DNA of 63,999 nucleotides, filler included, from Candidatus Woesearchaeota archaeon (lineage in GTDB: Archaea; Nanobdellota; Nanobdellia; Woesearchaeales; B72-G16), in the NCBI GenBank assembly GCA_003650545.1. It is 3 parts of 3 records of this genome, joined end to end, with 100 filler letters (N's around TTAATTAATTAA, not from the genome) between each part and the next. Parts side by side here need not be neighbours in the genome. Positions count along the whole stretch, not along the records: positions 30,955 to 61,212 come from QMQO01000016.1; 2 more parts are not named here. The stretch is one strand, 5' to 3'. How positions within the stretch are numbered: position 1 is the stretch's first letter; each line of letters begins with the position of its first letter. The translations under genes and the position numbers were made by a program. This document shows positions 1 to 63,999 of the stretch, in pieces. The notes beneath the pieces were generated by a model, which saw nothing but the letters and a program-made list of their open reading frames with translations, did no database searches and was not told the origin of the DNA.

Positions 1-172
1 AATATATACTATAAAATATATTTTATAGTTAAGAAAAATATATATAAAACCACTACATTTCTGTATATCAGGCCTGAATACCAAGATATTTAGGGGCAGA
101 TAGCCTAAATTTTCGTATTTTTTAAAGTCTTGGTAGCGAGAGCAATCATCACAAAAAAAGGGGTAGAGAAAA

Positions 173-1246
173 ATGGATTTCGTGATTCAAAATGCACTTA
201 AAAACACAGAAGATCAAAAATTAGAAGAGCTAGATACAAATCAAGCAAACATCAAAGTTATTGGCGCAGGTGGTGCTGGCAATAACATGGTTAATTGGCT
301 TTATAAAAAGGGGATTAAAGGCGCAGAAATAATCGCCTGTAACACAGACCAACAACACCTGAGCATCTCAGAAGCTGATCGCAAATTCTTAATTGGTAAG
401 GATCTAACTCGTGGTCTTGGCTGTGGCGGCTTTCCACAAAAGGGAGCTGAAGCAGCACAAGAAAGTATTCAGGAGATAAAAGAAGCTTTAAAAGATGCAG
501 ATATGGTATTTATCTGCGCAGGAATGGGAGGAGGCACAGGAACTGGTGCTTCACCAATTGTGGCTCAAGTTGCTAAGGACATGGGAGCAATTGTAATCGG
601 TACAGTAACAATGCCATTTAAGATTGAACGTGCAAGGATAGACAAAGCCGAGTTTGGCTTACAGCAATTGAGGCAAGTTTCTGATACAGTAATTGTTATA
701 GATAATAACAGATTAGTTAATATCGCTGGCAATCTGCCGGTACAACAGGCATTTGCCGTTGCAAATGAGTTAATATCTACAATGATTAAAGGCATAGTCG
801 AAACAATCGCTGTACCTAGCCTAGTTAACTTAGATTATGCTGATGTTAAAACGATCATGACTGATGGCGGTGTTGCAGCTATAGGAGTTGGAAGTTCTGA
901 TACTAACAATAGAGTAGAAGAAGCTGTGAAAGGTGCACTAAGCAACCCATTGTTAGATATCAGCTATGAAGGTGCAACAGGAGCCATCATCCATATTGCA
1001 GGAGGACCTGATTTAACCTTGGATGAAATCAATCGTGTAGGCGAGCTTGTAACAGAGAGTATGGACGATGACGCAAATGTTATCTGGGGTGCTCGCGTGG
1101 CTGAAAACATGAAAGGAAAGCTCACAGTTATGACTATAATAACTGGTGTCAAAAGTCCTTGGATACTTGGCAAGGTTGATCACAAGCGTGCAACTGCTCA
1201 GGCTCAGGCTTTAGGAGATGAGCTAGGTATCGAGGTTATAAGGTAA
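173..1246 (+). CDS. ftsZ: Cell division protein FtsZ
   Basis: IKVIGAGGAGNN and tubulin signature GMGGGTGTG; VNLDYADV T7 loop; 357 aa. Confidence 0.98.
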   Translation: MDFVIQNALKNTEDQKLEELDTNQANIKVIGAGGAGNNMVNWLYKKGIKGAEIIACNTDQQHLSISEADRKFLIGKDLTRGLGCGGFPQKGAEAAQESIQEIKEALKDADMVFICAGMGGGTGTGASPIVAQVAKDMGAIVIGTVTMPFKIERARIDKAEFGLQQLRQVSDTVIVIDNNRLVNIAGNLPVQQAFAVANELISTMIKGIVETIAVPSLVNLDYADVKTIMTDGGVAAIGVGSSDTNNRVEEAVKGALSNPLLDISYEGATGAIIHIAGGPDLTLDEINRVGELVTESMDDDANVIWGARVAENMKGKLTVMTIITGVKSPWILGKVDHKRATAQAQALGDELGIEVIR

Positions 1247-1263
1247 TGTTTTCTTTCCTTCTC

Positions 1264-1330
1264 GCCTTCATTTTACCACCCCCAACAAAAAAATGGAGGC
1301 ATTTTTTCTTTTTTTTCTTTTTCCTTTTCA
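1264..1330 (+). terminator. Hairpin plus T-tracts after ftsZ
   Basis: GCCTTCATTTT...AAAATGGAGGC inverted repeat followed by long T runs. Confidence 0.5.
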
Positions 1331-1474
1331 AGAATGTTTCTCCCAAGACTAAAATGATTTAGAATGACTAAAAATAGTTAGAATTTTAAATTAATTATTT
1401 AATAGATCAGTTATTTATTTAATAGATTAGTTATTAAATATTAAAAAAATATAAAAAATAATATCTCAAAAATA

Positions 1475-2875
1475 TCATTCAACAATCACACCATAACCAA
1501 TCAATCTGAATCTATTGCCGATTCTTCTGGAAATTGTAACTTTATCATCCTTGTCAGCACAAACTGGAATCTTTAGTACACACTTGAATACATCCTTCTT
1601 AATTTCCTTTACAACACCGACTGTTGCAGCGCTGTTCACATTCAACATCAACGGTTCCCCTATCTTAATTGGCTCTACAACTAAATCCTCCCTAGCTCCA
1701 ACAACACGCTCAAGCAGATAAGTCCTTAGTTTTAACTCATCCCATACAGGCGGTAGGTTGCCCTCAGTGCTCAACACATTTCCCGCAAGCTTATCCGATT
1801 TCACAACTGCAGGGTCTAAGCTTGTCAGTATCGCAAAAGAGCCACCAGGTGTAACTTCATCAACATCCTTGTTACCTGTTCTCAATGCAAGAATCTTTGT
1901 CTTTATAGGTTTCCATATTTTCTGGTTACGCTCTTCTACCATATGACCTGGTCTTAGCTCAACAGCCTCTCCATTTTTTAGCACACCCTGCTTAAGACTT
2001 CCCCCGAGTATCCCCCCTAACAATCTCTCAGGCATTGTTCCAGGTTTATTAATGTCAAAGCTTCTTGCAATCAACATTAATGGCTTCTTTGTAAAGTCGC
2101 GCTTAGGGGTTGGAATCACTTCTTGTACTGTCTTTATTAGAACATCGACATTTATATCATGCCTTGCTGAAACAGGAATTATTGGAGCATCAGCATAATT
2201 AGTCCCCTTTAGGAACTCTTTTATCTGGTTATAGTTCTTTAATGCGCCTCCTTCTGGTACAAGGTCTATCTTATTCTGTACAACTATCACATTTTTTATG
2301 TTAGCCATCTCTAGCGCCATAAGATGCTCTCTTGTCTGAGGTTGTGGACATTGTTCATTTGCTGCGATCAATAAGAGAGCACCATCCATTATTGTTGCTC
2401 CAGACAACATCGTCGCCATTAGACTCTCATGCCCTGGTGCATCAACAAAGCTAACCATTCTTAGTGGCTCTGTTTCTGATTTACATCTTGGGCATTTTTC
2501 GTTTGTGCAATAGCATTCGGGCTCTTTACATCTTGGGCATTTATAAAAAGTAGTATCAGCATAACCTAAACGGATTGTGATGCCTCTTTTTATTTCCTCA
2601 GAATGGGTGTCTGTCCATTTACCTGACAAACGTTCAGTTAAAGTTGTTTTGCCATGATCAACATGTCCGACTAAACCGATGTTGACTTCAGGTTGTAAAA
2701 TTTTTTTTGGTTTTGCTATTGTTTTTGCATTTGTTTTTGCGTTTATTTCTCCTTTTGTTGCCCCTTTCTTTCCACTAGAAACGACACCAGAAGACTTTAA
2801 TTTCTTAGCAATTTTTTTCTTCACTTTTTTGGCTTCATCAATACTTTCTTCTTTCTTTTTTTTCTTTTTTCCCAT
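1475..2875 (-). CDS. eif2g: Translation initiation factor 2 gamma subunit with Lys-rich N-terminal extension
   Basis: QPEVNIGLVGHVDHGKTT, RGITIRLGY, Zn-knuckle, DAPGHE, NKID, RFRLIGYG. Confidence 0.97.
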   Translation of the reverse strand: MGKKKKKKEESIDEAKKVKKKIAKKLKSSGVVSSGKKGATKGEINAKTNAKTIAKPKKILQPEVNIGLVGHVDHGKTTLTERLSGKWTDTHSEEIKRGITIRLGYADTTFYKCPRCKEPECYCTNEKCPRCKSETEPLRMVSFVDAPGHESLMATMLSGATIMDGALLLIAANEQCPQPQTREHLMALEMANIKNVIVVQNKIDLVPEGGALKNYNQIKEFLKGTNYADAPIIPVSARHDINVDVLIKTVQEVIPTPKRDFTKKPLMLIARSFDINKPGTMPERLLGGILGGSLKQGVLKNGEAVELRPGHMVEERNQKIWKPIKTKILALRTGNKDVDEVTPGGSFAILTSLDPAVVKSDKLAGNVLSTEGNLPPVWDELKLRTYLLERVVGAREDLVVEPIKIGEPLMLNVNSAATVGVVKEIKKDVFKCVLKIPVCADKDDKVTISRRIGNRFRLIGYGVIVE

Positions 2876-3047
2876 AAGATTCTATAGAAAACAAGTTTAT
2901 TTATAAAGGTTACTTTGTGGAAGCAGGATTAATTTAATGTTTAAAAGTCTATTTAGAGAAATTTAGAAAAATTAAAGATAACATTTCTTTTATCATTTCA
3001 AGGAAAAAACCAACTAAAAAGTAATATTTATCCCTCTTATTCTCTGC

Positions 3048-4226
3048 TTATTCCAAGCCTTTTGACTTGATTATTGGTTCGTATATTACTTGTGGAAAGA
3101 AAGCTGGAAATGCAGACAAAAATTGCCTTTTTTTATAGTTTTCATGTCTAACCTCTGGATTCGTCTTTCTTATCTCATCATCTTCTACAGTCATTATTTG
3201 CATCTCAACAGGATAAACCTCGTGAATCAATCTTCCTAATGGGTGTCCTGCAACATAAGCTCTTGGTAAAGGAATACGTAAAATAAACTTTGTGACACCA
3301 TATCCTAGACTTGAATTAGGATTTAGCTTAGTACGCGCTTTAATGTCTTTAAATTCTTCAACCTTGTCTGTTGCTTTAATCCTCCCTCTGATAAAACTTT
3401 CAAATTTTCTTTTGGCTTTGTCATTCTCAACTATGAACTCAACACCAACATAATCCTTTATTTGGTTCGGATATAATTTTTTATTGAACATTTTCATAAG
3501 AATTGATCCATATTTCAATTCGTCAGTTTCAAGATCCAAAATCTTAGTTCTTGAACTTATGGGGCTATTTGACCCATAGACTCTAACTCCTGCATCTGTT
3601 TGCCATGAATAAGGCAAACCATCTAAACCTGTTTCTTTACAGTCTCTAAACCGAAAAATATCTTCAACCCATTCTAAAATAGGCCCGTAATGCTCTAACG
3701 AATGTATAAGCTCAGGTGTTGTGTCAATCATCAGTATCCTATAGCCCAAACCAAAATTTCTGACTTTTGAGTAAGCTGAGAACATTAGCTCATGGTCAAT
3801 AGGTTTGTGCTTATTCTTGTGTTTTTTTTGTAATTTTTTAATGCTTTGCTTACCTTGTCTTGCTTCGATCCATTCTTCACGCGCAGATTTTAATAATTCA
3901 AAAAGATCTAATGTTGTACTGATTTTTGGGATTTCAAATATTTCTGCTTCTTGTTCTGTTAGGTGTTTATCGCAAAGGCTATTCAGGGCGTCTATACCTC
4001 TGTTTGCAGCCTTTGTGAATTCGTTCTGTATAACATCGAGATCATATCTAGAAAAGAAAACATTTCTAATCTGCGTAACAAAATAATCTCTCTCGTTATT
4101 CTCAATTGCTTCTCTGACAGATTTAAAACGTAAAAACCTACAGCCAGGATCAAAATAAAAATACATATCCCAGACTCCTGAAAGGTCCAGTTTACTTTGG
4201 TTGTACAATTTTTCTACAATCCCCAT
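3048..4226 (-). CDS. RelA/SpoT-synthetase-like nucleotidyltransferase (TIGR04552/TIGR04562-like)
   Basis: C-terminal motifs IKDYVGVEFIV, NPNSSLGY, VEMQIMT and RHENYKKRQ occur in the order of the RelA/SpoT SYNTH motifs. Confidence 0.6.
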   Translation of the reverse strand: MGIVEKLYNQSKLDLSGVWDMYFYFDPGCRFLRFKSVREAIENNERDYFVTQIRNVFFSRYDLDVIQNEFTKAANRGIDALNSLCDKHLTEQEAEIFEIPKISTTLDLFELLKSAREEWIEARQGKQSIKKLQKKHKNKHKPIDHELMFSAYSKVRNFGLGYRILMIDTTPELIHSLEHYGPILEWVEDIFRFRDCKETGLDGLPYSWQTDAGVRVYGSNSPISSRTKILDLETDELKYGSILMKMFNKKLYPNQIKDYVGVEFIVENDKAKRKFESFIRGRIKATDKVEEFKDIKARTKLNPNSSLGYGVTKFILRIPLPRAYVAGHPLGRLIHEVYPVEMQIMTVEDDEIRKTNPEVRHENYKKRQFLSAFPAFFPQVIYEPIIKSKGLE

Positions 4227-4309
4227 ATAAAAAACACCTAAATTCGGATTTATAAAAATTTCTCTGAATTTAATTATATTAGTAGAATTACACCTTTTTT
4301 TTAACTTAA

Positions 4310-4789
4310 TTATTCCTCTTTTGGTTTTGTTTCGTTTTTTTCCTTAACAATTTCATCTTCAGTTTCTTTTTTCTTTTCTTCTTTTTGTGTTTCCTCAAAC
4401 AACGGCTGTTTCCCTTTTTTTACAATCTTAACATTAATCTGAGCTGTATCTGAACTGATTGTATTGCCTCTTACTGACTTGCGCTGCTTTATGCCTCGAA
4501 ACTTTCTAATCTTTTTTTTCTTGTTTCGCTTTGTCATCCTATGAATGCCCGTTCCCTTAACAGCAAGAATCTTTTTTCTGGCTGTTCCTGGCAAATCTTT
4601 TCTCATTGGAAAACCTGCTTTGTCAGAGCCGCCAGTTATTTCGAATTCATAACCAGTCATGTCAATTACTTCTCCTTTCACAACCATACCGATCTTTCTT
4701 CCAACAAAAGGCCTAGATTGATCATCTGTTAACTCCAACTGTTTACTTCTCTTTGTTTCTGGATCGCTTATGTTTAGTTTGAATGCCAT
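4310..4789 (-). CDS. rps6e: 30S ribosomal protein S6e
   Basis: FKLNISDP, GYEFEITGGSDKAGFPMR, RKSVRGN, AQINVKI. Confidence 0.97.
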   Translation of the reverse strand: MAFKLNISDPETKRSKQLELTDDQSRPFVGRKIGMVVKGEVIDMTGYEFEITGGSDKAGFPMRKDLPGTARKKILAVKGTGIHRMTKRNKKKKIRKFRGIKQRKSVRGNTISSDTAQINVKIVKKGKQPLFEETQKEEKKKETEDEIVKEKNETKPKEE

Positions 4790-5071
4790 TTTAGCTGCTA
4801 TATATTTTAGATGTATTAAAGAATTTTGGTTTATTTATAAAGATTCCGGACTACATTCATGGCTAAAGTTTAATAAAAAGAAAAACAAAGCTAAAAGACT
4901 ACTAGAACCTTTTATTTACTAGATTAACTTAATCACTAGATTAACATATCTATATTGACTTAAAATTAGAATTTTTAATAAAATTAGAATTCGCACTAAA
5001 AATCACCCTACAATATAAACCTACAATATAAAAATAAGCATGCGAGAGAGATTGAAGCACTTTTGAAAAAA

Positions 5072-5434
5072 TTACCATTGTGTGGCGCCATAGATAAATG
5101 TTAATAGACCAACAATAATAATCACAATCGGATAAATCATTGCCTGTGTTAGTATAGATAGAACAGGTAAAAAGTTTGTTATTAGGGGTAAAACTCCACC
5201 AAAAATAGTCATTAATGCAAGAATAACCATCACAAATTTCTGAAAGCCAAACAGATCATAGCTCACAAAACCATAAATCATCCCTAACATTCCTATGCCA
5301 ACAACAATTGCAGTATAAGGAATACCACTTACGATTGTCACAGGTATAGCTACAACATACCTTGCTAATAATGGCAATATCCCTGCAAGAATGACAAGCA
5401 ATCCAATAAGAGTCATAGCCAGCTTAACCATCAA
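5072..5434 (-). CDS. Small membrane protein (about 4 TM, two similar halves)
   Basis: Four hydrophobic segments; GILPL and GVLPL repeated; GGTGA SD upstream. Confidence 0.75.
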   Translation of the reverse strand: MMVKLAMTLIGLLVILAGILPLLARYVVAIPVTIVSGIPYTAIVVGIGMLGMIYGFVSYDLFGFQKFVMVILALMTIFGGVLPLITNFLPVLSILTQAMIYPIVIIIVGLLTFIYGATQW

Positions 5435-5624
5435 ATCACCTTTTAAGTAACATTTATCAGGATGTTATTTTCATATATAAAGCTTTTTATTATTATCAAC
5501 ATAATATTACCATCATACCAACACCAATCCCATAAAAAGTTGTTCCATTACAGTAGTAAAAATAGAAAGATATATAAATAACCTAGTTCTTATTAGTTCT
5601 TATTACTACAAGAGGGATTAAAAA

Positions 5625-6269
5625 ATGCCACTTTTGACTAAGAAAGATCTAACTAAAATTGGAAAAAGTTTAGGAATACATCCTTCAACAATTGAGTACT
5701 GTAGAAACAACCCTAAGTCAGTTGAAGCTGCAAGACGTGAATTTAAAAGAGCTGGATATCTAAAGAAAATTGATGATAAAAAACCATTGAGGACAGGTTT
5801 TAGGCAAGCTATCTATAATGCTGCATTGAAATTCTCAAGAACAGGAAAATCTGAGTATCTTACAGATCTAAAAAAAGAATACAGCAGAAACCCTGCATTC
5901 ACAACATACCTAGATATGGCTTTTTCTCTTGCTTCAAAGGTTTCTCTAGGTGGTATTAAGAACATTCCACACAATGGCACATCAAAAACAAATTTGCAGA
6001 ACACAGAAGATTATCTTGCAAGCATGTTAACTTACCTCGCCATAACCGATCAAAAAGAATCACTAAATGGTGAATTAGGTGAACTACAAAGATCGATGCT
6101 CATAATAAATGATCATGTAAACTTCTCTTCAAATGCTGTAAAGGGTGGGGAACGCTTGGAAGATCGCCTGCCAAATGATTTTAAACGTGCTATTGCAAGT
6201 ATGAGAGCGGTTGCGAAGAATGGTTCTATTAGAAAACCAACATTATACAACAAAGTTTTGTGGAACTAA
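5625..6269 (+). CDS. Hypothetical protein
   Basis: 214-aa ORF with GAGGG SD and upstream TATA-like element. Confidence 0.75.
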   Translation: MPLLTKKDLTKIGKSLGIHPSTIEYCRNNPKSVEAARREFKRAGYLKKIDDKKPLRTGFRQAIYNAALKFSRTGKSEYLTDLKKEYSRNPAFTTYLDMAFSLASKVSLGGIKNIPHNGTSKTNLQNTEDYLASMLTYLAITDQKESLNGELGELQRSMLIINDHVNFSSNAVKGGERLEDRLPNDFKRAIASMRAVAKNGSIRKPTLYNKVLWN

Positions 6270-6337
6270 ATAACTAAAGAACTAAAGAACTAAAGAAGAA
6301 CTAAACATTTTTAAACGTCTTTGATTTTTGTTATAAA

Positions 6338-6646
6338 ATGAGAGAAACTTATAATCAGAATAATAAAATAACCAAAGATAAGCTGAACAAATACTTTGAT
6401 GTAACAAGTAGAGCTTTAAAGAAAATTAAACTTAACAATAATGCTAATATCGATGTAAAAGGTGCTGCTACAGATTTCTTAGATATGGCCAGACGTTATT
6501 TCGAAGACGCTCATTATTTTAAAGAAAAAGGAGATATTGTTACTGCGTTTGCAGCTATTAACTATGCACATGGTTGGCTCGATGCTGGCGCTAGACTCAA
6601 ACTATTTGATGTTGGAAAGGATAATGTTTTATTTACAATAGATTAA
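6338..6646 (+). CDS. DUF357 domain protein
   Basis: MARRYFEDAHYF...TAFAAINYAHGWLDAGARL pattern. Confidence 0.88.
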   Translation: MRETYNQNNKITKDKLNKYFDVTSRALKKIKLNNNANIDVKGAATDFLDMARRYFEDAHYFKEKGDIVTAFAAINYAHGWLDAGARLKLFDVGKDNVLFTID

Positions 6647-6665
6647 AATTAAATATTAAAATTTA

Positions 6666-8507
6666 TTACTCATAGCTTCTTCCACTTTTTCTTACAAAGA
6701 AATTCAACAAAGCACGATTCTGCAGTAGCATCCCTTCTTCATAGGGGTGACAACCATCTGTACAAGCAGAGCAGATTTGATTTGATTTCACAATCCTACG
6801 CAAGTTCTCATACGGTTGATATGAAACAGAATCAGCTCCAATCATCTCTGCTATTTTAACTTCAACATCCTCAACACAGAACAAGTTATAAAATTTTTGT
6901 GCAACATTAACTGGTCTACCATTCTCAACAGCGTCCCTGCACTCAAAATAGACTTCATCTATTTTATCCCACATTCTTCTTTCTTTACAAAGCTCAACAA
7001 CAGCTTTGAAGTAACCAAACTCACCAAATGTGGAAATATCTATTGCGTAGAAACAAGGGTACCTAACAGGAGGATAGCCAAGAGCAACATGAACAGATCT
7101 AGCACCCGCCCACTTTAGTATAGGAATCAGGACATTCTTCAATGTGTTACTTCTGACCATGCTGTCTTCATAAATTATTATGTCTTTGTCTCTTATAATG
7201 TCGTGGACAGCATCGAATTTTGTCAAAACAGCTTCTTTTCTTTCCTCATTTGTTGCACCAATAAATGTTCTCTCTACAAAATCATCTTTATCTAAAACCT
7301 CATCATAACACAGATTAGTATTTCCAGTTAACCTTCTTAGTTCTTTTGCACCCCCAATGCCATATGGTCTAGATGAGTTTGGCGCACACGTCACAATCAC
7401 ATTATTCCAATCAATTTTACCGTTTAACTTATCGTAAAGCTTTCTTGCAAGAAACATACCAGCACGCCTCCTTATTCTATAGTTAGATACCCGCCCAAAT
7501 ATGTTTGATACAGGCCTCGCAAAATAGATATGGCTAAAGATACAGTTCCACAGCTTTTCACTTGGTTTCTTGTATTGTTTAATTGCCTTATATGTTCCAT
7601 CAGGTCTAATCTGAAGTATTTCGGCAGCACCAAATTCTTTAATTTTATCAGGCTCAATATGGAAAGCACTTGTTATCGGCCTTGGTTCAGAAGCGGTTAC
7701 AATTATCTCATCATCAATATAATAACACAAAGGTCTAATCTTTTTATCATCTGTTGCAGCAAAACCAGCCCCATTTCTGTAAGCAGCTACAACATTAAAC
7801 GCACCCTTCCATCTTGCACTAGCGTTTCTAAATATCCTTGAAAAGCTAAGATTATTGAAAATCTCAAATGGATTTAAACCAAGTTTAACAATTTCAGATA
7901 TTCTTTTTATCCCCATACGCTTCAGGTGATATCTATGCTCTTCACTACCAAAGAATCTAATATCGCTAGCAATCCTTTCTATGTCCGAACTAGTTGTCGG
8001 GCTATATCCCAACTTTTCTAATCTTTCTATATGTTCTTCATTGTTGATAAAATTACTATTACTTGCAACTGCAACATGTTTAGATGGTCGCTCATGTGCT
8101 TTCTCATGCGGATGCGCATTTCTGATGTCAGGTCGACTGAACGTGGTATACCAATTGTGACCTATCATCAGATCGGCATTCAGATCATAACCTTTTTCAA
8201 GATCTTTCTGTATTTTTTCAAAGAGTGTATCTAAACTACCTGTTGTATGATACGTGTACATTTTATAATCATTTTTATCAGGATATCTCACAACTAACGT
8301 CAACCCCATGCCCTGTTGGCCTCGATGCCTCTGCTTCATCAGCATTACCTTTGCTTTCTTTAAAAGATAATTTTCCCCATAATGATCTATAGATTTCCTA
8401 AGTTTCACAAGAAATACTCCGCAAGATTCGTGTATTTCGTCTTCTAAATCATTTGAACCAACAGAATTTAAAATGTCCTCTAAAATCGATCTGTCCTTCA
8501 GAGTCAT
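6666..8507 (-). CDS. purF: Amidophosphoribosyltransferase-like protein (long form)
   Basis: Propeptide then HESCG, QRHRGQQG, RPL, CIFSHIYFARP, EDSMVRSNT PRPP motif, YPCFYAID, CSAC. Confidence 0.85.
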   Translation of the reverse strand: MTLKDRSILEDILNSVGSNDLEDEIHESCGVFLVKLRKSIDHYGENYLLKKAKVMLMKQRHRGQQGMGLTLVVRYPDKNDYKMYTYHTTGSLDTLFEKIQKDLEKGYDLNADLMIGHNWYTTFSRPDIRNAHPHEKAHERPSKHVAVASNSNFINNEEHIERLEKLGYSPTTSSDIERIASDIRFFGSEEHRYHLKRMGIKRISEIVKLGLNPFEIFNNLSFSRIFRNASARWKGAFNVVAAYRNGAGFAATDDKKIRPLCYYIDDEIIVTASEPRPITSAFHIEPDKIKEFGAAEILQIRPDGTYKAIKQYKKPSEKLWNCIFSHIYFARPVSNIFGRVSNYRIRRRAGMFLARKLYDKLNGKIDWNNVIVTCAPNSSRPYGIGGAKELRRLTGNTNLCYDEVLDKDDFVERTFIGATNEERKEAVLTKFDAVHDIIRDKDIIIYEDSMVRSNTLKNVLIPILKWAGARSVHVALGYPPVRYPCFYAIDISTFGEFGYFKAVVELCKERRMWDKIDEVYFECRDAVENGRPVNVAQKFYNLFCVEDVEVKIAEMIGADSVSYQPYENLRRIVKSNQICSACTDGCHPYEEGMLLQNRALLNFFVRKSGRSYE

Positions 8508-8658
8508 AGTTGGGAGTTAATATCTTCTCCTTATAAGTTTTTACAATTTATCTCAAAATATTATCTCAAAATATCTCAAAACTCATAATTTTAACCACCA
8601 ATAGATATCAAAAACAAATATCAAAAGTTATATTAATAACCAACAATCTTATCTAGCT

Positions 8659-9285
8659 ATGAGACTTCATAAGACTCGTGTTATATATCATCAAGGCAAA
8701 TTTGTCAGTGAACCTTACAAAGAATTAAAAGACATCCTAAAAGCATATGGTGCAATCTCACTTGCATTTGCTATTGTACTCACAAGACAATTTGTTTTAA
8801 TACCCTTCCTTATCAACCTAGGAATGTCAGCTCTAACAGTTGGCGTTGGCTTTGTATTTCATGAGCTCGCTCACCGCACCTTAGCTCGAAGATTTAAGTG
8901 CAGGGCTGAATTTCGTTCTTTTGATTATATGCTTGTCTTCGCAATAATCATCTCGTTCCTTGGCTTTGTATTTGCAGCTCCAGGAGCTGTCTTTATCTCT
9001 GGGGATGTGGACAAAAGAAAAAATGGCATTATATCCTTATCAGGTCCTCTTACAAATTTAGTCTTAGCTTTATTATTTTTCATTCCTTTATTTTTCGTGT
9101 CAAAAGAAAGATTCTTGTTTACATTTCTGAGTTATGGCTTTATTATCAACACATGGCTTGGTGTTTTCAACTTGATTCCTGTTGCAAACTTTGATGGTAA
9201 GAAGATTTTTTCATGGAGCAAAGTAGCTTGGACTATAACTTTGGTGTTCGGTATAACCTTGTTTATTGGAAGGATCTTTATTTAA
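8659..9285 (+). CDS. Site-2 (M50) membrane metalloprotease
   Basis: FHELAH and FNLIPVANFDG motifs, several TM segments. Confidence 0.92.
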   Translation: MRLHKTRVIYHQGKFVSEPYKELKDILKAYGAISLAFAIVLTRQFVLIPFLINLGMSALTVGVGFVFHELAHRTLARRFKCRAEFRSFDYMLVFAIIISFLGFVFAAPGAVFISGDVDKRKNGIISLSGPLTNLVLALLFFIPLFFVSKERFLFTFLSYGFIINTWLGVFNLIPVANFDGKKIFSWSKVAWTITLVFGITLFIGRIFI

Positions 9286-9323
9286 GAAAAAAAATCTTCA
9301 AATCTTCTAATCATCTATTATTT

Positions 9324-10388
9324 TTAAGGGCACATATTGTGCCAAGCAGCTATCGCAGCTCTTCTGTTATCGTATTTGTTTTTGTTCGCAAACAACCATT
9401 TGTTCTTTGCTTGCTCACTACAATCTTTTTTTGCACCAGTGTTGTCCACATTTTTCGTTTTACTTGCTTCTTTTCCTTCATCTATATTCTGCCCATCGTT
9501 CAGATCACTAAGTGATAAATTGCTCTGATAAGAATTTAATAAGGATGTAAAATTGTTCATGACTGAAATTTTCCAGGTTTTTAGCGTCGTCGCATATTCT
9601 TTTGACTTTTCATAATCAATCTCATTAAATATATCAATAAAATCATCAATAGGCTTTAGGTCATTTGCAAGTATGTTATATGCGCCAGGGAAATCAGTAT
9701 TGTATTTGGCTGCAATGTAGCTTGCGCACGTCTCTGCTTGTGGGTATGTGTGCCTATCAAGCTTTGCATCATATAAAATTTTAGCCCAGACTTTTGGATC
9801 CTTTGAACAGTATCTAGTCATTTCTGCTAACTTTGCCATGTTTTCTGAATATTGCAGCCTGACGTCTACGTCTATCTCTGATTCCCTGATGTCTTCTTCT
9901 TCTGCTTGATCTGCTTTTTGAGTTTGCATTTGTATTCGATCAATTTTTGCCGCTTGAAATCTAGTCGCTAGGTCTTCAGAGCAAATATTTGCATTGAGAG
10001 AATAGTTATCCCACAGAACATTTGCTTTTTGAAATGTATCTTCTAGATTTTTTTGTAAATCAACACAAGCATCGCTATTACAATCTGGAGCATTCTTTAA
10101 TTCAGATTCGTATTCCTCATTTAGTTTATCATACTTAGCTAGAATTTTTTCTACATCATTGCAATGTTCTTTTCTATACATTTTAGGTTCGTACTTTTTA
10201 TTATTAATAAAGCCCAATCTTTCAGCGCTATAATAAAAAAGCGTGGATGCAACTCCTGCTAAAGCTACAGCTGCAATGATTGTTCCAGGTATCAAAATCT
10301 TCCTTACCAAGTTATTTTTAGGCTGTTCTTTAGGGTTGTTATTCAAGTCGTCTTCTGTCATTATCATAAACACCTCATCACAAGCCAC
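9324..10388 (-). CDS. Membrane-anchored Cys-containing hypothetical protein
   Basis: N-terminal TM segment, helical Cys-paired body; shares a motif with the next gene. Confidence 0.75.
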   Translation of the reverse strand: MACDEVFMIMTEDDLNNNPKEQPKNNLVRKILIPGTIIAAVALAGVASTLFYYSAERLGFINNKKYEPKMYRKEHCNDVEKILAKYDKLNEEYESELKNAPDCNSDACVDLQKNLEDTFQKANVLWDNYSLNANICSEDLATRFQAAKIDRIQMQTQKADQAEEEDIRESEIDVDVRLQYSENMAKLAEMTRYCSKDPKVWAKILYDAKLDRHTYPQAETCASYIAAKYNTDFPGAYNILANDLKPIDDFIDIFNEIDYEKSKEYATTLKTWKISVMNNFTSLLNSYQSNLSLSDLNDGQNIDEGKEASKTKNVDNTGAKKDCSEQAKNKWLFANKNKYDNRRAAIAAWHNMCP

Positions 10389-10501
10389 TAAAAAAGGGAA
10401 AAGGGCAATTTTTTATAATCTTTTTATTGTAACTTTATAAATTTGTAGTGATTATTGTTTTTAATGTTACTATTGTTTAAATATTGTTTTAATGTTACTA
10501 A

Positions 10502-11104
10502 CTAATTATTATTGCTATATCTCGCGTTTGTATATTCTATATCCTCGAATCTATTTTCGTGTGGGATGTGCATCAAAAGATGTATAGCTCCTGCATGCAT
10601 ATTTAAATCACTATACTGTTCAAGTTGAGTTTGACAATGTTTTATTCTAGTATATTCATCATCTTTATACATTGATAGATCAATATCACTGTATGCTGAA
10701 AGCTCATATTGATTTATAAAACTTCCAGCCTGCCACAAAATCTCTTTAAGATCAGAATAAAGTCTTTTACAAACAGCGCTATCACAATACTCATCTATCA
10801 TTCCAAGAGTCTTGTTGTTCGAATTTATAAGCCCATAAATATCATTTTTAATGGATTCAGCTTTGCATATTTTTTGTTCTAAAAATTCACAATACTGGTC
10901 TTTTTCTGTGTTAGCAATAGCAACATCGCCAAGCTTGAACCAGTTAGAAACAACTTTAGGTTTTTGTCCACCTGGATTCCGAATATAATTGTTCATTAAA
11001 TAATCAGCAGCATACCAACTAGCTATAGTTGATGTTGCAACCATTATTGCGGTTATTGCTGTATGTTTTAATTTTTCTAAAATCGCCATCAATACCCCAA
11101 ACAT
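10502..11104 (-). CDS. Membrane-anchored hypothetical protein, probable paralogue of 9324-10388
   Basis: N-terminal hydrophobic segment; CDSAVCKRL...Y-x-L-x-A motif. Confidence 0.7.
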   Translation of the reverse strand: MFGVLMAILEKLKHTAITAIMVATSTIASWYAADYLMNNYIRNPGGQKPKVVSNWFKLGDVAIANTEKDQYCEFLEQKICKAESIKNDIYGLINSNNKTLGMIDEYCDSAVCKRLYSDLKEILWQAGSFINQYELSAYSDIDLSMYKDDEYTRIKHCQTQLEQYSDLNMHAGAIHLLMHIPHENRFEDIEYTNARYSNNN

Positions 11105-11198
11105 TAGCTAACATTTGCTCTTTAACTTCTGTGTAGTAGTCACAATTTATAAGTTTTTCTATACAAACATATAATAATGCATTGTTTTTATTATTATC

Positions 11199-12176
11199 AT
11201 GATGAATTTTCAATCCATACCAAAAATTGAAGCAGCAGATAAATACATAGACATAGCCATAAAACGAGCAAACAAAAATGCTCAGGCCATCGCTAAAAAA
11301 GCAGCCAAAAAAACAAAAGATAAATTGAACAAAGTTAAAACAATTGAACTAGAACGTCTTAAAATAATAAAATCTTCATTAATAAATCAACTGGAAAGAA
11401 TATTGAAAAATTTCCCAAACTTAGACGAGTTACCTGATTTTTACAAAGAGTTGGTGAAAACAACCCTAGAGTACGGAAAACTTAAGAGATCTCTTGGAGC
11501 AATTAATTGGGCACGTAAGTCTGTCAAAGATCTTTCTAACAAATATCTAATTAAAATTAAGAGGACAATGCACATCGACAGCATTATTGGATACAGAAAA
11601 GAATATCTTGGCAGGGTTTGCTCGATTATCAAACAAGTGAAAAGAGATTTTTTTAATCTCGAAGATGCAAGAAGAATAATGAAAAATTATCCTTGTGTAA
11701 AAACAGACATGTTCACAGTTGCAATTGCAGGCTTTCCTAATGTTGGGAAGTCTACTTTGTTAGCCAAACTTAGTAAAGCAAAACCAAAGATAGCAAGTTA
11801 TGCTTTTACAACAAAAGGATTGAACATTGGTTATGGGGTATTCGAAATTTATAAGAAAGTCCAATTCATAGACACACCTGGAACATTAAACCGTTTTGAA
11901 AAAATGAATGCGATTGAACAGCAAGCTTATCTTGCAATAAAACATCTAGCGGATATGATTATTTATGTTTTTGATCTAACAGAGCCTTACCCTTTAGAGC
12001 AACAGATGAAATTATATAATAAATTAAGGAAATTAAAAACAACAATTGCTTACTTAAGTAAAACAGATGTTCTTGATAAGAAAGTCATGAGCGATTTTCT
12101 GAAAAAGGTAGAGTGTGCTAAAAATATAAAAATATTGAAGAAAGAGATCACTAAAAAATGGGTAGCCAAAGAATAA
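11199..12176 (+). CDS. NOG1-family GTP-binding protein
   Basis: NOG1 helical N-domain, [23 protein letters not shown]. Confidence 0.93.
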
Positions 12177-12194
12177 GAGAATAAGCTAAAAAAA

Positions 12195-13175
12195 TTAAAG
12201 GATGCTTTTACCATTTTTAATGAACAACTCCATAATCAAAAAGAATGCGTAAAGCAGTACAAGAACAACACCTTCTTTCCATTTCAACTTCTTACCTTTT
12301 TCTACAAAAACAGCGAACAACAAACAGATTATAAGCATGAATATACCTGAACTCAGGAACAAAAAGAAGTCAGACGATATTGGATATATTAATGCAGTTA
12401 CACCTAACACCAGTGTTGAATTCATAATAACAGATCCGATCAGATTACTAATCGCCATTTCTGAATGGCCGGTTATAGCAGCTCTGCTGCTAAAAACAAG
12501 TTCAGGTAGAGAAGTGCCAATGGCTATTAAGAATAAACCAATAACTATTGGTTTTAGATTTAAGTCAAAAGATAACTCTGTTGCGAAATACACAATATAC
12601 TTTGAGCTGTAATATAAAATGATAAAACATAAAATAAATAACATACTATAAATAACAACCCATTTACGCCTCCTAAGTTCTCTTTCTTCTTTGTATTCTT
12701 TTCTAAATGCTCTACTTCTTCTCACAACTTTCACCATATAAATGCCAAACAGGGCTACCAGAATTGCTCCATCAATTCTTGATATTTGTTTTCCTAAAAG
12801 CATTAGTACCATCGGAACCAATGTAAGCAAAAACATCCATACACTGTCTTTTTCAGCCTTATCGGTTTCAACATTTATGCCTTTTCTCATCATTAGTATC
12901 ACTATACCTGCAACCACTGTTAGATTAGCTATGTTTGAGCCAATGACATTACCTAAAGAAAGGGCTGTATTCTTTGCAATACCTGAAGTTATGCCAACGA
13001 ATAACTCAGGAACGCTTGTTGCAACAGCCATCAGTATAAAGCCTATTGCAAACTCAGTTATTTTCAGATATTCTGCCAGCTTTGAGAGAATCTTAACGAG
13101 CCAACTGCCAGTATAAACTAGAAGAACTGCAAAAACAAGTAATAACACTAAATTAAACCAGACAGCCATTTTCAC
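12195..13175 (-). CDS. Na+/Ca2+ antiporter (CaCA family)
   Basis: Duplicated alpha repeats ATSVPE and GTSLPE, GNVIGSNIAN. Confidence 0.93.
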   Translation of the reverse strand: MKMAVWFNLVLLLVFAVLLVYTGSWLVKILSKLAEYLKITEFAIGFILMAVATSVPELFVGITSGIAKNTALSLGNVIGSNIANLTVVAGIVILMMRKGINVETDKAEKDSVWMFLLTLVPMVLMLLGKQISRIDGAILVALFGIYMVKVVRRSRAFRKEYKEERELRRRKWVVIYSMLFILCFIILYYSSKYIVYFATELSFDLNLKPIVIGLFLIAIGTSLPELVFSSRAAITGHSEMAISNLIGSVIMNSTLVLGVTALIYPISSDFFLFLSSGIFMLIICLLFAVFVEKGKKLKWKEGVVLVLLYAFFLIMELFIKNGKSIL

Positions 13176-13442
13176 CTCTTTGATTAAGTTATATGGCCTT
13201 AACAGCTTTACTGTGCTAAATTTATCTACTAGTAACCATTAATCCTCTGAAACCAAAGGGACTTAGTCTTCAAAAAGCAATTTTCCAGTGTGGTGTTATC
13301 ACTTTGACTTAATCCATTTGACTTAATTCTTTTGGTTATTTCTTTAAAAAATAGAAATATATTATATGGTATATAAATGTTTCAGTTATCTCTGTGGTGA
13401 CGATGAGAAGAATTTTAATTATAATAAAAAACCTAAAGAAAC

Positions 13443-15290
13443 CTAGTATCCCATTAAGACTTCTACATCTGCCCCAAAGATTTTCTTCAAACTTTCGAAC
13501 AATGGCTCTTTAATAAATGTCTTTGGTGGAATCTTTTTTTCTGCTATTTCTTTCTCCAACTCCTCAAAAGAGCTCTTTTCCAAAACACCTAAAGCACCCT
13601 TCTCATCTATTGGAGCTTTTTGCACTTCCTTCTCTGGCTTATCGATGTCTTTAATAACGAATGCAACATCATCCAACAACAAAATCTCACCAAAATGTTC
13701 ACCATGTTTAACTTTGATCTTTGCTCTCTCAAGTTCGCGTCCACGTTTTCTTTGTATATACTCTATCAAAATCTTCACTAGGCTTCTATTTTCTTTTTTT
13801 ACCTGCTCCACTTCTGTCTTTGTTAATTTACCCGCATCATAGTCTTTCTTGCTTTTAATAACTTTTTCAAGAAGCCTTAACTGATTTTGTGGAATCTTCC
13901 CTTTCTGTATAAGTTCTGTTTCGAATAATTTCAATATCTCGGAGTCCTTTGCTTGTGGGATTCCTTCCAGTTTTAGAACATCCCGCACAATTGACAAAGT
14001 AGTATCGTAGACATACACGATGTCCTCTTTCTCTTTCCTTTCCTGTATCTGCTCAAATAATTTCTTAATGCGCTGGAGATAATCTTTAGCATTAGCCAAA
14101 AGGTCATCTATTTCTTTCCCTGTTACAGTTTCTTTTTTTCCATATTCTAGCTCTTTTCTAAATTTATAATTATTTTCGAGAATTTTAACATATTTTGGTT
14201 CTAATAGTTTCTCTTTTTTAACAAAGATATCTTCAACTACCTTTGCCGCTTCCCCTGGTGCTGGAGGGGGCAACCCATAAAGCATTATTGCAGCTTGTGT
14301 TGGTGTCAAAATCGAAAGAAAAGTATCCTCCATGCCTATTTCCTTCAATTTGAAATCCACACGTTTTAACAGCTGCTCGCCAGAACCCATAAACATATCA
14401 ATTGCTTCTGGACTAGGTTTGATCTTACCCATATCTAAAAGCTGTTTCCATGCTACAAATATACCACGATCATAAAACGGAACACAATCTCTCAGTAACG
14501 TAAAAATAACTGGATGCGCTTCCTTTAAACTTTCCCAGAAATCAGTCAATATATAAACCTGAACATGCAACTTATTCCTGATGCCTGTGATTTCACCAGC
14601 TTCTATAGCCATTTGTATTATAATAGCTCTTAACTTGTCCTTTAGTTCTGCACGCGTCATCCGTTTAACATCAGTATCATCTACAATTATGTATACATCA
14701 ATATCAGACTCTGGCTTTGCCTTGCCTTTCATGATAGAGCCAGCTACAACATAAGCAACAATATACTTCTCAAACTTTTTCAGAACCATATTTTTGTGCA
14801 CTTCTGAGACCTTTATTGCTCCCAGAATTCCTGTGTCGTAGATCGGTGCAGACATTGCTATCATGTTAAGTATCTCGTACTTTGCATCAAAAGCACTTTG
14901 TATCATTTCCGTGTGAATTATTGTTTCAACACGTAGTTTTTCGTCCACCTCCTTAGCTATGTTATTTATGATTGCAGTTAATTTTTCTTTAAGCTCAAAT
15001 TTTGACATTTTTTTGCTATCAGAATCATCTACCAGCACAAGGACATTGATTTTATCTTCTGGTTTTTCTCCTTCTTTTGGTCTTACTGGAGGTAATAGCG
15101 CAATACCTGTAATGTATTTGTCAAACTTTCTCAACACTTTCTCTTGAAATGTGTTAAGCTTTTCTTTTATTTTCTTCAATTTTTCTTGAATTTCTTTTGG
15201 TAATCTTTTTTCTTGTTCAGAAAGAGCAGCATTCTTTTTTTCATTAGCCATAACCTTTTTAACTTTTCTAACCTTTTTGGATTTTGCCAT
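13443..15290 (-). CDS. Tandem minimal-nucleotidyltransferase domain protein with HEPN-like helical region
   Basis: GSIMKGKAKPESDIDVYIIVDD NTase motif; degenerate first copy DKINVLVLVDD; RKELEY in the helical region. Confidence 0.75.
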   Translation of the reverse strand: MAKSKKVRKVKKVMANEKKNAALSEQEKRLPKEIQEKLKKIKEKLNTFQEKVLRKFDKYITGIALLPPVRPKEGEKPEDKINVLVLVDDSDSKKMSKFELKEKLTAIINNIAKEVDEKLRVETIIHTEMIQSAFDAKYEILNMIAMSAPIYDTGILGAIKVSEVHKNMVLKKFEKYIVAYVVAGSIMKGKAKPESDIDVYIIVDDTDVKRMTRAELKDKLRAIIIQMAIEAGEITGIRNKLHVQVYILTDFWESLKEAHPVIFTLLRDCVPFYDRGIFVAWKQLLDMGKIKPSPEAIDMFMGSGEQLLKRVDFKLKEIGMEDTFLSILTPTQAAIMLYGLPPPAPGEAAKVVEDIFVKKEKLLEPKYVKILENNYKFRKELEYGKKETVTGKEIDDLLANAKDYLQRIKKLFEQIQERKEKEDIVYVYDTTLSIVRDVLKLEGIPQAKDSEILKLFETELIQKGKIPQNQLRLLEKVIKSKKDYDAGKLTKTEVEQVKKENRSLVKILIEYIQRKRGRELERAKIKVKHGEHFGEILLLDDVAFVIKDIDKPEKEVQKAPIDEKGALGVLEKSSFEELEKEIAEKKIPPKTFIKEPLFESLKKIFGADVEVLMGY

Positions 15291-15648
15291 ATTTAAGCCT
15301 CCTAACTATTAAATCATATATTCTGCTTAGCTCAATTATATTTATAAATATATATATTCGGGACTGTATATGTGTGCGACAAAAAAATCACTATATTAGA
15401 CTAAATAAAATAAGAAAAAAATAATCCAAATCAGATAAAATCTAAAAAACAACAAATATCTAAATCCCTAAAAACCTGGTTAAGTCTGGTTTGATAGGCT
15501 AAACTGCCCTGATTTTCAGTCGGTCAGTCACTAAAGATAACCATGAGCATCTAAATATTAGTATATTAGCATATTTAAGTTGATCAGCATCTAAAATCGA
15601 AAGATTTATATATGACTTGTATAATATTATTACTATTCAGAGGTTAAA

Positions 15649-16437
15649 ATGACTGATACGCCTGATTTCGAATACTGGAAATCAAAAAAAGCAATAGAAA
15701 ATACTTTAAAAAAACGTCAGAAAATCTATAACACAGATAGCATGATCCTCAGGATTCTCTGCTATCAAGCCCTTTTAAAAGGAATCGAAGATAAAGTTAT
15801 TGAATGGCAAAAAAAGGACAATCCAAAAGCTACCCCCAAATTCAGTGTTGATTATCTTGACAGTTTAAGTAAAGAGAAACAAGAAGAATTAGTTAATTTG
15901 ATTGAAAATATTTATAGCATAAAATCAGAGCCTGGTAGATCACTTAAAAAGCCTTATTTAAGAGCATGTGCGCAACTAGCAAATCCTCCAAAAAATCTTG
16001 ATCCACAATACAGAGATTTTAAAAAAGAAGTAAGTAAAGATGTTCAAAAATATTTTGAAAATCATTATATGATCGCAATAGACGATCTTAAGAAAGTTGT
16101 TGGCAGAGAAAATTTTGGAAAAAGATTAGTAGATATACTAGATGAAGCAGCAAGAAATCTTGACAAAAATCTACATAGCAAAGTTGTAACAATTGACCCA
16201 TTTCAAGAAGAACATGTTCAAGCTAGTCTGGAGTTATTTAAAGAAAAATATGGATTTAGCATAGAAAATGTCAAAAAGCCAGGCTACATGCAGATGTTTC
16301 AATATGTATTGCCAGAACTAATGCAGCTACATTATGCAGGATTATTAGAACCTGATCTTGGTAAGAAGCAAATTAAAGATTATATTGAGAATCCAAGTGA
16401 TATAAAACAACATCAGATAAACAAACAAAGATATTAA
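15649..16437 (+). CDS. Hypothetical protein
   Basis: 262-aa ORF; GAAAGATTTATATA promoter-like element and GAGGT SD upstream. Confidence 0.75.
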   Translation: MTDTPDFEYWKSKKAIENTLKKRQKIYNTDSMILRILCYQALLKGIEDKVIEWQKKDNPKATPKFSVDYLDSLSKEKQEELVNLIENIYSIKSEPGRSLKKPYLRACAQLANPPKNLDPQYRDFKKEVSKDVQKYFENHYMIAIDDLKKVVGRENFGKRLVDILDEAARNLDKNLHSKVVTIDPFQEEHVQASLELFKEKYGFSIENVKKPGYMQMFQYVLPELMQLHYAGLLEPDLGKKQIKDYIENPSDIKQHQINKQRY

Positions 16438-16506
16438 ACCAAAGATTTAAATATAAGTTATTACTACCAGAAAGTAACAAACAATTAATACATACGGGGT
16501 GAAAAA

Positions 16507-17016
16507 ATGCCATATCGAGATAGTCAATTAATCAAATTAAATATACCAGAACTTGACAAAACTCTAAAAAAATATGGAGACACTGAGCTTTTTATACAAA
16601 AGAAAACAGAAGGTGATGCCTACGAACTGATTGAAAAAAAGATTGGTTATGATAAGGACGGAAACCTTGATCTAGACAAATTAACCAAATTAACAGATAA
16701 AGATATTACAGAATTATTAAATGGCATAGATACTTTGCTTCAGATTGATGTTTTCAAAGATAATCCGAAAAATCCGATAGATAGATACGCAAAATATCAA
16801 AGAACCTTTGGAATCTACTCTGAAAACGTACTAGAAGCACTTTTAAAAAGAGACATTAGGACGGTTATGAATGCTTTCACAGCTGGCATAAATAACTATA
16901 CAAAAAGAGCAGATTCAATGCTAAAAAGTATTCAAGAAGGGATTCATAGTGACCCAAGGTATGCTGAAAAGATAAAAGCCCATAAAAAAGCAATGGTTGA
17001 GGAACTATCAAAATAA
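16507..17016 (+). CDS. Hypothetical protein
   Basis: 169-aa ORF; AAAGATTTAAATA element and GGGGTGA SD upstream. Confidence 0.75.
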   Translation: MPYRDSQLIKLNIPELDKTLKKYGDTELFIQKKTEGDAYELIEKKIGYDKDGNLDLDKLTKLTDKDITELLNGIDTLLQIDVFKDNPKNPIDRYAKYQRTFGIYSENVLEALLKRDIRTVMNAFTAGINNYTKRADSMLKSIQEGIHSDPRYAEKIKAHKKAMVEELSK

Positions 17017-17037
17017 ATTAACTAGAAATAATTTTTA

Positions 17038-17838
17038 TTAGATTTCTTTCTTTTTTTTCAATTCCTTATCTTTTTCTCTATCAGCTTTAACAGTTGCTTT
17101 TTCAGATTTTTTATATAATTGTTCTCTAGGCTTTCTTAGTTCTTTTTCAACCTCTTTTTCGATTGCTTCTTTTTTCTCTTTAGCTTTTTCAATCTCTGCA
17201 GCATCTTCTTTAATCTTCACTCCCTCAATAATATGCTCACTCTTTGGCTTATCTTCAGTTTTAATTCTTTCCTCTTTCTCTTTTTCAACCCCTTCCTCAG
17301 CCTTAACTTTTTCCTCTTTCTTTTTTTCAACCTCTTCCTCAGTCTTAACTTTTTTCTCTTTCTCTTTTTCAATCTCTTCCTCAGTCTTAATTTTTTCCTC
17401 TTTCTCTTTTTCAACCTCTTCCTCAGCTTTAACTTTTTCCTCTTTCTCTTTTTTAATCTCTTCCTCAGCCTTAACTTTTTCCTCTTTAGGAGCTTTCTTC
17501 ATCCTAGCTAAGATTCCTTTTTTCTTTGGTTCTTCTTTCTTTGCCTCTATAGAAAAACCAATAAGTTCTGCTTTCACAACACCGTTAGAATCTTTCTGTG
17601 CATTAAGCTTTACATGATGTGGCGGGTTTCTCATGCCACGAGCCCAAACTTTTTCATTTAGGTATTTACCGATTCTAATATTAGACTCATCTGTTTTCAT
17701 ATGCTTAGCAAGGAATCGTCTTAATGCATTTATAGCTTTCTTTGCACGTTTATATTTTGGTGCTTTAAGCCATTCTTTACGTAAAGGAACATTATATGTT
17801 CGTTCAAGAACAACCTTAACAGCTTCTTTTTTACCCAT
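17038..17838 (-). CDS. rpl31e: 50S ribosomal protein L31e with long repetitive Lys/Glu tail
   Basis: ERTYNVPLR, KRAKKAI, RHMK-like motif, LNEKVWARG..NPP; ATG at 17838. Confidence 0.96.
   Translation of the reverse strand: MGKKEAVKVVLERTYNVPLRKEWLKAPKYKRAKKAINALRRFLAKHMKTDESNIRIGKYLNEKVWARGMRNPPHHVKLNAQKDSNGVVKAELIGFSIEAKKEEPKKKGILARMKKAPKEEKVKAEEEIKKEKEEKVKAEEEVEKEKEEKIKTEEEIEKEKEKKVKTEEEVEKKKEEKVKAEEGVEKEKEERIKTEDKPKSEHIIEGVKIKEDAAEIEKAKEKKEAIEKEVEKELRKPREQLYKKSEKATVKADREKDKELKKKKEI
17251..17487 (-). repeat. 42-bp coding tandem repeat (KEEKVKAEEEVEKE-like, about 5.6 copies)
   Basis: 14-aa unit visible in the L31e tail and in the DNA. Confidence 0.9.
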
Positions 17839-17840
17839 TT

Positions 17841-18014
17841 TCAAGCTTTTGTCTTAGTTCTACGCCAATTCCTCTTTATAGCAGTGTGTCTGCCAGGATG
17901 AATTCTTCTTCCAGGACCATAGATCTTTGGTACAGTCCAGAAAGGAGCCCACTTTCTTTGCCTACCCTTCTTAGCTAATCTTAATTTTCTTGAAATATGA
18001 ATAAACCTTGCCAT
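17841..18014 (-). CDS. rpl39e: 50S ribosomal protein L39e (absent from the ORF track)
   Basis: Manual translation MARFIHISRKLRLAKKGRQRKWAPFWTVPKIYGPGRRIHPGRHTAIKRNWRRTKTKA; lies between S19e and L31e as expected. Confidence 0.92.
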   Translation of the reverse strand: MARFIHISRKLRLAKKGRQRKWAPFWTVPKIYGPGRRIHPGRHTAIKRNWRRTKTKA

Positions 18015-18076
18015 TGTTTTATCCTCTATTTATTCCTACTTATTATTTTCCTATTTTATCTTTATTTGTTCAGATT

Positions 18077-18691
18077 TTATCTCTCGCCTTTGGTTTTATC
18101 TTCTTTAATTTTAATATTTAATTCTTTTACTTCTTTTTCATTGGATTGCTTTTCCATCTTAGCTTCTAGTTTATTTTTTTCTTTCTTTTTGATTATTTTT
18201 TTCTTTTCGATCTCTTCTTTTATTCCTTTTTTTTCAATACTTTCTTTTGTTTTAATACTAGGTTTTCTTCTTTTGGCTAGCTCGGTTGCTAATTTATCTA
18301 AAAAAGACATCCCCTTTGGAGATACTACTCTTCCTTTTTTCTTTGATTTTGACGCTTCCAACAAACCAGATTTCTCAAGCTGTTGCATAACCTTTCTTAT
18401 TATATTTCCGCTTGCTTTATAAAAGCGTTCTGGCTTATTGCCGCGATTCTTTTTACCTCCATACAATGTGCGAAGCTTGCTAACACCTATAGGCCCCTTT
18501 CTTGCAACTTTGATAAGGATAGATGCAGATCTAAAATACCACCAGTCTGGATCAACAGGTGGCTTTTCTTTGAAATGTCCTGTTTTAACATATTTGGCCC
18601 ACTCTTCTGGCTGCACCAGACTGGCCTTTTTAAGCTCTTCAGCCGTTCTAGCTACCAATTCTTGAATGTCAACTTCATATATACTTGCCAT
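18077..18691 (-). CDS. rps19e: 30S ribosomal protein S19e with Lys/Glu tail
   Basis: EWAKYVKTG, WWYFRSASI, GPIGVSKLRTLYGG, SGNIIRKVMQQLE. Confidence 0.97.
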   Translation of the reverse strand: MASIYEVDIQELVARTAEELKKASLVQPEEWAKYVKTGHFKEKPPVDPDWWYFRSASILIKVARKGPIGVSKLRTLYGGKKNRGNKPERFYKASGNIIRKVMQQLEKSGLLEASKSKKKGRVVSPKGMSFLDKLATELAKRRKPSIKTKESIEKKGIKEEIEKKKIIKKKEKNKLEAKMEKQSNEKEVKELNIKIKEDKTKGER

Positions 18692-19060
18692 ATTACTCCT
18701 GCGAAAAATAGAACTGTATATAAAGGTTTTGTACTGTGCACCTGTGACTCTATGCTTAGTTCATATCTTAGTCATATACTGAACTGATCAATTTTAAACT
18801 AGATTTAAGAATTTAAGTAGCTCCAAGTGCCAAGTTAACTGGCCCTATTTTAAAATTAATAAACAAATAAAATTAATAAACAAAATATATTTAACAACAT
18901 TTATGATAATATTTAACAATACACTTGCATGATTTAATATAAACCATACATTAATATTAGTCATGTCATATTATCATGTCATTATGTCATATCAGTCATA
19001 TTAGTGTAACTAAAAGTTTATAAGACAGATTATAAGATTATATATTAGAAATAAAGACAA

Positions 19061-20314
19061 CTACAACAAGGTTATCTTAACGTTCTCTTCTTTGCCTGTC
19101 TTCATGTCTTTGATCTTAACCTCTCCTTTTTTGAGTTCATCTTCGCCAAGAACAATAACCTTCTTGGCTTTGATTGCATTAGCATATTGCATTTGCTTTG
19201 CTAACTTGCGTTGCATCACATCTGTCTCAACTCTAAGGCCTTTTTTCCTTAATTTTTCAGCAATCTCAACAGCTTTGTCTGTTATCTTTTTGTCAACGGG
19301 TGCGATGTAATAGTCTGGGGCTAGTTCTATTTTAGGTAATAGATTTTTCTGTTTCAACAACATGAAAAGAGTACTGTAACCAAGGCCAAATCCGATTGCA
19401 GGTTCACTCTGGCCACCAAGCAACTTTACAAGATCGTTATAACGTCCACCGCCTAATATAGATCTTAATTTTCCTTGTTTGTCAAAGCATTCAAACACTG
19501 TTCCTGTATAATATGCCAAACCGCGAACAACACCAGGGTTAAATTCTAAAAATTCTTTTTTATTTTTCAGTATGTCAAATATCTTTCTTAGCCTGTTAAG
19601 GCCATCTGTACCAAGAACAGAATTTTTATATTTTGCGATCTCATCTAGTTCTCTTATCTTTATTATTCTTAACAATTCCTTTATCTGTTTATCATCTAGC
19701 TTCATATCTTTAAGCAGCTCTATAAACTCATTTTCTTCAATCTTACCGATCTTATCGATAGCTGTAAACACATCTATAACATTTTGTATACCAAGATTTT
19801 CAAGCAAACCATGCATAAGATAGCGATCATTTACTTTTATCACAACATCTTCCGGAGTCAACCCTAACTCTTTCAGGATCTCTATAGCAACATCAATCAT
19901 TTCTGCATCTGCTTCTGGCTTGTCACTCCCAAAAAGTTCGATGCTCAGTTGATAAAACTCTCTTAACCTACCTGCTTGTGGCTTTTCATAACGCCACATT
20001 CTACTCAAACCATACCATCTTACTGGCTTTGGCAAAGATTTTTGCTTTTCAATAAACATTCTTACAATTGGAACTGTCAGGTCAAACCTCAAGCCAAATT
20101 CTTCCTTGCCTCGCTTTTCTAGAACAAATATCTGTTCTTTAATCTCTTCTCCGGATTTTTTTGCTAAGAGCTCAAATGTTTCAAATGCAGGACTCTCAAC
20201 TTCTTTATAATTATACCTACTGCAAACTTTTCTTATTTTCTCGAATATTAAATTCTGGAGTGCTCTGTCTTCAGGAAAAAAATCTTCAGTCCCACGTGGT
20301 TTTTGGAATGCCAT
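19061..20314 (-). CDS. hisS: Histidine--tRNA ligase
   Basis: PRGTEDF, LRFDLT, WRYEKPQAGRLREFYQ, VRGLAYYTG, GGGRY. Confidence 0.97.
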   Translation of the reverse strand: MAFQKPRGTEDFFPEDRALQNLIFEKIRKVCSRYNYKEVESPAFETFELLAKKSGEEIKEQIFVLEKRGKEEFGLRFDLTVPIVRMFIEKQKSLPKPVRWYGLSRMWRYEKPQAGRLREFYQLSIELFGSDKPEADAEMIDVAIEILKELGLTPEDVVIKVNDRYLMHGLLENLGIQNVIDVFTAIDKIGKIEENEFIELLKDMKLDDKQIKELLRIIKIRELDEIAKYKNSVLGTDGLNRLRKIFDILKNKKEFLEFNPGVVRGLAYYTGTVFECFDKQGKLRSILGGGRYNDLVKLLGGQSEPAIGFGLGYSTLFMLLKQKNLLPKIELAPDYYIAPVDKKITDKAVEIAEKLRKKGLRVETDVMQRKLAKQMQYANAIKAKKVIVLGEDELKKGEVKIKDMKTGKEENVKITLL

Positions 20315-20523
20315 TATGACATCTTATTTGCTTTTCTTTATATAATTTTTGTTAGCTCTGACTTTGTTGGATATAATCCCAAAAAAATCTTATAATTCCT
20401 TGATTTGCTTAACACACTAGTCATACAAGTGATTGCTTAGCGGCAGCAGCATTAGTTAATTTTGCATTGATTATTTAAATTCTTTCAGGATTATTGCCAA
20501 GACATTAGAAACTAATCTTACTT

Positions 20524-23500
20524 TTATTCTAACTTTTTAGACCGTTTCATAAGCTCTTTAAATTTAGCGTCGAGATCTTCTTCTTTTTTCTTCGATTCTG
20601 CTGGCTTAGTTTCTGTAACAATTTTTTTCAACCTAGAATAGTTTATCAGAAATATAATAAAAACAGTGCCAATCACTGTTATTACGATGTAAGCGAAAGT
20701 ATTTGATTTTATAAACACAAATAAGATCATACTAATTTTGATTAGTTCTTTTTTAGCTTTACAAAGTGCAGACTTTATTTTAGTTCCTAAAGTTACTTTT
20801 GGCATCTCAACAATCTCTGGTTTTTCTACTGCAACCAGTTTTTCTTCTTCGATGAGTTCTTCTTCAACCTCTTCTAAAACTTCTGGTATTTCGAGAACAC
20901 AGTCTTTTGTGTTAATTCTATCAGCCAAATGACAACTTCCAACATCATGGCAAACCCTTGTTTGTATATTATCTATACACTCGCTCCATTCTTCGCACTC
21001 CCATTTAGGATAGCATGATGTGCTTCTTACTCTTCTTGAAGTGGTTGTTGATGTTGTGGGTGTTGTAGGTGTTGGTGTTGTTGGTGCTACCTCATCCCCA
21101 AATACTCCAAAACTACTGAAGCTTGTAACATCTGCCCAAATATAATTATTATCAGTGTCAACCCCTCCTGGTGTTAATTCTTCCCAGGAGTTTGTTCCGG
21201 TGTTCCACTTGTACAGCCTTAATGTATCCTCATCTAAATTTTTTGTGTTGACCTCATCGTCAGTGTAATATACTTTTATTGTGGCAGAAGTTATCTTACC
21301 CTGCAAATCAGGGTTTGATATTATATCTATGAATTTACCAAGTTCTGTTTTTAAGCTAACACCTGTACCTTGTGTGTTGTTTGTGTAGCGTATTATATAC
21401 AAATAACCAGTTGAATCAGCATTTGTTGTTATACTTAGCAAGACACTTACAGTAGAAGTTGCGTCAATATCTTTTTTAACATTTGCTGTAAAGCTTTCTG
21501 CCTCGTTTGAATATGCGCTCTGATCAACTGGTTCTGTCAAAGCATAACTGCAACCATCCAATAATTCTGTTATGCTTGGTGCAAAATAATTACTAATTCC
21601 ATTTACACAGAATTGAGAATTTGCTCCGGCATCATATATTCCTGTACCTTTGAAATTGTTTAGCCAAACCCTCGTGTTAGAAGCAGAAGCCTCTATTAAC
21701 AGATCATTACCAGTATCAGAATGACTCATGTTGTTCTCTGTTATGTTATCATTTGTGCTATTTGTTACAATTATCTCTGCACCATAACCAAAACCCGCTG
21801 AATACCTATTATCATGAACATTATTGCCTTTTATAATGTTACCATCACTTAGACTGTTGGGAACTCCAAGAACAGTTAGATTACCTATAATGATTCCTCC
21901 TATTGTGTTATTATAGACTGTGTTATACAGGATATCATTGTTTCTTACAAACCCAAGTAATGATATTCCGGCTGCAGTATGGCTATCTTTCACAGTGTTT
22001 CGAATCACAGTATTGTTCTCTGCAAAAGCCATAAAACCATGTATTACGATTCCTGTCAATGCAGACGATATCGTGTTTCCTTCAACCCAGGAATCGCTTG
22101 TTGTTATGTTTATCCCTGAATTCGAAGTATTTTCAATATAATTAAAGGATACGTTAGATCCAATCTCTTTACAACTTATACCAATACCAATTACATCATG
22201 AATAGAATTGTTGAACACAATGTTTTTATATGTTACATCAATTGCAGCTTTTCTAGGGTCTCCAGAATCACCTGTGATTTCACAATTCATTATTGTATTA
22301 TTTATCTTTCTATAAATCACTATACCTTCTCCTCCTGCCATTGATATTTTATGACCATCACAATTCAGAATCGTGTTGTTTGAAGCTATATCAACGCAAT
22401 TTCCTGCAGAGTTAACATCAGCTCCTAACATTACCTTAGCACCATTAGTGTCAACCAGAGCATCGCAACTGGTGCAACTCCCACAATAGTCATAGCTCTG
22501 ATCAAAAGGTTTGCTTGCAACACCGCAGCTGCCATTTACAACATTTGCTCGAGGAACTGAAGAAGAATAATAATTACCGATATTGTCGATGCACCATTCT
22601 GTGTTTGTGCCTAAATCTAAAGAACCATTTCCATAAATATTATTTTGCCAGATTTTTGTATTGACACTTGTGCTTATGTTGATGTCTATGACACCATTAT
22701 TCAGATCATTCTTTGAAATATTATTATTGTGAGATTGCGATAGATGTATGCCAGCATTAAGACTATTGGTTATATTATTTCTTTGGATTTTGTTGTTATT
22801 ATTGTCTCCAACACCAGGACCACCAGGTCCCATCTCAGAAAGTATCACCCCGTTACAACTTTCTGTAATCATGTTATTTGATATGATATTATCATCACAG
22901 TCATTAGCTATATATATTCCTCCCCAGCATCTCCAAAATATTTGTAGTGATGCATTTGTTATATGATTATTGCTTATATTGTTATTTGAAGAATTGACAA
23001 GCAAGATGCCAATTACCACATCCCGACATTTTATATCATAAATATAGTTGTTATTCGAATCTTTCTCAAGAGAGACACAACTCACCAGATCACTACCATT
23101 TATATCATGTATAATGTTTCCAGTTCCCCCCTCTATTTTAACACCCCCCATATGTAAGCCTGATTGCTCAATGTCAGAATCATGAACCTGGCTGTTATCA
23201 ACTCCATTCAAACTAATCTGATTTTCAAAATTTTTTATTTTACAATATCTTATGGTTTCGTTATCATGGTTCTCAATTTTCACACCATCTCCAGTGTTAT
23301 CATCGCTATAAATAATGTGGTTATCACAGTCTAAAATAACATTGTCTGCTCCAACAAAAATACAACCATTAGTTCCATTTATGTTCGCTCCCAACATTAC
23401 CTTAGCACCATTAGTGTCAACCAGAGCATCGCAAGTGGTGCAACTCCCACAATAGTCATAGCTTAGATCAAAAGGTTTGCTTGCAACACCGCAACTGCCA

Positions 23501-24543
23501 TTTACAACATTTGCTTGAGGAACTGAAGAAGAATAATAATTACCAATATTGTCAACACACCAGTTTGTGTTTGTGCCTTGATCAAAAACACCATTGCCAT
23601 AGATGTTGTTTATTCCAACATAATTATTTGTTGATAAGGAATCTGATATATTTATATCATAATAGCCCAATGCAGTATTAAAAAAATCATTTTTTGTTAT
23701 GTTCACATTTGTTGAATTAATTATCATGATCCCATCTTTTCTATTATAAGAAATGTTATTGCCAACAACCTTTATATTATCATGACTAGCAACCCCAAAA
23801 AAAATTGTACCAAACTCTATTCCATAAGTGTTGTTTGTGATGGTGTTTCCTGAGATGTTTGAATTTTTAACACTTAAACCAAATTCAATACCAGAACCAG
23901 TATTATCAAAAATATAATTATTATAAAAATAATGACCGATTCCTCCTATAAAAAGAATTCCTCTATTACTTCTAGAAATATTATTTTCTATTACACGTGT
24001 ATAATTGTGTCCAAATGTAAGAATACAAGCTAGGCTACCGCAATCCCAAAAAGTATTTCTATAATAAGTTGCATTGTCCATCTCTCCACCAACACCTCTA
24101 GAACTAAAATGGAACAAAGTGTTGTTATAAAAATAACCCAATATTGGACCATTACTAGATTCAATGCCAATTTCAAAATCATGTATAACGCAATTCTTAA
24201 CAGTTAGGTTATTCTTATTATTGATGTGTATGCCAGCACCATTAGAATAGTCTCCACTTATGCTGTGCCCTTGACAATCAATAACAACATTGTATGCACC
24301 AACATCAATGCAGGTGCCGGTACTTATGTTTATATCATTAGCAAGCTTAACATACGTCCAGTTAATATCTGCTTTAGTATCACAGTCAGAACAATTATAG
24401 CAAAGTGTTGCTTTCACATTTACATCATTATTGTCTTTTATGATGTGTCCTGTGATGCTCGATTTAACAAGAATAGAAACTGATATTGCAACCAATAGAA
24501 CAATCACAATAGTAACAAGCCATACTACCTCTTTTTTTATCAT
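20524..24543 (-). CDS. Large cell-surface right-handed beta-helix (NosD/CASH-like) protein with C-terminal TM anchor
   Basis: N-terminal TM, three Asn/Ile/Gly-rich beta-helix modules, SFSSFGV domain, Thr/Pro linker, Cys-rich CYPKWECEEWSEC module, C-terminal TM. Confidence 0.88.
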   Translation of the reverse strand: MIKKEVVWLVTIVIVLLVAISVSILVKSSITGHIIKDNNDVNVKATLCYNCSDCDTKADINWTYVKLANDINISTGTCIDVGAYNVVIDCQGHSISGDYSNGAGIHINNKNNLTVKNCVIHDFEIGIESSNGPILGYFYNNTLFHFSSRGVGGEMDNATYYRNTFWDCGSLACILTFGHNYTRVIENNISRSNRGILFIGGIGHYFYNNYIFDNTGSGIEFGLSVKNSNISGNTITNNTYGIEFGTIFFGVASHDNIKVVGNNISYNRKDGIMIINSTNVNITKNDFFNTALGYYDINISDSLSTNNYVGINNIYGNGVFDQGTNTNWCVDNIGNYYSSSVPQANVVNGSCGVASKPFDLSYDYCGSCTTCDALVDTNGAKVMLGANINGTNGCIFVGADNVILDCDNHIIYSDDNTGDGVKIENHDNETIRYCKIKNFENQISLNGVDNSQVHDSDIEQSGLHMGGVKIEGGTGNIIHDINGSDLVSCVSLEKDSNNNYIYDIKCRDVVIGILLVNSSNNNISNNHITNASLQIFWRCWGGIYIANDCDDNIISNNMITESCNGVILSEMGPGGPGVGDNNNNKIQRNNITNSLNAGIHLSQSHNNNISKNDLNNGVIDINISTSVNTKIWQNNIYGNGSLDLGTNTEWCIDNIGNYYSSSVPRANVVNGSCGVASKPFDQSYDYCGSCTSCDALVDTNGAKVMLGADVNSAGNCVDIASNNTILNCDGHKISMAGGEGIVIYRKINNTIMNCEITGDSGDPRKAAIDVTYKNIVFNNSIHDVIGIGISCKEIGSNVSFNYIENTSNSGINITTSDSWVEGNTISSALTGIVIHGFMAFAENNTVIRNTVKDSHTAAGISLLGFVRNNDILYNTVYNNTIGGIIIGNLTVLGVPNSLSDGNIIKGNNVHDNRYSAGFGYGAEIIVTNSTNDNITENNMSHSDTGNDLLIEASASNTRVWLNNFKGTGIYDAGANSQFCVNGISNYFAPSITELLDGCSYALTEPVDQSAYSNEAESFTANVKKDIDATSTVSVLLSITTNADSTGYLYIIRYTNNTQGTGVSLKTELGKFIDIISNPDLQGKITSATIKVYYTDDEVNTKNLDEDTLRLYKWNTGTNSWEELTPGGVDTDNNYIWADVTSFSSFGVFGDEVAPTTPTPTTPTTSTTTSRRVRSTSCYPKWECEEWSECIDNIQTRVCHDVGSCHLADRINTKDCVLEIPEVLEEVEEELIEEEKLVAVEKPEIVEMPKVTLGTKIKSALCKAKKELIKISMILFVFIKSNTFAYIVITVIGTVFIIFLINYSRLKKIVTETKPAESKKKEEDLDAKFKELMKRSKKLE
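22421..23578. repeat. About 190-bp direct repeat (22421-22612 and 23387-23578) at module junctions of the beta-helix gene
   Basis: Near-identical DNA encoding GNYYSSSVP..NVVNGSCGVASKPFD.SYDYCGSCT.CDALVDTNGAKVMLGA, offset 966 bp. Confidence 0.9.
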
Positions 24544-24610
24544 AACTTTGAGGAGAAAGGTATACTAATATATAAACTTTATTATTTTGTAAGTATATAT
24601 AAAAACTTTA

Positions 24611-25711
24611 TTATTTTGTAAGTTTAAATTTTTTTATCACAATCTTATTTTTATCAGCTGTTATCACAAATTCATCGTCTTCATTAAAACTAGTAATCTT
24701 TGTAACGACCTCTGGTAATAAAATACGTTCACCTCTAAACTCTAGGTTAGTAAAAAGCTCGTTTAGTCTCTCTATTTTCTTGCCAGACTGTTCAAATTCT
24801 AGATCCTTCATAATCCTACCAGCTTCTGCTTCTTTCTCTTTGCTCATGCGCTCTTTTGTTTTTTTTGCAAGGAATTTTGCAATTTCATCAGCCACATCTA
24901 TTTTGGTTGCTTCGGTTACTCCAGGTAAACCAGGGCTTATGTTAACCTCCAGAACAAATGGTCCTTTTATGCTTTGTAGAATATCCACACCACAGATGTC
25001 AGCGCCAATAGCCTTTGCAGCTTTTATAGCTATCCTTCTTGTGTATGCATCTAGCTCTATTCTTTTGCCAGAACCACCAGAATGAATATTTGCACGTTCT
25101 TCTCCAGGGGCAGCTATTCTTTTCATCGCTGCAACAACCCTATCGCCAACTACAATTGCTCTGATATCAGTTCCTTGTGTATCAATATATTCTTGGATGA
25201 TGAATGGCTGGCTAAGTGCAACAAGAGCATCTAGTATTGAAGTTGCAGAATTAAATGAATCCGCAAACATCACTCCTTTTCCGTGTGTTCCTTGCAGAAA
25301 TTTCATTATGATAGGATAATTAACATTCTCTAAGATCTTCCTAGCAGCTTCTTTTGTGGCAGCGATATAGGTTTTAGGCATAGGTATGTTATGCATTTGT
25401 AAGTCCAATTGTGTTAGCAGCTTATCATGAGCTATTGTGAATGCACTATGTTTTACAGGCATATAACAGTTGCGTTCGTATGCAACAGTGATGGCATTCA
25501 GCACAGAGGCATACCTAAAACTACCTTTTGCATAAATACAATCGTATTTATTTAGATGTTTACCTTTATATAAAATTTCAGGTTTCGTTGGTGTCAGATT
25601 AACTTCCAGTTCACGGATGTCTATTGCATCAACATCGTCAAAGTATTTCTTCATTGCTTCAAGTGTCCACTTAGAAGATACACTTCCCTGGCTTATTAGT
25701 GCAGCATTCAT
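24611..25711 (-). CDS. rimK: RimK-family ATP-grasp alpha-L-glutamate ligase with small C-terminal domain
   Basis: HDKLLT, GTHGKGV, IIQEYI, DIRAIVVG, RANIHSGG, GVDIL, LEVNISPG. Confidence 0.9.
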   Translation of the reverse strand: MNAALISQGSVSSKWTLEAMKKYFDDVDAIDIRELEVNLTPTKPEILYKGKHLNKYDCIYAKGSFRYASVLNAITVAYERNCYMPVKHSAFTIAHDKLLTQLDLQMHNIPMPKTYIAATKEAARKILENVNYPIIMKFLQGTHGKGVMFADSFNSATSILDALVALSQPFIIQEYIDTQGTDIRAIVVGDRVVAAMKRIAAPGEERANIHSGGSGKRIELDAYTRRIAIKAAKAIGADICGVDILQSIKGPFVLEVNISPGLPGVTEATKIDVADEIAKFLAKKTKERMSKEKEAEAGRIMKDLEFEQSGKKIERLNELFTNLEFRGERILLPEVVTKITSFNEDDEFVITADKNKIVIKKFKLTK

Positions 25712-25836
25712 CTCTAACCCTTTTTTATATCATAAACCTTTGATTCTAAATCTTGATCCTTATTAATTTTTTTACTAATTCTTACTAATTCTTACTTACT
25801 AATTCTTATAGCTACTAATTCTTATAGCATAAATAT

Positions 25837-26190
25837 TTATCTTTTTTTAGTTTTCTTTAACGGATCTATAAGATAACCATGCTTAAGCACGTTCTGACCA
25901 AGCAGTACTTTGTATTTCATATGACTTCTATCTGCAATTGTAAATTCTTCATTTAATATTTTATCTTTGATTCTAACCTTAACCATAACCACAGGCCTTA
26001 TATGATTTCCTGAAGCAGATTTAACCCTTTTTTGTTTTAATATAGGACCAAGCTGAAGTTCTGCAGAAATTTTCACATCTACTGAACTCTTTGTAGCGCC
26101 TGTATCTACTCTAGCTAAAACCCTTTTCATCTTCCCTTTTGGACCTATGATTGTTATATATTCACTAAGCCCCAATATCTCCTTCTTCAT
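25837..26190 (-). CDS. RimK-associated retropepsin-like protease (ATP-dependent Zn protease/DUF785 type)
   Basis: ARVDTGATKSS, RPVV, IADRSHMKYKVLLG. Confidence 0.85.
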   Translation of the reverse strand: MKKEILGLSEYITIIGPKGKMKRVLARVDTGATKSSVDVKISAELQLGPILKQKRVKSASGNHIRPVVMVKVRIKDKILNEEFTIADRSHMKYKVLLGQNVLKHGYLIDPLKKTKKR

Positions 26191-26424
26191 TTGTCATCTG
26201 TTAAAAGAGCAATGTTTTTAAAGATTATGGTTGGGTTTAATCTTTCTAGCCCCCATAGCAGGATTATCTAATAAAATCTAATAAACAAGCTGCTCTCAGT
26301 TTCTTTCTAAACACTTGCTACAAGAAGATAAACAACTGATTCTACTCTTCTCTGACATAAATAGCAAAGTAACTAATTATAAGATATTTTAGGTATTTTA
26401 CTGAAGATATTTTGCTGCATTAAG

Positions 26425-28009
26425 TCATCTACTCGCTTCCCTGAATAGTTCTATAGCGCGCTCACCCAACATCAATATGAAACTAGCTAACTTAGGTCCC
26501 TGTTCTTTATTGATAAGTATCTTATATGCTGCTTTAAAGAAATCTTTATGTTTTACGCCTTCACTCTCGCAAAGCACATAAAACTCACCATGTAAATCTT
26601 TATCACTCCATGTCTTCTCTTTCAAACGCACAGCTAACTTAGAAAATATTTTTTTAATCTTTTTATCAATCACCAAGTCTACAGGTATATTTTTTTGTAT
26701 CTTGAACTTATAGTTGTCAGGAGCATATTTTTCAATCCAATTCTTAGCGCACATTGCTCTCAATCTTAATCTTTCCTTATCAAAATCATCCTCAAGGTCC
26801 TTCTCGTAATATGCAACCGCTTTATCAATATTCATGTCATACATCTGCACAACGTTTGTTAGATGCCTGAAACTTGGCTGATAAGGAATTCTGTGGCGAG
26901 GTTTGTCTACTACAGAAAGCTCATAAATCCTTGATTGCTTTTTTTTCTCTTTGTCTGTAACTTTGTCCTCACCATAATAAACACGTTCAACATGATCAAA
27001 ATCTTCATAAAGCTTAATCACTTCCTCATCAAATGCAATTGAAAATTCCGTTGCTGGCCTTGAACCTGCAAACAGCCACCTTATTATTTCTGGTTCATAT
27101 ATCTCCATCACATCACTCACTGTTGTAGCAACACCTGCAGAACTCGAGAATTGTTGTCCGCCTTTGATTTTTATCCATTCATAACGTGCAGCAGACGGTG
27201 GTTCGTAATTGTAAACAAATTTAACAATGTCTTTACATGTGTCAAAGCTACCACCCGCTGCAAAATGGTCTTTGCCTCCAGACTCAAAATCAACTTTCTC
27301 ATAATACCAACGCATTGGCCAATCAACTCTCCACAACAGTTTAATTATCCCTTTTTCTCTAATGTCAAAAGTATCTTCATGTCCACATTTACATGTATAA
27401 GTTACATTATAGCCATTATGCTCTTTGACCTTTGTTGCATCGGTGTTGCATTTCTCACAAAAAACAGAAACTGGGTACCAGTCTTTATCCAGTGGTTCTT
27501 TCCTGAACTTATTAAGGTGCTCTCTTATCATACCCTTTTTATCCATAGCCATCTTGATCTCTTCGGCATAATCACAATTTCTGTACTTCTTTGACTGATA
27601 AATGTATTCAGGAAATATGCCTAGAAGAGGCATGTCTTTCTCCATCTTTTTTTCATTTCTCTCAGCATAATTGCTGTACTCCCCAGTTGTATCTGGAACA
27701 TCAACGATTGGTTGCCTTAGATATCTCTTTAATTCGTCTCGTTTTGGCATGTTAACAGGAACTTTCCTGAACACATCGTAATCGTCCCACGAGTAAATGA
27801 AACGAACCTCTTTACCAAGTGATTTTAGAGCTCTTGCAATAAGCTCTATAGTAATAACCTCTCTAAAATTACCAATGTGTACAACACCAGAAGGAGTTAT
27901 CCCCGCTGCTAAGGTATACCTCTCTTTATCTCCTTTTTCTTTAATTATTTTTTTGGCTATCCTATCAGCCCAATGTATTACTTCTTCCTTCTTTTTTTTT
28001 TTCTGCCAT
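26425..28009 (-). CDS. lysS: Class I lysine--tRNA ligase; one-base frameshift in an A11 run after codon 3
   Basis: The frame upstream of the tracked GTG continues HWADR...GITPSGVVHIGNFRE; KLLWRVDWPMRW, GKDH, FSSSAG; ATG at 28009 is one base out of frame (1585 nt). Confidence 0.92.
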
Positions 28010-28160
28010 ATTGGCTTTCACTCTAATTAAGAAATATGACACGTTTATATATTTTGCTTGTTTGTTCTTTTAAATGCTGAAATAAAACTAGAAATAGTTA
28101 AAGTTTTTTTGCCAACTGTTATTATCGCTAACATTATTCGCTAACAATTATCATGTTTTA

Positions 28161-28331
28161 TGGGCCCAGTGGGATTTTCATAGAAAAATGCCAGACTGCA
28201 TTCCCCATTCGAACCCACGACCTTTTCACCCAGATCCCTTCTAAGGAATGCTGATCGGTTAAGAGCCGAACGCTCTACTTACCCGCTAACCAACGAAGTT
28301 GCTGGCATGCGCCAGGCTGAGCTATGGGCCC
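28161..28331 (-). tRNA. tRNA-Lys(CUU) with three introns
   Basis: Acceptor GGGCCCA/TGGGCCC, D stem GCTC/GAGC, anticodon arm TTCGG-CTCTTAA-CCGAA, T arm GTGGG-TTCGAAT-CCCAC after removing about 28311-28279, 28254-28225 and 28207-28175; 75-nt product. Confidence 0.9.
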
Positions 28332-28634
28332 ATGGTTTTGTTCTCTTTGATATCATGGATTTATTCTTGATTTAAAAATCTTTTTATACTCTTTTAAAAT
28401 TTTTTAATACACTTTTATTCAAAATCTAGATATCTACAATTTTGCATATGAACTAACCTCACTATAAACCTAACTATAAACTTAATTATAAACTAACTAA
28501 ACTAATTATAAACCAACATTATAAACTAACATTAATAAAAAACAATAAAAAATATCCCATAAAACTAAGAATGCAGTACCCTAATATACCAAATCAGGTA
28601 ACAAAAGTAGCAAATACAAACTTACATTTTCAAT

Positions 28635-29018
28635 TTACATTGTTTTTAAATGTCCAGTTATCTCATCTATTTTTTCAGCTTCATCAGGACCTATAGCACC
28701 ACACGTTATTGTTCCTGGTTCAACAACAGTCTTTCCAGCATCTGTGATAATGGTTGTTGTTAATCCAGCAGCATTAGCAGCATTTATACAATGTTTTAAT
28801 TCTTTCAAGCCACTAACCCTAAGTACAACCTTTTTCATTCCTTGCAAGCGCCACATCTTTACAATTTTTTTATTGCTCTTCAGAACAGCATCAACAGAAG
28901 CATGGGAAGATTGAGCAGCCAGTTTACCTTTTGGTAGCTTTAGATCCCCTCGCACAAGAATGACTTGTTTCAATTCCTTTTTTGCATATCTATTGAATAG
29001 CATCCCAATAACTAACAT
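28635..29018 (-). CDS. pth2: Peptidyl-tRNA hydrolase Pth2
   Basis: KQVILVRGDL, GKLAAQSSHAS, KKVVL, ITDAGKT, AIGP. Confidence 0.95.
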   Translation of the reverse strand: MLVIGMLFNRYAKKELKQVILVRGDLKLPKGKLAAQSSHASVDAVLKSNKKIVKMWRLQGMKKVVLRVSGLKELKHCINAANAAGLTTTIITDAGKTVVEPGTITCGAIGPDEAEKIDEITGHLKTM

Positions 29019-29200
29019 TTTTACGAGAAATTGAAATTGTTATATATAGGTTTTTATTATTCGTTTTTTATGTTTTTTATGTTTTTTATTCGTTTTTATA
29101 TGAACTAATGAAAAAAAAATAATAATTACAATATTGTAATAAATTTTTTAAAATGCACTGATATCAGTGCTAGCTACTAATTAATCTAATTAATCTGAAT

Positions 29201-29476
29201 TTATTGGTTGCTAGATCTTGAGGCACTACCGCTATCACCTCCAAAGTCCATTAAGAGACAAAGTATCAATGCAATGATCTGCCAGACCCCCCAGTGCCCA
29301 CCAAAGTAAGTATTTACGCATCCCACACACATTAAAGTCATTGGTGCAAAAATAAATCCTACAACCAACCAGAAAGTTGTGATCCCAGAGTTTCCAAACC
29401 AGCCTATTATCCATAATATCAATACAGCAAACCTACCAAAAAGTGCGCCAAAACAAGCTACTGCAAAGCAACCCAT
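29201..29476 (-). CDS. Small Gly/Cys-rich membrane protein
   Basis: Three hydrophobic segments; AGGAGG SD. Confidence 0.7.
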   Translation of the reverse strand: MGCFAVACFGALFGRFAVLILWIIGWFGNSGITTFWLVVGFIFAPMTLMCVGCVNTYFGGHWGVWQIIALILCLLMDFGGDSGSASRSSNQ

Positions 29477-30002
29477 AGAATCTCCTCCTTTCTAAAAGTA
29501 TTATTTGTTAATCTATCTAAAACACCAAGAAATCAAATTTTACACCTTCCACAACGGAAAAATATTTCCTTAGTTTCTGTTGGTTTTATTGTAATTTTTC
29601 ATTATCAATAAAACCTAACAAAGCTAAACCAAATACTTAAACAATGCTAACGCATTATTCAAATTTTATACTAAAGCTAAAAGCCTCTTATCTTCAAGTA
29701 GGCTAAATTAAAATTTAATATTTAGAGTGTTTAAGAAAACCATCTTCTTTATTTATAAATGTTTCTATTTTTGGTTAGCGATTAATTAGCTTATGGTTTT
29801 TTAGCTCTTTTGGATTGCTGAAGACTGAATAAAGGTTTTGGGAATTTATTGTTACTGTGCAGTAGCGAAAGATTTATATATGAGTACTATCTGTACTATT
29901 AATACTACTAATGGCGGTTTTGAAGGGAATGGCTTTTGTTCATTCTCTAAAATGAACTCCCCCAAACACTATTCCCTTCAGAACTTTTATCTAGGGATAA
30001 AA

Positions 30003-30485
30003 ATGACACCTAAAAAAATTGATTTTGAACTGTTGAACATATTCATGGACAGAGCAGCTACTAAAGCAAAAAAAGGCAGTCACAATATTTCTACAGGTTT
30101 ATCAGTTGCAGAATTTGCAGATTATGATCCTGTATCAAAACAAATTAAAATAGCATCTGGAGAATACCAGAAAGCAGTTGATAATTACAACAGCGCAATC
30201 GAAAACTTAAGAAAGATTTCTTCTTGTTTACCTGCTCCTAAATGTGTTAAATCTCCTGTATTACAACAAAGGGTTAAACTAGCCGAAATTTGTGCAGCGC
30301 GTGGTGATTATCATGACGCGTTAAGAGAACTTCAGTATGTTCTTCCAGATAATCCACTAGAGACTAACGATACTCGTAACGTTGCTTCACTATATATCGA
30401 TATAGCTGTACGTGCAGCAAATGGAAATCCCGAGAAATTAAAATTTTATAGAACAACACTCCGCAATATGTTAAGAGCAAAATGA
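30003..30485 (+). CDS. Hypothetical helical (TPR-like) protein
   Basis: ATG 30003 preferred over the tracked TTG 29838; GEYQKAVDNY and GDYHDALREL TPR-like helices. Confidence 0.6.
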   Translation: MTPKKIDFELLNIFMDRAATKAKKGSHNISTGLSVAEFADYDPVSKQIKIASGEYQKAVDNYNSAIENLRKISSCLPAPKCVKSPVLQQRVKLAEICAARGDYHDALRELQYVLPDNPLETNDTRNVASLYIDIAVRAANGNPEKLKFYRTTLRNMLRAK

Positions 30486-30600
30486 ACCCATCACTATTAG
30501 ATAGGACACTAGTATTCATCTACAAACTGTTTAATCAGACTCGTCGCGATTCATATGTTAATCGCATGTTTAAAAAATAAAAAATAATGGAGGGATACGA

Positions 30601-30726
30601 ATGATATGCAACGTATGTAACTATGAATGGACACCTCGTGTCGATAATCCAAAGTCATGTCCAAGATGTAAGAGACGCTTTGACTATGATATTGTTAAAA
30701 AGTCAAAGGATGAAATTATACAATAA
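30601..30726 (+). CDS. 41-aa zinc-ribbon microprotein
   Basis: MICNVCNYEWTPRVDNPKSCPRCKRRFD...; two CxxC; GGAGG SD. Confidence 0.72.
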   Translation: MICNVCNYEWTPRVDNPKSCPRCKRRFDYDIVKKSKDEIIQ

Positions 30727-30854
30727 AAGAGGTGATAGGCGATAGCCTATGTTTATTTATCACCTCTGTATAAGATAAACAGATAGAAAGAAAATAAAAA
30801 ATAAAAGACAAATAAAAAAAGAAATAAGGATAAATAAGAAAAGATAAATAAAAG

Positions 30855-30954
30855 NNNNNNNNNNNNNNNNNNNNNNNNNNNNNNNNNNNNNNNNNNNNTT
30901 AATTAATTAANNNNNNNNNNNNNNNNNNNNNNNNNNNNNNNNNNNNNNNNNNNN
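30855..30954. other. Assembly gap with TTAATTAATTAA linker
   Basis: N runs flanking a stop-in-all-frames linker. Confidence 0.98.
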
Positions 30955-31071
30955 AAGTTGAGTGCGCCGAAATTTTCGCTGCGCACTCTTTCATTTAATT
31001 TACAAATATATAGAACTAACGGAGGAAAGGATGTTCCGTTGGGCTAAAGCCCAAGGTATCCTTTAAATGTA

Positions 31072-31815
31072 ATGAATAACAAAAAATGGATCCAAGAAAA
31101 GAAGGAAGGATATACCAAAAGAAAGGTTGCTCTATATTACGATAAAAAAAGATTTAGCAATTATGGTGGCAGATATGTTGATAATAAAGAAAAAGCAATA
31201 GTTACAAGTTATCTCAAAGATGAACTTAGTAGTATTGCTCGGGGTAAAAAGGTTTCTTTGCTGGATGTTCCTTGCGGAACTGGCAGATTTGCTGTGTTGT
31301 TTAGTAATAAAGGTTTTAATGTTACTGCAGCAGATTATTCACAGGACATGCTTGATATTACCGCTAAAAGGGCCAAAGTTAAATTGGTAAAATGCGATGC
31401 TTACAATATGCCTTTTAAAAAAGGAAAGTTTGACGTAGTTGTGAGCATTAGATTTTTATTCCATTATCCTAATCCTGAAAACATTTTAAAAGAGTTAGTC
31501 AGAGTAACAAAGAATGGTGGAATATTAGTTTTCTGTACATTAAACAAGTATTCAGTAAGATATTTTATCGAGATAATATTAGATTTATTTAGAAAAAGCA
31601 AAGAACACAAACTTAAATTTGTTACTGAAAAGGAATTGAACGAAAAAATTAAAAACTTAGGAGTAAAAATTTTAACTACAGAAAGCATGTTTGTGATACC
31701 AACGCAGATGTATGGAAAATTGCCAAAGTTCATGGTTAAGTTCTTTATGTTCATTGAAAAATTTACACCTGATAACTTAAAAATACTCAGATATTGGAAA
31801 GTAAGTAAGAAATGA
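31072..31815 (+). CDS. Class I SAM-dependent methyltransferase
   Basis: LLDVPCGTGRF, ADYSQDML, FDVVVS, ELVRVTKNGG. Confidence 0.92.
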   Translation: MNNKKWIQEKKEGYTKRKVALYYDKKRFSNYGGRYVDNKEKAIVTSYLKDELSSIARGKKVSLLDVPCGTGRFAVLFSNKGFNVTAADYSQDMLDITAKRAKVKLVKCDAYNMPFKKGKFDVVVSIRFLFHYPNPENILKELVRVTKNGGILVFCTLNKYSVRYFIEIILDLFRKSKEHKLKFVTEKELNEKIKNLGVKILTTESMFVIPTQMYGKLPKFMVKFFMFIEKFTPDNLKILRYWKVSKK

Positions 31816-32771
31816 AAAGAAATAAAAAGAATGGAACAAAGGTAATAACACGGGTTTTAAGAAGTGTTGCAGGAATCTTTATTGGAATAAGTATTCTCAT
31901 ATATCTTCTAAGTAAGGTTGGAATAAGAGAAATATACGATAAATCAGTACATGTCAATGTTAGTTTTTTGATTGTCGGCTTGGTTTTGTTATTTTTAGGC
32001 TATTTTTTACAAGGCTTGAGGTGGTATATATTAGTTTCTGATAGATACAAAGTTACATATGAACATTCTTTGATGAGTGTGTTTGCTGGTCTGTTCTTGA
32101 ATCAGATAATACCATTAAATCTTGGTTTTTTTGCAAAACCATTGTTGATGAAAACCAAATATAAAAAAGCATCACTTATGTTTCTGATTCAGACAACAAT
32201 ATTTGAGATTTTTTTAAATATAATTGTTATACTCATATTAATATTGCCTCTGTTGAGTATTTATTATAAACAGATATTTGAGCGAGCATCTTGGTGGATA
32301 TTAATCATTTTATTGATTATATTAGCTGTATGGCTCAAAAGAAAATTTGTTATAAGAATGTTAAAAAAAATTTCTAAAATTAGATTTAATATAACAACAG
32401 TAAAGGCTGTGTTGATAAGTTTTCTTATTTTTATAAATCAAGTAGTAATTTATTATTTTGTTGTCAGAGCGTTCAGTATTGAATTAAATTTTTTTTATAT
32501 TTCCTTTGCCGCATTAGTAACATTGCTCTGCAGCTTCCTAGTTTTTGTTCCTGCAGGTATTGGTATAAGGGATGGTGTTTTTATGTATCTATTAATGAGG
32601 GAAGGTATTGAGATGTCTCTCGGCTTGTCAGTTAGCTTATCGGTTACAATAGCTCATATTGTTTATCTTTCTTTAATAGGCGGGATGATTTTTACCATCG
32701 GATTTGATATACCGTTGAAAAGAATTATTTCACAAGTGAAGAATAAGCTTTTAAAACAGAAGACCATTTAA
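31812..32771 (+). CDS. Flippase-like (lysylphosphatidylglycerol synthase TM / UPF0104) membrane protein
   Basis: LRW, NQIIP..LG, PAGIGIRD motifs; multiple TM. Confidence 0.82.
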   Translation: MKRNKKNGTKVITRVLRSVAGIFIGISILIYLLSKVGIREIYDKSVHVNVSFLIVGLVLLFLGYFLQGLRWYILVSDRYKVTYEHSLMSVFAGLFLNQIIPLNLGFFAKPLLMKTKYKKASLMFLIQTTIFEIFLNIIVILILILPLLSIYYKQIFERASWWILIILLIILAVWLKRKFVIRMLKKISKIRFNITTVKAVLISFLIFINQVVIYYFVVRAFSIELNFFYISFAALVTLLCSFLVFVPAGIGIRDGVFMYLLMREGIEMSLGLSVSLSVTIAHIVYLSLIGGMIFTIGFDIPLKRIISQVKNKLLKQKTI

Positions 32772-33885
32772 ATTTTTTCAACAGTTTTTTTAAATCTTTC
32801 TTATTTGGTTTGAAGTTTGTAGATAATAGATCATACAAACTATTTTTCAAAGCGAGCGCGTCACCTGCCCGAGTGATTCTGCCGAGTTTATTAGTTACTA
32901 TTGTTTTTAATGTTTCAAGATTAGAGATTACTACTGGTAGACCAATGTTAAAGTATTCAAAAATCCTGAATGTGTAGATTGCGTCTGTACTAAGCCTTTT
33001 TCTTGAAGGAATAACACCAACATCACCTGCATTGAGGAAATTGGGAACTTCATGGCGCTGGACCCAGCCTGTGTATATAACCTTCTCTTTTATAGGAGAG
33101 TTTAGCACAACTTTCTTCAGTCTTTGGAAATATTTACGACCATTTCCCACAACTAACAGTCTAGCTTCTGGAATCTCTTTTACAAGATCTTTGAAAGCGT
33201 TATAAAGAATATCTAATCCATCATAGACTTCAGCATCGCCAAGATATACGACTACTTTATTTTTCGATGTTAAGCCAAGCTTACTTCGGACTAGCTTTTT
33301 AGATATTTTTGATTTAAAACCGCTCTCCACACCATCAGGCATAACTAAAATTTTGTTAAGATCTATATTGTAACGAGCATTTAGTTCCATCTTCATAAAT
33401 TCACTTACTACAACAACTTTATAAGCATTTTTAGGAAAGTTTAGACACTCCATTTTTTCAATCCACCTAACAAAAGGACCCCAGAAAACATTAGGGTGTG
33501 TTGCGAGGAAGAAATCCCAACCAAAATCGGTCATGTCACAGATAACTTTAACTTTTTTTAATTTTTTGGAAACTAAGTAATTAGCATAGTTTGGGACAAA
33601 ATTCCAACCAATGAGATAATCCACATTTGGATGATTATCAATAATATATTTTGCAACTTTTTTTGCATATTTTAACCTTGAAATGAATTCGAAAATGCCC
33701 TTCTTTTCCTTGTAGTTTAGGCCTTCAAGCTTTATTTTTTTTTCGATGCCAGAGTTTTGGCCTGAATGGACCAAAATAACTTCATGAGTTTTTGCGAGGA
33801 CATCTGCTATCTTTATTATTCTAAGATTTGACCGACTTATCGGTGGATAATTACGTTCTACAACTAGAACTATCTTTGCCATCAT
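32725..33885 (-). CDS. Glycosyltransferase family 4
   Basis: VVVVSEFMK, MPDGV, YTGWV, IFEYFNIGLPVV GT-B motifs. Confidence 0.9.
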   Translation of the reverse strand: MMAKIVLVVERNYPPISRSNLRIIKIADVLAKTHEVILVHSGQNSGIEKKIKLEGLNYKEKKGIFEFISRLKYAKKVAKYIIDNHPNVDYLIGWNFVPNYANYLVSKKLKKVKVICDMTDFGWDFFLATHPNVFWGPFVRWIEKMECLNFPKNAYKVVVVSEFMKMELNARYNIDLNKILVMPDGVESGFKSKISKKLVRSKLGLTSKNKVVVYLGDAEVYDGLDILYNAFKDLVKEIPEARLLVVGNGRKYFQRLKKVVLNSPIKEKVIYTGWVQRHEVPNFLNAGDVGVIPSRKRLSTDAIYTFRIFEYFNIGLPVVISNLETLKTIVTNKLGRITRAGDALALKNSLYDLLSTNFKPNKKDLKKLLKKFKWSSVLKAYSSLVK

Positions 33886-34211
33886 TTCACCTTTTCTAAT
33901 GCAATAGCTTTAACGATTTTATTTAGTTTTTTTTGTTGTGTTCTAACTGATTTATGTAGAAAAAATACAACTGCAAGTAAGAATAATACTCCTGTGATCG
34001 CAAATAATTGAATCGCAGATACAATGCCGAGACTTTCTAGAAAAATATTTACTGTACTTGGAATAAGAACTGCAATAACAAGTAAAATCCAGACAATTAG
34101 CCAGATTATAAAATCCTTCATATCAAACTGCCTTCTCCGGAAATATAAATAAGTAAAATAAATCATTGCTACTGCAAAAACAAAGCCTATGATCTGAATG
34201 CCTAAAACCAT
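33882..34211 (-). CDS. DUF2304 membrane protein
   Basis: Three TM plus basic C-terminal helix, adjacent to a DPM-like GT2. Confidence 0.8.
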   Translation of the reverse strand: MVLGIQIIGFVFAVAMIYFTYLYFRRRQFDMKDFIIWLIVWILLVIAVLIPSTVNIFLESLGIVSAIQLFAITGVLFLLAVVFFLHKSVRTQQKKLNKIVKAIALEKVK

Positions 34212-34256
34212 TTTGTTACCTAAATTTATCTATGTTATACCATCTATTATATATAG

Positions 34257-34919
34257 TTATCGGGTTAATCTCCAACGGAGCATGTTTAGTACTATCACAA
34301 CACCGTCAATCACAGTTGTGCCTTTTGCTTTATCGTGATAGACTGTTTTAATTGGAAGTTCTCCTATCTTCAGTTTATGTTTTCCTGCATTAGCAAGCAT
34401 CTCTGCTTCAACAGAATAGCCGGTAGAATTCCAGATGATTTTTTTATAAATTTTAGTTTTTAAGATCCTAAAGCCAGATTGTGTATCTTTTACATCAACA
34501 CCAAATAGGATTTTGAATGTCTTTTGGATAATGTAGTTGCCAATCTTAAAAACTATCGGCATGTTTTTGTTGAGTTTTCTGGCTCCAATTAGAAGGTCCA
34601 ATTTATTTTTTTTGAAATACTCCAGAAAACGTGGAATGTCAGCTGGGTTGTGTTGACCATCCGAATCTAAAGTTATAATTATATCCATATTCTTAATCAA
34701 TGCAGCTTCGATTCCTGTTTTTAATGCTAAGCCTTTGCCACTGTTTATTGGATGTTTAAGTAGAATGTCTGGCTTTACTTTTTCTGCTTCTTGATATGTT
34801 TTATCTGTACTACCATCATCAACAACAATAACCTTATCTACATATTTCTTTGTATCCTGAATCACACGGGCAATATGCTCCTCTTCATTATATGCCGGAA
34901 TTATAGCTGCAACTTTCAT
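34257..34919 (-). CDS. Glycosyltransferase family 2 (DPM1-like)
   Basis: IIPAYNEE, VVDDGSTD, DSDGQH, DTQSGFR. Confidence 0.94.
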   Translation of the reverse strand: MKVAAIIPAYNEEEHIARVIQDTKKYVDKVIVVDDGSTDKTYQEAEKVKPDILLKHPINSGKGLALKTGIEAALIKNMDIIITLDSDGQHNPADIPRFLEYFKKNKLDLLIGARKLNKNMPIVFKIGNYIIQKTFKILFGVDVKDTQSGFRILKTKIYKKIIWNSTGYSVEAEMLANAGKHKLKIGELPIKTVYHDKAKGTTVIDGVVIVLNMLRWRLTR

Positions 34920-34924
34920 CTAAA

Positions 34925-35923
34925 TCACACCAACAGAAACACAGCTAACAAAGCCATAATTATTTGGAAACCGTAAAGTAAAAATACAACTTCACGTTCG
35001 TATGCAAATTTTTTGATTTTTCTTATTAAAAGAATTGCAAAATGTTCCAACCCGTATATATTACTATATTTGTTTGCTAGTGAACCATTTGGAAGAACGC
35101 GAGCAAAGCTTTCCTTGCGAAATTTCCCCCGCAGCTTTAAGAAAAACTCTATTATGTAAGGAATAAATAATAGTAATAAAACACGTTCCATATTGCCAAG
35201 TATCGCAACTATGCCGATTAAAGCCCCCACAGTGTATGTCAGAACATCTCCTGGAAAAACTTTTGCAGGTGGTAGGTTAAAATACAGGAATGCAATTAAA
35301 GCAGCGACCATTATGAAGCAGATCATTGTAATGTGGGTCGCGCCTGTTATCCAGCTTGCAATTCCAAGGGTTGCTAGAATGATGATGCCCTGACCAGCTT
35401 CTAGACCATTATAGCCTGCAAGCATGTTGAAACCATTTGCTGTAATTGTTATTATTAAAGGTATTAAAATTATAGGGTAGACTAAACCTAGGTTAATAGG
35501 GCCAAGGAAAGGTAGAGTGACGATAGATATACCTGCATTTACAACCATTAGTGGAAGTGCAGCTAGTGCGCACAAGATTGGTTTTTGGTGTTGTCTTAAG
35601 CCAAGCTTCCACCCAAGAATATCGTCCATGATGCCAATGATTGCAATTATCAATGTCGTGGTGATAGCAGCCATCATTCCAAGATTTATCTGATAACCTA
35701 TATCATTAAAAACAAATGTTCTCAATGCAATGTAGAATAAAGCGCCCCCTAGAAAACCTACTAATACAACAATGCCACCCATCTCAGCTACTTCTCTGTG
35801 TTCGAGTTTATGCATATCTCTACCAGTAAGTTGAGCTTTTTTTGCACGCTTGATCCACTGAGGGGTTAATAGTAAAGTCGCTACAAAGCTTATCACTACC
35901 CCCAAAAATAGTATCCAATTCAT
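34925..35923 (-). CDS. Polyprenyl-phosphate GlcNAc-1-phosphotransferase (AglH/Alg7, MraY family)
   Basis: GRDMHK, EMGG, GIMDD, NMLAGYNGLE, PAKVFPGD. Confidence 0.9.
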   Translation of the reverse strand: MNWILFLGVVISFVATLLLTPQWIKRAKKAQLTGRDMHKLEHREVAEMGGIVVLVGFLGGALFYIALRTFVFNDIGYQINLGMMAAITTTLIIAIIGIMDDILGWKLGLRQHQKPILCALAALPLMVVNAGISIVTLPFLGPINLGLVYPIILIPLIITITANGFNMLAGYNGLEAGQGIIILATLGIASWITGATHITMICFIMVAALIAFLYFNLPPAKVFPGDVLTYTVGALIGIVAILGNMERVLLLLFIPYIIEFFLKLRGKFRKESFARVLPNGSLANKYSNIYGLEHFAILLIRKIKKFAYEREVVFLLYGFQIIMALLAVFLLV

Positions 35924-36200
35924 GTTAAGTTGCGAAATTCTGACATTTATTAAGGTTTCGCTATTATCTGTGTGAATTTGGCTATCGAAAAATTTTTATA
36001 TAATACGGTGTGAAAAATTAAAGTTAAAATTGGCAATGTAAAAAGGGATCTTGTTGCTTTATAAATTGTTGTACAGATTAATACGTATTTGCAATTCATT
36101 GTTTTTACATACCAAATCAAAGCTAGCCAAAGTGTTGAAAATTTAAAAATTATAGAAATAACCAGAAAATATTAAAAATAACTGTTGATTCTAATTAATA

Positions 36201-36986
36201 ATGATAGCAATCTTTGAGGCTTTTGTATTAGCAATTGTTCAAGGCATTACAGAATGGTTGCCTGTTAGTAGTTCTGGACATCTTGCTTTAATTGAGAATA
36301 TATTTGGTATAGCCGATCCTGTATTTTATTCTGTTATGTTACATTTTGCAACGTTGTTTGTTGTGATTGTTGTGTTTTGGAAGGATGTCGTCAGAATCCT
36401 TAAAAGCTATTTTATTGGTGACACAGAATATCAAAAGTTAGGATTACTAGTGCTATTATCTGTCTTGCCCACTGCTGCGATTGGATTCGCTTTTATGAAG
36501 TACTTTGAGGCTGCCTATACAAACTATTTCACTATTGCAGCCGCGTTTTTTGTAACAGCAATATTATTAATGTTCTTCAGATTTGCAACTGAGAAGAGAA
36601 AGAAGGTTTGTGTTGTTGATGCACTAGTTGTTGGTGTTGCACAGGGAATTGCGATTATACCTGGTATATCAAGGAGTGGTGCAACAATTGCTACTGGAAG
36701 GTTTCTTGGTTTAAGGAGAGAGATAGCTGCTAAGTTTGCATTCTTAATGTTTATACCTGCAATCATTGGGGCAACAGGCTATCAGATGATATACAGGTCA
36801 GAAGAAATCGCCTATGCTACTACTGATTGGGGTGCATTGATCCTTGCTATGATTACAGCAGCTGTTGTTGGATATTTTGCATTGAAGTTTGTGTTAAGAA
36901 CGATAAAAAGGAATGCATTTCATAAGTTTAGTTACTATTGTTTTGCGGTTGGTGTTGTTAGTTTGATTTTGGGATTAGCTTTATAG
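36201..36986 (+). CDS. uppP: Undecaprenyl-diphosphate phosphatase
   Basis: QGITEWLPVSSSGH and PGISRSGATI. Confidence 0.95.
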   Translation: MIAIFEAFVLAIVQGITEWLPVSSSGHLALIENIFGIADPVFYSVMLHFATLFVVIVVFWKDVVRILKSYFIGDTEYQKLGLLVLLSVLPTAAIGFAFMKYFEAAYTNYFTIAAAFFVTAILLMFFRFATEKRKKVCVVDALVVGVAQGIAIIPGISRSGATIATGRFLGLRREIAAKFAFLMFIPAIIGATGYQMIYRSEEIAYATTDWGALILAMITAAVVGYFALKFVLRTIKRNAFHKFSYYCFAVGVVSLILGLAL

Positions 36987-39436
36987 CTTAGAAAGAGTTT
37001 ACCCCACGGCGTTTTGTTAAACTTTCCTATTCTTAGTTTGCCGACTGTAGGATACCAAAGTTTGTCGTGGTAAAACTCTGAAGCAAATATAAACATCCTG
37101 AATAAAGGTGTATGAAAGAATAAATGTTCTGCAAATCTTAATCTTTTTCTGAATAATTGATCAAAGAATATAACAGGACTTTTGAAGGTTTTGAATCTTA
37201 AGTTGATATTTTTTATTGAATCTCCTACAACGTCTATCTGCCTCAGATCGGCCGTTCCAAGACCTTGGTCGTGTGCTAGTTTTAAGAACTTTATCTTCAT
37301 TGGATCAAAACCCATTAGCTTGGCTGCAACAGCATCAATTGCAGCCTGATCTTCGCTAGCAAGGATTAGATTTGCTGTTACAGGTAACATTGTCCTTGGG
37401 CCTTTGCCATTGCCTGCTACAGTGCCATCCATCACTGCAAATAAGTTTGGATGAATGTCTTTCTGTATTTTTAGTATGTCAACTAGAACTTCGTGGATCA
37501 TTTTATGGCAATGGTGTCTGCGTGTTGTGACAAGGCCTCCGAAAGCATTTTTGATCGCACCTGTCATTACAGTGTGGCCGTGTGTGTTATGAAGTAGTAT
37601 CCCATTTCCAATAAAATTATGTGATTTTTCGAGCACAGTAATATCGTATAAATCTGTTTTCTTTTCAATATTTGTAATTTCTACGATATCCTCCCAAATT
37701 AATGCATTATCTAGTAAAAAATCTAAATAACTAAAATCATCAGGGTTATAATTTCCTAATAAGATTAGCTTATAACGTAAGGCATTAACTAAGTACCTAA
37801 AACTTTTTCGTGGAATCCGTTTTTTATAATATATTAAACTCTGCCAAAATCTATTTCCCCGGGCTCTTCTATCAAAAGGATTTGAAAGTTTGGGAAGTTT
37901 TTCAAAAAAATGTACAATCTTTTCTTTATGTATAGGTATAAAATCATAGTTAGTGGTAAAATCATTCTTTCTTTTGTTGATATTCTCCAATAATTCATGA
38001 AGTTTCTTTTTATTTTTTGATTTTCTAAATTCAGGCTTTAATTTATTCAACTTAATAATATCGTCAGCATAAATTGATAAAGTAAAAACGTCCTTGTATT
38101 TGTGTTGCTTTCTTTTTTTTGAAAATGCAACGACACCTATTCTTTGGAACAGCAGTTGCATCAGTTTGGCATCATTTTCATTTGTCGTAGTTATATTTAT
38201 CTGTCGCGATTTTGGTATGATAGATCCGTCACAATCTATATATGTAACTAAAAAATTTACGATTTCTTCTTTGGTACACGAATATATAAAACTAGGGATT
38301 TGCTTTTTATTATTCAACAAGACACCCAATTGTTTTAAAACATCCACTAATTGTTTGGAATGTACAAATAATTCATGTTTATTGCTTCTTTTGGATCTAA
38401 ATTTTAAACCAAAGATATCTTTAGTTATTCTTTTAAAATCGCTTAACAGTTCATCAGAATAATTTGTAAAGTGAATTGCATAGTTCTTATTTTTTCTATT
38501 CTCTATGCTTCCTTCACTAACAATATATGCAATCCACCGACATAATTCAGGTGAACTTCTTTTTGGATATGTTATTTTATTATGGGATTTTTTAATTTTA
38601 ATCTTTTTTAAATTTATTTTAATTCTCCTTTCTCTAAAAGACGAGATTTCTCTTAAAACGGCAATCTTATGTTGCTTCTTATTTAATTTCTTCGCTTTAA
38701 CCCAACCTTCCTGTGTTAAAAACGGGTGTTCTGCTGAAACAATTACTTCTTTTCCTGTCTTAAGCCTTATCTTATAGATTTTACCTTTAGATTTATTTCG
38801 CCAAACTATTGCCTTTACATATTTCGTTCTTTTCTGTTTAGTTCCTACAAATGTTAAAACGCGATTTTTGAATGATTTCTTTTCTTCCTTTTTTTCTAAA
38901 TTAGGTTTACCAAACATATCTTTGATTCTTATTAAACCTCTACTAGTTGAAATCAAAGTGTCCCCATGTACACATTTCATTGTTGGCAGATGCATGATGT
39001 TTTTACCTATAAACATCTCTGGAATTTTGTATGTGTCACCAAAGATGTGATGTAGTGCTATGGAATCGTTTAATTTGTAGTTGATCCATTTGACTGTTGT
39101 TAGGTCTATTAGTTTTAGATCTGCTTTGCTTAGGATTGGTTTCCATCTATTACCCCTTTCGCCTTTTCTGACGTCTGTCACAACGGTTCTGTTTTCGACT
39201 GGATAGAGTTTCTTAAATTTGTCTTTTTTAAGCTTGTTTAAAACTCCTGCGAGTTGCCACGGTTGTGTTGAGCATGCAGGGAAGTATAAACTCCAGGATA
39301 GATTAAGTTTAAGGATAAGGTCTTTTGAGGGCTTTAGTTTATGTTTATATTTTGCTAAGTCTAAAAGTTTAGAATAGTCTTCTAATACTGTTTTAGGTGT
39401 TGTTCTTAAAACTGCAACTTTACTTGCTTTAGGCAT
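36935..39436 (-). CDS. DUF362 family protein interrupted by an intein
   Basis: LKLNLSW, LPTMK/THGHT..TGAIKNAFGG, GKGPR, DQAAIDAVAAKLMG; extein 370 aa. Confidence 0.88.
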   Translation of the reverse strand: MPKASKVAVLRTTPKTVLEDYSKLLDLAKYKHKLKPSKDLILKLNLSWSLYFPACSTQPWQLAGVLNKLKKDKFKKLYPVENRTVVTDVRKGERGNRWKPILSKADLKLIDLTTVKWINYKLNDSIALHHIFGDTYKIPEMFIGKNIMHLPTMKCVHGDTLISTSRGLIRIKDMFGKPNLEKKEEKKSFKNRVLTFVGTKQKRTKYVKAIVWRNKSKGKIYKIRLKTGKEVIVSAEHPFLTQEGWVKAKKLNKKQHKIAVLREISSFRERRIKINLKKIKIKKSHNKITYPKRSSPELCRWIAYIVSEGSIENRKNKNYAIHFTNYSDELLSDFKRITKDIFGLKFRSKRSNKHELFVHSKQLVDVLKQLGVLLNNKKQIPSFIYSCTKEEIVNFLVTYIDCDGSIIPKSRQINITTTNENDAKLMQLLFQRIGVVAFSKKRKQHKYKDVFTLSIYADDIIKLNKLKPEFRKSKNKKKLHELLENINKRKNDFTTNYDFIPIHKEKIVHFFEKLPKLSNPFDRRARGNRFWQSLIYYKKRIPRKSFRYLVNALRYKLILLGNYNPDDFSYLDFLLDNALIWEDIVEITNIEKKTDLYDITVLEKSHNFIGNGILLHNTHGHTVMTGAIKNAFGGLVTTRRHHCHKMIHEVLVDILKIQKDIHPNLFAVMDGTVAGNGKGPRTMLPVTANLILASEDQAAIDAVAAKLMGFDPMKIKFLKLAHDQGLGTADLRQIDVVGDSIKNINLRFKTFKSPVIFFDQLFRKRLRFAEHLFFHTPLFRMFIFASEFYHDKLWYPTVGKLRIGKFNKTPWGKLFLSYKANPKIKLTTPTAKQ
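37586..38974 (-). mobile_element. Intein (463 aa) with LAGLIDADG homing endonuclease
   Basis: Starts CVHGDT, block B VSAEHPF, IAYIVSEG and TYIDCDGS, ends LLHN before Thr. Confidence 0.93.
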
Positions 39437-40409
39437 TTTCAGTTATATTCTCTACAACTACTTTTACTGATTTAACATGAGCACATCTTAAAATGATTGT
39501 AGCCATAATCAAACTAATTGCAATGGTTATTATGCGAATCAATAAAAAGCAGACAACGACTGCATTGAAATCAATATTGAAGAGGCCGGTGATGGTTAAT
39601 ATGGTTGCACCATCTGCTATTCCAATTCCGGCTGGAGTTGGGGAGATTGTGGATGAAAATCCCAGTATTAAGAAAGCAATGCAAACTGCAAAAAAACTAA
39701 TATGGATGTTAAATGCCCAGAAAATTGCCTGAAACATTAATAAATCAACTGCTGTTGCTATAAATGTAACAATAAAAACAAAAAGTGTTTTATGTTTTAT
39801 TTCTCTAGCACCATCACTAACATGCTTCATTGGCTCTATGCAATATTTATGAATAAACCTCCAACGTAAGATTTTCTTTAGGTAATCCCATGATTTCTTG
39901 TAGAACAACAATATTAACAACAGAGTTATAAGACCAAATATGATCGCAATTGTGTGTGCGAATGCGCCTAGCGAATGGTAGATAACCAAAAAACCAAGAA
40001 TGCCAAAAAGCAATGTTGTGTATGGCTCAATAACTCCCCGGTCCAGGAAGATCAAGCCAGAAAACTTTTTGTTTCGTCTATATTTTTTTACAAGGAGTGG
40101 AGCAAAATCACCAAATCTTCCCGGAAAGATGATTGCGCCAATGCGTGATATGCCAAAGGCCTTTGACAAGTCTGTAGATTTAATCTTATGCTTAAGCCAG
40201 TGATGCCATTTCCAGAGACGTATTAAGACTGAGAGTACCATAAGCATCGCTGAGATGACAACGAAAAAAATTAAATTGAATAGATTGGTGCTCCCAAATA
40301 AGTTTTCAAGTGCTTTTAGGTCTAAATTTTTAAAGATAAAGTAAAATATGAATGCTGCAATTATCCAGCCGATTGTTGTTATAATGGTGTTTTTCTTGCC
40401 AAGTCTCAT
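39429..40409 (-). CDS. Flippase-like (UPF0104) membrane protein
   Basis: WKW, PGRFGD, DR, TPAGIGIAD; multiple TM. Confidence 0.82.
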   Translation of the reverse strand: MRLGKKNTIITTIGWIIAAFIFYFIFKNLDLKALENLFGSTNLFNLIFFVVISAMLMVLSVLIRLWKWHHWLKHKIKSTDLSKAFGISRIGAIIFPGRFGDFAPLLVKKYRRNKKFSGLIFLDRGVIEPYTTLLFGILGFLVIYHSLGAFAHTIAIIFGLITLLLILLFYKKSWDYLKKILRWRFIHKYCIEPMKHVSDGAREIKHKTLFVFIVTFIATAVDLLMFQAIFWAFNIHISFFAVCIAFLILGFSSTISPTPAGIGIADGATILTITGLFNIDFNAVVVCFLLIRIITIAISLIMATIILRCAHVKSVKVVVENITENA

Positions 40410-40622
40410 TTTTTGAAATGATTTTCTTTTTTTTTTAATTCCACGTTGCGATAAAAATTTTGTGGATAGGCTGATTTGGAATAAATATAAAATATGCTAA
40501 CTAGCATTGAGCTCTTTTGATTTTTGGTGATGGAATATAGTCTTGTTGCAAAGCCACAAAACCAAAAACCAAAGGGTTTGCTTTTATACCTTGGGTAGTT
40601 TTATTATATATAAATATAAATA

Positions 40623-40636
40623 GAAAGATTTATAAA
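40623..40636 (+). promoter_or_regulatory. BRE-TATA promoter of 5S rRNA
   Basis: GAAAGATTTATAAA about 25 bp upstream of the 5S start; the same motif recurs upstream of other genes. Confidence 0.75.
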
Positions 40637-40659
40637 TGGTTCTTTCTTCAAGAGTTATA

Positions 40660-40771
40660 GGACGGTCATAGGGGCGTGGTTCCACCCGATCCCATTTCGA
40701 ACTCGGAAGTTAAGCACGCCTCCGTTCCATGTTGTACTGTACTTATGTACGGGAAGCATGGAAAGCTGTCC
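40660..40771 (+). rRNA. rrf: 5S rRNA (unlinked)
   Basis: GGACGGT/GCTGTCC terminal helix, CACCCGATCCCATTTCGAACTCGGAAGTTAAG core, T-run after the end. Confidence 0.95.
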
Positions 40772-40860
40772 GCTTTTTTTTCGGTCTTTTAATTTTCATA
40801 AGTTTTATATACTTGCTTATCTACATGTTTTATATTGACAACAGAAAAAAGTTTCTTATA

Positions 40861-41817
40861 ATGGTTCTTGAAAGAATTAAGGAAAAAATAGCGCCAACTC
40901 TCATTTCGATCTTATTAGCTATGTCTATGTCTTCTATTGTCAAAGCCAAAGAAATTGAAAGATCTAATAATGTTACAAAAGTGACGATTCCTGTGAGCAA
41001 AAATTTTGTTGATTATGGAAGATTAAATTTAAACATTAGAATCGAAAGTGATTATAATTCTCGCTTATTCGGTTTCGAAGAGTATAAGATTTTCTGGCAT
41101 AGTTATTATATAAACAGATTAAAAAACGAGACAGATATAGGCAAAAAGGTGATTTCAGATATTGCACCTGTTGTTAGAGCAACTATCGAGAGTGATATTC
41201 AAGACACTAAAGCAGAAGTTAAATCCGACTGTGATCATCTGATTGAACAATATTCTTTGAATTTTAGGAATCCAGAAGCTATGAGGTTTAATAAAGGTTG
41301 TATTAATTTTGGCATATACCGATCTTTAAATAAAAAATATACCAAAAGGGATAGAGCATTGTTTAAGAAATTTTATGATTGGAATGAGCAATTTAGAAAG
41401 GTAAATGATAAATTCGTGGAGTTCATAGATAAATACATAAACTTAGATACTAAGTTTGATTTTTCAGATTTGAGTTTCGAACTAGAAAATAGAATATCAA
41501 CATATGGCAATGGGAACTATTGGGTACAAAGGCATATACCAAGCAAAGGTAATTTTTTTGGTTTGCAGATGAAAGATAGTTTACTTGGCATTATGTGTAA
41601 TTTGGATCTTCAGTTTAATTCTTTTTATTTTCAGAAAAGATGGAGCAGAAATAATGAGCTTAGTTTAAACTATGACCCTCAGATTGACGATCTCAACTTT
41701 AACTTGAGAAGAAAGTTTACTCCTTTCACAGGAGGAATGGTTAGCTTTGATATTAGTCTATCAAAAGAATTTGGAAACCAAATAGAACTGTATTATACGT
41801 GGTTAAAAGAATTCTAG
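40861..41817 (+). CDS. Secreted hypothetical protein
   Basis: Start at 40861 gives a signal peptide ending VKA; the tracked upstream part overlaps 5S rRNA. Confidence 0.7.
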   Translation: MVLERIKEKIAPTLISILLAMSMSSIVKAKEIERSNNVTKVTIPVSKNFVDYGRLNLNIRIESDYNSRLFGFEEYKIFWHSYYINRLKNETDIGKKVISDIAPVVRATIESDIQDTKAEVKSDCDHLIEQYSLNFRNPEAMRFNKGCINFGIYRSLNKKYTKRDRALFKKFYDWNEQFRKVNDKFVEFIDKYINLDTKFDFSDLSFELENRISTYGNGNYWVQRHIPSKGNFFGLQMKDSLLGIMCNLDLQFNSFYFQKRWSRNNELSLNYDPQIDDLNFNLRRKFTPFTGGMVSFDISLSKEFGNQIELYYTWLKEF

Positions 41818-41957
41818 CTTTAAAATTGTTGCACCACCATTATAGATTGAATTTCCATAATTGACAGAGCGCTGTACAGAAATATAAAATCATAACTCGT
41901 GTGTTTCCTTCTATAAATGTTTCGACAGCATGTAAGAATTCGGGTTAGATTGCAACT

Positions 41958-42176
41958 TCATCGGTCCCACGACTTTGGAGCCATTGCACATGTTGGGCAA
42001 CGTATGTATTTGCCTTTTCCTTTACCTGATTTCTTAAAATATCTTTTACAAGATTCAGAACAGAAAACAAATTTCTTGTGTCCGATGTATTTTATATAAG
42101 AAACTGTATCCATTTCTTCTCCACACCAATCACATTTCATTTTATTTTCTTTTTTGATAAATGAAAATAGACCCAT
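41958..42176 (-). CDS. TRASH/YHS-type metal-binding small protein
   Basis: CDWCG...FVFCSESC plus CPTC. Confidence 0.78.
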   Translation of the reverse strand: MGLFSFIKKENKMKCDWCGEEMDTVSYIKYIGHKKFVFCSESCKRYFKKSGKGKGKYIRCPTCAMAPKSWDR

Positions 42177-42253
42177 CGTATAGCCGAAAATATCTGTTTT
42201 ATTTATATTTTATTGAAAATAAAAACAGAAATCTGTGTTGAAAAATGATTTAT

Positions 42254-43369
42254 TCAGAGTTCAAGTGTGATTGTTTTTTCCTTTTCATTGATTTCTTTTA
42301 ATATTTTATGATTTTTTAATTTTTTTTTGATTTCTTGCCAGGAAAGACTCTTACAAGCTTCGTTTATTTGATAGATTATATCTTGCACCAAATTGAAGTT
42401 TTGATAAAGTAGATCACCTTTTTTTATATTTTCTTTTAATGCAAGCTGAAGCTCCTCTAGTTTTTTTTGTTGTAGTTTAATGATCTTTTCTTGCTTTTTG
42501 ATTTCTTTTTCTTGGGTTGTTAGTTGCTTTTTTTCTCTTTTCTTTTCTTGGACTTCAGTCAGAACAGTGTCTAGAGCTTTGTTAAAACTTTCCTGTGGCT
42601 CTTGTTTAAAGTTTTTGTAGAGCTTTAGTTTGAAAGGCGTAATATCTTTTACTCGGTTATTTTGTTTTACTATTTGAGCATTTATTTCTTTATTTTTTAT
42701 TTTTCTTATAGCGTCATAAATACTAGAAACATCGTTATTTGAGAGGTGCTTTTTGTCTTTTTTTATTTTTGAAATTAACAACAGTTCTTCAGCATAAGTT
42801 CCGCCTAACGCGAGGTCTATTGCTAACGTTTTTACAATTGAGTCCCTCTTGCTCTCTTTTATTATTTGTTCTAGTTTATCCTTTGTTAATGTTAGGGTAT
42901 TGCATTTTAATTTAGGGTAACTGTATCGAATACCGCCACGAATTGTACGGTCTTTCCATGATTGTGTTTCTAGTGGAGAACGAATCGTGAAATCGGTTTC
43001 GCACAGAATTACATTACCTGGCGGGATTAATTCTATGATCATGATGTAGTTCTTTTCTTTTGTTGAAAAGGTAATTTGGATTATTCTTTCAAAGTCTATT
43101 TGTTTGATTTCATTTACTCTAGCATTTTTGAGATATTTCCTAAGGAATCTACAGAAGCCAGGTGGTTGTGGTGAGCTTTGTTTTGCACTACTTAAATATA
43201 CGAAGTTTGGTGTTATTCTTAGGATTAATCTTCCTGCACCTGTTTTATGGAATTGGATATAGATATCCTTTTTATCTGGTTGATAGATTTGATCGACTTT
43301 TGCACCTATTAGAATTTGAAGTTCTTTTATTATGTAATGAAGTTCTAATGCAGGCAGTTCTTGTTTCAT
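42254..43369 (-). CDS. NFACT/Rqc2 (FbpA-like) N-terminal portion
   Basis: FCRFLRKYL, QIDFERI, IIELIPPGNVIL, LGGTYAEE, coiled coil; no NFACT-R domain visible. Confidence 0.85.
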   Translation of the reverse strand: MKQELPALELHYIIKELQILIGAKVDQIYQPDKKDIYIQFHKTGAGRLILRITPNFVYLSSAKQSSPQPPGFCRFLRKYLKNARVNEIKQIDFERIIQITFSTKEKNYIMIIELIPPGNVILCETDFTIRSPLETQSWKDRTIRGGIRYSYPKLKCNTLTLTKDKLEQIIKESKRDSIVKTLAIDLALGGTYAEELLLISKIKKDKKHLSNNDVSSIYDAIRKIKNKEINAQIVKQNNRVKDITPFKLKLYKNFKQEPQESFNKALDTVLTEVQEKKREKKQLTTQEKEIKKQEKIIKLQQKKLEELQLALKENIKKGDLLYQNFNLVQDIIYQINEACKSLSWQEIKKKLKNHKILKEINEKEKTITLEL

Positions 43370-43623
43370 TGTATACAGATTATTTGTTTGTTTTATTTAG
43401 GTTTTGGTTGATTGCTGTCAAAGTACCAAATATTTTCTATATGACTTGGCAGTGTTTTTGATAAGGGATGCAGCAGGACTTTACTATATGTCAACCCAGA
43501 CGGCATTATCATATCTTTTTTCATGTAATGTATTTGTTAAGGCATTTTTTCTCTTAATTTGCTAAAATCTTTTGAATCATAGTTATATATCATCTCAAGT
43601 TTTATTTCTTTCTTAAAATCTTC

Positions 43624-44097
43624 CTATAATAATTCTGACATGTTTTCTATTTTATATTCTTCTGCTATTTGGAAGACTTCTAGATTTTCAATAAATCCTT
43701 CGACATATCTCTTGATTGTTTCAATCAATTCATTTAGATGTTTAGTATCTCTATATGCTATAACACTATAAAAATCATATTTGCCAATAATTTTAGAAAA
43801 ATGAAAAATATATTTGTTTCCTTTCATCATTGTTATAAACTTTGTTCTATCTTCAATAGGATTTATTTTAACCTCAAACAAAATAAGCGCAAAATTTGGA
43901 AGACCAATTAATTTTGGATTAATAAAGGGGATCAATTTTAATATCCCTTGCGTTTGCATTTTTTTAATTCTCCTGGCAATACTGTCTCTCTTTAGCTTTG
44001 TTTTCTTTGCGATTTCTGTAACAGTCATCCTACCATTTTTAAACAGAGCTTTGATAATCTTCTTATTCTTATGGTCTAGTTTTGTTATTTCAGTCAT
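43624..44097 (-). CDS. Lrp/AsnC family transcriptional regulator
   Basis: LD..NKKIIKAL..NGRM..TEIAK HTH; IIGKYDF RAM domain. Confidence 0.9.
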   Translation of the reverse strand: MTEITKLDHKNKKIIKALFKNGRMTVTEIAKKTKLKRDSIARRIKKMQTQGILKLIPFINPKLIGLPNFALILFEVKINPIEDRTKFITMMKGNKYIFHFSKIIGKYDFYSVIAYRDTKHLNELIETIKRYVEGFIENLEVFQIAEEYKIENMSELL

Positions 44098-44193
44098 AAA
44101 TAAGCAAATATTGGTATATATTATAAAATTTACGCTTATTTTAAGCATTTTTATCACATAAACTATTTAAAACACTCACACAACTGATATAAA

Positions 44194-45348
44194 ATGGATT
44201 CGATAGAAAAAATCATATTAAAATACAATCAATTGAAAGCAGTTGTTAGAAGACAAGGATATATTGCTACTTTACTAAAGTTAAAGAGTGCACCAGACCT
44301 TAGTGATAAAATATTTGAAGAAATCAATAGTAATATCAATATTGATGAATTGTGTGAACTAATTGAAGGTCTGCGTGGTAGTGGAAAATTTTGGGAAAGA
44401 ATTAGAACACTAGAAAATTACTCTTTATTATCAGACAAACATTTTTCTAGGAATAGAAAATTAAAAAAGACTGCTGAAGACCTGCTTTCAAAATGGAATT
44501 ATAGGGTTGATCCAGATCGTTTTTTTCAAACATTATTTACTTTAAATAAGCTAGGTTTAAGACCAACACAAAATACAATAGATGAACTTTTTGAATACTT
44601 TCTTGTAGGGGTTAGTCCAGATGTAGAACATTTGGCTTTATTAAGTAAGGCAGGACTTAAACCCAGCAGAAAGATTGATGAATATGTAGAAGATATGTTC
44701 GGCAGCCTCATGTCAATGGATGAAGAACATAAACCAGAACCTGAAGAAATCGTAGAGTTATTTGAAAGGTTAGGTCTTAGACTAAAAAGTAAATATATCC
44801 AAGATACATTAGAACATGATATACATATTAGTATCGATACATCATATGCATCATGTCATTGGGAAAAAAGAACTCCTAAACTTGATTTGAGAGCCTATGC
44901 AATCTTTTATGAACTAGGATATAAAATCAAATTGTCTAAGGAATTATATCAACTATTAATAGCTAAATTTAATCTGAAGTATAAACAAAAAATAGCTATA
45001 TATTATGAGGAGTATAGAGAAAGTATAGAATCATCTGAATACAAAAATGTTTCAGATAGATATGATGACTATTATGATTCTAGAGGATTTTATGCTGACG
45101 CTAGGTCTCACGTGCAAGCTGCATTTATAGATGATATTGAAAATTTAGCTGCATTACACAAACTATCAAGGAGAAAAGTGAAGCTTGATAAAAAAAGCTT
45201 AGATATTATGTACTGGTCACTTATACCGGCTCTAGTAAGGGTAGATGGAGCCTCTGTAATTGATCGATTAGTTGAGATAACAGGAATACAACCTTCGAAA
45301 AGAATAAGAAATGAGATTATTGAGTACTATGAAGAGCTCTATCATTGA
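44194..45348 (+). CDS. Hypothetical helical-repeat protein
   Basis: 384-aa ORF with recurring L.KLGL.P-type units. Confidence 0.7.
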   Translation: MDSIEKIILKYNQLKAVVRRQGYIATLLKLKSAPDLSDKIFEEINSNINIDELCELIEGLRGSGKFWERIRTLENYSLLSDKHFSRNRKLKKTAEDLLSKWNYRVDPDRFFQTLFTLNKLGLRPTQNTIDELFEYFLVGVSPDVEHLALLSKAGLKPSRKIDEYVEDMFGSLMSMDEEHKPEPEEIVELFERLGLRLKSKYIQDTLEHDIHISIDTSYASCHWEKRTPKLDLRAYAIFYELGYKIKLSKELYQLLIAKFNLKYKQKIAIYYEEYRESIESSEYKNVSDRYDDYYDSRGFYADARSHVQAAFIDDIENLAALHKLSRRKVKLDKKSLDIMYWSLIPALVRVDGASVIDRLVEITGIQPSKRIRNEIIEYYEELYH

Positions 45349-45441
45349 TAGTTGGATGGAACTTACAGCTGCATCTGCAAGAGATTAATTTTTCTTTCTT
45401 TTTCCATAATTTATTTAAATAGAGTAGATATAGTCAATACT

Positions 45442-46026
45442 ATGTTTATTCGCACTAAAATAATTAAAGGCAAAGAATATGCCTATAAGGTTGAGAACAT
45501 CTGGCGCAAAAGAAAGAAGGCTAGTAGACAGAAGGTAGGCAAATATTTAGGCAGGGTTTATACTGTTGATAAAGAAAAAGATCTAAACTTTATGCATGTT
45601 GTTAAGAAAGATCTGGACAAATATCTAAGCGAGACTGATTATTACATGATTATAAAAGATCTTATTCTAAAAGAGTTGTTGAATCATGGCTTTGTTAGAA
45701 AGAAGTATTCAAAGTATAAATATGTTAAGGACGGACTGATGGTCGATCTGAAGTATAAGAAAGTGTTTAATGATAAAGAAAAGGAGTGTGTGCTTCGAAT
45801 GAATGAGGGCTTTCTTTGTAATACAACAATGAAAGGACTTTTGAACTTCAAAGGTGAAGGCAGTGAGAGAGAGATTGGACAAAAGTTGGCTAATAACTTA
45901 GTTGAAGCTGGCTTGGTTGTTGACCAGGATGTGTTTCTAGCGTTGTTTGATAAAATTGGAAAGCTGAATTATGTTACAATGCAGGAAGAACCAGAGTATG
46001 AAGAATATATAGAAGAGAAAGAGTGA
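45442..46026 (+). CDS. Hypothetical protein with transposase-like N-terminal DNA-binding segment
   Basis: MFIRTKIIKGKEYAYKVENIW...RQKVGKYLGR; no catalytic DDE core visible. Confidence 0.7.
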   Translation: MFIRTKIIKGKEYAYKVENIWRKRKKASRQKVGKYLGRVYTVDKEKDLNFMHVVKKDLDKYLSETDYYMIIKDLILKELLNHGFVRKKYSKYKYVKDGLMVDLKYKKVFNDKEKECVLRMNEGFLCNTTMKGLLNFKGEGSEREIGQKLANNLVEAGLVVDQDVFLALFDKIGKLNYVTMQEEPEYEEYIEEKE

Positions 46027-46128
46027 TTTTGAAAAGATTTCTGTAAAAATTAATTAACATTTTCTCGTCGATAAATGCAGATCTCCTATATAGCGCCAAG
46101 CTGGTGCCTAACCACCCTACGTTACTAA

Positions 46129-46836
46129 CTAGAATTTGCCTTGTTTTTTCTGCAATTTAATGAAGCGTTCTACATGTGGAATATCATCCTTACAGCCAAA
46201 ATCCAGCCAATAGTCCTTCAGCTTCAACACCTTAACCTGGCCTTTCTCAGCCAAAAGTGTGATAGCATCTGTTAGCTCATACTCGCCACGCTCTGAAAGC
46301 TTGATCTGATCTAATGCTTTAAAGATCTCTGGAGTGAATTTATACAAGCCAATGTTGATTAAATCGCCTACAAATCTTTGTGGTTTTTCGACGATCTTTT
46401 TGAGAAAAACACCGTCTGTTAAAAGGACACCATAGTGTTCAGGATTCTTGTGGCGCATGCCAATAACATAGTTGTAATAATCCGGCTTTTTTAGCTGCTC
46501 AAGGTCTGCTACAGAGAAAAGATTATCCCCGCCAAGGACAACAAAGTTCTCATTGCCTGCAAAATCACGAGCAAGCTTAACAGCATGACCTGTACCAAGC
46601 TGCTCATCTTGAATAATCACTTCTGCTTTAATTGCATACTTATCAAGGAACTCGTTTATCTTCTCCTTTTTGTAGCCAGCGATGATTGCAATGCCTTCAA
46701 AACCGGCTTTTTTGAGGTTCTGAATAACGTAGTAAAGAAAGGGTTTACCGTCTATATCAATTAATACTTTTGGGGTATTCTCTGTTAAAGGGAGCATTCT
46801 TGTGCCTTTACCTGCTGCCATTATTATTACCTTCAT
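46129..46836 (-). CDS. Sugar-phosphate nucleotidyltransferase (RmlA/GlmU-N-like)
   Basis: IMAAGKGTRMLPLT..PK, QDEQLGTGHAV, GD, VEKP, SERGEYELTDAI. Confidence 0.93.
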   Translation of the reverse strand: MKVIIMAAGKGTRMLPLTENTPKVLIDIDGKPFLYYVIQNLKKAGFEGIAIIAGYKKEKINEFLDKYAIKAEVIIQDEQLGTGHAVKLARDFAGNENFVVLGGDNLFSVADLEQLKKPDYYNYVIGMRHKNPEHYGVLLTDGVFLKKIVEKPQRFVGDLINIGLYKFTPEIFKALDQIKLSERGEYELTDAITLLAEKGQVKVLKLKDYWLDFGCKDDIPHVERFIKLQKKQGKF

Positions 46837-47223
46837 TTTAGCACCATTATGCATTTGGCCTTAAAAAGCCTGTTTGAGCCTCTGAATCAGCATATTTATC
46901 ATCTGAGCTCACTTCTTCAGACTAAAAGCCTCTTTCCTCGTTGTTTTTTCATTCTTGAACACCTTTAAAAGTTCCTCTTGCGTTCCTTAATAAAGCTTCC
47001 TATTTTAAGTCTCACTTTTACTATAGCAAAAACCTTAGTAGATAAACTCTAAAATTAGAGTAATAAATGAGAAAAAGCAGGGAAAACCATGAAAAAGATA
47101 ATTTTGATTTATATGGGCTGAAAAACACCCTATTTTGAGGGATTTACGCCCCTGCATAAGTCTCACTTTTCCTTCATAAATCGCTAACAAAAGGTTTATT
47201 AAGGGGCCCTTAATTTTATTATT

Positions 47224-47802
47224 ATGCTAAGGATTTTTAAAAAGAGGGAGACCTGGGAAAGGATTGACCGATATATAAAAAATGCTTTTGAGCGCGTGAA
47301 ATCTGACATTCATCATATTTATTCTTGGATCAACTATCTTAAGCATAAGGATGAATTAAATGATCATGAACATTCTCAATTTAATAGGGAACTAGGCGAG
47401 CAAAAGATGATGATTCAGTATGTATTGTCTAGGATTGAACAGCTAGAATCAGCCAGCATCCCTAGACAGAGGACAAGTCAAGGACAAATAAAGGACACAT
47501 CAAGGACATTTAGGGGACAAATAGGGGACATTAAAGGACACGTAAAGGACACACATTTAGTGGCTAAAAAAAGCGATCTGACTGGCGCTCAGATGGAGTT
47601 ATTGCAGTTGTTTTACCATTCTGACAGACCCCTTAGCTATGATGAGATTTCTAAAAGATTACAGAAAAAACCGAAGAGCATTCGCAATCTAATCTATGAA
47701 ATAAGGGATAAAGGAATAGAGATAAAAGACAAACCAATAGGTATCAGAGAGAAAGGATTCTACATTGACAGGGATTTAAAGATCGAACTTTCTGGAAGGT
47801 GA
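47224..47802 (+). CDS. Coiled-coil plus C-terminal winged-helix protein with internal DNA repeats
   Basis: N-terminal coiled coil, repeat-encoded linker, LTGAQMELL..LSYDEISKRL.KKPKSIRNLIYEIRDKG wHTH. Confidence 0.8.
   Translation: MLRIFKKRETWERIDRYIKNAFERVKSDIHHIYSWINYLKHKDELNDHEHSQFNRELGEQKMMIQYVLSRIEQLESASIPRQRTSQGQIKDTSRTFRGQIGDIKGHVKDTHLVAKKSDLTGAQMELLQLFYHSDRPLSYDEISKRLQKKPKSIRNLIYEIRDKGIEIKDKPIGIREKGFYIDRDLKIELSGR
47471..47551 (+). repeat. Phased GGACA array (8 copies, 10-11 bp period)
   Basis: GGACA at 47471, 47482, 47493, 47504, 47515, 47526, 47536, 47547. Confidence 0.92.
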
Positions 47803-47806
47803 TGTC

Positions 47807-47903
47807 TGTCCCAGAGGACATAAGGACATGTCCCTAAAATAAAGGACAAAAGGACATAAAAAGAGGACAAGTCGGGACATCTCAAGGACACATGAAAAGG
47901 ACA
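47807..47903. repeat. Second GGACA cluster (8 forward, 2 inverted) in intergenic DNA
   Basis: GGACA at 47816, 47824, 47844, 47852, 47865, 47875, 47886, 47899; TGTCC at 47807, 47829. Confidence 0.9.
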
Positions 47904-47911
47904 AAAAACAT

Positions 47912-48421
47912 TCAGAGTAGAGATTTAATGTAGCTTGCCAGTATCTTAGCTGTATTTTTGACATTTTTTGTGAGATCTGTTACTAAAACATTATGGCCAA
48001 GCTCCTTTGCCTCATTTAAACAGACCTGCATAACCTCAGAATCCATGTTTTCTTGGATTTTAGGCAGGGAATATCCTCTTTTCTTTAGGCGTTTATAAAG
48101 AATTTTTAAATGACAGGTCGTGACTATACATAAACTCACTTTTTTACTAGACAAATAGTGAGAAAGATGACTATCTACAATAAAAATGCCTCTTTTTTGG
48201 GACTCTATATAGCCCGAAAGGGCCCTATTTAGTGCTTTTGGGTCCACTATATAGGCCTTTTTAGCGCTATCATAACCCTCATGTAATCGGCTTTTCTTGA
48301 TAAATTTTGTCACATCTATATGTTTTGCATGTAGCAAAAGTGAGAGTTCCCTAGCTAGTGTTGACTTGCCTGTACAGGGTGTCCCTGTAATAGCCACTAT
48401 GAAATGCTTGATTTTTGCCAT
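47912..48421 (-). CDS. Adenylate kinase, AK6/Fap7 type
   Basis: ITGTPCTGKST, VDSHLSH, RLKKRGYS..KIQEN. Confidence 0.88.
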   Translation of the reverse strand: MAKIKHFIVAITGTPCTGKSTLARELSLLLHAKHIDVTKFIKKSRLHEGYDSAKKAYIVDPKALNRALSGYIESQKRGIFIVDSHLSHYLSSKKVSLCIVTTCHLKILYKRLKKRGYSLPKIQENMDSEVMQVCLNEAKELGHNVLVTDLTKNVKNTAKILASYIKSLL

Positions 48422-48703
48422 TTTAAGCCTTAGTTCTGCTGAATTTTTGTTGTTTGACTAAATAGCAGGTTTGTGAAGGATGTATATATAGCTATTTGTT
48501 ATGCCTAAAATGTATCTAAAATGTTAATCTAAAATAATGCTTTTACACAGAGTTGAGATGTTACAAAAGTGAGATTAGGCACCATTAGATTAGTTGTTTT
48601 TTAAATATAGCTTATCGTCGATAAATTGTAAATCTTTAAGTCGTGTTAAAATACATTTAAATAGCGTTTGGTTTAGTAGCCACTCTTAAGTGGTCAAAAA
48701 AAC

Positions 48704-48717
48704 GAAAAGTTTATATA
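48704..48717 (+). promoter_or_regulatory. BRE-TATA promoter upstream of the structured transcript
   Basis: GAAAAGTTTATATA matches the recurring promoter motif. Confidence 0.6.
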
Positions 48718-49001
48718 ATATTTAAGTTAACATTATTACTATTATCAAAGGTTGTTATTTGGGTTTTTACATCTTTCCCTAATCGAAAAGAGGGACTGTG
48801 AGTAAAAACTCATGCTATGTTTCCAGAAGGAAACAAATCTTGCAAATTTGCTACGAGAAAATCGAGCAAATAATAAAGAAACTTGAATAGGAATAACATA
48901 TCTAGATGGAAAACCATTAGTTTTAGGTAGTTTAAAGTTTTCTTAATAACCCTCTTGCTAGGGTTTTATATATTTGTATTTCTATAAAAAGGAGGCAAAT
49001 T

Positions 49002-49472
49002 ATGAAGAATTTTTTTGTCATTATGTTGTGTTCGGTAATTATTAACCAGAAGGTTAATTACTCTATGATTCCAGAGGAGGTACGCGTAAATCGCGTACCG
49101 GTTATATCATGGCAGGAAAGTCTGGGTGGCGAGATAGGCACAGCCTATTCTTGCGAGGACAAAGAAGAATGGTTCTGGACACTAGATGAAAATGTTGTGG
49201 TGGACTGTCTAAATAGTTCTACAATGGTCCACCTCTCCAGGACTTCTGCTACTGCTACTCTGGGGGTAAGCAGCAATGAGTTTGGCATCCTCTGGATAAA
49301 GTCTGATGAAGAAGTTGCTTTTATTAGGCTGGGGGAAAAAGAAGTAAAAGTGAAGAATTCTCCCTGCCTGTTTTCCTCCATTCACAAAGTTGTAGATGAT
49401 CTAGAAAGAGGAGGGACTGTGAGTGAAAACTCATGGTCATTACTCCTCGGAGCATCTCTAAGTCATTTTTAA
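49002..49472 (+). CDS. Hypothetical protein encoded within strongly base-paired sequence
   Basis: 156 codons, AGGAGG SD at 48990, hydrophobic N-terminus; unusually G+C-rich and self-complementary. Confidence 0.5.
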   Translation: MKNFFVIMLCSVIINQKVNYSMIPEEVRVNRVPVISWQESLGGEIGTAYSCEDKEEWFWTLDENVVVDCLNSSTMVHLSRTSATATLGVSSNEFGILWIKSDEEVAFIRLGEKEVKVKNSPCLFSSIHKVVDDLERGGTVSENSWSLLLGASLSHF

Positions 49473-49481
49473 AATCAAATT

Positions 49482-49542
49482 AGCAGGGCATAACTTGGTG
49501 ACGCTTCATAGAAGCGGCAGGGTTCGATTCCCTGGCCTGCTA
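49482..49542 (+). ncRNA. tRNA-like element lacking canonical D and anticodon arms
   Basis: AGCAGG/CCTGCT acceptor-like stem, CAGGG-TTCGATT-CCCTG T arm, CGCTTC-ATA-GAAGCG hairpin. Confidence 0.6.
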
Positions 49543-49680
49543 TAGTTGAAATACTTTGGCAAGAGTAACTAACAATAACTAACAACTTTTTATAAATTGT
49601 CTGTTTTTAAATAATCGAGAAGTCATAAAACTTTTTTAATAATTTTTTTCTATATCGAAATTTCAAAAAGAACATTAAAA

Positions 49681-51600
49681 TCACTTCATCTTCAAATAAA
49701 CACCAGCAGCATGCTTCTCGTATTCGCTGATAGCTTTCTCTGCCTTGGCCTTCTTGCCTGCCTTTGTCCTGCCATCCATCTTCTTAGTATTTTCTTTCTT
49801 TATCTCTTTTTGTGCTTTCTTTAACTGTTCCTTTTCTTTTTTTGTGACCTTCTTCATTCTTCTTATCCTGATGGCGCGCCTGATCATTAATTTCCCTAGG
49901 TAGTTAGCACGAATAAGTTTATGCGCTATTATTACCAAAATCAAGGAAACTGTTGCATATATTACTAACAGTAAAACGTCATTTAACATGTTCTTTAATG
50001 GTGTTGGAGGTATGAAAATGATAGATTTCTTTAATAGCTCACTACCAATTATAAACGGGTTGTAAGATTTAACAAAATTGTATAAATACAAAGGCATAGA
50101 CTCAATTGGAATTAATAGGTCTGACAATAAGAATAACAAACTGCCAACAGATATTGCTGCTAGCACAGAGGTTTCCTCTGATTTAAACAAGTAACCAATA
50201 AGCATTCCTAGAAAGATAAACAAAGATGTAGTAACGAATAAAATAAGACAGATGTTTATCCAATTATTCAGAAAATTAAGCTTGAATACTGTAACAGAAA
50301 CGCCTAAAATTATGGCTAGTTGCAAAGCTATGATTATAAGGCTAGTTAAATAAGTTGCTATTATAAAAGTTATGTCGCGAGTTGGAACAATGTAGTTTCG
50401 GAAATGTGCTGGTGATTTCTTTTCTATCATCACCAATGTTGTTGCTAATAGGATTCCTATGAACATAACAACAAGTATTATTATAGAGGGCATCTTCTTT
50501 TTTAGATAGGTCTCCTTAGCGGCAATCTGATTTACTTTTGTGGTGAACGGACTAACAATAACATCTGCTCTGGTAATTTTTATTTGACCTATAGACTCTT
50601 TTAAGTTGGTTAATTTTTTCTGAATGTCTGATATCTTGTTGTTTATTGAGCTAATGCTATCAATTGTCTTGTTTAAACTGGATATTGCTTCTGTTCTTGT
50701 ATTTTCAATGTTATTAAATTGCGATTGCACAACATTTAATCCTGTATTTAGGTTATTAACCAGCCGAGAGAGAGAACTTCCATTATTGTTAGAGAGTTCT
50801 GTCTGAAGAACTAGAACTACTGTTCTCGTGTCATTTAGATCGTCTAATAAGGCTTGCTCTTCTGATGCATTAAGACAGAAATCATCAACATCATCTTCAA
50901 GTTGCTCTATCATATCTAAAGTGTCTTCAACGACACTGTCAGCAGCTTTTGTCAAGGATTGAGATTTCTCTTTTATCTGTGAAAGGTTGTATGCGTTTGG
51001 ATCAAATTCTGTGTTGATTGATTTTAGATTTGTAATTACCTTTCCTAGGTCTACTTTAAGTTGGTTATTTGACTCTATTAAGGATGATAACTGTGCGTTT
51101 TGTGCATCTATTGTAGATTTTGTTTCTTCTAGCTTTGATAATAGTATATTTGTTAAGGATATACTTTGTTGACTTGACTTATTCATAATTGTCTTAGATA
51201 TAAGATTACCAATGGTATCAACTAAAATTAAATTAGAAGAGTCTACATGATAGATTAGCTCAACTTTTCTCTCGTTGCTTACTTCTAATGTTGCAGGTAA
51301 TTCCACACAAGCATGTATATCATTGTCGCGGATTTTCTCAATACAATCTTCTATATCTGTAAATTTAACTATATTTACATTTTCTGCTCTAAATGCCTCT
51401 AAGAATTCTTCTGTTTGGTTTGAGTATGACTCTGAATAAATTCCAATCTTAATGCTAAATGGATTGGCATTGTTAAAAGCGAGGCCCATAAGAAAGATGA
51501 TTAATAACGGCCCAAAAATAACTATTAGAGCAGATGTTTTTGAACGTAATAAAATCTTAAAGTTCTTTTTTATTATTTTAAACAGATTAATCATTTTCAA
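49681..51600 (-). CDS. ABC-2 type transporter permease with large extracellular coiled coil
   Basis: N-terminal TM, long helical loop, C-terminal TM bundle with LLIPIESMP. Confidence 0.88.
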   Translation of the reverse strand: MKMINLFKIIKKNFKILLRSKTSALIVIFGPLLIIFLMGLAFNNANPFSIKIGIYSESYSNQTEEFLEAFRAENVNIVKFTDIEDCIEKIRDNDIHACVELPATLEVSNERKVELIYHVDSSNLILVDTIGNLISKTIMNKSSQQSISLTNILLSKLEETKSTIDAQNAQLSSLIESNNQLKVDLGKVITNLKSINTEFDPNAYNLSQIKEKSQSLTKAADSVVEDTLDMIEQLEDDVDDFCLNASEEQALLDDLNDTRTVVLVLQTELSNNNGSSLSRLVNNLNTGLNVVQSQFNNIENTRTEAISSLNKTIDSISSINNKISDIQKKLTNLKESIGQIKITRADVIVSPFTTKVNQIAAKETYLKKKMPSIIILVVMFIGILLATTLVMIEKKSPAHFRNYIVPTRDITFIIATYLTSLIIIALQLAIILGVSVTVFKLNFLNNWINICLILFVTTSLFIFLGMLIGYLFKSEETSVLAAISVGSLLFLLSDLLIPIESMPLYLYNFVKSYNPFIIGSELLKKSIIFIPPTPLKNMLNDVLLLVIYATVSLILVIIAHKLIRANYLGKLMIRRAIRIRRMKKVTKKEKEQLKKAQKEIKKENTKKMDGRTKAGKKAKAEKAISEYEKHAAGVYLKMK

Positions 51601-52564
51601 CTAAGGACTCGAATATTTCATTTAAGCTTGGCTTGTTAACTCTAACATCTAATAATTTTTCGTTCATTTGCTCCATTATGTGTAAGATTCTATGAAGTGC
51701 TTGTTCTGACTTTGGTGTGTATATGATGATTTTATGACCTTTATCAATCACTTTATCAATTTTAACATCAGACGATTTCTTTAATTTCTCTATTATTTTT
51801 TTATAACGACCAGGGGCTGTTTCTAAATTAATCTCTTCATTTTTAGAATAAAGGTATTTCAGCTCATTTGGCGAACCGACCTCTAAAATTTTTCCGTTAT
51901 GTAAGATAGCAATTTTAGTGCAAAGGCCTTCTAATTCTGACAAGAAATGAGACGAGAGTAATATGGTTGTGCCTCGCTCGTTTATCTGTCTTATTAGCTC
52001 CCACATCTGCTTCCTTAGTATAGGATCCAAATCTGCAGTAGGTTCGTCTAGAATTAAAACTTGGGGTGAATGTACTAGAGCACAAGCTATGTCTAAGCGT
52101 TTTTGCATTCCTCCTGAGAGGGATCTTGCGATAGTCTTCTTTGCATCTTCTAAGCCTGTTAGTTTTAGTAATTTTTCTATGTTACTATTAAGGATTTTTT
52201 TACTCATACCATAAAGGCTACCAAAATGTCTAAGGTTCTCTATTATTGTTAGTTGTAAATAAAAACTTGGATCCTGAGAAGCAAAGCCAAAGACGGTCTC
52301 TACTTCATGTTTGTTTTTGTGAACTAATTTTAAAGATTCTGTAGTATTATCTAAGGCACGTATCGGCCTATAAAAAACCTCGCCTTCATCTGGATCAAGA
52401 AAACCAATCATGGTGTTTAGGAGGGTAGTTTTGCCACTACCTGACATACCTATAACTCCAAATATATCTCCTTTTTCAACTTTAAAAGAGACACCATCTA
52501 GAACAATCTTTTGACCAAATTGTTTAACCAAGTTTTTTACTTCGAATACGGTTACCTTGGACAT
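51587..52564 (-). CDS. ABC transporter ATP-binding protein
   Basis: GMSGSGKTT, LSGGMQKR, LILDEPT, SSH. Confidence 0.96.
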   Translation of the reverse strand: MSKVTVFEVKNLVKQFGQKIVLDGVSFKVEKGDIFGVIGMSGSGKTTLLNTMIGFLDPDEGEVFYRPIRALDNTTESLKLVHKNKHEVETVFGFASQDPSFYLQLTIIENLRHFGSLYGMSKKILNSNIEKLLKLTGLEDAKKTIARSLSGGMQKRLDIACALVHSPQVLILDEPTADLDPILRKQMWELIRQINERGTTILLSSHFLSELEGLCTKIAILHNGKILEVGSPNELKYLYSKNEEINLETAPGRYKKIIEKLKKSSDVKIDKVIDKGHKIIIYTPKSEQALHRILHIMEQMNEKLLDVRVNKPSLNEIFESLVEND

Positions 52565-52614
52565 CAGTTTACCTCTTTTTTATGTTCTTATGGCTAAGAT
52601 ATTTATATACTTTA

Positions 52615-55600
52615 CTATTGTTTTTCTGCAACAGACACTGCTTTTCTTATCTCATCAAGAGCGTCGATATTAACAGAGATAGAATCTATTCCTTGCTTTA
52701 CCAAGAAACGGGCCATTTCAGGGCGAGAGCCAGCTTGGCCACAAATAGAGGTTTGAACACCGTGCTTCTTGCATGTTTTGATAACTAGAGCTATCTCGCT
52801 TAGGATAGCTGGATGGAGCTCATTGAATAGTTTTTGGATGCGTTCATTGTTCCTGTCTACTCCTAGAGTTAACTGAGTTAGATCATTTGTGCCAAAAGAA
52901 ATAAAGCTTATACCTTCATTGCAGATATCTTCAATTATCCAGCACGAAGCTGGAGTTTCTATCATGACACCAAAATCGACATCTTTAATAGGCTCTAAAC
53001 CACAAGAACGCATTATGGCCTTTGCTTTCTTGAGTTCTTCTGTTGTAATAAGAAATGGTATCATCACGCCAACATTTTTAAGGCCTACATCATGCAGCCG
53101 TTTTATTGCAGTGAACTCTGCCTTTAGAATTTCTGGTTGATCTAATGCGCGCCTAATAGCATGCCAGCCAATCATCGGGTCAGTTTCTTTGGGTTCATTT
53201 TCAGCGCCTTTAAGGTTACGATACTCGTCTGTACGCATATCACTAGTTCTTACCCAGACTGGTTTATCCTTAAATGCACGGGCTATTTTTCCTATTCCAT
53301 CTACTAGCATCTGGATGTAGGGTTCAAAGTTACCGTCTTTAAGATAGTAAGCGGGGTGAACGCCTGATTGGGCAATCATTATTTCTAAACGCACTAGGCC
53401 AACACCATCTGCTCCTGTAGCAGCAGCGCGTTCTGCAAATTTTGGAAGGTCCATTATTAACTTAATTTTTGTTTTTGTTCTTGATGGTTCTGCTTCTTTA
53501 ATCTCAACTTTTTTTTCTTCGATTACCTTTCCTTTGTAGATTTTTCCATGGGTTGCATCAACTGTTACTATTTCGCCCTCTTTTAACAGCTTGGTGGCTT
53601 TTACTGTGCCAACAATACACGGAGTGCCCATCTCTCTAGAAACTATTGCTGCATGGCAGTTAGCTACCCATACAGGAGTTAAATTTCTAGTAAAGACTAC
53701 AAAATTATGATTATCCTCAACTGTTAAATTATAAACTTCTGTTTCAGGCAGAGAATCTACTTGGCTTACCCTTTTCATTCTAAGAGGAGAACTAGCTATT
53801 TGACGTAATTTTACACCATCTTTGTATTTAGCTAATTTGCTGATACGCTCAAGGATTTTATTATTAATTAACAAATTATTATCCACATATGGTCTTATTT
53901 TGCCTTTCACATTTACGTCATTTATTATATCAGAGAGTAATTGCTTCGCTGAAAACAACTTGACACCAATAGCCTTAGTCTTATTAGTTGGCTTAAATCG
54001 CTGACTGTGTTTTAACACTTTTTCTATTTTCTCTGTTATTTGGATATTTTTACATTTTAGTCTATTATCATTTATCACAGGCTGTATACCTAACCGTAAA
54101 CACCCTAAAACTATGGCTTGAATCAAAATTTCGTCTGAGGTATAAATATGAACTCTATTTCCGTGTTTTTTGTGAAAACTGCCGTCTCCGTCTATTACTC
54201 CTGATAAAAATGCACAAATATTCTCTTCATCAGTCTCCATTATCCAAGGTATTAAATTTTCATACTTTTCTAATAGAATCTGTGAAGGTGATTTCAAAGA
54301 ATAGGTGTAAGCGTTCGCAGCATTTGCAATGCTAGTAAATCTATGTCCCCTTATGATAGAAGTATTATTTCTAGTCCGAACTTTTAAATCATAATTGAAC
54401 AAATCCTTAAAATTTTTAACTACTTGGTTTATAAATTTTCTTTTTTGCTCTGTATTTTTCTGGACAAAAGCAATTCTACCACGACGTCTATTTAACTGAA
54501 TATGGCCATCTGTATAGATCGCTCCAATCAAATATGATAGTTTATTTTCTTTTTCATTTGATTTAACGATATCAGGTATTTTGTCGATAGTAGAGATAGC
54601 TAAATTTTTATCTAAAACTTCATTAATTGGCTTTTTACATAACATTCTATTTTCGAATAACATCATCTTATGATCCTGGGTTAAATCTAGGGTATTTGTA
54701 GAACTCCTACCTGTTTGGGACACTGAAATTCTTATGATTTGGGCTATGCGTTTATGTGAAGCAATAACATCTTTCCATTCTGGTTTTAAATGATTGTTGA
54801 GGGTAAGAACTTTAACCTCTTCATCTTTCTGTAGTGATTTGTAAATTTGGCTTATCTCTTTAATACCATTGGATGTTAGTACTTTTGTATAAGATGGAAA
54901 ACACGTTGCTCCTCCCTCATCAGTTATTATTGCAGCTGCTTTTTCCATTGCAGGAACCATGTCAGGCGTTGTCATCCTTGTAACCATTACATCACCTGGT
55001 TGAATCTTGCTCAATTCGCTAAGAGAATAGATGATTTTAATAGGACCTGTTGCTAGACCGCGGGATGCCACTTGACCTGTTAGAATAACTTCGCCCTTTA
55101 GCTCTTCCACTGCTTTTACTTCTTTTTTCAATGTTGTAACGGCCCTTGATTGTACGATATAGATGTTTCCCTTTTCAATTGCCCATTCAATATCCTGAGC
55201 CTTGTTATAGTGTTCTTCGATCTTGCAAGCGTATCTTGCAAGCTCTTTGATCTGTTTATTGTTGATCACTTGGCTGCTTTTGTCAGGATCTGTTATAGGA
55301 CGTTTCTCTGTCTTACCTGTTTCTGGATTACGAAAAAAACCCCATTCTTGTTCTCTTACTGTTATGTTTGTTATCTCATTTGTTTCTTTATTGACTTCGT
55401 AATGATCTGGGTTGACTGCACCAGAGACTATCGCTTCTCCTAGTCCATAAACTGCTTCCACAATGACTGTATTCGGATCGTTTGTAGCAGGATTCACAGA
55501 GAACATCACTCCTGACATATCGCTGTCTACCATTTTTTGAATAACAACGGCTATATAGACCTTAGAATGATCGAACTTATTTCTGACGCGATAATAGATA

Positions 55601-57684
55601 GCTCTTGCTGTAAATAAGGATGCCCAGCATGCTGAGACAGCCCTTATGAGTTGTTCCCTGCCGCGAACATTTAGAAATGTTGCTTGCTGGCCTGCAAAGC
55701 TTGCAGAATTGTGAGTAACTATACCTCCAACGCCTGCTGCAAAATTTTGAGATTCAGGTACAACAAAATCATATACCCACCCATCATAGTTTATTGGTTC
55801 TATTTTTTTTATTTTATCCCAAGTAACTGAGTCGTTAAAAATATCTAAATTTTTTGTCCCATATTTATTTAAAACAGATATAAGTTTATCTACACTATAG
55901 GTCTTACTTGCTACTAAACCTTTATTCCAGGGTGTTGATCCTTTTGTAAACTTTCCTTTCTCATCGTAATTAACATAATACAGTTTTCTTGATTTTTTAA
56001 CCTGATCTGAATAAAAAGCCTTTTTGCACTTGTGGCAGTAGTACCTCTCTCTTTCCCTATATCTGCTTGTTTGGTTTATCTTCATGTTACATGATGGGCA
56101 CAAGATAACTTCAACTTCTGTTTTAGGAAGATTCAACTCTATATCCTTTCTTATTTTTTTTGCTAATAGCTTTGATATCTTCCAAGAATTTTTAAATCTT
56201 GGATGTGTGTTCATTTCCTTATATTTATTAATCAACTTCTGGAGCCTCATAAGCTTAGATTTATTATTAAATCCAATTAATATTCCGAATTTCTTTGCTT
56301 GACTTAAAGGTATAACAATGTTGGTTTTGTTTTTAGCTAGGTAGAATTCTATGCCTAAAATCTCTAATAGTTTTACAATTCCTCCTATCAACATCTCTGA
56401 AGTAGAACAATATTCAATAGTCTGTTTAGAAACATAACCATCTCCGTCAAAGCATCCTCTTAAGAATTGCCCTATCAAATCTTTACTCCAACCGAAAATG
56501 AAGTTTGGCACTTCTTTTACTTTGCAAATCTTGCCTTTGCCTGTTATTTTATTATTGGGTTTACCTGCGATTTTATGTAAGAACCGTACAAAAGATTTGC
56601 AGTATATTCTTAATGTCCCCCTGTTTATATTTTGGGATTTATACAAGTTTAGACTAGCAAAAAATTCTATTATTCTTTGCATAACCTCTTTGCTGCTATT
56701 GGTTATTGTGATACAGTTATCTTTATATGTAGAACCTTCTGCAGCGTACACACCTAAGAAGTAAGCAAAACCAGAATCAACTGTTAATTCTGGAATAAGG
56801 CCATTTTGGATCTTCCAGTTGTTGTTTGGATTCTTTATTTTGATTAATCCGTCATCAAGAACTACATCATTTTCTGTTAAATAGTCTAGAAATGATAGTT
56901 TTTTTTGCTTTAATGATGATGGTAGAGGTAGCTTATTTACTACTGGGACTCTTTCGTTGCCTTTTAGCTCATTAACGGACGCAACTTCTCTCTGTTCAAG
57001 AGAAGTTTCGTCCAATACTATTAGTGTGTGATTAGGAGAAATCGTTATTTCTCTTCCAGTTTCGGTGATTAGTTTATACAGCTTGGTTTTGTTAGCTTTA
57101 TGTCTATAAATTTCCTTTACTTTGCTCCATTTGATTTTATTGTTACATAACGAAGGAATTAGTATGTTGTAATCATTTCCTTTACCTACTAAGTTATAAA
57201 CTTCTTTCATTTTTTTATATATTATATTGTTATCTATTTGCACTAATACATGTTCATCTTCAGATATACTGGGCAGATCCTCGGCTGTTGCTGATGATCT
57301 AACAGCTACAAACTCTTCCTTTTTGTTATCTAGCATCTCTTGCGGGTGTACATTATTGCCTAAAGAAAGGGCTTCATAGGCTTCTATTATTTCTGCCTTA
57401 AGCTCAGGGAGCATCTCTGTGTTTATGATTAAATCCTGGATCTCTTTGGCAATCTCCTGTAGTTTTGCTGTGTTTTGTGTATCAAGATTTTTTAATCTGT
57501 TTAGAATCTCATCCTTGATGTTTGTTTTTTCTATAAACTCTTTATAAGCTGAAGCTGTTACAACAAAGCCTGGGGGAATTGGTAAGCCAGCATTATACAT
57601 CTCGCCCAGGTTGGCGCCTTTTCCGCCAACTAAAGAGATGCTATCTTTAGAAAGTTCCTTAAACCATGCGATGTATTTCAACAA
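52615..57684 (-). CDS. ppsA: Phosphoenolpyruvate synthase with two inteins
   Basis: VGGKGANLGE, AVRSSATAEDLP/SASFAGQQ, GGAT/CHAAIVSRE, FGTNDLTQ, SICGQ; extein 753 aa. Confidence 0.95.
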   Translation of the reverse strand: MLKYIAWFKELSKDSISLVGGKGANLGEMYNAGLPIPPGFVVTASAYKEFIEKTNIKDEILNRLKNLDTQNTAKLQEIAKEIQDLIINTEMLPELKAEIIEAYEALSLGNNVHPQEMLDNKKEEFVAVRSSATAEDLPSISEDEHVLVQIDNNIIYKKMKEVYNLVGKGNDYNILIPSLCNNKIKWSKVKEIYRHKANKTKLYKLITETGREITISPNHTLIVLDETSLEQREVASVNELKGNERVPVVNKLPLPSSLKQKKLSFLDYLTENDVVLDDGLIKIKNPNNNWKIQNGLIPELTVDSGFAYFLGVYAAEGSTYKDNCITITNSSKEVMQRIIEFFASLNLYKSQNINRGTLRIYCKSFVRFLHKIAGKPNNKITGKGKICKVKEVPNFIFGWSKDLIGQFLRGCFDGDGYVSKQTIEYCSTSEMLIGGIVKLLEILGIEFYLAKNKTNIVIPLSQAKKFGILIGFNNKSKLMRLQKLINKYKEMNTHPRFKNSWKISKLLAKKIRKDIELNLPKTEVEVILCPSCNMKINQTSRYRERERYYCHKCKKAFYSDQVKKSRKLYYVNYDEKGKFTKGSTPWNKGLVASKTYSVDKLISVLNKYGTKNLDIFNDSVTWDKIKKIEPINYDGWVYDFVVPESQNFAAGVGGIVTHNSASFAGQQATFLNVRGREQLIRAVSACWASLFTARAIYYRVRNKFDHSKVYIAVVIQKMVDSDMSGVMFSVNPATNDPNTVIVEAVYGLGEAIVSGAVNPDHYEVNKETNEITNITVREQEWGFFRNPETGKTEKRPITDPDKSSQVINNKQIKELARYACKIEEHYNKAQDIEWAIEKGNIYIVQSRAVTTLKKEVKAVEELKGEVILTGQVASRGLATGPIKIIYSLSELSKIQPGDVMVTRMTTPDMVPAMEKAAAIITDEGGATCFPSYTKVLTSNGIKEISQIYKSLQKDEEVKVLTLNNHLKPEWKDVIASHKRIAQIIRISVSQTGRSSTNTLDLTQDHKMMLFENRMLCKKPINEVLDKNLAISTIDKIPDIVKSNEKENKLSYLIGAIYTDGHIQLNRRRGRIAFVQKNTEQKRKFINQVVKNFKDLFNYDLKVRTRNNTSIIRGHRFTSIANAANAYTYSLKSPSQILLEKYENLIPWIMETDEENICAFLSGVIDGDGSFHKKHGNRVHIYTSDEILIQAIVLGCLRLGIQPVINDNRLKCKNIQITEKIEKVLKHSQRFKPTNKTKAIGVKLFSAKQLLSDIINDVNVKGKIRPYVDNNLLINNKILERISKLAKYKDGVKLRQIASSPLRMKRVSQVDSLPETEVYNLTVEDNHNFVVFTRNLTPVWVANCHAAIVSREMGTPCIVGTVKATKLLKEGEIVTVDATHGKIYKGKVIEEKKVEIKEAEPSRTKTKIKLIMDLPKFAERAAATGADGVGLVRLEIMIAQSGVHPAYYLKDGNFEPYIQMLVDGIGKIARAFKDKPVWVRTSDMRTDEYRNLKGAENEPKETDPMIGWHAIRRALDQPEILKAEFTAIKRLHDVGLKNVGVMIPFLITTEELKKAKAIMRSCGLEPIKDVDFGVMIETPASCWIIEDICNEGISFISFGTNDLTQLTLGVDRNNERIQKLFNELHPAILSEIALVIKTCKKHGVQTSICGQAGSRPEMARFLVKQGIDSISVNIDALDEIRKAVSVAEKQ
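53659..54903 (-). mobile_element. Intein 2 of ppsA (415 aa, LAGLIDADG)
   Basis: Starts CFPSYT, TQDH, IGAIYTDG and LSGVIDGDGS, ends WVAN before Cys-His of the phospho-His loop. Confidence 0.92.
55708..57270 (-). mobile_element. Intein 1 of ppsA (521 aa, Ser1, LAGLIDADG, Zn-ribbon insert)
   Basis: Starts SISEDE, SPNH block B, LGVYAAEGS and LRGCFDGDG, CPSC..CHKC, ends VTHN before Ser. Confidence 0.9.
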
Positions 57685-57777
57685 ATCACCTCTTTGCTAA
57701 GAATAATTAACTATTATTTATAAAATTTTGTGAAAAGGAAATGAAAATTTTATAAAGATAGAAAGAATCTAAATTGT

Positions 57778-58410
57778 ATGAAACAAAAACTAATTGAACG
57801 TTGGGAAGCAGAAGGTATTGTACATAATAAAGAGATAATAAAAGCTTTTAAAAAGATAAAAAGGGAGCAATTTATTCCAAAAGAAATGAAAGATCAAGCT
57901 TATGGTGACTATCCATTACCAATTGGATGTGAACAGACAATATCACAGCCAAGCACAATTGTTTTTATGCTAGAATTGCTTGATCTTAAACCAGGACAAA
58001 AGGTGTTAGAGATTGGCTCTGGTTCTGGTTATAATTCCGCTTTGATAGCACAAATAGTTGGTAACGAAGGGGAAGTTATAACAGTGGATGTGCATGTTGA
58101 CCTTGTTGAAAAAGCAAAGAAAAACCTGAAGAAAGCAAATATTAGAAACGTCAAGGTTGTGTTGGCAGATGGGAGTCTGGGCTATAAAGAAGAAGCTCCA
58201 TATGACAGAATAATTGCAACGTGTGCTTGCCCAGATATACCTAAACCGTGGGAAAAGCAGCTTAGAGTGTCTGGTATTATTGTTGCTCCAGTTGGCAACT
58301 ATAATACACAGGAGATGGTTAGACTTAAAAAAACAAGGAGCAAGTTACAGATAGAAACTTATGGCTATTTTCGGTTTGTTCCTTTAAAGGGAAAGTATGG
58401 ATTTAGATAA
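57778..58410 (+). CDS. pcm: Protein-L-isoaspartate O-methyltransferase
   Basis: AYGDYPLPIG..QTISQP, VLEIGSGSGY, APYDRII, FVPL. Confidence 0.95.
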   Translation: MKQKLIERWEAEGIVHNKEIIKAFKKIKREQFIPKEMKDQAYGDYPLPIGCEQTISQPSTIVFMLELLDLKPGQKVLEIGSGSGYNSALIAQIVGNEGEVITVDVHVDLVEKAKKNLKKANIRNVKVVLADGSLGYKEEAPYDRIIATCACPDIPKPWEKQLRVSGIIVAPVGNYNTQEMVRLKKTRSKLQIETYGYFRFVPLKGKYGFR

Positions 58411-58555
58411 AAAAGAGCCAGATAACACCTGCTATTATTATAAACAATATTGCTAGAATCGTAAATTTCTCAAAAAAATAATTTTGTGTTTTTTTAGGTT
58501 TTTTAGGCAGTTGTTTCTTTAATTCTTCAATATAACGTCTATCATAATTAATCAT
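58403..58555 (-). CDS. 50-aa tail-anchored membrane microprotein
   Basis: MINYDRRYIEELKKQLPKKPKKTQNYFFEKFTILAILFIIIAGVIWLFFI; starts 10 bp after the PfkB stop. Confidence 0.55.
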   Translation of the reverse strand: MINYDRRYIEELKKQLPKKPKKTQNYFFEKFTILAILFIIIAGVIWLFFI

Positions 58556-58564
58556 TTTTGTGCC

Positions 58565-59533
58565 CTATAGTTTTTTTATGATTATTTTACAAGGGAGTTT
58601 ATTGATTATTTTTAAAGCTTTTTTCCAACTAAGAAGTTTCTCTTTTGCACCATAATGCTTTAGAATTGAAGAGGCGTTTGCTAAACCGAGCTTTAGTGCA
58701 AATGGGATATCTTTCCTTTTTATTACACCTGCAAAAAATCCAGAAGCAAATGCGTCTCCTGCTCCTGTTGTTTCGACAACATTTGACTCTTTTGTGATTT
58801 TTAGAACATACTTATTCTTTCCGTTATAACAACTAGCGCCTTTTTTTCCTTCTGTAATAACGACTAGTTCTGGGCCAAGATTTTTTAAGACTTTTAGCTG
58901 TTCTTCTATTCTATTCTTTTTTGTTAATAGCTTAGCCTCGTTGTAGTTTAAGATAAGGATTTTTGATTTTTTTACTACTGGAAGGATATTTTCTTTTTTA
59001 ATCATGTAGCTACTAGGGTTAAAACAAATAGGAATTTTTTTGGTTTCAGCAAAATTGGCAAGCTTTTTCATTGTTCTGAAAGATTGGCCATCCATTGAAG
59101 CGAAATAAAAATAACGAGTTTTAAGTTTGTTTTTTGGTATCTCTTTGTACTTTAATTTATCGCTAGAACCTTTAAAAAGAAGTATGGCGCGATCAGCATG
59201 TTCAGCATTCAAAATTATAGAGAATGCTGTTCTATCATTCTTATCACATTTCACTAAAGAATAAACACATTCCTTTTTTAGTTGATCAAGAATCAAGGTC
59301 GCATTATGTTTGCTTCCAAACTTGCCTATAAAAGCTGTTTTAAAACCAAGCCTTGCTAAAGAGACTGCTGTATTAGTGCCACCGCCACCTGTGTTGAAAA
59401 TTAATTTTTTAAGTAAAATCTTTGAACCTTCGGGATAACAGAACCTGTGCTTTTTTACGTATTTATTTTCTGTTGTTGCAAAGCAATCTATTGTTGCTGA
59501 CCCAACTGTTATTATATCAAACATTTTTGACAT
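58565..59533 (-). CDS. PfkB-family carbohydrate kinase
   Basis: GGGGTNTAVSLARLG, NP, NYNE, VETTGAGDAFASG. Confidence 0.94.
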   Translation of the reverse strand: MSKMFDIITVGSATIDCFATTENKYVKKHRFCYPEGSKILLKKLIFNTGGGGTNTAVSLARLGFKTAFIGKFGSKHNATLILDQLKKECVYSLVKCDKNDRTAFSIILNAEHADRAILLFKGSSDKLKYKEIPKNKLKTRYFYFASMDGQSFRTMKKLANFAETKKIPICFNPSSYMIKKENILPVVKKSKILILNYNEAKLLTKKNRIEEQLKVLKNLGPELVVITEGKKGASCYNGKNKYVLKITKESNVVETTGAGDAFASGFFAGVIKRKDIPFALKLGLANASSILKHYGAKEKLLSWKKALKIINKLPCKIIIKKL

Positions 59534-60212
59534 TTTTAAAATAATCTTCCTTGATAGAGATACTAATCTTGCTTGCTAATTTTCTTGCTATTTTTCCATG
59601 CTCTTTTTTGGGTGTTCTCTCAAACAAAGGGTGTTGCAGTATTATGCCGTACTTTGGCATTTTTGTTCCTGTTCTTAGATGTCTGAAAAAAGCTTTCTCA
59701 GCTCCTAGTACTTGGATTGTTGAAGCGGGCATCATTGCTAAATTCTTTATACAACCAGCAATAGCTATTAATCTTGCAGCTATGTTGCTTCCTACAACTG
59801 CAGTTGTTTTTGGAACTATTTTTGCAGCAAGCTTGTCGAGATAGTTCTGTTGTGATTCGCGAAGCTTATAAAGTTTGTTTATTTTTTCTGCTAGTGATTT
59901 TATTGCATTGATGTCCTCTGTTTCAAGATCTGCACCCATTGTTGTCCTGATTTTTGATTTTTTCATGAGATCTGATCTAGAGAAGGTTGAAACTTCTGCT
60001 ACAAAGGTTTCATTATCTTCTTTTAATTTAGAAAACTCGGGAAAATATAGTTCATACCACTCACGCAAACGTTTTAAAAGTATATTTATTGCTTTGTTGA
60101 TTTCATCTATAGAATGGATTGACTGAACTAATAATAAATCTTGTGTCACAGACTTTTTTATTTGCTTTTTTGTGATTTCAATATTTTTCTTAATTATATC
60201 TGCTTTTTTCAT
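59517..60212 (-). CDS. Nop5/Nop56 C/D box RNP protein, N-terminally short
   Basis: LREWYELYFPE, LAMMPASTIQVLGAEKAFFRHL, PKYGII.QHP, GKIARKLA. Confidence 0.9.
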   Translation of the reverse strand: MKKADIIKKNIEITKKQIKKSVTQDLLLVQSIHSIDEINKAINILLKRLREWYELYFPEFSKLKEDNETFVAEVSTFSRSDLMKKSKIRTTMGADLETEDINAIKSLAEKINKLYKLRESQQNYLDKLAAKIVPKTTAVVGSNIAARLIAIAGCIKNLAMMPASTIQVLGAEKAFFRHLRTGTKMPKYGIILQHPLFERTPKKEHGKIARKLASKISISIKEDYFKNVKNV

Positions 60213-60874
60213 TTTATAATTGTGCCGCGGAATTTCTTATTTGCAAGATAGTTTTCCAGATTTGGTATGTCGGTGCCTTTCAAAATTACAACCTTTATCT
60301 TGTATTTACGAGCTAGATTTGAGGCAACTGGGCCAAATGGTGTATGAATGCCTGCTTTGAAACTAGGAATAATCTTTAAATAATCTTTCCACAATAATTT
60401 TTTTATAGGTTTTGCTGTTTTATATTTTCTTGGATCCTTGTTATAGACAAAGTCTACATTTGTTAGATTGATTACTTCTTTTGTTTTATAGATGTGAGCA
60501 AGCAAAACTGCGTCTGCATCAGATGTTTTGCCGTGTTTGAGAAAGCCGGTTATGAGAATTTTATTAAATCTTATTTTGGATCTTTTTTCTAGAAAGATTA
60601 ATTTCGAATCTGGTAAAAGAGAATGGATTAGGGTAGCGTTTAGTTTTATAGCAGCTATCCCTATGTTGTCTTTTTTTATTTCTGACAGTTTTGCTATTTT
60701 GTTGGCTTTTGTGATGTAATAACGACAAGTGTGGCCACCACCACAAACGATAATTATTTTATTTCTTCTGCTGGTTTTCTTTACAAATGAGACAAATTTT
60801 TTAAGAAAGTCTGTGTTTATTTCTCTTGGGACTATTAAAGACCCTCCAAGTGAGAGAACGATTGTTTTCTTCAT
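60209..60874 (-). CDS. pyrH: UMP kinase
   Basis: VLSLGGS, VCGGG, TSDADA, TNVDFVYNKDP, GTII. Confidence 0.92.
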   Translation of the reverse strand: MKKTIVLSLGGSLIVPREINTDFLKKFVSFVKKTSRRNKIIIVCGGGHTCRYYITKANKIAKLSEIKKDNIGIAAIKLNATLIHSLLPDSKLIFLEKRSKIRFNKILITGFLKHGKTSDADAVLLAHIYKTKEVINLTNVDFVYNKDPRKYKTAKPIKKLLWKDYLKIIPSFKAGIHTPFGPVASNLARKYKIKVVILKGTDIPNLENYLANKKFRGTIIK

Positions 60875-61212
60875 CTATGAAACCTCGCGGTGAATTTTTC
60901 ATTTGCAATCTGCAAAGGCTTTTACGACATCCATCTATTCGGGATAGCTAAGCTTCCCATTATTGCAGGTCGTATGCAAGGCATGGCCCAATCATATACG
61001 AACAGGCTTACTCAAACAAGCATTGGCCTAGGAAGATAACGGGCTCGCCTATGATGCCTTTCTACTTGCAAATCATAATATTTTGAATTGTTTTTCAACA
61101 TCGCATAAATTATTGTAAGCAACTTCCTTGAAGTTGCTATTATTGCAATATTTGTTCCTCTTCTCTTTCTAATCCTTAAGAAAAATGCTCTTAAGGATTT
61201 GTCGTGTTGCAC
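60875..61212 (-). mobile_element. IS110-family element, 3' fragment (transposase C-terminus 61012-61212 plus non-coding right end), cut by the gap
   Basis: LRAFFLRIRKRRGTNIAIIATSRKLLTIIYAMLKN is a typical IS110 transposase C-terminus. Confidence 0.75.
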
Positions 61213-61312
61213 NNNNNNNNNNNNNNNNNNNNNNNNNNNNNNNNNNNNNNNNNNNNTTAATTAATTAANNNNNNNNNNNNNNNNNNNNNNNNNNNNNNNN
61301 NNNNNNNNNNNN
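61213..61312. other. Assembly gap with TTAATTAATTAA linker
   Basis: N runs flanking the linker. Confidence 0.98.
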
Positions 61313-63937
61313 ACTAACTTTGACTTCTTAATCGAACTTGCACTGCTTCAATCGGGCGTACCAAAGAGTGAGGTAAAAGTAGTAATTACTAAAGATGATT
61401 ATAAACAATTTAATGCCCCTAACGAGCTATTTAAAAAAGGCATCAAAGTGATATATAAGATACATGGTTCTATGAAAAATATAATAACCGGCGAATCTAC
61501 AAGAGATGATTTAATTGCCACATTTAAAGCAATCGGTTCTTGTAAGGAAGGCGAGACTATATTTCAAATCGAACCGTTCAAACGTCCTTTGTTCGAGAAC
61601 ATATTTAAAGACCGTACTTTAATTGTAATGGGATATTCCGGAAGTAACGATTTCGATATGGTTCCGACTCTGAAAATTTTAAAGGACATAAAACAAATTA
61701 TTTGGCTTAACCACAGAAAAGAGGATAATGAAACAGAAATTATAACCGAAATTACCCCAGCGAAATTAAAGCCAAAAAATAAAATTGAACAACTCCTTGT
61801 TGAAATTAAGCGTAGGGGATATGTCAAGCGTATATTCATAGTAAATGGCAATATAACAAGAATAACTGAATCTCTTATGGATACTATGCCCAAGGTTTCA
61901 GATACACCGTTTTCCCAGAGTGTTTCTGAATGGTTTGAAAAAGAAATCCCAGCACCTAATAAATTCATTCAGTATCTGATTCCATATAGGATTTATGAAG
62001 GATTTTCAATGTTTGACGATGCGGAATTTTGTATAAAAACGATATTAAATTTAGCTGAGGTTATGGGGAATGATCATTGGAAAGCCATTGCTTTGAGCAA
62101 CATGGGGTGTTTCCTTGATAAGAAAAGAGATCTAGATGGAGCATTGGAGCAGTTTGAAGCTTCTTTAGCGATTTGTGAGCAATTAGGCGCTCTCCGGGGG
62201 AAAGCCACTGCCTTGAACAACATTGGGGTTTTATTGTGTAGAAAAGGTGATTTGGACAAGGCATTGGAGAGGTACAAGGCAATTCTGGCGATTGCCGAAC
62301 AGTTAGGTGATCTTCGGATGAAAGTTACAGCCTTGAAGAACATTGGATCAATACTCAAAGAAAAAGGTGATCTATATGGTGCACTGGAGCGGTATAAGGC
62401 AGCTCTGGCGGTAGCCGAGCAATTGGGCGACCTTCAGGAGAAAATCTTATGTTTGCTCGATATAGGTGTTTTATTTGAAAGAAAGGGCGATTTAGATAGC
62501 GCACTGGAGCGGTATGAGGCAGCTCTGGCGCTTGCTGAGCAATTGAGCTACCTCCGAGGGAAAGCTAATGCCTTGAACAATATTGGATCAGTACTCAAGG
62601 AAAAAGGCGATTTAGATAGTGCTTTGGAGCAGTGTAAGGCAGCACTGGCGCTTTTAGAACAATTGGGCGATCTTCGGGAAAAAATCACATGCTTGATCAA
62701 TATAGGTGTTTTGTTTGAAAGGAAAGGCGATTTAGACAACGCACTGGAGTGGGCTAAGGCAGCATTAGTGGTAGCCGAGCAATTGGGCGATCTTCGGGAA
62801 AAAATCACATGCTTAAATTATATTGGATTGATACTTGAAAAAAAAGGCGATATGGATGGTGCATTGAAGCGATTTAAGGTGGTTCTTGCGATTTATGAGC
62901 AATTGGGTGACCTTCGGGAGAAAGCTATGCGCTTGAACTATATTGGAACGATATTCGAAAGAAAAGGCGATCTAGATAATGCATTGGAACAATTTGAGGC
63001 GGCTTTGGCAATTGCCGAGCAATTGGGCGACCTTCAAGTGAAAGCTGTTGCTTTGAATAATATTGGGAATTTGTTAGAAGAAAAAGGCGATCTAGATAGT
63101 GCGCTAGAGCAGTTTGAGGTGGCTTTGGCGATTGCCGAGCAATTGGGCGACCTTTGAGGGAAAGCTACACGGTTGAACAACATCGGATCGATACTCGAAA
63201 AAAAAGGCGATTTGGGCAGCGCAATGGAGCGATATATGATGGCTCTGGCGATTGATAAGCAATTAGGCGACCTTCGAGGGAAAGCTACACGGTTGAACAA
63301 CATCGGATCGATACTCGAAAAAAAAGGCGATCTAGATGGAGCATTGGAAAAATTAAGAATGGCACTTACGATCTACGAGCAATTAGGAGATCTTCCAGGG
63401 AAAGCCAGGAGCTCTAACAATATAGGTGTCATATTTGAAAAAAAGGGGAACTTAGATAGCGCATTGGAACACTTTAAGGTAGCACTTACGATAAACGAGC
63501 AATTAGGCGACCTTAGGGAGAAAGCTTCTGCCCTAAACAACATCGGATCGATACTCGAAAAAAAAGGCGATCTAGATGGTGCATTGAAGCGGTATGAGGC
63601 AGCTCTGGCGATTGATAAGCAATTGGACGATCTTCGGGGCCAATCCATACGCTTGAACAACATCGGATCGATACTCGAAAAAAAAGGCGATCTAGATGGT
63701 GCATTGAAACGGTGTGAGGCAGCTCTGGCGATCGATGAACAATTAGGCAATCTTCTAGGGAAATCTATACGTTTAAACAACATCGGGGTGTTACTTTATA
63801 GAAAAAATGATTTGGACGGCGCACTTAAAAAATTAGAAAAAGCTTGGAATATCTTAATAAGAATTGGATTAAATCAATCGCAAAACGCTAAATATACTAA
63901 GAGAAGTATCGAGTATATTAAAAAATTACTTGAATAA
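61313..63937 (+). pseudogene. SIR2-like domain plus TPR-repeat protein, 5'-truncated by the gap, in-frame TGA at 63155-63157
   Basis: TNFD, KIHGS and GYSGSNDFD SIR2 motifs; 40-aa TPR units; GACCTTTGAGGG versus GACCTTCGAGGG in the next repeat; both tracked ORFs share one frame. Confidence 0.8.
62060..63860 (+). repeat. 120-bp TPR-coding tandem repeats (about 15)
   Basis: Recurring AAAGGCGATCTAGAT and GAGCAATTGGGCGACCTT at a 120-bp period. Confidence 0.9.
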
Positions 63938-63999
63938 GAGCAGTTTTTTTTATCATATATGCATTCAAATTTCCTTATTGTCTGCCAATTATTTAAACC

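Follow-up and report, generated by a model that had tools for sequence, protein, structure and literature searches.

GGACA arrays phased by the helical turn inside and behind the gene of a predicted winged-helix protein in a Woesearchaeales-like archaeon

The locus and its predicted DNA-binding protein

The window analysed here is a stretch of 63,999 nucleotides from a Candidatus Woesearchaeota archaeon, made up of three contigs that are joined by spacers of the form N...TTAATTAATTAA...N at positions 30855–30954 and 61213–61312. The locus lies on the middle contig piece, which is 30,258 nt long, and comprises a gene for a small predicted DNA-binding protein, two arrays of the pentamer GGACA and a convergent kinase gene (Table 1). 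The distance between a putative TATA-like box and the ATG, read with the spacing rule of archaeal promoters, suggests that the mRNA is leaderless. The sole Rfam match in the whole window is a 5S rRNA at 40658–40774. An RNA-gene reading of the locus was dropped, as Rfam returned no match at E ≤ 1 over positions 46800–49750 and no tRNA was found in the window.

Table 1. Features of the GGACA locus, with positions in the window
Feature	Position	Strand	Basis or remark
TATA-like box TTTATTAA, putative	47195..47202	+	Centred about 26 nt before the ATG
Gene for a predicted 192-residue DNA-binding protein of an uncharacterised DPANN family	47224..47802	+	ORF call
N-terminal single long helix, residues 2–78	47227..47457	+	AF2 model, pLDDT 96–98
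Internal array, eight GGACA one helical turn apart	47471..47551	+	Also codes for the disordered linker, residues 83–110
C-terminal winged helix, residues 113–192	47560..47799	+	AF2 secondary structure (113–190) and fold matches
3′ array, ten GGACA (two inverted)	47807..47903	.	Fills the gap between two convergent genes
Fap7/AK6-like kinase gene (AAA_18), convergent	47912..48421	-	AAA_18 at 1.4e-24

Searches with the 192-residue protein recovered 23 homologues and 90 cluster representatives. No Pfam or NCBIfam family scored above its cut-off, and every Pfam HTH match fell short of its gathering threshold (18.6 bits at best, where 23 are required). The sole PHROGs match (phrog_323, 3.2e-5) and the only PADLOC match, to the wHTH part of a CARF model (1.5e-5), were set aside as family clues, both being generic HTH similarity. 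No fused or longer form occurred among 453 candidates, which is weak evidence.

The AlphaFold (AF2) model of the protein, with a pLDDT of 88, supports the architecture proposed in the first-pass annotation: a coiled coil, a repeat-encoded linker and a C-terminal wHTH. The part containing the N-terminal helix matches coiled-coil proteins only, and its residue Trp35 is nearly invariant (at least 90% of sequences). This helix is presumed to be an oligomerisation module; a homodimer prediction for residues 1–82 scored 0.02, a value that counts neither for nor against oligomerisation. Residues 79–112 have no secondary structure in the model (pLDDT about 53–60), and the residues encoded by the internal array are the sole disordered part of the protein. 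Within the winged helix, the recognition helix spans residues 150–162 (KSIRNLIYEIRDK), and residues K148, K151, S152, I153, R154 and N155 are invariant.

A comparison with the wHTH domains of DnaD, RepA and Orc1 had also been suggested. Foldseek instead matched the winged helix to MepR/MarR (E=2e-4), AbfR2 (2e-4) and SmtB/ArsR (2.7e-3) over 75–88 columns. The matches listed, with ranks to 50, are to MarR, ArsR, Lrs14, PerR and similar proteins, and Rep, O, DnaD and Orc1/Cdc6 are absent among them.

Two arrays of GGACA

A motif listing reproduced exactly the eight phased copies inside the gene that the first-pass annotation had reported. They start on the plus strand at 47471, 47482, 47493, 47504, 47515, 47526, 47536 and 47547, with spacings of 11, 11, 11, 11, 11, 10 and 11 bp, and all eight lie within the ORF. 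Correspondingly, Tandem Repeats Finder returned an 11-nt period with 7.5 copies at 47470–47551. The copies occupy reading frames 1, 0, 2, 1, 0, 2, 0 and 2, and because they cycle through the frames in this way the GGACA repeat is not a peptide repeat.

The ten further copies reported past the stop codon, two of them inverted, were likewise recovered, at 47807(-), 47816, 47824, 47829(-), 47844, 47852, 47865, 47875, 47886 and 47899. They span the 109-bp gap between the stop codon and the convergent kinase ORF, and include a perfect palindrome, GGACATGTCC, at 47824–47833. The identity of this palindrome to a p53 half-site was dismissed as coincidence.

The window contains 77 GGACA matches, compared with 62.1 +/- 7.8 in shuffled sequences, and 4 of 100 shuffles reach 77. 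The total is thus unremarkable in itself, and the striking feature is the clustering: the locus holds 18 of the 77 matches. At the off-locus density of 0.94 per kb, the Poisson probability of at least 18 copies in 433 bp is 1e-23, and no 120-bp stretch elsewhere in the window contains three copies.

Conservation of the arrays as DNA

The locus was compared with 10 related loci from other DPANN genomes (L001–L010), nine of which include the linker-coding part. Their proteins are 32–58% identical to that of the window. Each of the 10 has a GGACA array just past the stop codon, and each of the nine has one in its linker-coding part, so that the phased arrays expected in relatives were found throughout this set. 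The internal arrays consist of 4–8 pentamers one turn apart, with 44 of 49 neighbour distances falling at 10–12 bp, and they stand in different reading frames among the loci. Including the 3′ array, the locus carries 15–26 sites. The order of the 3′ array is kept in all 10 loci, with 2–4 inverted copies ahead of the direct ones. A distance of 241–390 bp separates the two arrays, which bracket the segment that codes for the wHTH. Neither the window nor the related loci contain a paralogue, and the gene is present in single copy per locus set.

A codon test across 10 genes distinguished the linker from the remainder of the protein. Each of six conserved linker columns is restricted to one codon, in 54 of 54 codons (GGA 8/8, ACA 9/9, ACA 10/10, GGA 9/9, CAA 8/8 and GAC 10/10), whereas all 35 other conserved columns vary synonymously, with at least two codons each. 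Furthermore, an extended motif is common to the coding and non-coding arrays (149 units); it points to an extended half-site, R-GGACA-W-GTC, whose strongest form would be the palindrome GGACATGTCC. By these sequence comparisons, the arrays are a conserved DNA element.

It is extremely improbable that the array has no function as DNA and is either a peptide repeat in a low-complexity linker or the remnant of a plasmid or virus. A peptide motif, GQ.GT.QGT..GQ..D.S, is indeed conserved in the linker, as a peptide repeat would have it. However, the period of 10–12 bp runs through all three frames, the same word recurs in the non-coding 3′ gap, and the linker columns lack the synonymous variation of every other conserved column. 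The codon test and the cycling through three frames therefore contradict a peptide repeat, and the earlier claim that the repeat is constrained as DNA held up. Approximately 80 bp of an ORF are fixed as DNA, free of synonymous change, across proteins of 32–58% identity, a clean natural case of dual coding in which the encoded linker peptide is a tolerated by-product.

Array word and recognition helix

Co-variation between the array word and the recognition helix was assessed in distant subfamilies by back-translating their linker peptides and counting word-compatible positions. Against shuffles, which also destroy peptide repeats, 43 proteins with a SIRN helix gave 257 GGACA-compatible positions versus 84.9 +/- 7.5, and eight TxRN proteins gave 55 versus 19.8. 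In eight proteins with a TVRR helix, the word GTTCA was compatible at 51 positions versus 18.0 +/- 3.3 in shuffles, and GGACA at 7 versus 7.1. Similarly, 24 proteins with a TVKN helix gave 38 versus 22.3 +/- 4.0 for GACAC and 25 versus 32.3 for GGACA. The residues that define these groups fall within helix 150–162 of the model.

The word that fits the linker peptides thus appears to shift with the recognition helix, from GGACA to GTTCA to GACAC. Part of the excess of compatible positions could be peptide-level; this is less likely because five of the proteins (P0064, P0070, P0079, P0089 and P0101) accommodate the best word in three frames. Since the arrays are conserved as DNA, the linker columns use single codons and the word tracks the helix, the arrays are, as judged from sequence, almost certainly sites to which the protein itself binds. 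The three predicted pairs of helix and half-site make a candidate protein–DNA recognition code for an uncharacterised DPANN family. A full-text literature search returned no account of a linker peptide dictated by a protein's own binding sites, and the dual-coding principle, in which a linker is dictated family-wide in this manner, appears to be undescribed.

Genomic neighbourhood

The convergent kinase gene is the sole conserved neighbour, and a Fap7-like kinase gene in the same orientation is present in 9 of 9 related loci with downstream DNA. Its product matches PDB entries 1y63, 1rkb, 3iij, 4cvn and 5jzv at 1e-14 to 1e-17, and NCBIfam PRK03839 at 6.7e-26, which is below the cut-off (91 bits versus 152). 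The kinase is probably not a functional partner of the DNA-binding protein.

No Orc1/Cdc6 or Rep gene was detected among the 54 ORFs of the window and 77 ORFs flanking the related loci, and no MCM or primase gene is linked to the locus. ParA/MinD, ParM/actin and TubZ/tubulin were absent from the 77 flanking ORFs and from the middle contig piece of the window; an FtsZ gene at 173–1246 lies on another contig piece than the locus. No integrase gene is found nearby, and tblastn searches of plasmid and phage records returned zero relatives of the protein. ORF annotation and these searches thus confirm the housekeeping, chromosomal setting without integrase or viral genes that was described at the outset. 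The gene occurs once, on the chromosome, and is inherited vertically in a conserved gene order; the lack of phage or plasmid relatives and of a nearby integrase, with synteny conserved across genomes, also speaks against a plasmid or virus remnant.

In about 135 kb of flanking DNA, one extra cluster of GGACA is clearly promoter-like and three, in L003, L005 and L010, are less regular. The promoter-like cluster, in L002, reads GGACATGTCC-taa-GGACA-tga-GGACA; a TTTATAA box follows it after 7 nt and an ATG after 37 nt. The 137-residue ORF beside it has no homologue in the window or any locus. Likewise, the L001 ORF at 7843–8790 has no homologue in the window gap 48421–49681.

Proposed autogenous control and binding sink

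Several readings of the cellular purpose of the double-use arrays were weighed. The best of them, favoured at somewhat less than an even chance, is a self-assembling complex that would both exert autogenous control and serve as a binding sink. The winged helix would read the half-site GGACA, with its own gene as the main binding locus. The N-terminal helix would join protein units, arranged head-to-tail where the repeats are direct and head-to-head at palindromes, which would line one face of the DNA, and the two arrays would probably be bridged into a loop. The most likely direct outcome would be autogenous, dosage-sensing control together with buffering of the free protein pool. The loaded internal array would block RNA polymerase ahead of the part that codes for the DNA-binding domain, the 3′ array would act as an insulator between the two convergent genes, and the roughly 18 sites would withhold protein from a few other targets, such as the cluster near a promoter in L002. 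The complex might also be a chromosomal landmark; the two roles would be compatible, as in plasmid ParR/parC and omega.

The transcription-factor-like fold, the arrays kept as DNA, the single-codon linker columns, the joint change of word and recognition helix, the disorder confined to the array-coded residues, the promoter-like cluster in L002 and the single copy of the gene all support this reading. The MarR/ArsR/Lrs14 proteins, including MepR (4lll), AbfR2 (6cmv) and SmtB (1smt), are sequence-specific regulators that share the C-terminal fold of 75–88 residues. Unlike the present protein, they dimerise via helices around the wHTH and occupy one or two promoter palindromes. Here, the wHTH is carried on a disordered tether of roughly 35 residues from a 77-residue helix, and arrays of half-sites lie in the gene body and 3′ flank. 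Classical promoter autoregulation is absent, because, of 8 genes with a placeable start, 7 have neither GGACA nor TGTCC in the 120 bp before it; the L001 gene has two inverted copies in that interval.

Winged-helix domains of the OmpR/PhoB type multimerise head-to-tail on direct repeats. Head-to-tail multimerisation on direct repeats is also reported for BldC (PMC5859096). The cooperative head-to-tail binding proposed here, on direct repeats spaced by about one turn, would resemble both; however, theirs comprise 2–6 units in target promoters and not arrays in the protein's own linker.

Further points weigh against autogenous control. The 3′ array lies past the stop codon and cannot steer initiation or elongation of its own gene. 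It is also the larger and more elaborately conserved of the two, and a structural cis-site fits it at least as well. The 15–26 sites per locus are far above the usual number for a regulator, and only a single clearly promoter-like extra cluster occurs in about 135 kb. Should the function be purely autoregulatory, the locus would be a natural example of a gene body that contains its own roadblock and its own sink of binding sites.

A possible centromere-like landmark

The protein may instead coat both phased arrays and build a large partition or anchoring complex, a centromere-like or chromosome-organising landmark for which autoregulation would be a by-product. This alternative, modelled on ParR on parC, TubR on tubC, omega and ParB, is doubtful but carries real weight. 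Known centromeres of plasmids include the 11-bp repeats of R1 parC bound by ParR, the 12-bp repeats of pBtoxis tubC bound by the wHTH protein TubR, and the 7-bp heptads of pSM19035 omega, which are both direct and inverted. As at these sites, which are bound cooperatively by an autoregulating protein, many short units about one turn apart occur here in mixed orientation, and by analogy the likeness favours a centromere. The site architecture resembles that of a centromere of short phased repeats, and co-variation predicts that the protein binds it. The locus has two blocks of such sites beside the gene of the presumed binding protein, direct units mingle with inverted ones in an order that is conserved, and the gene's single-copy, chromosomal and vertical inheritance with preserved synteny would suit a landmark. 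Furthermore, the 3′ array is located in a convergent intergenic gap, where a promoter is not expected, and the long helix of the model would suit higher-order assembly. Together these features would point to a single conserved, high-occupancy landmark on small Woesearchaeales-like chromosomes.

Against a centromere, no ParA/MinD, ParM/actin or TubZ/tubulin gene is linked to the locus, whose sole conserved neighbour is the Fap7-like kinase gene, and neither sequence nor fold comparison linked the protein to ParR, TubR, ParB or AspA. The extra clusters near other genes suggest regulator-like use. The locus further differs from plasmid centromeres in being chromosomal and archaeal, with its sites partly in coding sequence. 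A parS site lies inside spo0J/parB of Bacillus subtilis, and AspA of the Sulfolobus plasmid pNOB8 is an archaeal wHTH protein. In these systems, as here, the site of the organising protein is in or beside its own gene; theirs, however, are single palindromes with spreading, whereas the present locus has about 18 half-sites and neither a ParB-type domain nor ParA.

A broader proposal, which we regard as possible though unlikely, is a DPANN-specific chromosome-maintenance module that dispenses with a ParA-type motor and ORB boxes by means of self-written docking arrays. One large looped complex per chromosome would mark segregation, anchoring or replication control, and the orthogonal subfamilies (GGACA, GTTCA and GACAC) would behave like incompatibility groups. 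To our knowledge, replication control and segregation are essentially unstudied in Woesearchaeales-like archaea, and a centromere or replication-control site of this type would be a new kind for archaea.

Origin and barrier readings

The first-pass annotation had also put forward a replication origin with its own initiator and without ORB boxes. Such an origin, which would be of the lambda O or P1/F type, now appears improbable. Its attraction lies in the phased direct repeats that occupy the linker-coding DNA of a wHTH gene, in the further block that lies downstream, and in A-rich stretches coding for Lys and Glu that follow the internal array in several loci. Analogous precedents exist for origins inside initiator genes. 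The lambda origin has four 19-bp iterons and an AT-rich region, and O recruits a helicase loader; there too, the segment of the gene that encodes the inter-domain linker contains direct repeats for the winged-helix protein that the gene specifies. The present family differs in having 4–8 pentamers and a second array past the stop, no relationship to O in sequence or fold, no nearby replication genes and an archaeal chromosome as its setting. In P1 (incC-repA-incA) and F, iterons of 19–22 bp are bound by Rep proteins of known families with two wH domains, and in iteron plasmids such sites are known to work by titration and by looping or handcuffing. As in those plasmids, coding DNA for the binding protein lies between two blocks of sites, but the protein here has no plasmid match and belongs to no Pfam family above cut-off. 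The origin of repABC plasmids, oriV, is reported to lie inside repC (PMC3155836).

Against an origin, neither GC nor keto skew changes sign at 47.5 kb (slopes of +21 versus +10 per kb for GC and +62 versus +74 per kb for keto), although this is weak evidence, the contig being short, at 30 kb, and its skew following gene strand. The skew inflection sought at the locus was therefore not seen; the sole inflection, a V-shaped minimum near 30 kb (29.7 and 31.9 kb), falls on a spacer between two contigs and was discarded as an artefact. Gene orientation is the reverse of what an origin would show: both neighbours of the 3′ array are transcribed towards it, and in the window, L001, L003, L004, L006, L007 and L008 the genes on its right side face it. 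The compact loci L004, L006, L008 and L010 confine the array to a gap of 66–80 bp, leaving no non-coding room for an unwinding element. The protein has 192 residues, one wHTH and no ATPase, and its fold matches, like the gene content and the plasmid and phage searches described above, offer no initiator. Unlike in Orc1/Cdc6–ORB origins, the repeat is a 5-bp core and no orc1/cdc6 gene adjoins it.

A further reading is a protein-dependent barrier, in which loaded arrays would halt RNA polymerases, replication forks or both between the two genes. The 3′ array exactly fills the convergent gap in the window, L002, L004, L006, L008 and L010; direct repeats are polar, and the right-side genes point towards them. 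RTP, a winged-helix protein encoded beside its own sites, would be an analogue, as would Tus, whose Ter sites likewise adjoin its gene, and TTF-I/Reb1 at repeated terminators. Little credence is given to a barrier, however, as no specific termination system is known in archaea, and the internal array and the extra clusters elsewhere would be left without explanation.

Two further readings of the repeat were rejected. Phase variation by slippage of 11-bp units does not agree with units that are imperfect, the core alone being conserved, or with an array that is stable across genomes. GGACA also fits DRACH, the m6A-type RNA motif, and an ORF at 44194–45348 has a weak MT-A70 match (E=0.051); the inverted and non-coding copies of the pentamer point to DNA instead.

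The GGACA arrays and their constraint

The gene for the 192-aa winged-helix (wHTH) protein contains eight GGACA pentamers at spacings of 11, 11, 11, 11, 11, 10 and 11 bp, and ten further copies fill the 109-bp gap between its stop codon and the convergent ORF. The first-pass annotation had described both sets, including the two inverted copies after the stop, and pattern search matches its description exactly. The 11-nt period is also found by Tandem Repeats Finder. A further 59 copies are scattered over both strands of the rest of the window (0.94 per kb), and a scan of the whole window revealed no other 120-bp stretch with at least three; the Poisson probability of at least 18 copies in 433 bp is 1e-23. 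The whole-window total is itself unremarkable (77 versus 62.1 ± 7.8 in shuffles, 4 of 100 of which had at least as many).

Coordinates of the wHTH locus and of other features in the window
Feature	Position	Strand	Remarks
wHTH gene	47224-47802	+	192 aa
Internal array	47471-47551	+	8 GGACA; pattern search; inside wHTH ORF
3' array	47807-47903		10 GGACA; copies at 47807 and 47829 inverted; pattern search
Convergent ORF	47912-48421		Fap7/AK6-type kinase
AAGTCTCACTTTT motif	47007-47019, 47158-47170, 40401-40413	+
AAGTCTCACTTTT motif	48336-48348	-	within fap7 coding sequence
Sugar-nucleotide/envelope gene region	46129-46854
Spacers	30855-30954, 61213-61312		N...TTAATTAATTAA...N
tRNA-like element	49482-49542		61 nt; 7-bp acceptor stem; GGTTCGATTCC T-arm; 'anticodon' hairpin with 3-nt loop; z = -2.5
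25-nt direct repeat	48790-48814, 49411-49435		one mismatch; 621 bp apart
ORF	49002-49472		156 aa
LAGLIDADG intein	36935-39436		in DUF362 protein; homing-endonuclease domain
LAGLIDADG inteins	52615-57684		in pyruvate phosphate dikinase; two intein regions; homing-endonuclease domains
42-nt tandem repeat	17261-17487		5.4 copies; 90% matches
12-13-nt tandem repeats	28455-28552		AT-rich; AACCTAACTATA-like; first contig piece
120-nt periodic repeat	62115-63786		about 13 copies; third contig piece

A single genome scan yielded ten related loci from ten assemblies (L001-L010), whose proteins share 32–58% identity with that of the window. The annotation had proposed looking for phased DNA repeats in homologous linkers, and these are present: a linker-coding GGACA array occurs in all nine loci that hold this part (4–8 sense copies; L010, where a contig end cuts the gene, was left out). 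A post-stop array is found in 10/10 loci, with 3–10 direct and 2–4 inverted copies. Neighbour distances are 10–12 bp in 44 of 49 cases in the internal arrays (10 bp, 11 cases; 11 bp, 23; 12 bp, 10) and in 23 of 46 in the 3' arrays, and the two arrays lie 241–390 bp apart on either side of the wHTH-coding segment. The 3' arrays share a recurrent order, TGTCC-n4-GGACATGTCC-n3-TGTCC followed by a spacer and 3–5 direct copies. In L003, L004, L006 and L007 the internal array, too, ends with the perfect palindrome GGACATGTCC, which there encodes (K/R/E)DMS; in L009 the internal array starts with it. Counting the window, 10 of 11 loci contain at least one perfect palindrome; the exception, L005, has its sole copy 1.7 kb upstream. 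The 149 units give the extended motif R-GGACA-W-G-T-C, with GGACAAGTC present 28 times and GGACATGTC 25 times, and its pattern is equal in coding and non-coding arrays.

Codon usage was compared over nine loci and the window, in columns picked by amino-acid conservation. Each of the six conserved linker columns is fixed on one codon (GGA 8/8, ACA 9/9, ACA 10/10, GGA 9/9, CAA 8/8 and GAC 10/10), whereas all 35 other conserved columns use at least two synonymous codons; the constraint on the array therefore acts on DNA. The conserved linker peptide, GQ.GT.QGT..GQ..D.S, is a by-product of that constraint. The eight internal copies in the window cycle through reading frames 1, 0, 2, 1, 0, 2, 0 and 2, and with the fixed linker codons this bears out the annotation's view of a repeat constrained as DNA and not as peptide. 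A peptide repeat or mobile remnant is thus highly improbable, being contradicted by the codon test, by frame cycling and by the lack of any match among plasmid and phage records.

The protein and its predicted recognition of the array

An AlphaFold2 model built on a 57-sequence alignment (mean pLDDT 88) predicts a single N-terminal helix (residues 2–78), a segment without secondary structure (79–112, pLDDT about 53–60) and a winged helix comprising helices 113–118, 121–132, 139–146, the recognition helix 150–162, a wing of strands 168–173 and 176–180, and helix 183–190. The internal array encodes residues 83–110, within the disordered tether. No Pfam family scored above its cut-off, HTH matches on residues 118–171 being sub-threshold (best HTH_Mga, 18.6 bits versus 23), and the NCBIfam search returned no family. 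Foldseek matches in the PDB are confined to the C-terminal 75–88 residues and comprise MepR/MarR, Lrs14-type AbfR2 and SmtB/CzrA/ArsR proteins (E from 2e-4); Rep, Orc1/Cdc6 and DnaD are absent among the matches listed, which run to rank 50. Profile search of PDB sequences matched the C-terminus to sigma region 4, the Csa3 wHTH and GerE, and the N-terminus to generic coiled coils only.

In sequence searches the family is small and limited to DPANN. A word-indexed search gave 23 matches, all named hypothetical and from Nanoarchaeota or Woesearchaeota; 90 cluster representatives were found at E<=1e-3 among 1.84 billion, and the look-alikes in the Atlas are clusters from Nanobdellota with no Pfam family in common. 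No longer fused forms were found, which is weak evidence. A sister group (P0056, P0068, P0073, P0081, P0085, P0100 and P0102) has only the N-terminal helix domain in common with the family; its C-terminal domain is different, with a CGRTAFYDYL motif, and VRTKSEP-like words abound in its linkers. Possibly this group repeats the design with a half-site of its own.

For distant members, analysed as peptides, the 5-mers encodable by the linker in any frame were obtained by back-translation and not from DNA. Recognition-helix classes were defined by residues in model helix 150–162, and a word found in one member of a class was tested on all its other members. In 0 of 500 shuffles was the observed value of any class word reached, although residue shuffling also disrupts peptide repeats and not only the fit to a DNA word. 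In five proteins (P0064, P0070, P0079, P0089 and P0101), however, the best word fits in each of the three frames.

Words encodable by the linkers of each recognition-helix class, against residue shuffles
Class	Proteins	Word	Observed	Shuffles	GGACA, observed versus shuffles
SIRN	43	GGACA	257	84.9 ± 7.5
TxRN	8	GGACA	55	19.8 ± 3.7
TVRR	8	GTTCA	51	18.0 ± 3.3	7 versus 7.1
TVKN	24	GACAC	38	22.3 ± 4.0	25 versus 32.3

In our reading, half-site and recognition helix vary together, and this co-variation is the strongest indirect evidence here that the protein may bind its array directly. Units held together through the N-terminal helix would bind direct repeats head-to-tail and palindromes head-to-head on one DNA face, and could bridge the internal and 3' arrays.

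Genomic context

The spacers mark the window as three contigs put together artificially, and any synteny across the two joins is an artefact. The locus lies on the middle piece (30,258 nt), which is ordinary chromosome, encoding glycosyltransferases, BacA, an intein-bearing DUF362 protein, 5S rRNA, NFACT, an Lrp/AsnC regulator, a sugar nucleotidyltransferase, an ABC transporter, PPDK with inteins, PCMT, PfkB and Nop5. Cumulative GC and keto skew minima at 29.7 and 31.9 kb reflect the artificial join, and the minimum near 30 kb was rejected as a signal. Neither skew changes sign at 47.5 kb, which on so short a contig is not strong evidence.

The convergent Fap7/AK6-type kinase gene of the window recurs after the array, in the same orientation, in 9/9 related loci with downstream DNA (the L009 contig, outside this count, ends 189 bp past the stop). 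A transcription or fork barrier between these convergent genes is conceivable, if distinctly unlikely. The upstream gene differs between loci: NFACT in L002, L007 and L009, a nucleotidyltransferase in the window and L008, PGM/PMM in L005 (with its nucleotidyltransferase farther out) and an ArsR-type HTH/S-layer-like gene in L006, with a CofD-nucleotidyltransferase-HAD fusion beyond. Genes for sugar-nucleotide and envelope functions are found repeatedly near the locus, namely NTP_transferase (window, L002, L005, L006, L008, L009), UDP-glucose dehydrogenase (L002, L009), GlmS-like (L006), PGM/PMM (L005) and glycosyltransferases (L002, L003); this may reflect synteny or hint at the regulon.

Among 77 flanking ORFs (40 + 8 + 29) and the 54 window ORFs there was no Orc1/Cdc6, Rep, integrase, ParA/MinD, ParM or TubZ; the annotation's remark that no integrase lies nearby thus holds among the 54 window ORFs. 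Neither the window nor the related loci encode a paralogue of the wHTH protein. The annotation had also proposed an origin. We consider one like those of lambda O or P1 improbable: it is disfavoured by how the genes are oriented, by too little space for an unwinding element, by the missing replication genes and by the fold matches. A centromere-like or organising landmark is a somewhat less remote prospect, as the site architecture resembles that of ParR/parC, TubR/tubC and omega heptads, but no NTPase gene is linked.

Sites outside the arrays and proposed autogenous control

As the best reading we tentatively favour autogenous dosage control combined with a binding sink, the protein being envisaged as a regulator whose other targets are few. 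Control would operate through a roadblock within the gene and also through insulation of the convergent 3' ends. Against it, the elaborate 3' array cannot control the gene's own transcription, site number is centromere-like and promoter sites are absent: the 120 bp ahead of the start contain no GGACA in 7 of the 8 genes for which a start can be placed, L001 being the exception with two inverted copies.

Further sites do occur. In L002 the cluster GGACATGTCC-taa-GGACA-tga-GGACA (2629-2654, region 2629-2667) lies at the stop of a nucleotidyltransferase gene, with a TTTATAA box 7 nt and the ATG of a 137-aa ORF 37 nt downstream. By sequence it looks like a promoter operator, and the ORF, which matches no Pfam family, is a candidate regulon member. 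L003, L005 and L010 have clusters of less regular form, that of L005 being a palindrome and three copies within the PGM gene.

The motif AAGTCTCACTTTT occurs four times in the window at <=1 mismatch (0.26 expected). Two exact copies lie upstream of the wHTH gene, 151 bp apart, and CTCACTTT-like elements precede the homologues in L001, L006 and L008. The motif may serve another factor as a promoter-proximal element; the copy within fap7 may be coincidence.

In the portions of the full-text literature seen, no account of this family or of self-encoded arrays in archaea was found, and matches to the palindrome there were p53 papers, a coincidence. A cis-array beside the gene for its cognate binding protein is a known kind of arrangement; what is new here is the dual-coding linker and the setting on an archaeal chromosome.

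Other features of the window

The tRNA-like element is called by neither ARAGORN nor Rfam, and no tRNA genes were called in the whole 64 kb. The 25-nt direct repeat falls in 1.26 kb of sequence where no gene is confidently predicted. One copy precedes the 156-aa ORF, for which Pfam, PHROGs and PADLOC give no family, and the other lies within that ORF near its 3' end. The AACCTAACTATA-like repeats occupy a gap of ~600 bp upstream of the Pth2 gene. The 42-nt repeat forms a repetitive extension of a protein with a ribosomal protein L31e domain, and the 120-nt repeat corresponds to tandem TPR units of two adjoining TPR proteins.

Follow-up and report, generated by a model that had tools for sequence, protein, structure and literature searches.

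A highly structured, ORF-bearing locus with a tRNA-like element in a woesearchaeal genome

tRNA-like elements and the element downstream of an orphan ORF

The t-elements of plant mitochondria, as described by Forner et al. (2007; PMC1920247), are non-canonical cloverleaves with the conserved T-arm word GGTTCRANYCC, and they adjoin mRNA ends, including positions downstream of ccmC, nad6, and orf138. In that account, they direct cuts by RNase P and RNase Z that generate the 3' end of the mRNA and set free a small, stable tRNA-like RNA (PMC1920247). Reports on MALAT1/mascRNA and MEN-beta/menRNA describe a long structured transcript on which RNase P creates the 3' end by acting at a tRNA-like cloverleaf of about 58-61 nt that has a reduced anticodon arm (PMC8457004; PMC4824109; 10.64898/2026.01.19.700226).

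We analyzed a window of 63,999 nt (the whole stretch of DNA under study, filler included, along which all positions are counted) from the genome of a Candidatus Woesearchaeota archaeon that is small and uncultured (GCA_003650545.1). At 49482-49542 on the + strand, it contains a 61-nt tRNA-like mini-cloverleaf that is absent from an earlier note on this DNA. The element lies 9 nt downstream of the stop codon of an orphan ORF, on the same strand, with no promoter word between the two. Its parts are an acceptor stem (AGCAGG/CCUGCU), a 13-nt D-loop-like segment with UUGG, a middle hairpin that can be drawn with 6 bp and a 3-nt loop or with 5 bp and a 5-nt loop, a T-arm (CAGGG-UUCGAUU-CCCUG), and an A in the discriminator position. 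The T-arm is followed directly by a G and then by the CCUGCU that pairs with AGCAGG; the seventh acceptor pair is G-G. The element thus has the T-arm and acceptor stem of a canonical tRNA and lacks a D stem and an anticodon loop, so that the D stem and the 5-bp anticodon arm with a 7-nt loop that mark a canonical tRNA are not there. Folded alone, it forms the mini-cloverleaf at -24.1 kcal/mol, and its T-loop (GGTTCGATTCC) fits the t-element search word GGTTCRANYCC given by Forner et al. (PMC1920247).

Like the plant t-elements of that study, the element is a non-canonical cloverleaf carrying the T-arm word beside the end of an ORF (PMC1920247). Unlike these organellar elements, it is located on an archaeal chromosome, its cleavage is something we infer, and its 5' half has an alternative pairing partner at the start of the ORF. 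It resembles mascRNA and menRNA, as they are reported, in being a tRNA-like cloverleaf of similar size that would end a structured RNA, here with cleavage predicted by analogy. Unlike these vertebrate nuclear RNAs, it has no triple-helix ENE upstream, and the upstream RNA bears a long ORF. Judged from its sequence, a non-canonical cloverleaf with acceptor stem and T-arm next to an ORF would be placed with the t-element and mascRNA types.

No described family claims the element. Its covariance-model matches are weak (tRNA-Sec, 17 bits; mascRNA-menRNA, 16.2 bits at 49487-49537), and we do not count it as a member of mascRNA-menRNA (RF01684) because the gathering cut-off of that family is 42.5 bits. 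ARAGORN calls no tRNA gene or tmRNA in the window or in locus L003, and the 16 RF00005 matches found in the genome at E<=10 do not include the element. It is unlike all of the genome's own tRNA ends that were inspected. A covariance model built from this single sequence (R1) gave one match in 150 genomes of the same order, at 22 bits, to a tRNA-like gene of ordinary length that ARAGORN calls Cys. The word formed by acceptor stem and T-arm occurs at 46 loci in GTDB. ARAGORN was run on eight of the 46, and returned tRNA-Met in two bacterial loci, tRNA-Cys in one Nanoarchaeota locus, tRNA-Leu(CAA) and tRNA-Leu(TAA) in a Methanocella locus, and nothing in four; by sequence, no clear ancestor of the element appears among these loci.

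It seems extremely improbable that the locus is a disrupted tRNA gene, with giant or multiple introns or in split or permuted form, whose intron would be the structured region described below. ARAGORN finds only seven tRNAs in the 1.64 Mb of the genome, several genome tRNAs have introns in odd places, and the element, like the disrupted archaeal tRNA genes reviewed in PMC4033280, has a tRNA T-arm and acceptor stem, both perfect. Against this, both acceptor strands lie within 61 nt, and 16 nt are available where the 3' strand of the D stem, the anticodon arm, and the variable loop need about 27; splicing cannot add sequence. Unlike the multiple-intron, split, and permuted genes of that review, no exon set completes the cloverleaf here, no trans partner is found (candidate split halves in the genome are limited to chance-level 10- to 13-mers), and the long-range helix that closes the region has, as judged from the MFE fold, no bulge-helix-bulge, i.e., two 3-nt bulges 4 bp apart. 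Anticodon-arm-like hairpins occur in the region at a chance rate, with three seen and about one expected by our estimate.

As in tmRNA, the upper half of a tRNA without its anticodon arm is combined with a structured RNA bearing an ORF; unlike in the bacterial tmRNA reviewed in PMC3985003, where the tRNA-like domain is formed from the two RNA ends, with the body between them, here it is a contiguous 3' module. The ORF also differs from that of tmRNA in having its own Shine-Dalgarno (SD) sequence and AUG and 156 codons, and ARAGORN calls no tmRNA. A G-U third acceptor pair is the alanine identity pair; this position is C-G in our element, unlike in tmRNA.

Transcription signals and the orphan ORF

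The locus opens with an archaeal promoter at 48703-48717 on the + strand, composed of a BRE-like CGAAAAG and a TATA word (TTTATATA, 48710-48717), from which a transcript start is predicted at about 48738-48742. TATA-like motifs across the genome peak 30 nt upstream of the ATG in leaderless genes, and the TATA at 48710 agrees with the genome's TATA spacing. Near-identical promoter words are present elsewhere in the genome, for example at 15595-15648 of the window, upstream of a 262-aa gene; this promoter of a normal gene and the one at 48710 share the same word and the same first transcribed bases. Further downstream, at 48949-48972, come a hairpin (ACCCU/AGGGU), a T4 run, and another TATA-like word (TTTATATA, 48965-48972). 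This second word, 37 nt upstream of the ATG, misses the genome's peak at -30 and has no CGAAA word; the stretch might be an internal terminator or promoter, but is a weak candidate for either. Archaeal transcription is ended by oligo-T runs, and the T5 runs at 49587-49591 and 49604-49608 are candidate terminators of the + strand transcript (49587-49608). Other T5/T7 runs occur at 48763-48767, 49010-49016, and 49466-49470, where transcripts could stop before the ORF or before the tRNA-like element. The structured region has a GC content of 0.44-0.48, vs. 0.2-0.3 in its flanks. A search for RNA reads or RNA sequencing runs containing the locus found none.

The ORF has 156 codons (49002-49472, + strand), from the ATG at 49002 to the TAA at 49470-49472, and an SD-like AGGAGG lies at 48990-48995, 12 nt upstream of the ATG. 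These signals and the TATA are all placed where the earlier note put them. In this genome, SD-like words are most frequent at -11/-12, and of 619 long ORFs 131 carry such a word in the interval from -16 to -6. The AGGAGG at -12 falls on this peak. The open stretch of 158 codons was equaled in four of 5000 dinucleotide shuffles. Longer than expected by chance and with translation signals typical of the genome, the ORF looks translated. Its codon score is 0.153 in frame, vs. -0.03 to -0.14 in the other five frames, and when the ORF is divided into thirds, its frame has the top score in each. Ranked against real genes, the score of 0.153 is at about the 10th percentile; against off-frames it is at the 99th, and against rRNA windows at the 98th. 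Of the rRNA windows, 2% reach it, or 6.7% when the best of three frames is taken. GC3 is 0.42, vs. 0.31 in the genome's genes, and the amino-acid composition is skewed to Ser, Val, Trp, and Cys, as would be expected if RNA pairing, not protein function, shapes the sequence.

The protein is an orphan. Searches of 5.8 billion clusters and of 1.84 billion cluster representatives returned only the ORF itself, its sole database entry being a 135-aa version that starts at M22. No family was found in Pfam, PHROG, NCBIfam, or PADLOC; a metagenome scan recovered the source contig only, and IMG/VR gave no match. Structure models are poor (ESM pLDDT 0.40, AlphaFold pLDDT 41), and a Foldseek search of the model against PDB and BFVD gave no match at E<=0.001. 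We considered a levivirus coat-like protein, given strands followed by two C-terminal helices in the pLDDT-41 model and a repeated hairpin in the locus, and set it aside for want of Foldseek support.

Folding of the predicted transcript

The dense + strand structure claimed in the earlier note survives both dinucleotide and codon-preserving shuffles. Over 806 nt (48740-49545), z is -6.05 on the + strand and -7.31 on the - strand, with none of 20 dinucleotide shuffles as good, and the MFE is -249.7 (+) vs. -208.6 (-). The z-scores do not discriminate between the strands, and we assign the structure to the + strand because the promoter, the SD, the ORF, the T-loop motif, and a 41 kcal/mol lower energy are on that side. 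For the ORF alone, z is -4.51 when codons are shuffled synonymously, with the protein unchanged, and -4.18 when codons are permuted (0/150 in each case). Segments of real genes of the same length from this genome (n = 18) have a mean z of -0.34 (sd 1.07, minimum -2.34), and the ORF lies about 3.9 sd beyond this mean. Among random 506-nt genomic windows with GC regressed out, four of 395 are more structured than 49040-49545, three of them in repeat-rich tracts and one across a non-repetitive intergenic stretch. The region had been chosen by the earlier reader as the best of the 64-kb window, so that a rank in the top 1% is expected in itself; the result of the synonymous shuffles is the stronger evidence.

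These numbers bear on whether the locus is an ordinary young orphan gene, whose folding would be a functionless statistical outlier and whose tRNA-like element would be a dead tRNA fragment. That the region was picked for the strongest structure in 64 kb, that its rank after GC regression is only about the top 1%, and that nothing is conserved elsewhere would all fit such a gene. We regard it as quite improbable, given a z of -4.5 against the ORF's own recodings that is far outside the real-gene segments, a leader that is independently structured, and an element 9 nt past the stop that is tied to the ORF start by about 21 bp of pairing.

All helices listed in the earlier note are found in the ViennaRNA MFE fold of 48740-49545, with mean pair probabilities of 0.42-1.00. 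The leader (48740-49001, + strand) comprises 262 nt with five local hairpins and helices of P 0.8-0.99. The listed helices UCCCU/AGGGA, UGUUUCC/GGAAACA, and AUUUGCU/AGCAAAU belong to it. It has z = -3.47 on the + strand (0/200 shuffles) and -2.65 on the minus strand (2/200). Its hairpin H2 (48819-48834, + strand, P 0.97) is a perfect 16-nt palindrome, GTTTCC-AGAA-GGAAAC, which could equally be a protein-binding site at the DNA level. The last leader hairpin buries the SD and the AUG, with P(unpaired) of 0.01-0.5 and 0.04-0.05, respectively. Within the ORF, a central multi-helix domain (49070-49296, + strand) is closed by a 9-bp helix of P 0.96 (UCCAGAGGA at 49070 with UCCUCUGGA at 49288), which encloses inner helices of 8, 8, 6+5, and 10 bp. 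The other listed helices in the MFE fold are GGUACGCG/CGCGUACC, GCGAGA+UAGGC/GCCUA+UCUUGC, GUUCUGGA/UCCAGGAC, GGUGGACUGU/AUGGUCCACC, and AGUCUGAUGAAG/UUUUAUUAGGCU. A long 3' hairpin with a GAAA cap follows at 49394-49468 (+ strand), with the stems GAGGAG/CUCCUC and GACUGUGAGU/ACUCAUGGUC, both at P 0.99.

The whole coding region is enclosed by a long-range closing helix that does not figure in the earlier note. Its 5' strand (49017-49040, + strand) covers codons 6-13 of the ORF, and its 3' strand (49478-49502, + strand) shares sequence with two parts of the tRNA-like element, the 5' acceptor strand and the D-loop-like segment. The helix consists of about 21 bp in three blocks (7, 9, and 5 bp; P 0.77-0.99), interrupted by a U-U mismatch (1x1) and a 2x3 internal loop, and is in competition with the tRNA-like fold. 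Across the thermodynamic ensemble, the element's acceptor stem forms with P = 0.001, while the SD and AUG are paired nearly all the time. By constraint folding, adopting the cloverleaf is predicted to cost only +4.6 kcal/mol.

The closing helix would also suit a large non-coding structured RNA of about 550-800 nt, of which 49017-49040/49478-49502 would be the closing stem, with a fortuitous ORF and an "SD" that is merely a helix strand. The very strong folding statistics, the contrast in GC with the flanks, and the pairing of SD and AUG point this way. So do a protein that is an absolute orphan with low-confidence models, an amino-acid skew towards G/U-rich codons, and a codon score that 2% to 6.7% of rRNA windows can reach. 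We nevertheless consider it unlikely: an open stretch of 158 codons appears in only four of 5000 shuffles, the SD is exactly at the genome's preferred spacing, the ORF frame is the best in all thirds, and no Rfam family matches. The earlier note had proposed both a large ncRNA and a dual-function RNA. The length of the ORF, the SD spacing, and the frame signal disfavor the former, and the latter, or more simply a coding RNA under structural selection, appears from the sequence to be the best-fitting of its proposals.

Repeats, relatives, and a proposed mechanism

A 25-nt direct repeat, absent from the earlier note, is found at 48790-48814 (copy 1, GAGGGACTGTGAGTAAAAACTCATG) and 49411-49435 (copy 2, GAGGGACTGTGAGTGAAAACTCATG), both on the + strand. 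Copy 2 covers codons 137-145 of the ORF and forms the upper stem of the GAAA-capped hairpin. The copies are identical at 24 of 25 positions and lie 621 nt apart; two matches were seen where 100 shuffles gave an expectation of zero. There is no third copy in the genome, and the repeat word has no match in GTDB genome contigs or in IMG/VR. A hammerhead or other ribozyme in the repeats was considered and rejected: their CUGUGAG is one base short of the hammerhead word, CUGAUGAG, and Rfam gives no match. Separately, a 19-nt inverted repeat is present at 48742/49577. We discarded the idea of a MITE based on it, the locus being single-copy and AT-rich.

Searches for relatives and known families were negative. 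The large structured RNAs were screened against Rfam 15, which covers RNase P, SRP, tmRNA, group I/II introns, GOLLD, ROOL, and OLE. At gathering scores, the whole window contains nothing except 5S rRNA, and at E<=10 nothing relevant appears in 48400-49800. An RNase P or SRP identity was dismissed, both RNAs being located elsewhere in the genome (RNase P RNA on contig C14, SRP RNA on contig C6). The locus is therefore undescribed, as had been claimed. BLAST in 60 relatives gave only three matches of 20-37 nt (E about 0.005), which all lie in the AT-rich leader and were taken as chance, and a likeness of the leader to position 71628 of contig C1 sits inside a coding region and was likewise put down to chance. 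A 68-nt piece with the tRNA-like element matched 37 relatives among 150 genomes of the same order, over 14-29 nt in all cases, and the five matches inspected are all within coding-looking sequence. The neighboring gene, a Fap7-like AAA_18, has homologs in 118 of 150 genomes of the same order, at no more than 54% identity. No T-arm was found within 1.5 kb in any of the 29 loci fetched, one of which (L018) is from an unpublished genome (G132). Phage and plasmid databases have no match to the locus. The contigs of the source run contain one identical contig, with no joints and no empty-site form.

These results also weigh on a foreign origin. The earlier suggestion of an RNA replicon or retroelement copied into DNA is not borne out: no match was found in phage, plasmid, or IMG/VR sequences, no viral-protein fold matches the ORF, and no reverse transcriptase was found among the scanned neighbors. 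A small mobile or integrated cassette remnant is another possibility, in which an insert of about 621 bp between the 25-nt repeats, beside a tRNA-type gene decayed to the 61-nt element, would carry the structure and the ORF as cargo without a role for the host. The flanking direct repeat is far beyond chance, GC and codon usage are unlike those of the host, the content is orphan, and the tRNA-like fragment is unlike the inspected tRNA ends of the genome. Yet the locus is single-copy, the repeat word has no copy in GTDB genomes or IMG/VR, no integrase or transposase is found among the neighbors, the repeat is outside the tRNA-like element, and the change in GC does not coincide with the repeat borders. 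Nor is there an empty-site form in the source-run contigs, although contigs drop rare variants. On balance, we think a cassette unlikely as well.

We tentatively favor, at somewhat less than an even chance, a lineage-specific and possibly foreign coding transcript with selected RNA structure and a 3' tRNA-like element for processing or stability. Its transcript, of about 800-860 nt in a DPANN-type archaeon, would itself be under structural selection. Because the element keeps the acceptor stem, the T-arm, and the GG of the D-loop, features that tRNA end-processing enzymes would read, it probably works like the t-elements or mascRNA. By analogy, cleavage at 49481/49482 by RNase P, whose RNA the genome encodes, would define the 3' terminus of the message, and a small tRNA-like RNA would be freed by tRNase Z and the CCA enzyme. 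In the modeled alternative, the 5' half of the element would pair with codons 6-13 of the ORF and enclose the entire coding region; when the cloverleaf forms, the freed strand 49018-49033 is predicted to pair with the SD and AUG. Through such alternative pairing, translation could be linked with 3' processing and re-initiation. The leader and the ORF end each have a 25-nt repeat hairpin; the two may be twin sites for one factor, or insertion scars.

A more ambitious version of this proposal is a new archaeal dual-function RNA, combining a scaffold-like structured RNA of about 800 nt with a protein. Its 3' tRNA-like module and long-range helix would act as a switch that couples translation to RNase P processing and to release of the small tRNA-like RNA, and its repeat hairpins would be twin sites for a trans factor, possibly the encoded protein. 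We hold this version to be distinctly doubtful.

As a single sequence from one metagenome-assembled genome, the locus has its value in testable predictions and not in demonstrated function. With folding about 4 sd beyond its synonymous recodings, the coding region is a single locus at which selection on mRNA structure, or else the gain or retention of an ORF by a large structured RNA, could be cleanly tested. RNA processing in DPANN archaea is, to our knowledge, almost unstudied. Processing of the element, if it occurs, would make it an archaeal chromosomal equivalent of the plant-mitochondrial t-elements and of vertebrate mascRNA, and would show that mRNA ends in DPANN archaea are shaped by enzymes that act on tRNA ends. 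The use of a stripped tRNA module as a signal would fit a wider recycling of tRNA-derived parts in a genome whose tRNA genes are heavily rearranged.

RNA structure beyond chance

Structure at this locus (48740-49545, + strand) is real and unusual. The promoter, the Shine-Dalgarno-like word (SD), the ORF and all helices listed in the earlier note are each present, and its proposal of structure beyond chance holds against both dinucleotide and synonymous-codon shuffles. The 806 nt fold at -249.7 kcal/mol on the + strand (z = -6.05) and at -208.6 kcal/mol on the - strand (z = -7.31), with 0/20 shuffles as good on either. For the leader (48740-49001), z is -3.47 on the + strand (0/200) and -2.65 on the - strand (2/200). 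The ORF (49002-49472) reaches z = -4.51 against synonymous-codon shuffles, which keep protein and codon usage, and z = -4.18 against codon permutation (0/150 in each); 18 random 471-nt segments of real genes gave a mean of -0.34 in the synonymous test (sd 1.07, minimum -2.34).

When MFE was regressed on GC over 395 random 506-nt windows of the genome, the core (49040-49545) fell 2.6 sd below expectation, and only 4/395 windows were lower. These represent three loci, namely a repeated-motif tract, a low-complexity repeat (two windows) and a non-repetitive intergenic stretch; none is rRNA, which sits on contig C2. Because the region was chosen as the best of 64 kb, this top-1% rank is by itself unimpressive, and the main weight of the structure evidence lies with the protein-preserving shuffle. 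A functionless outlier is an improbable explanation of the locus.

The most structured window sampled in the genome, C26:8130-8900 (residual -69.9 kcal/mol), consists of a GC-richer tract and, after it, five or more spaced CCATTCCCCGTGAAAATTG-like words, and may be an iteron/repeat region or foreign DNA. C25:12200-12710, non-repetitive and intergenic between two genes, has a residual of -43.6 and surpasses our locus in folding relative to GC.

Genomic setting, start signals and coding status

The archaeal assembly (1.64 Mb, 133 contigs, 85% complete, 36% GC) contributes C15, C16 and a further piece to the window, with N runs at 30855-30954 and 61213-61312, and the locus corresponds to C16:17786-18591. 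The adjoining genes are housekeeping: upstream a Fap7-like AAA_18 kinase (47912-48421, minus strand), downstream an ABC-2 permease and its ATPase (49681-52564, minus strand). A 5S rRNA gene lies at 40658-40774 (77.3 bits); nothing else in the window reached an Rfam gathering score.

Start signals in this genome fall into two classes: TATA-like words beginning 30 nt before the ATG, implying leaderless mRNAs, and SD-like words peaking at -11/-12 (131/619 long ORFs carry such a word from -16 to -6). The AGGAGG of our ORF (48990-48995) stands at -12. On the + strand, CGAAAAG is followed at 48710 by TTTATATA, which agrees with the genome's promoter word; given the 30-nt spacing in leaderless genes, transcription is predicted to start near 48740. 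This word and the first transcribed bases recur at 15595-15649, before a normal 262-aa gene. The layout of transcript start, leader and terminators is one that we infer from sequence; a search for RNA runs containing the locus found none. Candidate terminators are the + strand T5 runs at 49587 and 49604, and T runs at 48763, 49010 (T7) and 49466 could stop transcription early. A 19-nt inverted repeat with AT-rich arms (48742-48760 / 49577-49595; 84% complementary by the tool, 17/19 pairs including G-U) could pair the predicted transcript 5' end with the first T5 terminator region. In the predicted fold, SD and AUG are paired in the leader's last hairpin, P(unpaired) being mostly 0.01-0.12.

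A 158-codon open stretch was equalled in just 4/5000 dinucleotide shuffles of 48996-49545. In frame, the codon log-odds comes to 0.153, vs. -0.03 to -0.14 in the other five frames, and the best frame is identical in all three thirds of the ORF. Among real genes this score ranks only near the 10th percentile, and 2% of rRNA windows attain it, or 6.7% if the best of three frames is counted. GC3 is 0.42 vs. 0.31, and the amino-acid composition leans towards Ser, Val, Trp and Cys. The protein had no relative among 5.8 billion clusters or, with HMMER, 1.84 billion representatives, and no family match in Pfam, PHROGs, NCBIfam or PADLOC; structure models are poor (ESM pLDDT 0.40, AlphaFold2 41). We consider the ORF probably translated, and a pure ncRNA carrying an ORF by chance unlikely.

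A tRNA-like element, a direct repeat and a long-range helix

Three features are absent from the earlier note. First, 49482-49542 (61 nt), beginning 9 nt past the stop codon, folds as a mini-cloverleaf (-24.1 kcal/mol) with an acceptor stem AGCAGG/CCUGCU and discriminator A, a 13-nt D-loop-like segment containing UUGG, a 6-bp middle hairpin with a 3-nt loop, and a textbook T-arm (CAGGG-UUCGAUU-CCCUG). It is called neither by ARAGORN nor by the Rfam tRNA model, and its Rfam matches are weak (tRNA-Sec, 17 bits; mascRNA-menRNA, 16.2 bits). The element appears to retain the acceptor stem, T-arm and elbow as read by tRNA end-processing enzymes, and to have lost the decoding parts. That the locus is a tRNA gene which is broken, split or divided by several introns is very unlikely: both acceptor strands lie inside 61 nt with too little sequence between them, and a search for a bulge-helix-bulge, a partner half and an anticodon arm found none.

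With introns permitted, ARAGORN called no more than 7 tRNA genes across the 1.64 Mb; at E<=10 the Rfam tRNA model matched 16 places, 7 of which passed its cut-off. A search for an uninterrupted CAU anticodon arm in tRNA-like context found none in this genome, so that its Met tRNAs were not located. At C129:1703-1900, adjoining tRNA-Asp(GTC)-like and tRNA-Lys(TTT)-like genes both appear to be interrupted within the T-loop by ~30 nt, which shortens their Rfam matches to 55-58 nt. A same-order genome holds an odd 71-nt tRNA, called Cys(GCA) by ARAGORN, directly 3' of another tRNA (fetched loci L051 1502-1572 / L092 73-143); as read, it has an A1-U72 pair, three acceptor-stem G-U pairs and C in place of U before the anticodon.

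Second, the 25-nt direct repeat GAGGGACTGTGAGTRAAAACTCATG has copies at 48790 (leader) and 49411 (ORF end), identical at 24/25 positions where chance predicts none. Both form hairpins, copy 2 topping the GAAA-capped stem, and no third copy was found in the genome, GTDB genomes or IMG/VR. The locus might be a decayed small cassette bordered by these repeats, a doubtful reading that overlaps in part with the one we prefer; it fits the foreign-looking composition, but the locus is single-copy in the genome, no recombinase was found among neighbouring genes, and no empty-site form among the source-run contigs.

Third, a long-range helix joins 49017-49040 (codons 6-13) to 49478-49502, a segment that takes in the tRNA-like element's 5' half. 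Its blocks of 7, 9 and 5 bp (P 0.77-0.99) enclose the whole coding region.

Search for relatives and a possible 3' processing module

BLAST found no homologue in 60 relatives, and neither BLAST nor a single-sequence covariance model gave a meaningful match to the element in 150 same-order genomes. The single 22-bit covariance match is a normal-length tRNA-like gene with the same 3' acceptor GCCUGCUA. The acceptor and T-arm word is present at 46 GTDB loci. ARAGORN, run on 8 of these, called tRNA-Met in two bacterial loci, tRNA-Cys in one from Nanoarchaeota, and tRNA-Leu(CAA) with tRNA-Leu(TAA) at a Methanocella locus, with four giving no call; with calls so mixed, a class II (Leu-type) origin of the element is only a guess. 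The neighbouring kinase shares at most 54% identity with its nearest relatives, and a T-arm lay nearby in 0/29 fetched loci holding such relatives, one of them from an unpublished genome (G132).

The closest working models for the element are plant-mitochondrial t-elements and mascRNA. The former are described as non-canonical cloverleaves, located by the word GGTTCRANYCC, whose ends coincide with mRNA 5' and 3' ends, some downstream of ORFs, and which are credited with directing RNase P and RNase Z (PMC1920247); mascRNA is reported to be cut out of MALAT1 by RNase P (PMC8457004, PMC4824109, 10.64898/2026.01.19.700226). We put cleavage forward here by analogy: RNase P would cut at 49481/49482. 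The genome has the RNA gene of this enzyme (archaeal model, 124 bits, on a contig other than C16); an archaeal SRP RNA match (152 bits) also lies off C16.

Constraint folding over 48740-49600 indicates that the long-range helix and the acceptor stem compete. The minimum-energy fold has the helix in place (-268.1 kcal/mol; P ~0.99, vs. 0.001 for the acceptor stem), and forcing the acceptor stem costs 4.6 kcal/mol (-263.5 kcal/mol), a gap inside model error in a calculation that takes account of neither folding during transcription nor tertiary contacts of the tRNA type. In the predicted fold with this stem imposed, 49018-49033 pairs with SD and AUG (48991-49005). A ribosome moving over codons 6-13 would release the 5' half of the element, which suggests, from this one sequence, that translation, 3' processing and re-initiation may be coupled. 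The locus holds up as real, its statistics are strong and it has no parallel so far. Our preferred reading is an orphan coding transcript whose RNA structure is under selection and which carries a putative t-element-like 3' module.

What the first reader, a model, noticed from the sequence alone, without database searches (positions are those of the whole stretch)
49482..49542. Minimal tRNA mimic at the 3' end of the structured transcript
Seen: 61 nt, 10 bp after the ORF stop, with a perfect T arm (CAGGG-TTCGATT-CCCTG), an acceptor-like stem starting A1-U72 with one G-G mismatch at its base, a short TGG-containing segment in place of the D arm, and a 6-bp hairpin with a 3-nt loop in place of an anticodon arm. 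Known: A1-U72 marks archaeal initiator and Gln tRNAs; elbow mimics such as mascRNA, bacterial Y RNA and viral TLS direct RNase P/Z processing or CCA addition. Inference: a processing or stability signal for the upstream RNA, or a decoy tRNA.
Basis: partly seen in the sequence, partly recalled or inferred. Interest (0 to 1): 0.72.

Follow-up and report, generated by a model that had tools for sequence, protein, structure and literature searches.

The report
Shrunken tRNA look-alike after orphan gene
A 61-base relic of a methionine-type tRNA, unable to read codons but still folded like a tRNA's top half, sits just after an orphan gene in a tiny DPANN-type archaeon, where it may serve as a cutting signal for tRNA-processing enzymes or may simply be a dead gene.

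Summary
Window 49482-49542 (+) folds into a 6-bp acceptor-like stem with a G-G mismatch, a perfect T arm with a canonical T loop, a 6-bp/3-nt hairpin and a 13-nt GG-containing linker. By my simulations chance gives this about 1-3 times per 10,000 such windows.

It is not a tRNA by ARAGORN or Rfam and cannot display an anticodon in a 7-nt loop. It looks tRNA(CAU)-derived. Its 3' half occurs in 108 public genome loci, 81 of them tRNA(CAU) genes, and it aligns colinearly with those tRNAs.

It has no well-placed promoter of its own. It lies 9 nt after the stop of an orphan 156-codon ORF inside a GC-rich, unusually structured island, and oligo-T runs follow it.

Best reading (about 0.4): a tRNA-derived "t-element" cut by RNase P and tRNase Z that sets the upstream RNA's 3' end. 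Main rival (about 0.3): an inert internally deleted tRNA relic.

No relatives could be retrieved, so conservation and expression are untested. The upstream "structured transcript" carries both a coding-like and a structured-RNA signal, and its nature is unresolved.

The parts
49482..49542 (+). 61-nt tRNA-like mini-cloverleaf (whole element, 57% GC)
   Evidence: Read. Fold. Weak sub-threshold Rfam hits to tRNA-Sec (17.0 bits, gathering 47) and mascRNA-menRNA (16.2 bits, gathering 42.5). No ARAGORN call.
49482..49488 (+). Acceptor-like 5' strand AGCAGGG (A1...G7)
   Evidence: Pairs with 49536-49541 (6 Watson-Crick pairs); G7 faces G66. Pair probability 0.94 in isolation. The same heptamer starts 5 of the 91 ARAGORN-called tRNAs that carry the T-loop motif, and GGCAGGG starts 54.
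49489..49501 (+). 13-nt linker CATAACTTGGTGA replacing the D arm (contains GG and a CATAA motif)
   Evidence: Only a weak 3-bp stem is predicted (probability 0.43). MAFFT aligns TAACTTGGT to U8-A9, the D-stem 5' strand and the D-loop GG of tRNA(CAU), followed by an 11-column gap.
49502..49516 (+). Hairpin CGCTTC-ATA-GAAGCG (6 bp, 3-nt loop); alternatively a 3-bp stem with the 9-nt loop TTCATAGAA
   Evidence: probability 0.99 alone and 0.83-0.94 in the four longer contexts tested. It aligns to the anticodon stem and loop of tRNA(CAU); loop heptamers TTCATAA and CTCATAA occur in 8 and 23 of the 43 aligned tRNAs.
49518..49534 (+). T arm CAGGG-TTCGATT-CCCTG
   Evidence: GGTTCGATTCC occurs exactly once in the window. 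Probability at least 0.90 in every context tested.
49535..49542 (+). Acceptor-like 3' strand GCCTGCT plus discriminator A; no encoded CCA (TAG follows)
   Evidence: The 3'-half pattern recovers 81 tRNA(CAU) genes among 108 loci.
49473..49481 (+). 9-nt A/T-rich spacer between the stop codon and A1 (putative RNase P leader)
   Evidence: The role is inferred.
49002..49472 (+). Orphan 156-codon ORF, inside a GC-rich (about 45%) structured island at about 49050-49480
   Evidence: ORF. No homologue and no Pfam family. Open frame P = 0.0016. Fold z -3.8 against -1.5 to +1.3 for 14 coding controls and -4.16 for 49040-49560. GC profile.
48965..48972 (+). TATA-like box TTTATATA, the candidate promoter of the ORF plus element transcript
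   Evidence: The 5S rRNA gene has TTTATAAA with its 5' edge at -29. The same spacing would put the start near 48994. This is an inference.
49587..49608 (+). Two T5 runs (49587-49591 and 49604-49608), candidate archaeal terminators 45-66 nt after the element
   Evidence: The 5S gene ends in a T8 run. Terminator function is inferred.

Best explanation
The element is a tRNA(CAU)-derived, non-decoding mini-cloverleaf. It has kept the parts that tRNA end-processing enzymes recognise: a 12-layer acceptor/T-arm stack, a canonical T loop, a GG-containing linker that could mimic the D-loop side of the elbow, an unpaired discriminator A and a non-CCA trailer. It is transcribed as the 3' part of the upstream unit (orphan ORF or structured RNA), probably from the TATA-like box at 48965, with termination at the T5 runs after 49587. 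RNase P would cut between 49481 and 49482, which leaves the upstream RNA with a 9-nt tail after its stop codon. tRNase Z would cut after A49542, and a 61-nt RNA that can receive CCA would be released. In other words it acts as a 't-element' or tRNA-punctuation signal. Shown: the structure, its non-randomness, its tRNA(CAU) ancestry, its inability to act as a decoder, and its position relative to the ORF, promoter-like and terminator-like motifs. Inferred: co-transcription, every cleavage step and any benefit to the cell.
For: The three helices are exact and improbable by chance. 17 of the 18 stacked positions are Watson-Crick, with no G-U. The element is 57% GC, while the window averages 33.7% and the flank at 49550-49699 is 19-20%. 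I read that as maintenance rather than decay. The element cannot be a decoder. No tRNA is called, Rfam scores are below threshold, and CAT sits two bases out of register for a 7-nt loop. So if it is maintained, it is maintained for something other than translation. It has no TATA at the spacing seen for the 5S gene: TTTTTAAAA lies at -16 to -8, against a TATA edge at -29 for 5S. T5 runs follow it. tRNA-like t-elements processed by tRNase Z and RNase P are documented in an archaeon, Haloferax volcanii (passages of PMC4326828 and PMC7714728). The genome adds CCA after transcription: its tRNA-Lys gene has no encoded CCA. No integrase or transposase domain was found in the 25 ORFs of the contig that I scanned.
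Against: There is no conservation evidence. The genome's nearest relatives are distant (best non-self ABC-permease hit 39% identity). There are no expression data. In predicted folds of the whole transcript the acceptor stem is out-competed: probability 0.14 in a 541-nt context and 0.00 in a 606-nt context. Enforcing the element costs 8.1 kcal/mol out of -197.4. The element alone folds only moderately better than its shuffles (z -2.1). Whether this organism has RNase P or tRNase Z is unknown from the window. A recent internally deleted pseudogene would look the same.
Confidence: 0.4

Rival explanations
1. It is an inert relic: a former tRNA(CAU) gene (Met or Ile2 type) that lost its D arm and part of its anticodon and variable region through internal deletions. 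It is no longer used and has not yet decayed further.
For: The element is colinear with 43 tRNA(CAU) sequences, with gaps of 11 and 4 columns and small insertions. Its 3' half is typical of tRNA(CAU): 81 of 108 loci. Many of these tRNAs carry an internal AGCAG(G/T)GG that repeats the 5' acceptor strand, which is a ready substrate for slippage deletion of the D arm (internal pseudo-acceptors at gaps 19 and 24). No detector accepts the element as a tRNA. No conservation or expression is known.
Against: Several separate indels would be needed, yet all 17 remaining pairs are Watson-Crick and GC is 57% in a 34% GC genome with 19-20% GC flanks. The hairpin is re-zipped to a perfect 6 bp rather than degraded. 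Streamlined DPANN genomes are generally thought to keep little junk; this is recalled, not tested.
Confidence: 0.3
2. It is a stand-alone functional small RNA: a tRNA mimic that acts in trans, for example as a decoy or ligand for an enzyme or factor that recognises the acceptor/T-arm of Met-type tRNAs. Its position after the ORF would be incidental.
For: It has an initiator-like A1-U72 plus A73 end and a CAT-containing hairpin loop. Similar about 43-nt acceptor plus T-arm minihelices, each with a 7:66 mismatch and a TGGT-containing linker, occur in tandem on a small ParA-bearing Clostridia contig (L008). That suggests such minis may be a wider phenomenon.
Against: It has no own promoter at the expected spacing. 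No partner gene is evident among the neighbours. The L008 likeness is architectural only, and the L008 elements have no matches in the phage or plasmid collections.
Confidence: 0.1
3. It is the 3'-terminal structural domain of a larger, roughly 550-nt non-coding RNA, so the ORF is spurious. It would protect the 3' end or dock a protein and would not be cleaved off.
For: The island folds exceptionally well: z -4.16, with 0 of 100 shuffles as good, and z -3.8 against -1.5 to +1.3 for 14 coding controls. The ORF has no homologue among 5.8 billion clustered proteins or 1.84 billion cluster representatives. Its structure models have low confidence: mean pLDDT 40.8 on a 0-100 scale for AlphaFold2 and 0.40 on a 0-1 scale for the Atlas model. 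A helix in the island, TGGCAGGA/TTCTGCTA at 49110-17/49244-51, resembles the element's acceptor.
Against: The 156-codon open frame has P = 0.0016 under composition-matched randomisation; the other two forward frames have 15 and 10 stops. The in-frame codon score (-0.01) is far above the off-frame scores (-0.93, -0.68), though at the bottom of the real-gene range. AAGGAGG lies 6 nt before the ATG. No Rfam family matches the island even at E up to 10.
Confidence: 0.1
4. It is an attachment-site remnant of a mobile element that integrated into a tRNA(CAU) gene. The GC-rich ORF would be leftover cargo.
For: The island is about 11 GC points above the genome. The ORF is an orphan. A 25-nt direct repeat (24 of 25 identical) brackets most of the unit at 48790-48814 and 49411-49435. 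The 3'-half pattern is found almost only in bacterial genomes, with 1 of 108 loci archaeal, although bacteria also dominate that collection.
Against: None of the 25 ORFs of the 30-kb contig that I scanned has an integrase, transposase or phage domain. The element keeps both acceptor strands, unlike a 3'-fragment att duplicate. No second copy of any 11-mer or longer from the element's stems occurs in the window. The 25-nt repeat is unrelated to the tRNA-like sequence.
Confidence: 0.07

Closest known systems
Archaeal t-elements (tRNA-like structures of Haloferax volcanii, e.g. upstream of 5S rRNA)
   Same: Both are tRNA-like folds in an archaeon that are not tRNAs and lie directly beside another RNA. 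Passages of PMC4326828 state that t-elements are substrates of RNase P and tRNase Z and define the neighbour's end. PMC7714728 states that tRNase Z matures the 5S 5' end.
   Different: The lineage differs (DPANN-like, not haloarchaeal). This element lies at the 3' side of an ORF or structured RNA, not 5' of 5S; the 5S gene here stands alone with its own TATA. No sequence comparison was possible, because the primary papers (Hoelzle 2008, 2012) were seen only as references and PMC2327364 is not held. Processing is untested here.
mascRNA/menRNA at the 3' ends of MALAT1 and NEAT1
   Same: A small tRNA-like cloverleaf at the 3' end of a long transcript, cut by RNase P and released (PMC8457004, search listing and start of abstract only). 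Rfam's model gives a weak full-length alignment at 49487-49537.
   Different: The score is 16.2 bits against a gathering score of 42.5, E 3.4, so it is not a member. That family is mammalian and nuclear. No upstream triple-helix element was looked for.
Plant mitochondrial t-elements / tRNA punctuation of mRNAs
   Same: tRNA-like structures next to protein-coding transcripts that contribute to mRNA 5' and 3' end formation (PMC1920247, title and start of abstract).
   Different: Those are organellar and processed by a different enzyme set. Here a single case is known and no mapped transcript ends exist.
D-armless (truncated) mitochondrial tRNAs
   Same: Similar length, with the D arm replaced by a short linker and the acceptor and T arm kept (recalled knowledge, not from a call).
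   Different: Those still show an anticodon in a 7-nt loop. Here the CAT is two bases out of register. ARAGORN's metazoan-mitochondrial mode finds only a model on the complementary strand.
tRNA(CAU) genes (Met/Ile2 type) and their pseudogenes
   Same: The acceptor heptamer, the T loop and the 3' end are shared, and the alignment is colinear.
   Different: The element is 61 nt rather than about 73-77 nt, has no D stem, a 1-nt variable region and no usable anticodon loop, and fails all tRNA detectors.

Membership tests
Canonical tRNA (ARAGORN; Rfam tRNA clan CL00001) | Accepted by tRNA detectors or covariance models at their thresholds | tested here: not met
   ARAGORN finds 0 genes in the window and 0 with introns of 0-600 nt allowed. 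The best clan hit is tRNA-Sec at 17.0 bits against a gathering score of 47, E 2.5.
Canonical tRNA (ARAGORN; Rfam tRNA clan CL00001) | 7-bp acceptor stem and a 5-bp T stem with a T-loop of the form TTCRANN closed by G53-C61 | tested here: met
   6 Watson-Crick pairs plus G-G in the acceptor; a perfect T arm.
Canonical tRNA (ARAGORN; Rfam tRNA clan CL00001) | D arm (3-4 bp stem, with U8, A14 and A21) and an anticodon arm with a 7-nt loop and U33 | tested here: not met
   The 13-nt linker has only a weak 3-bp stem (probability 0.43). The hairpin has a 3-nt or 9-nt loop, and a 7-nt loop centred on CAT leaves the stem unpaired (read).
Intron-containing or split archaeal tRNA | Removal of an intervening segment restores a detectable tRNA | tested here: not met
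   0 of 8700 single-intron constructs, built from 11 candidate 5' acceptor strands in 48926-49482 joined to 3' parts, were called by ARAGORN. The positive control worked: the genome's triple-intron tRNA-Lys is called once spliced in silico. Multi-intron and trans-spliced layouts were not searched exhaustively.
mascRNA-menRNA (RF01684) | Covariance-model score at or above the gathering score | tested here: not met
   16.2 bits against 42.5, E 3.4.
t-element (tRNA-like processing signal) | Acceptor/T-arm stack with an unpaired discriminator, directly abutting another RNA | tested here: met
   It lies 9 nt after the stop codon, and TAG rather than CCA follows the discriminator.
t-element (tRNA-like processing signal) | Cleavage by RNase P at the 5' end and by tRNase Z at the 3' end, in vivo or in vitro | not testable with these tools
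   There are no RNA data or enzymology here, and the presence of the enzymes in this genome is unknown.
tRNA-derived att remnant of an integrated element | Integrase or mobile-element genes nearby, and a duplicated tRNA fragment as a direct repeat | tested here: not met
   No such Pfam domain in the 25 ORFs of 30955-61212 that I scanned. No repeat of the element's stems in the window. The rest of the genome was not available.
tmRNA | tRNA-like domain plus a tag reading frame, detected by ARAGORN or Rfam | tested here: not met
RNase P RNA (considered for the upstream island) | Match to any Rfam RNase P model; a P4 pairing with the conserved flanking motifs | tested here: not met
   No RNase P hit at E up to 10 in 1001-nt and 451-nt searches. 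The motif GGAAAGTCTGGG at 49115-49126 resembles the conserved CR-I region as I recall it, but I found no convincing 3' partner with the expected flanking motif (reading).

The most novel reading that the evidence does not exclude
A DPANN-type archaeon has turned a tRNA(CAU) gene into a 61-nt non-decoding mini-cloverleaf that punctuates a messenger or structured RNA. RNase P and tRNase Z would cut it out, fixing the upstream RNA's 3' end 9 nt after its stop codon and releasing a CCA-tailed tRNA-like small RNA. That would be an archaeal counterpart of the MALAT1/mascRNA arrangement. It may belong to a wider, undescribed class of acceptor/T-arm minihelices with a 7:66 mismatch and a TGG-bearing linker, also seen in tandem on a Clostridia plasmid-like contig (L008).
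Probability: 0.25. Interest if true: 0.6.

Novelty: new variant of a known kind. Interest (0 to 1): 0.4.

Why it matters
If the element is processed, tRNA punctuation of non-tRNA transcripts would extend beyond haloarchaea, organelles and mammalian lncRNAs to the reduced DPANN archaea. It would also show how a tRNA gene can be shrunk to the minimal enzyme-recognition module and kept for RNA end formation. In addition it would give a natural minimal substrate for archaeal RNase P, tRNase Z and CCA-adding enzymes. If it is only a relic, it documents internal-deletion decay of a tRNA gene in a genome whose working tRNAs are heavily interrupted by introns. In that case it is of minor interest.

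Tried and rejected
1. Real tRNA: rejected. At a lowered ARAGORN threshold the window gives 135 calls, which is noise and was not used. ARAGORN's mitochondrial mode gives only a complementary-strand model.

2. Single-intron tRNA using upstream 5' exons: 0 of 8700 constructs were called.

3. A Met anticodon arm elsewhere in the window that could belong to a split gene: 18 weak candidates, none GC-rich or next to tRNA-like features by my reading.

4. The upstream island as RNase P RNA, SRP RNA, rRNA fragment, H/ACA or C/D RNA: no Rfam hit better than E 0.49 and nothing near a gathering score. Manual RNase P modelling was unconvincing.

5. Homologues of the ORF: only the window's own protein was found among 5.8 billion clustered sequences and 1.84 billion representatives. 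There was no Pfam family, the AlphaFold2 single-sequence model had pLDDT 40.8, and the ESM Atlas gave no usable feature hit and TM by query of at most 0.40. The models are too poor to use.

6. Similar DNA in phages or plasmids: none for 49000-49560 and none for the L008 minihelices.

7. Relatives of the element: the single genome-contig scan returned 108 loci. None was this genome or a DPANN archaeon, and only L008 showed comparable minis.

8. Paralogues in the window: only the 25-nt repeat.

9. Shine-Dalgarno evidence: 3 of 5 AAGGAGG sites precede ORFs of at least 60 codons, but only 5 of 45 GGAGG sites do, so this is weak.

Full report
**Setting**

The window has 33.7% GC. It is a string of at least three contigs joined by N spacers at 30855-30954 and 61213-61312. 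The finding lies on the middle contig, 30955-61212, which is 30,258 nt; the same length is listed for the contig carrying the window's own proteins.

The genes around it are ordinary archaeal housekeeping genes. They include glycosyltransferases, BacA, NFACT, an AsnC-type regulator, a Fap7-like AAA_18 kinase, an ABC-2 transporter pair, a PEP synthase with two inteins, PCMT, PfkB and Nop5.

The ABC permease next to the finding has its best non-self hit at 39% identity. The named hits are Candidatus Woesearchaeota, Nanoarchaeia and Pacearchaeota. The organism is therefore a DPANN-type archaeon without close sequenced relatives.

**Observation**

- acceptor strands AGCAGGG at 49482-88 and GCCTGCT at 49535-41, with six Watson-Crick pairs and a G-G at position 7:66
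- discriminator A at 49542
- linker CATAACTTGGTGA at 49489-49501
- hairpin CGCTTC-ATA-GAAGCG at 49502-16
- one G at 49517
- T arm CAGGG-TTCGATT-CCCTG at 49518-34

Nine bases separate the TAA stop (49470-72) from A1.

RNAfold gives these three helices as the centroid (MFE -24.1 kcal/mol; z -2.12; 8 of 200 shuffles as good). Pair probabilities are 0.92-0.99 when the element is folded alone or with about 20 nt of flank.

GGTTCGATTCC occurs exactly once in the window. A T-arm motif arises 0.23 times per random 64 kb. Given one, a 6-bp Watson-Crick acceptor plus a 6-bp inner hairpin arises with probability 0.0005-0.0013. The whole arrangement is therefore expected about 1-3 times in 10,000 windows. 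That product is mine.

**What it is not**

ARAGORN finds no tRNA or tmRNA in the window, with or without introns. Rfam at gathering thresholds finds only a 5S rRNA at 40658-40774. In E-value mode the element gives only sub-threshold hits: tRNA-Sec at 17.0 bits (gathering 47) and mascRNA-menRNA at 16.2 bits (gathering 42.5).

These detectors also miss a genuine tRNA of this assembly. At 28162-28332 (-) there is a tRNA-Lys(CUU) with three introns. ARAGORN recognises it once the three segments are removed in silico. I therefore tested whether the element is part of an interrupted gene. None of 8700 single-intron constructs, joining 11 candidate upstream acceptor strands to its 3' part, was called a tRNA. 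No convincing Met anticodon arm lies elsewhere in the window.

At 61 nt the element is too short to hold a tRNA. The CAT in the hairpin is two bases out of register for a 7-nt loop. It cannot decode.

**Where it comes from**

It returned 108 loci. ARAGORN of them tRNA-Met(CAT), 7 Glu(CTC), 1 Val and 1 Cys; 18 have no tRNA call. Among the 91 called tRNAs that carry the T-loop motif, 54 start GGCAGGG and 5 start AGCAGGG.

MAFFT aligns the element colinearly with 43 unique tRNA(CAU) sequences:
- identical acceptor
- a 2-nt insertion
- TAACTTGGT against U8-A9, the D-stem 5' strand and the D-loop GG
- an 11-column gap where the D-stem 3' strand should be
- GACGCTTCATAGA against the anticodon stem and loop (CTCATAA in 23 and TTCATAA in 8 of the 43)
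- a 4-column gap, then the T arm

A second parse is possible. In it the first CATAA is the anticodon remnant, TTGGT the variable loop and the hairpin an insertion, as in the Rfam tRNA-Sec alignment that treats the hairpin as a variable arm.

Many of these tRNAs contain an internal AGCAG(G/T)GG that repeats the 5' acceptor strand. Slippage between the two copies would delete the D arm. That is a plausible origin, but it is an inference.

The shared 3' half was imposed by the search. The shared 5' heptamer and anticodon-loop motif were not.

Only 1 of the 108 loci is archaeal. Neither this genome nor any DPANN genome was hit. Conservation could therefore not be examined.

**Surroundings**

Upstream lies a roughly 500-nt island of about 45% GC that gives two conflicting signals.

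As RNA, it folds far better than chance:
- z -4.16 for 49040-49560, with 0 of 100 shuffles as good
- z -3.8 for 49050-49480, against -1.5 to +1.3 for 14 coding windows of the same length

As a gene, it holds a 156-codon open frame:
- that length is reached in only 0.16% of composition-matched random sequences, and the other two forward frames have 15 and 10 stops
- AAGGAGG lies 6 nt before the ATG
- the in-frame codon score (-0.01) is well above the off-frame scores, but at the bottom of the real-gene range

The protein is an orphan. It has no hit other than itself among 5.8 billion clustered sequences or 1.84 billion representatives and no Pfam family. Its structure models are poor. No Rfam family fits the island.

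I leave it as "orphan ORF in an unusually structured, GC-rich transcript". A spurious ORF in a non-coding RNA is a live alternative.

A TATA-like TTTATATA at 48965-72 would start transcription near 48994, if the spacing seen at the 5S gene (TATA edge at -29) holds. The element has only TTTTTAAAA at -16 to -8, which is too close to serve it. Two T5 runs follow at 49587-91 and 49604-08.

The convergent ABC permease gene ends at 49681. No integrase, transposase or phage domain occurs in the 25 ORFs of the contig that I scanned.

**Mechanism**

The parts that survive are those that, as I recall from the literature, RNase P, tRNase Z and the CCA-adding enzyme need: a 7+5-layer acceptor/T stack, the T loop, an unpaired discriminator and a trailer that is not CCA. 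The parts needed only for decoding are gone.

All 17 remaining pairs are Watson-Crick. The element is 57% GC, next to flanks of 19-20% GC.

I therefore favour, at about 0.4, a tRNA-derived t-element. It would be co-transcribed with the upstream unit, cut at 49481/49482 and after 49542, and so set the upstream RNA's 3' end.

Archaeal precedent exists. In Haloferax volcanii, tRNA-like t-elements are processed by tRNase Z and RNase P and define the 5S rRNA 5' end (passages of PMC4326828 and PMC7714728).

Against this reading:
- there are no conservation or expression data
- whole-transcript folds disfavour the acceptor stem (probability 0.14 to 0.00; 8.1 kcal/mol penalty), although long-range predictions of this kind are unreliable
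- a young internally deleted pseudogene would look identical

That relic reading is the main rival, at about 0.3. A trans-acting mimic, a non-cleaved 3' domain of a long non-coding RNA, and an att remnant are minor rivals.

**Comparison and novelty**

The element works most like t-elements, mascRNA or organellar tRNA punctuation. It is a member of none by sequence. The mascRNA model was tested and not met. For t-elements the defining feature, cleavage, is not testable here.

It is tRNA(CAU)-derived but fails the tRNA definition. I rate it a new variant of a known kind, and of moderate interest (0.4) because it is a single unconserved, unexpressed example.

Supplements of the cited papers were not consulted. 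Hoelzle et al. 2008 and 2012 were seen only as reference-list entries; the 2008 paper is not held.

Noticed in passing
window 28162-28332 (-): tRNA-Lys(CUU) gene interrupted by three putative introns (28279-28312 in the D loop, 28227-28255 after the anticodon stem, 28175-28207 in the T loop). ARAGORN and Rfam miss it. It is called tRNA-Lys(ctt) once the three segments are removed in silico. It lies on a different contig of the window than the finding.
   Followed up: yes
window 30855-30954 and 61213-61312: Paired 44-N runs with 12 bases between them. The window is a concatenation of at least three contigs. The middle one (30955-61212) is 30,258 nt, matching the contig length listed for the window's own proteins.
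   Followed up: partly
window 48790-48814 and 49411-49435 (+): A 25-nt direct repeat (24 of 25 identical; blastn-short E 7e-6 within the window). It contains a small hairpin (TGAGT-RAAA-ACTCA). One copy is in the AT-rich, ORF-free 580-nt region upstream of the promoter and the other is in the 3' part of the orphan ORF. Its meaning is unknown.
   Followed up: partly
L008 1817-1859 and 1727-1768 (-), Clostridia MAG contig of 5984 nt: Two tandem 42-43-nt acceptor plus T-arm minihelices, about 50 nt apart. Each has a mismatch at 7:66 and a TGGT-containing 10-12-nt linker. The first has the same AGCAGGG...CCTGCTA ends as the finding. The contig carries a ParA-like ATPase. There is no tRNA call, no Rfam family for the minihelices, and no match in the phage or plasmid collections.
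   Followed up: partly
window 49115-49126 (+): GGAAAGTCTGGG resembles the conserved CR-I/P4 motif of RNase P RNA as I recall it. No Rfam RNase P model matches the island at E up to 10, and no convincing P4 partner was found.
   Followed up: yes
window 49110-49117 / 49244-49251 (+): The predicted helix TGGCAGGA/TTCTGCTA inside the GC-rich island resembles the element's acceptor strands (6 of 8 bases each). It could compete for pairing, or it could be coincidence.
   Followed up: no
window 36935-39436 (-) and 52615-57684 (-): Intein-bearing genes: a DUF362 protein with one intein plus a LAGLIDADG domain, and a PEP synthase/PPDK-like gene with two inteins carrying homing-endonuclease domains.
   Followed up: no
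window 40629-40790 (+): A stand-alone 5S rRNA gene (40658-40774) with TTTATAAA 22 nt upstream of its 5' end (box edge at -29) and a T8 run right after its 3' end. It was used here as the promoter and terminator yardstick.
   Followed up: partly
window 48948-48965 (+): A terminator-like hairpin (AACCCT-CTTGCT-AGGGTT) followed by T-rich sequence, immediately upstream of the TATA-like box. A separate small transcript from the 48460-48970 ORF-free region is possible.
   Followed up: no
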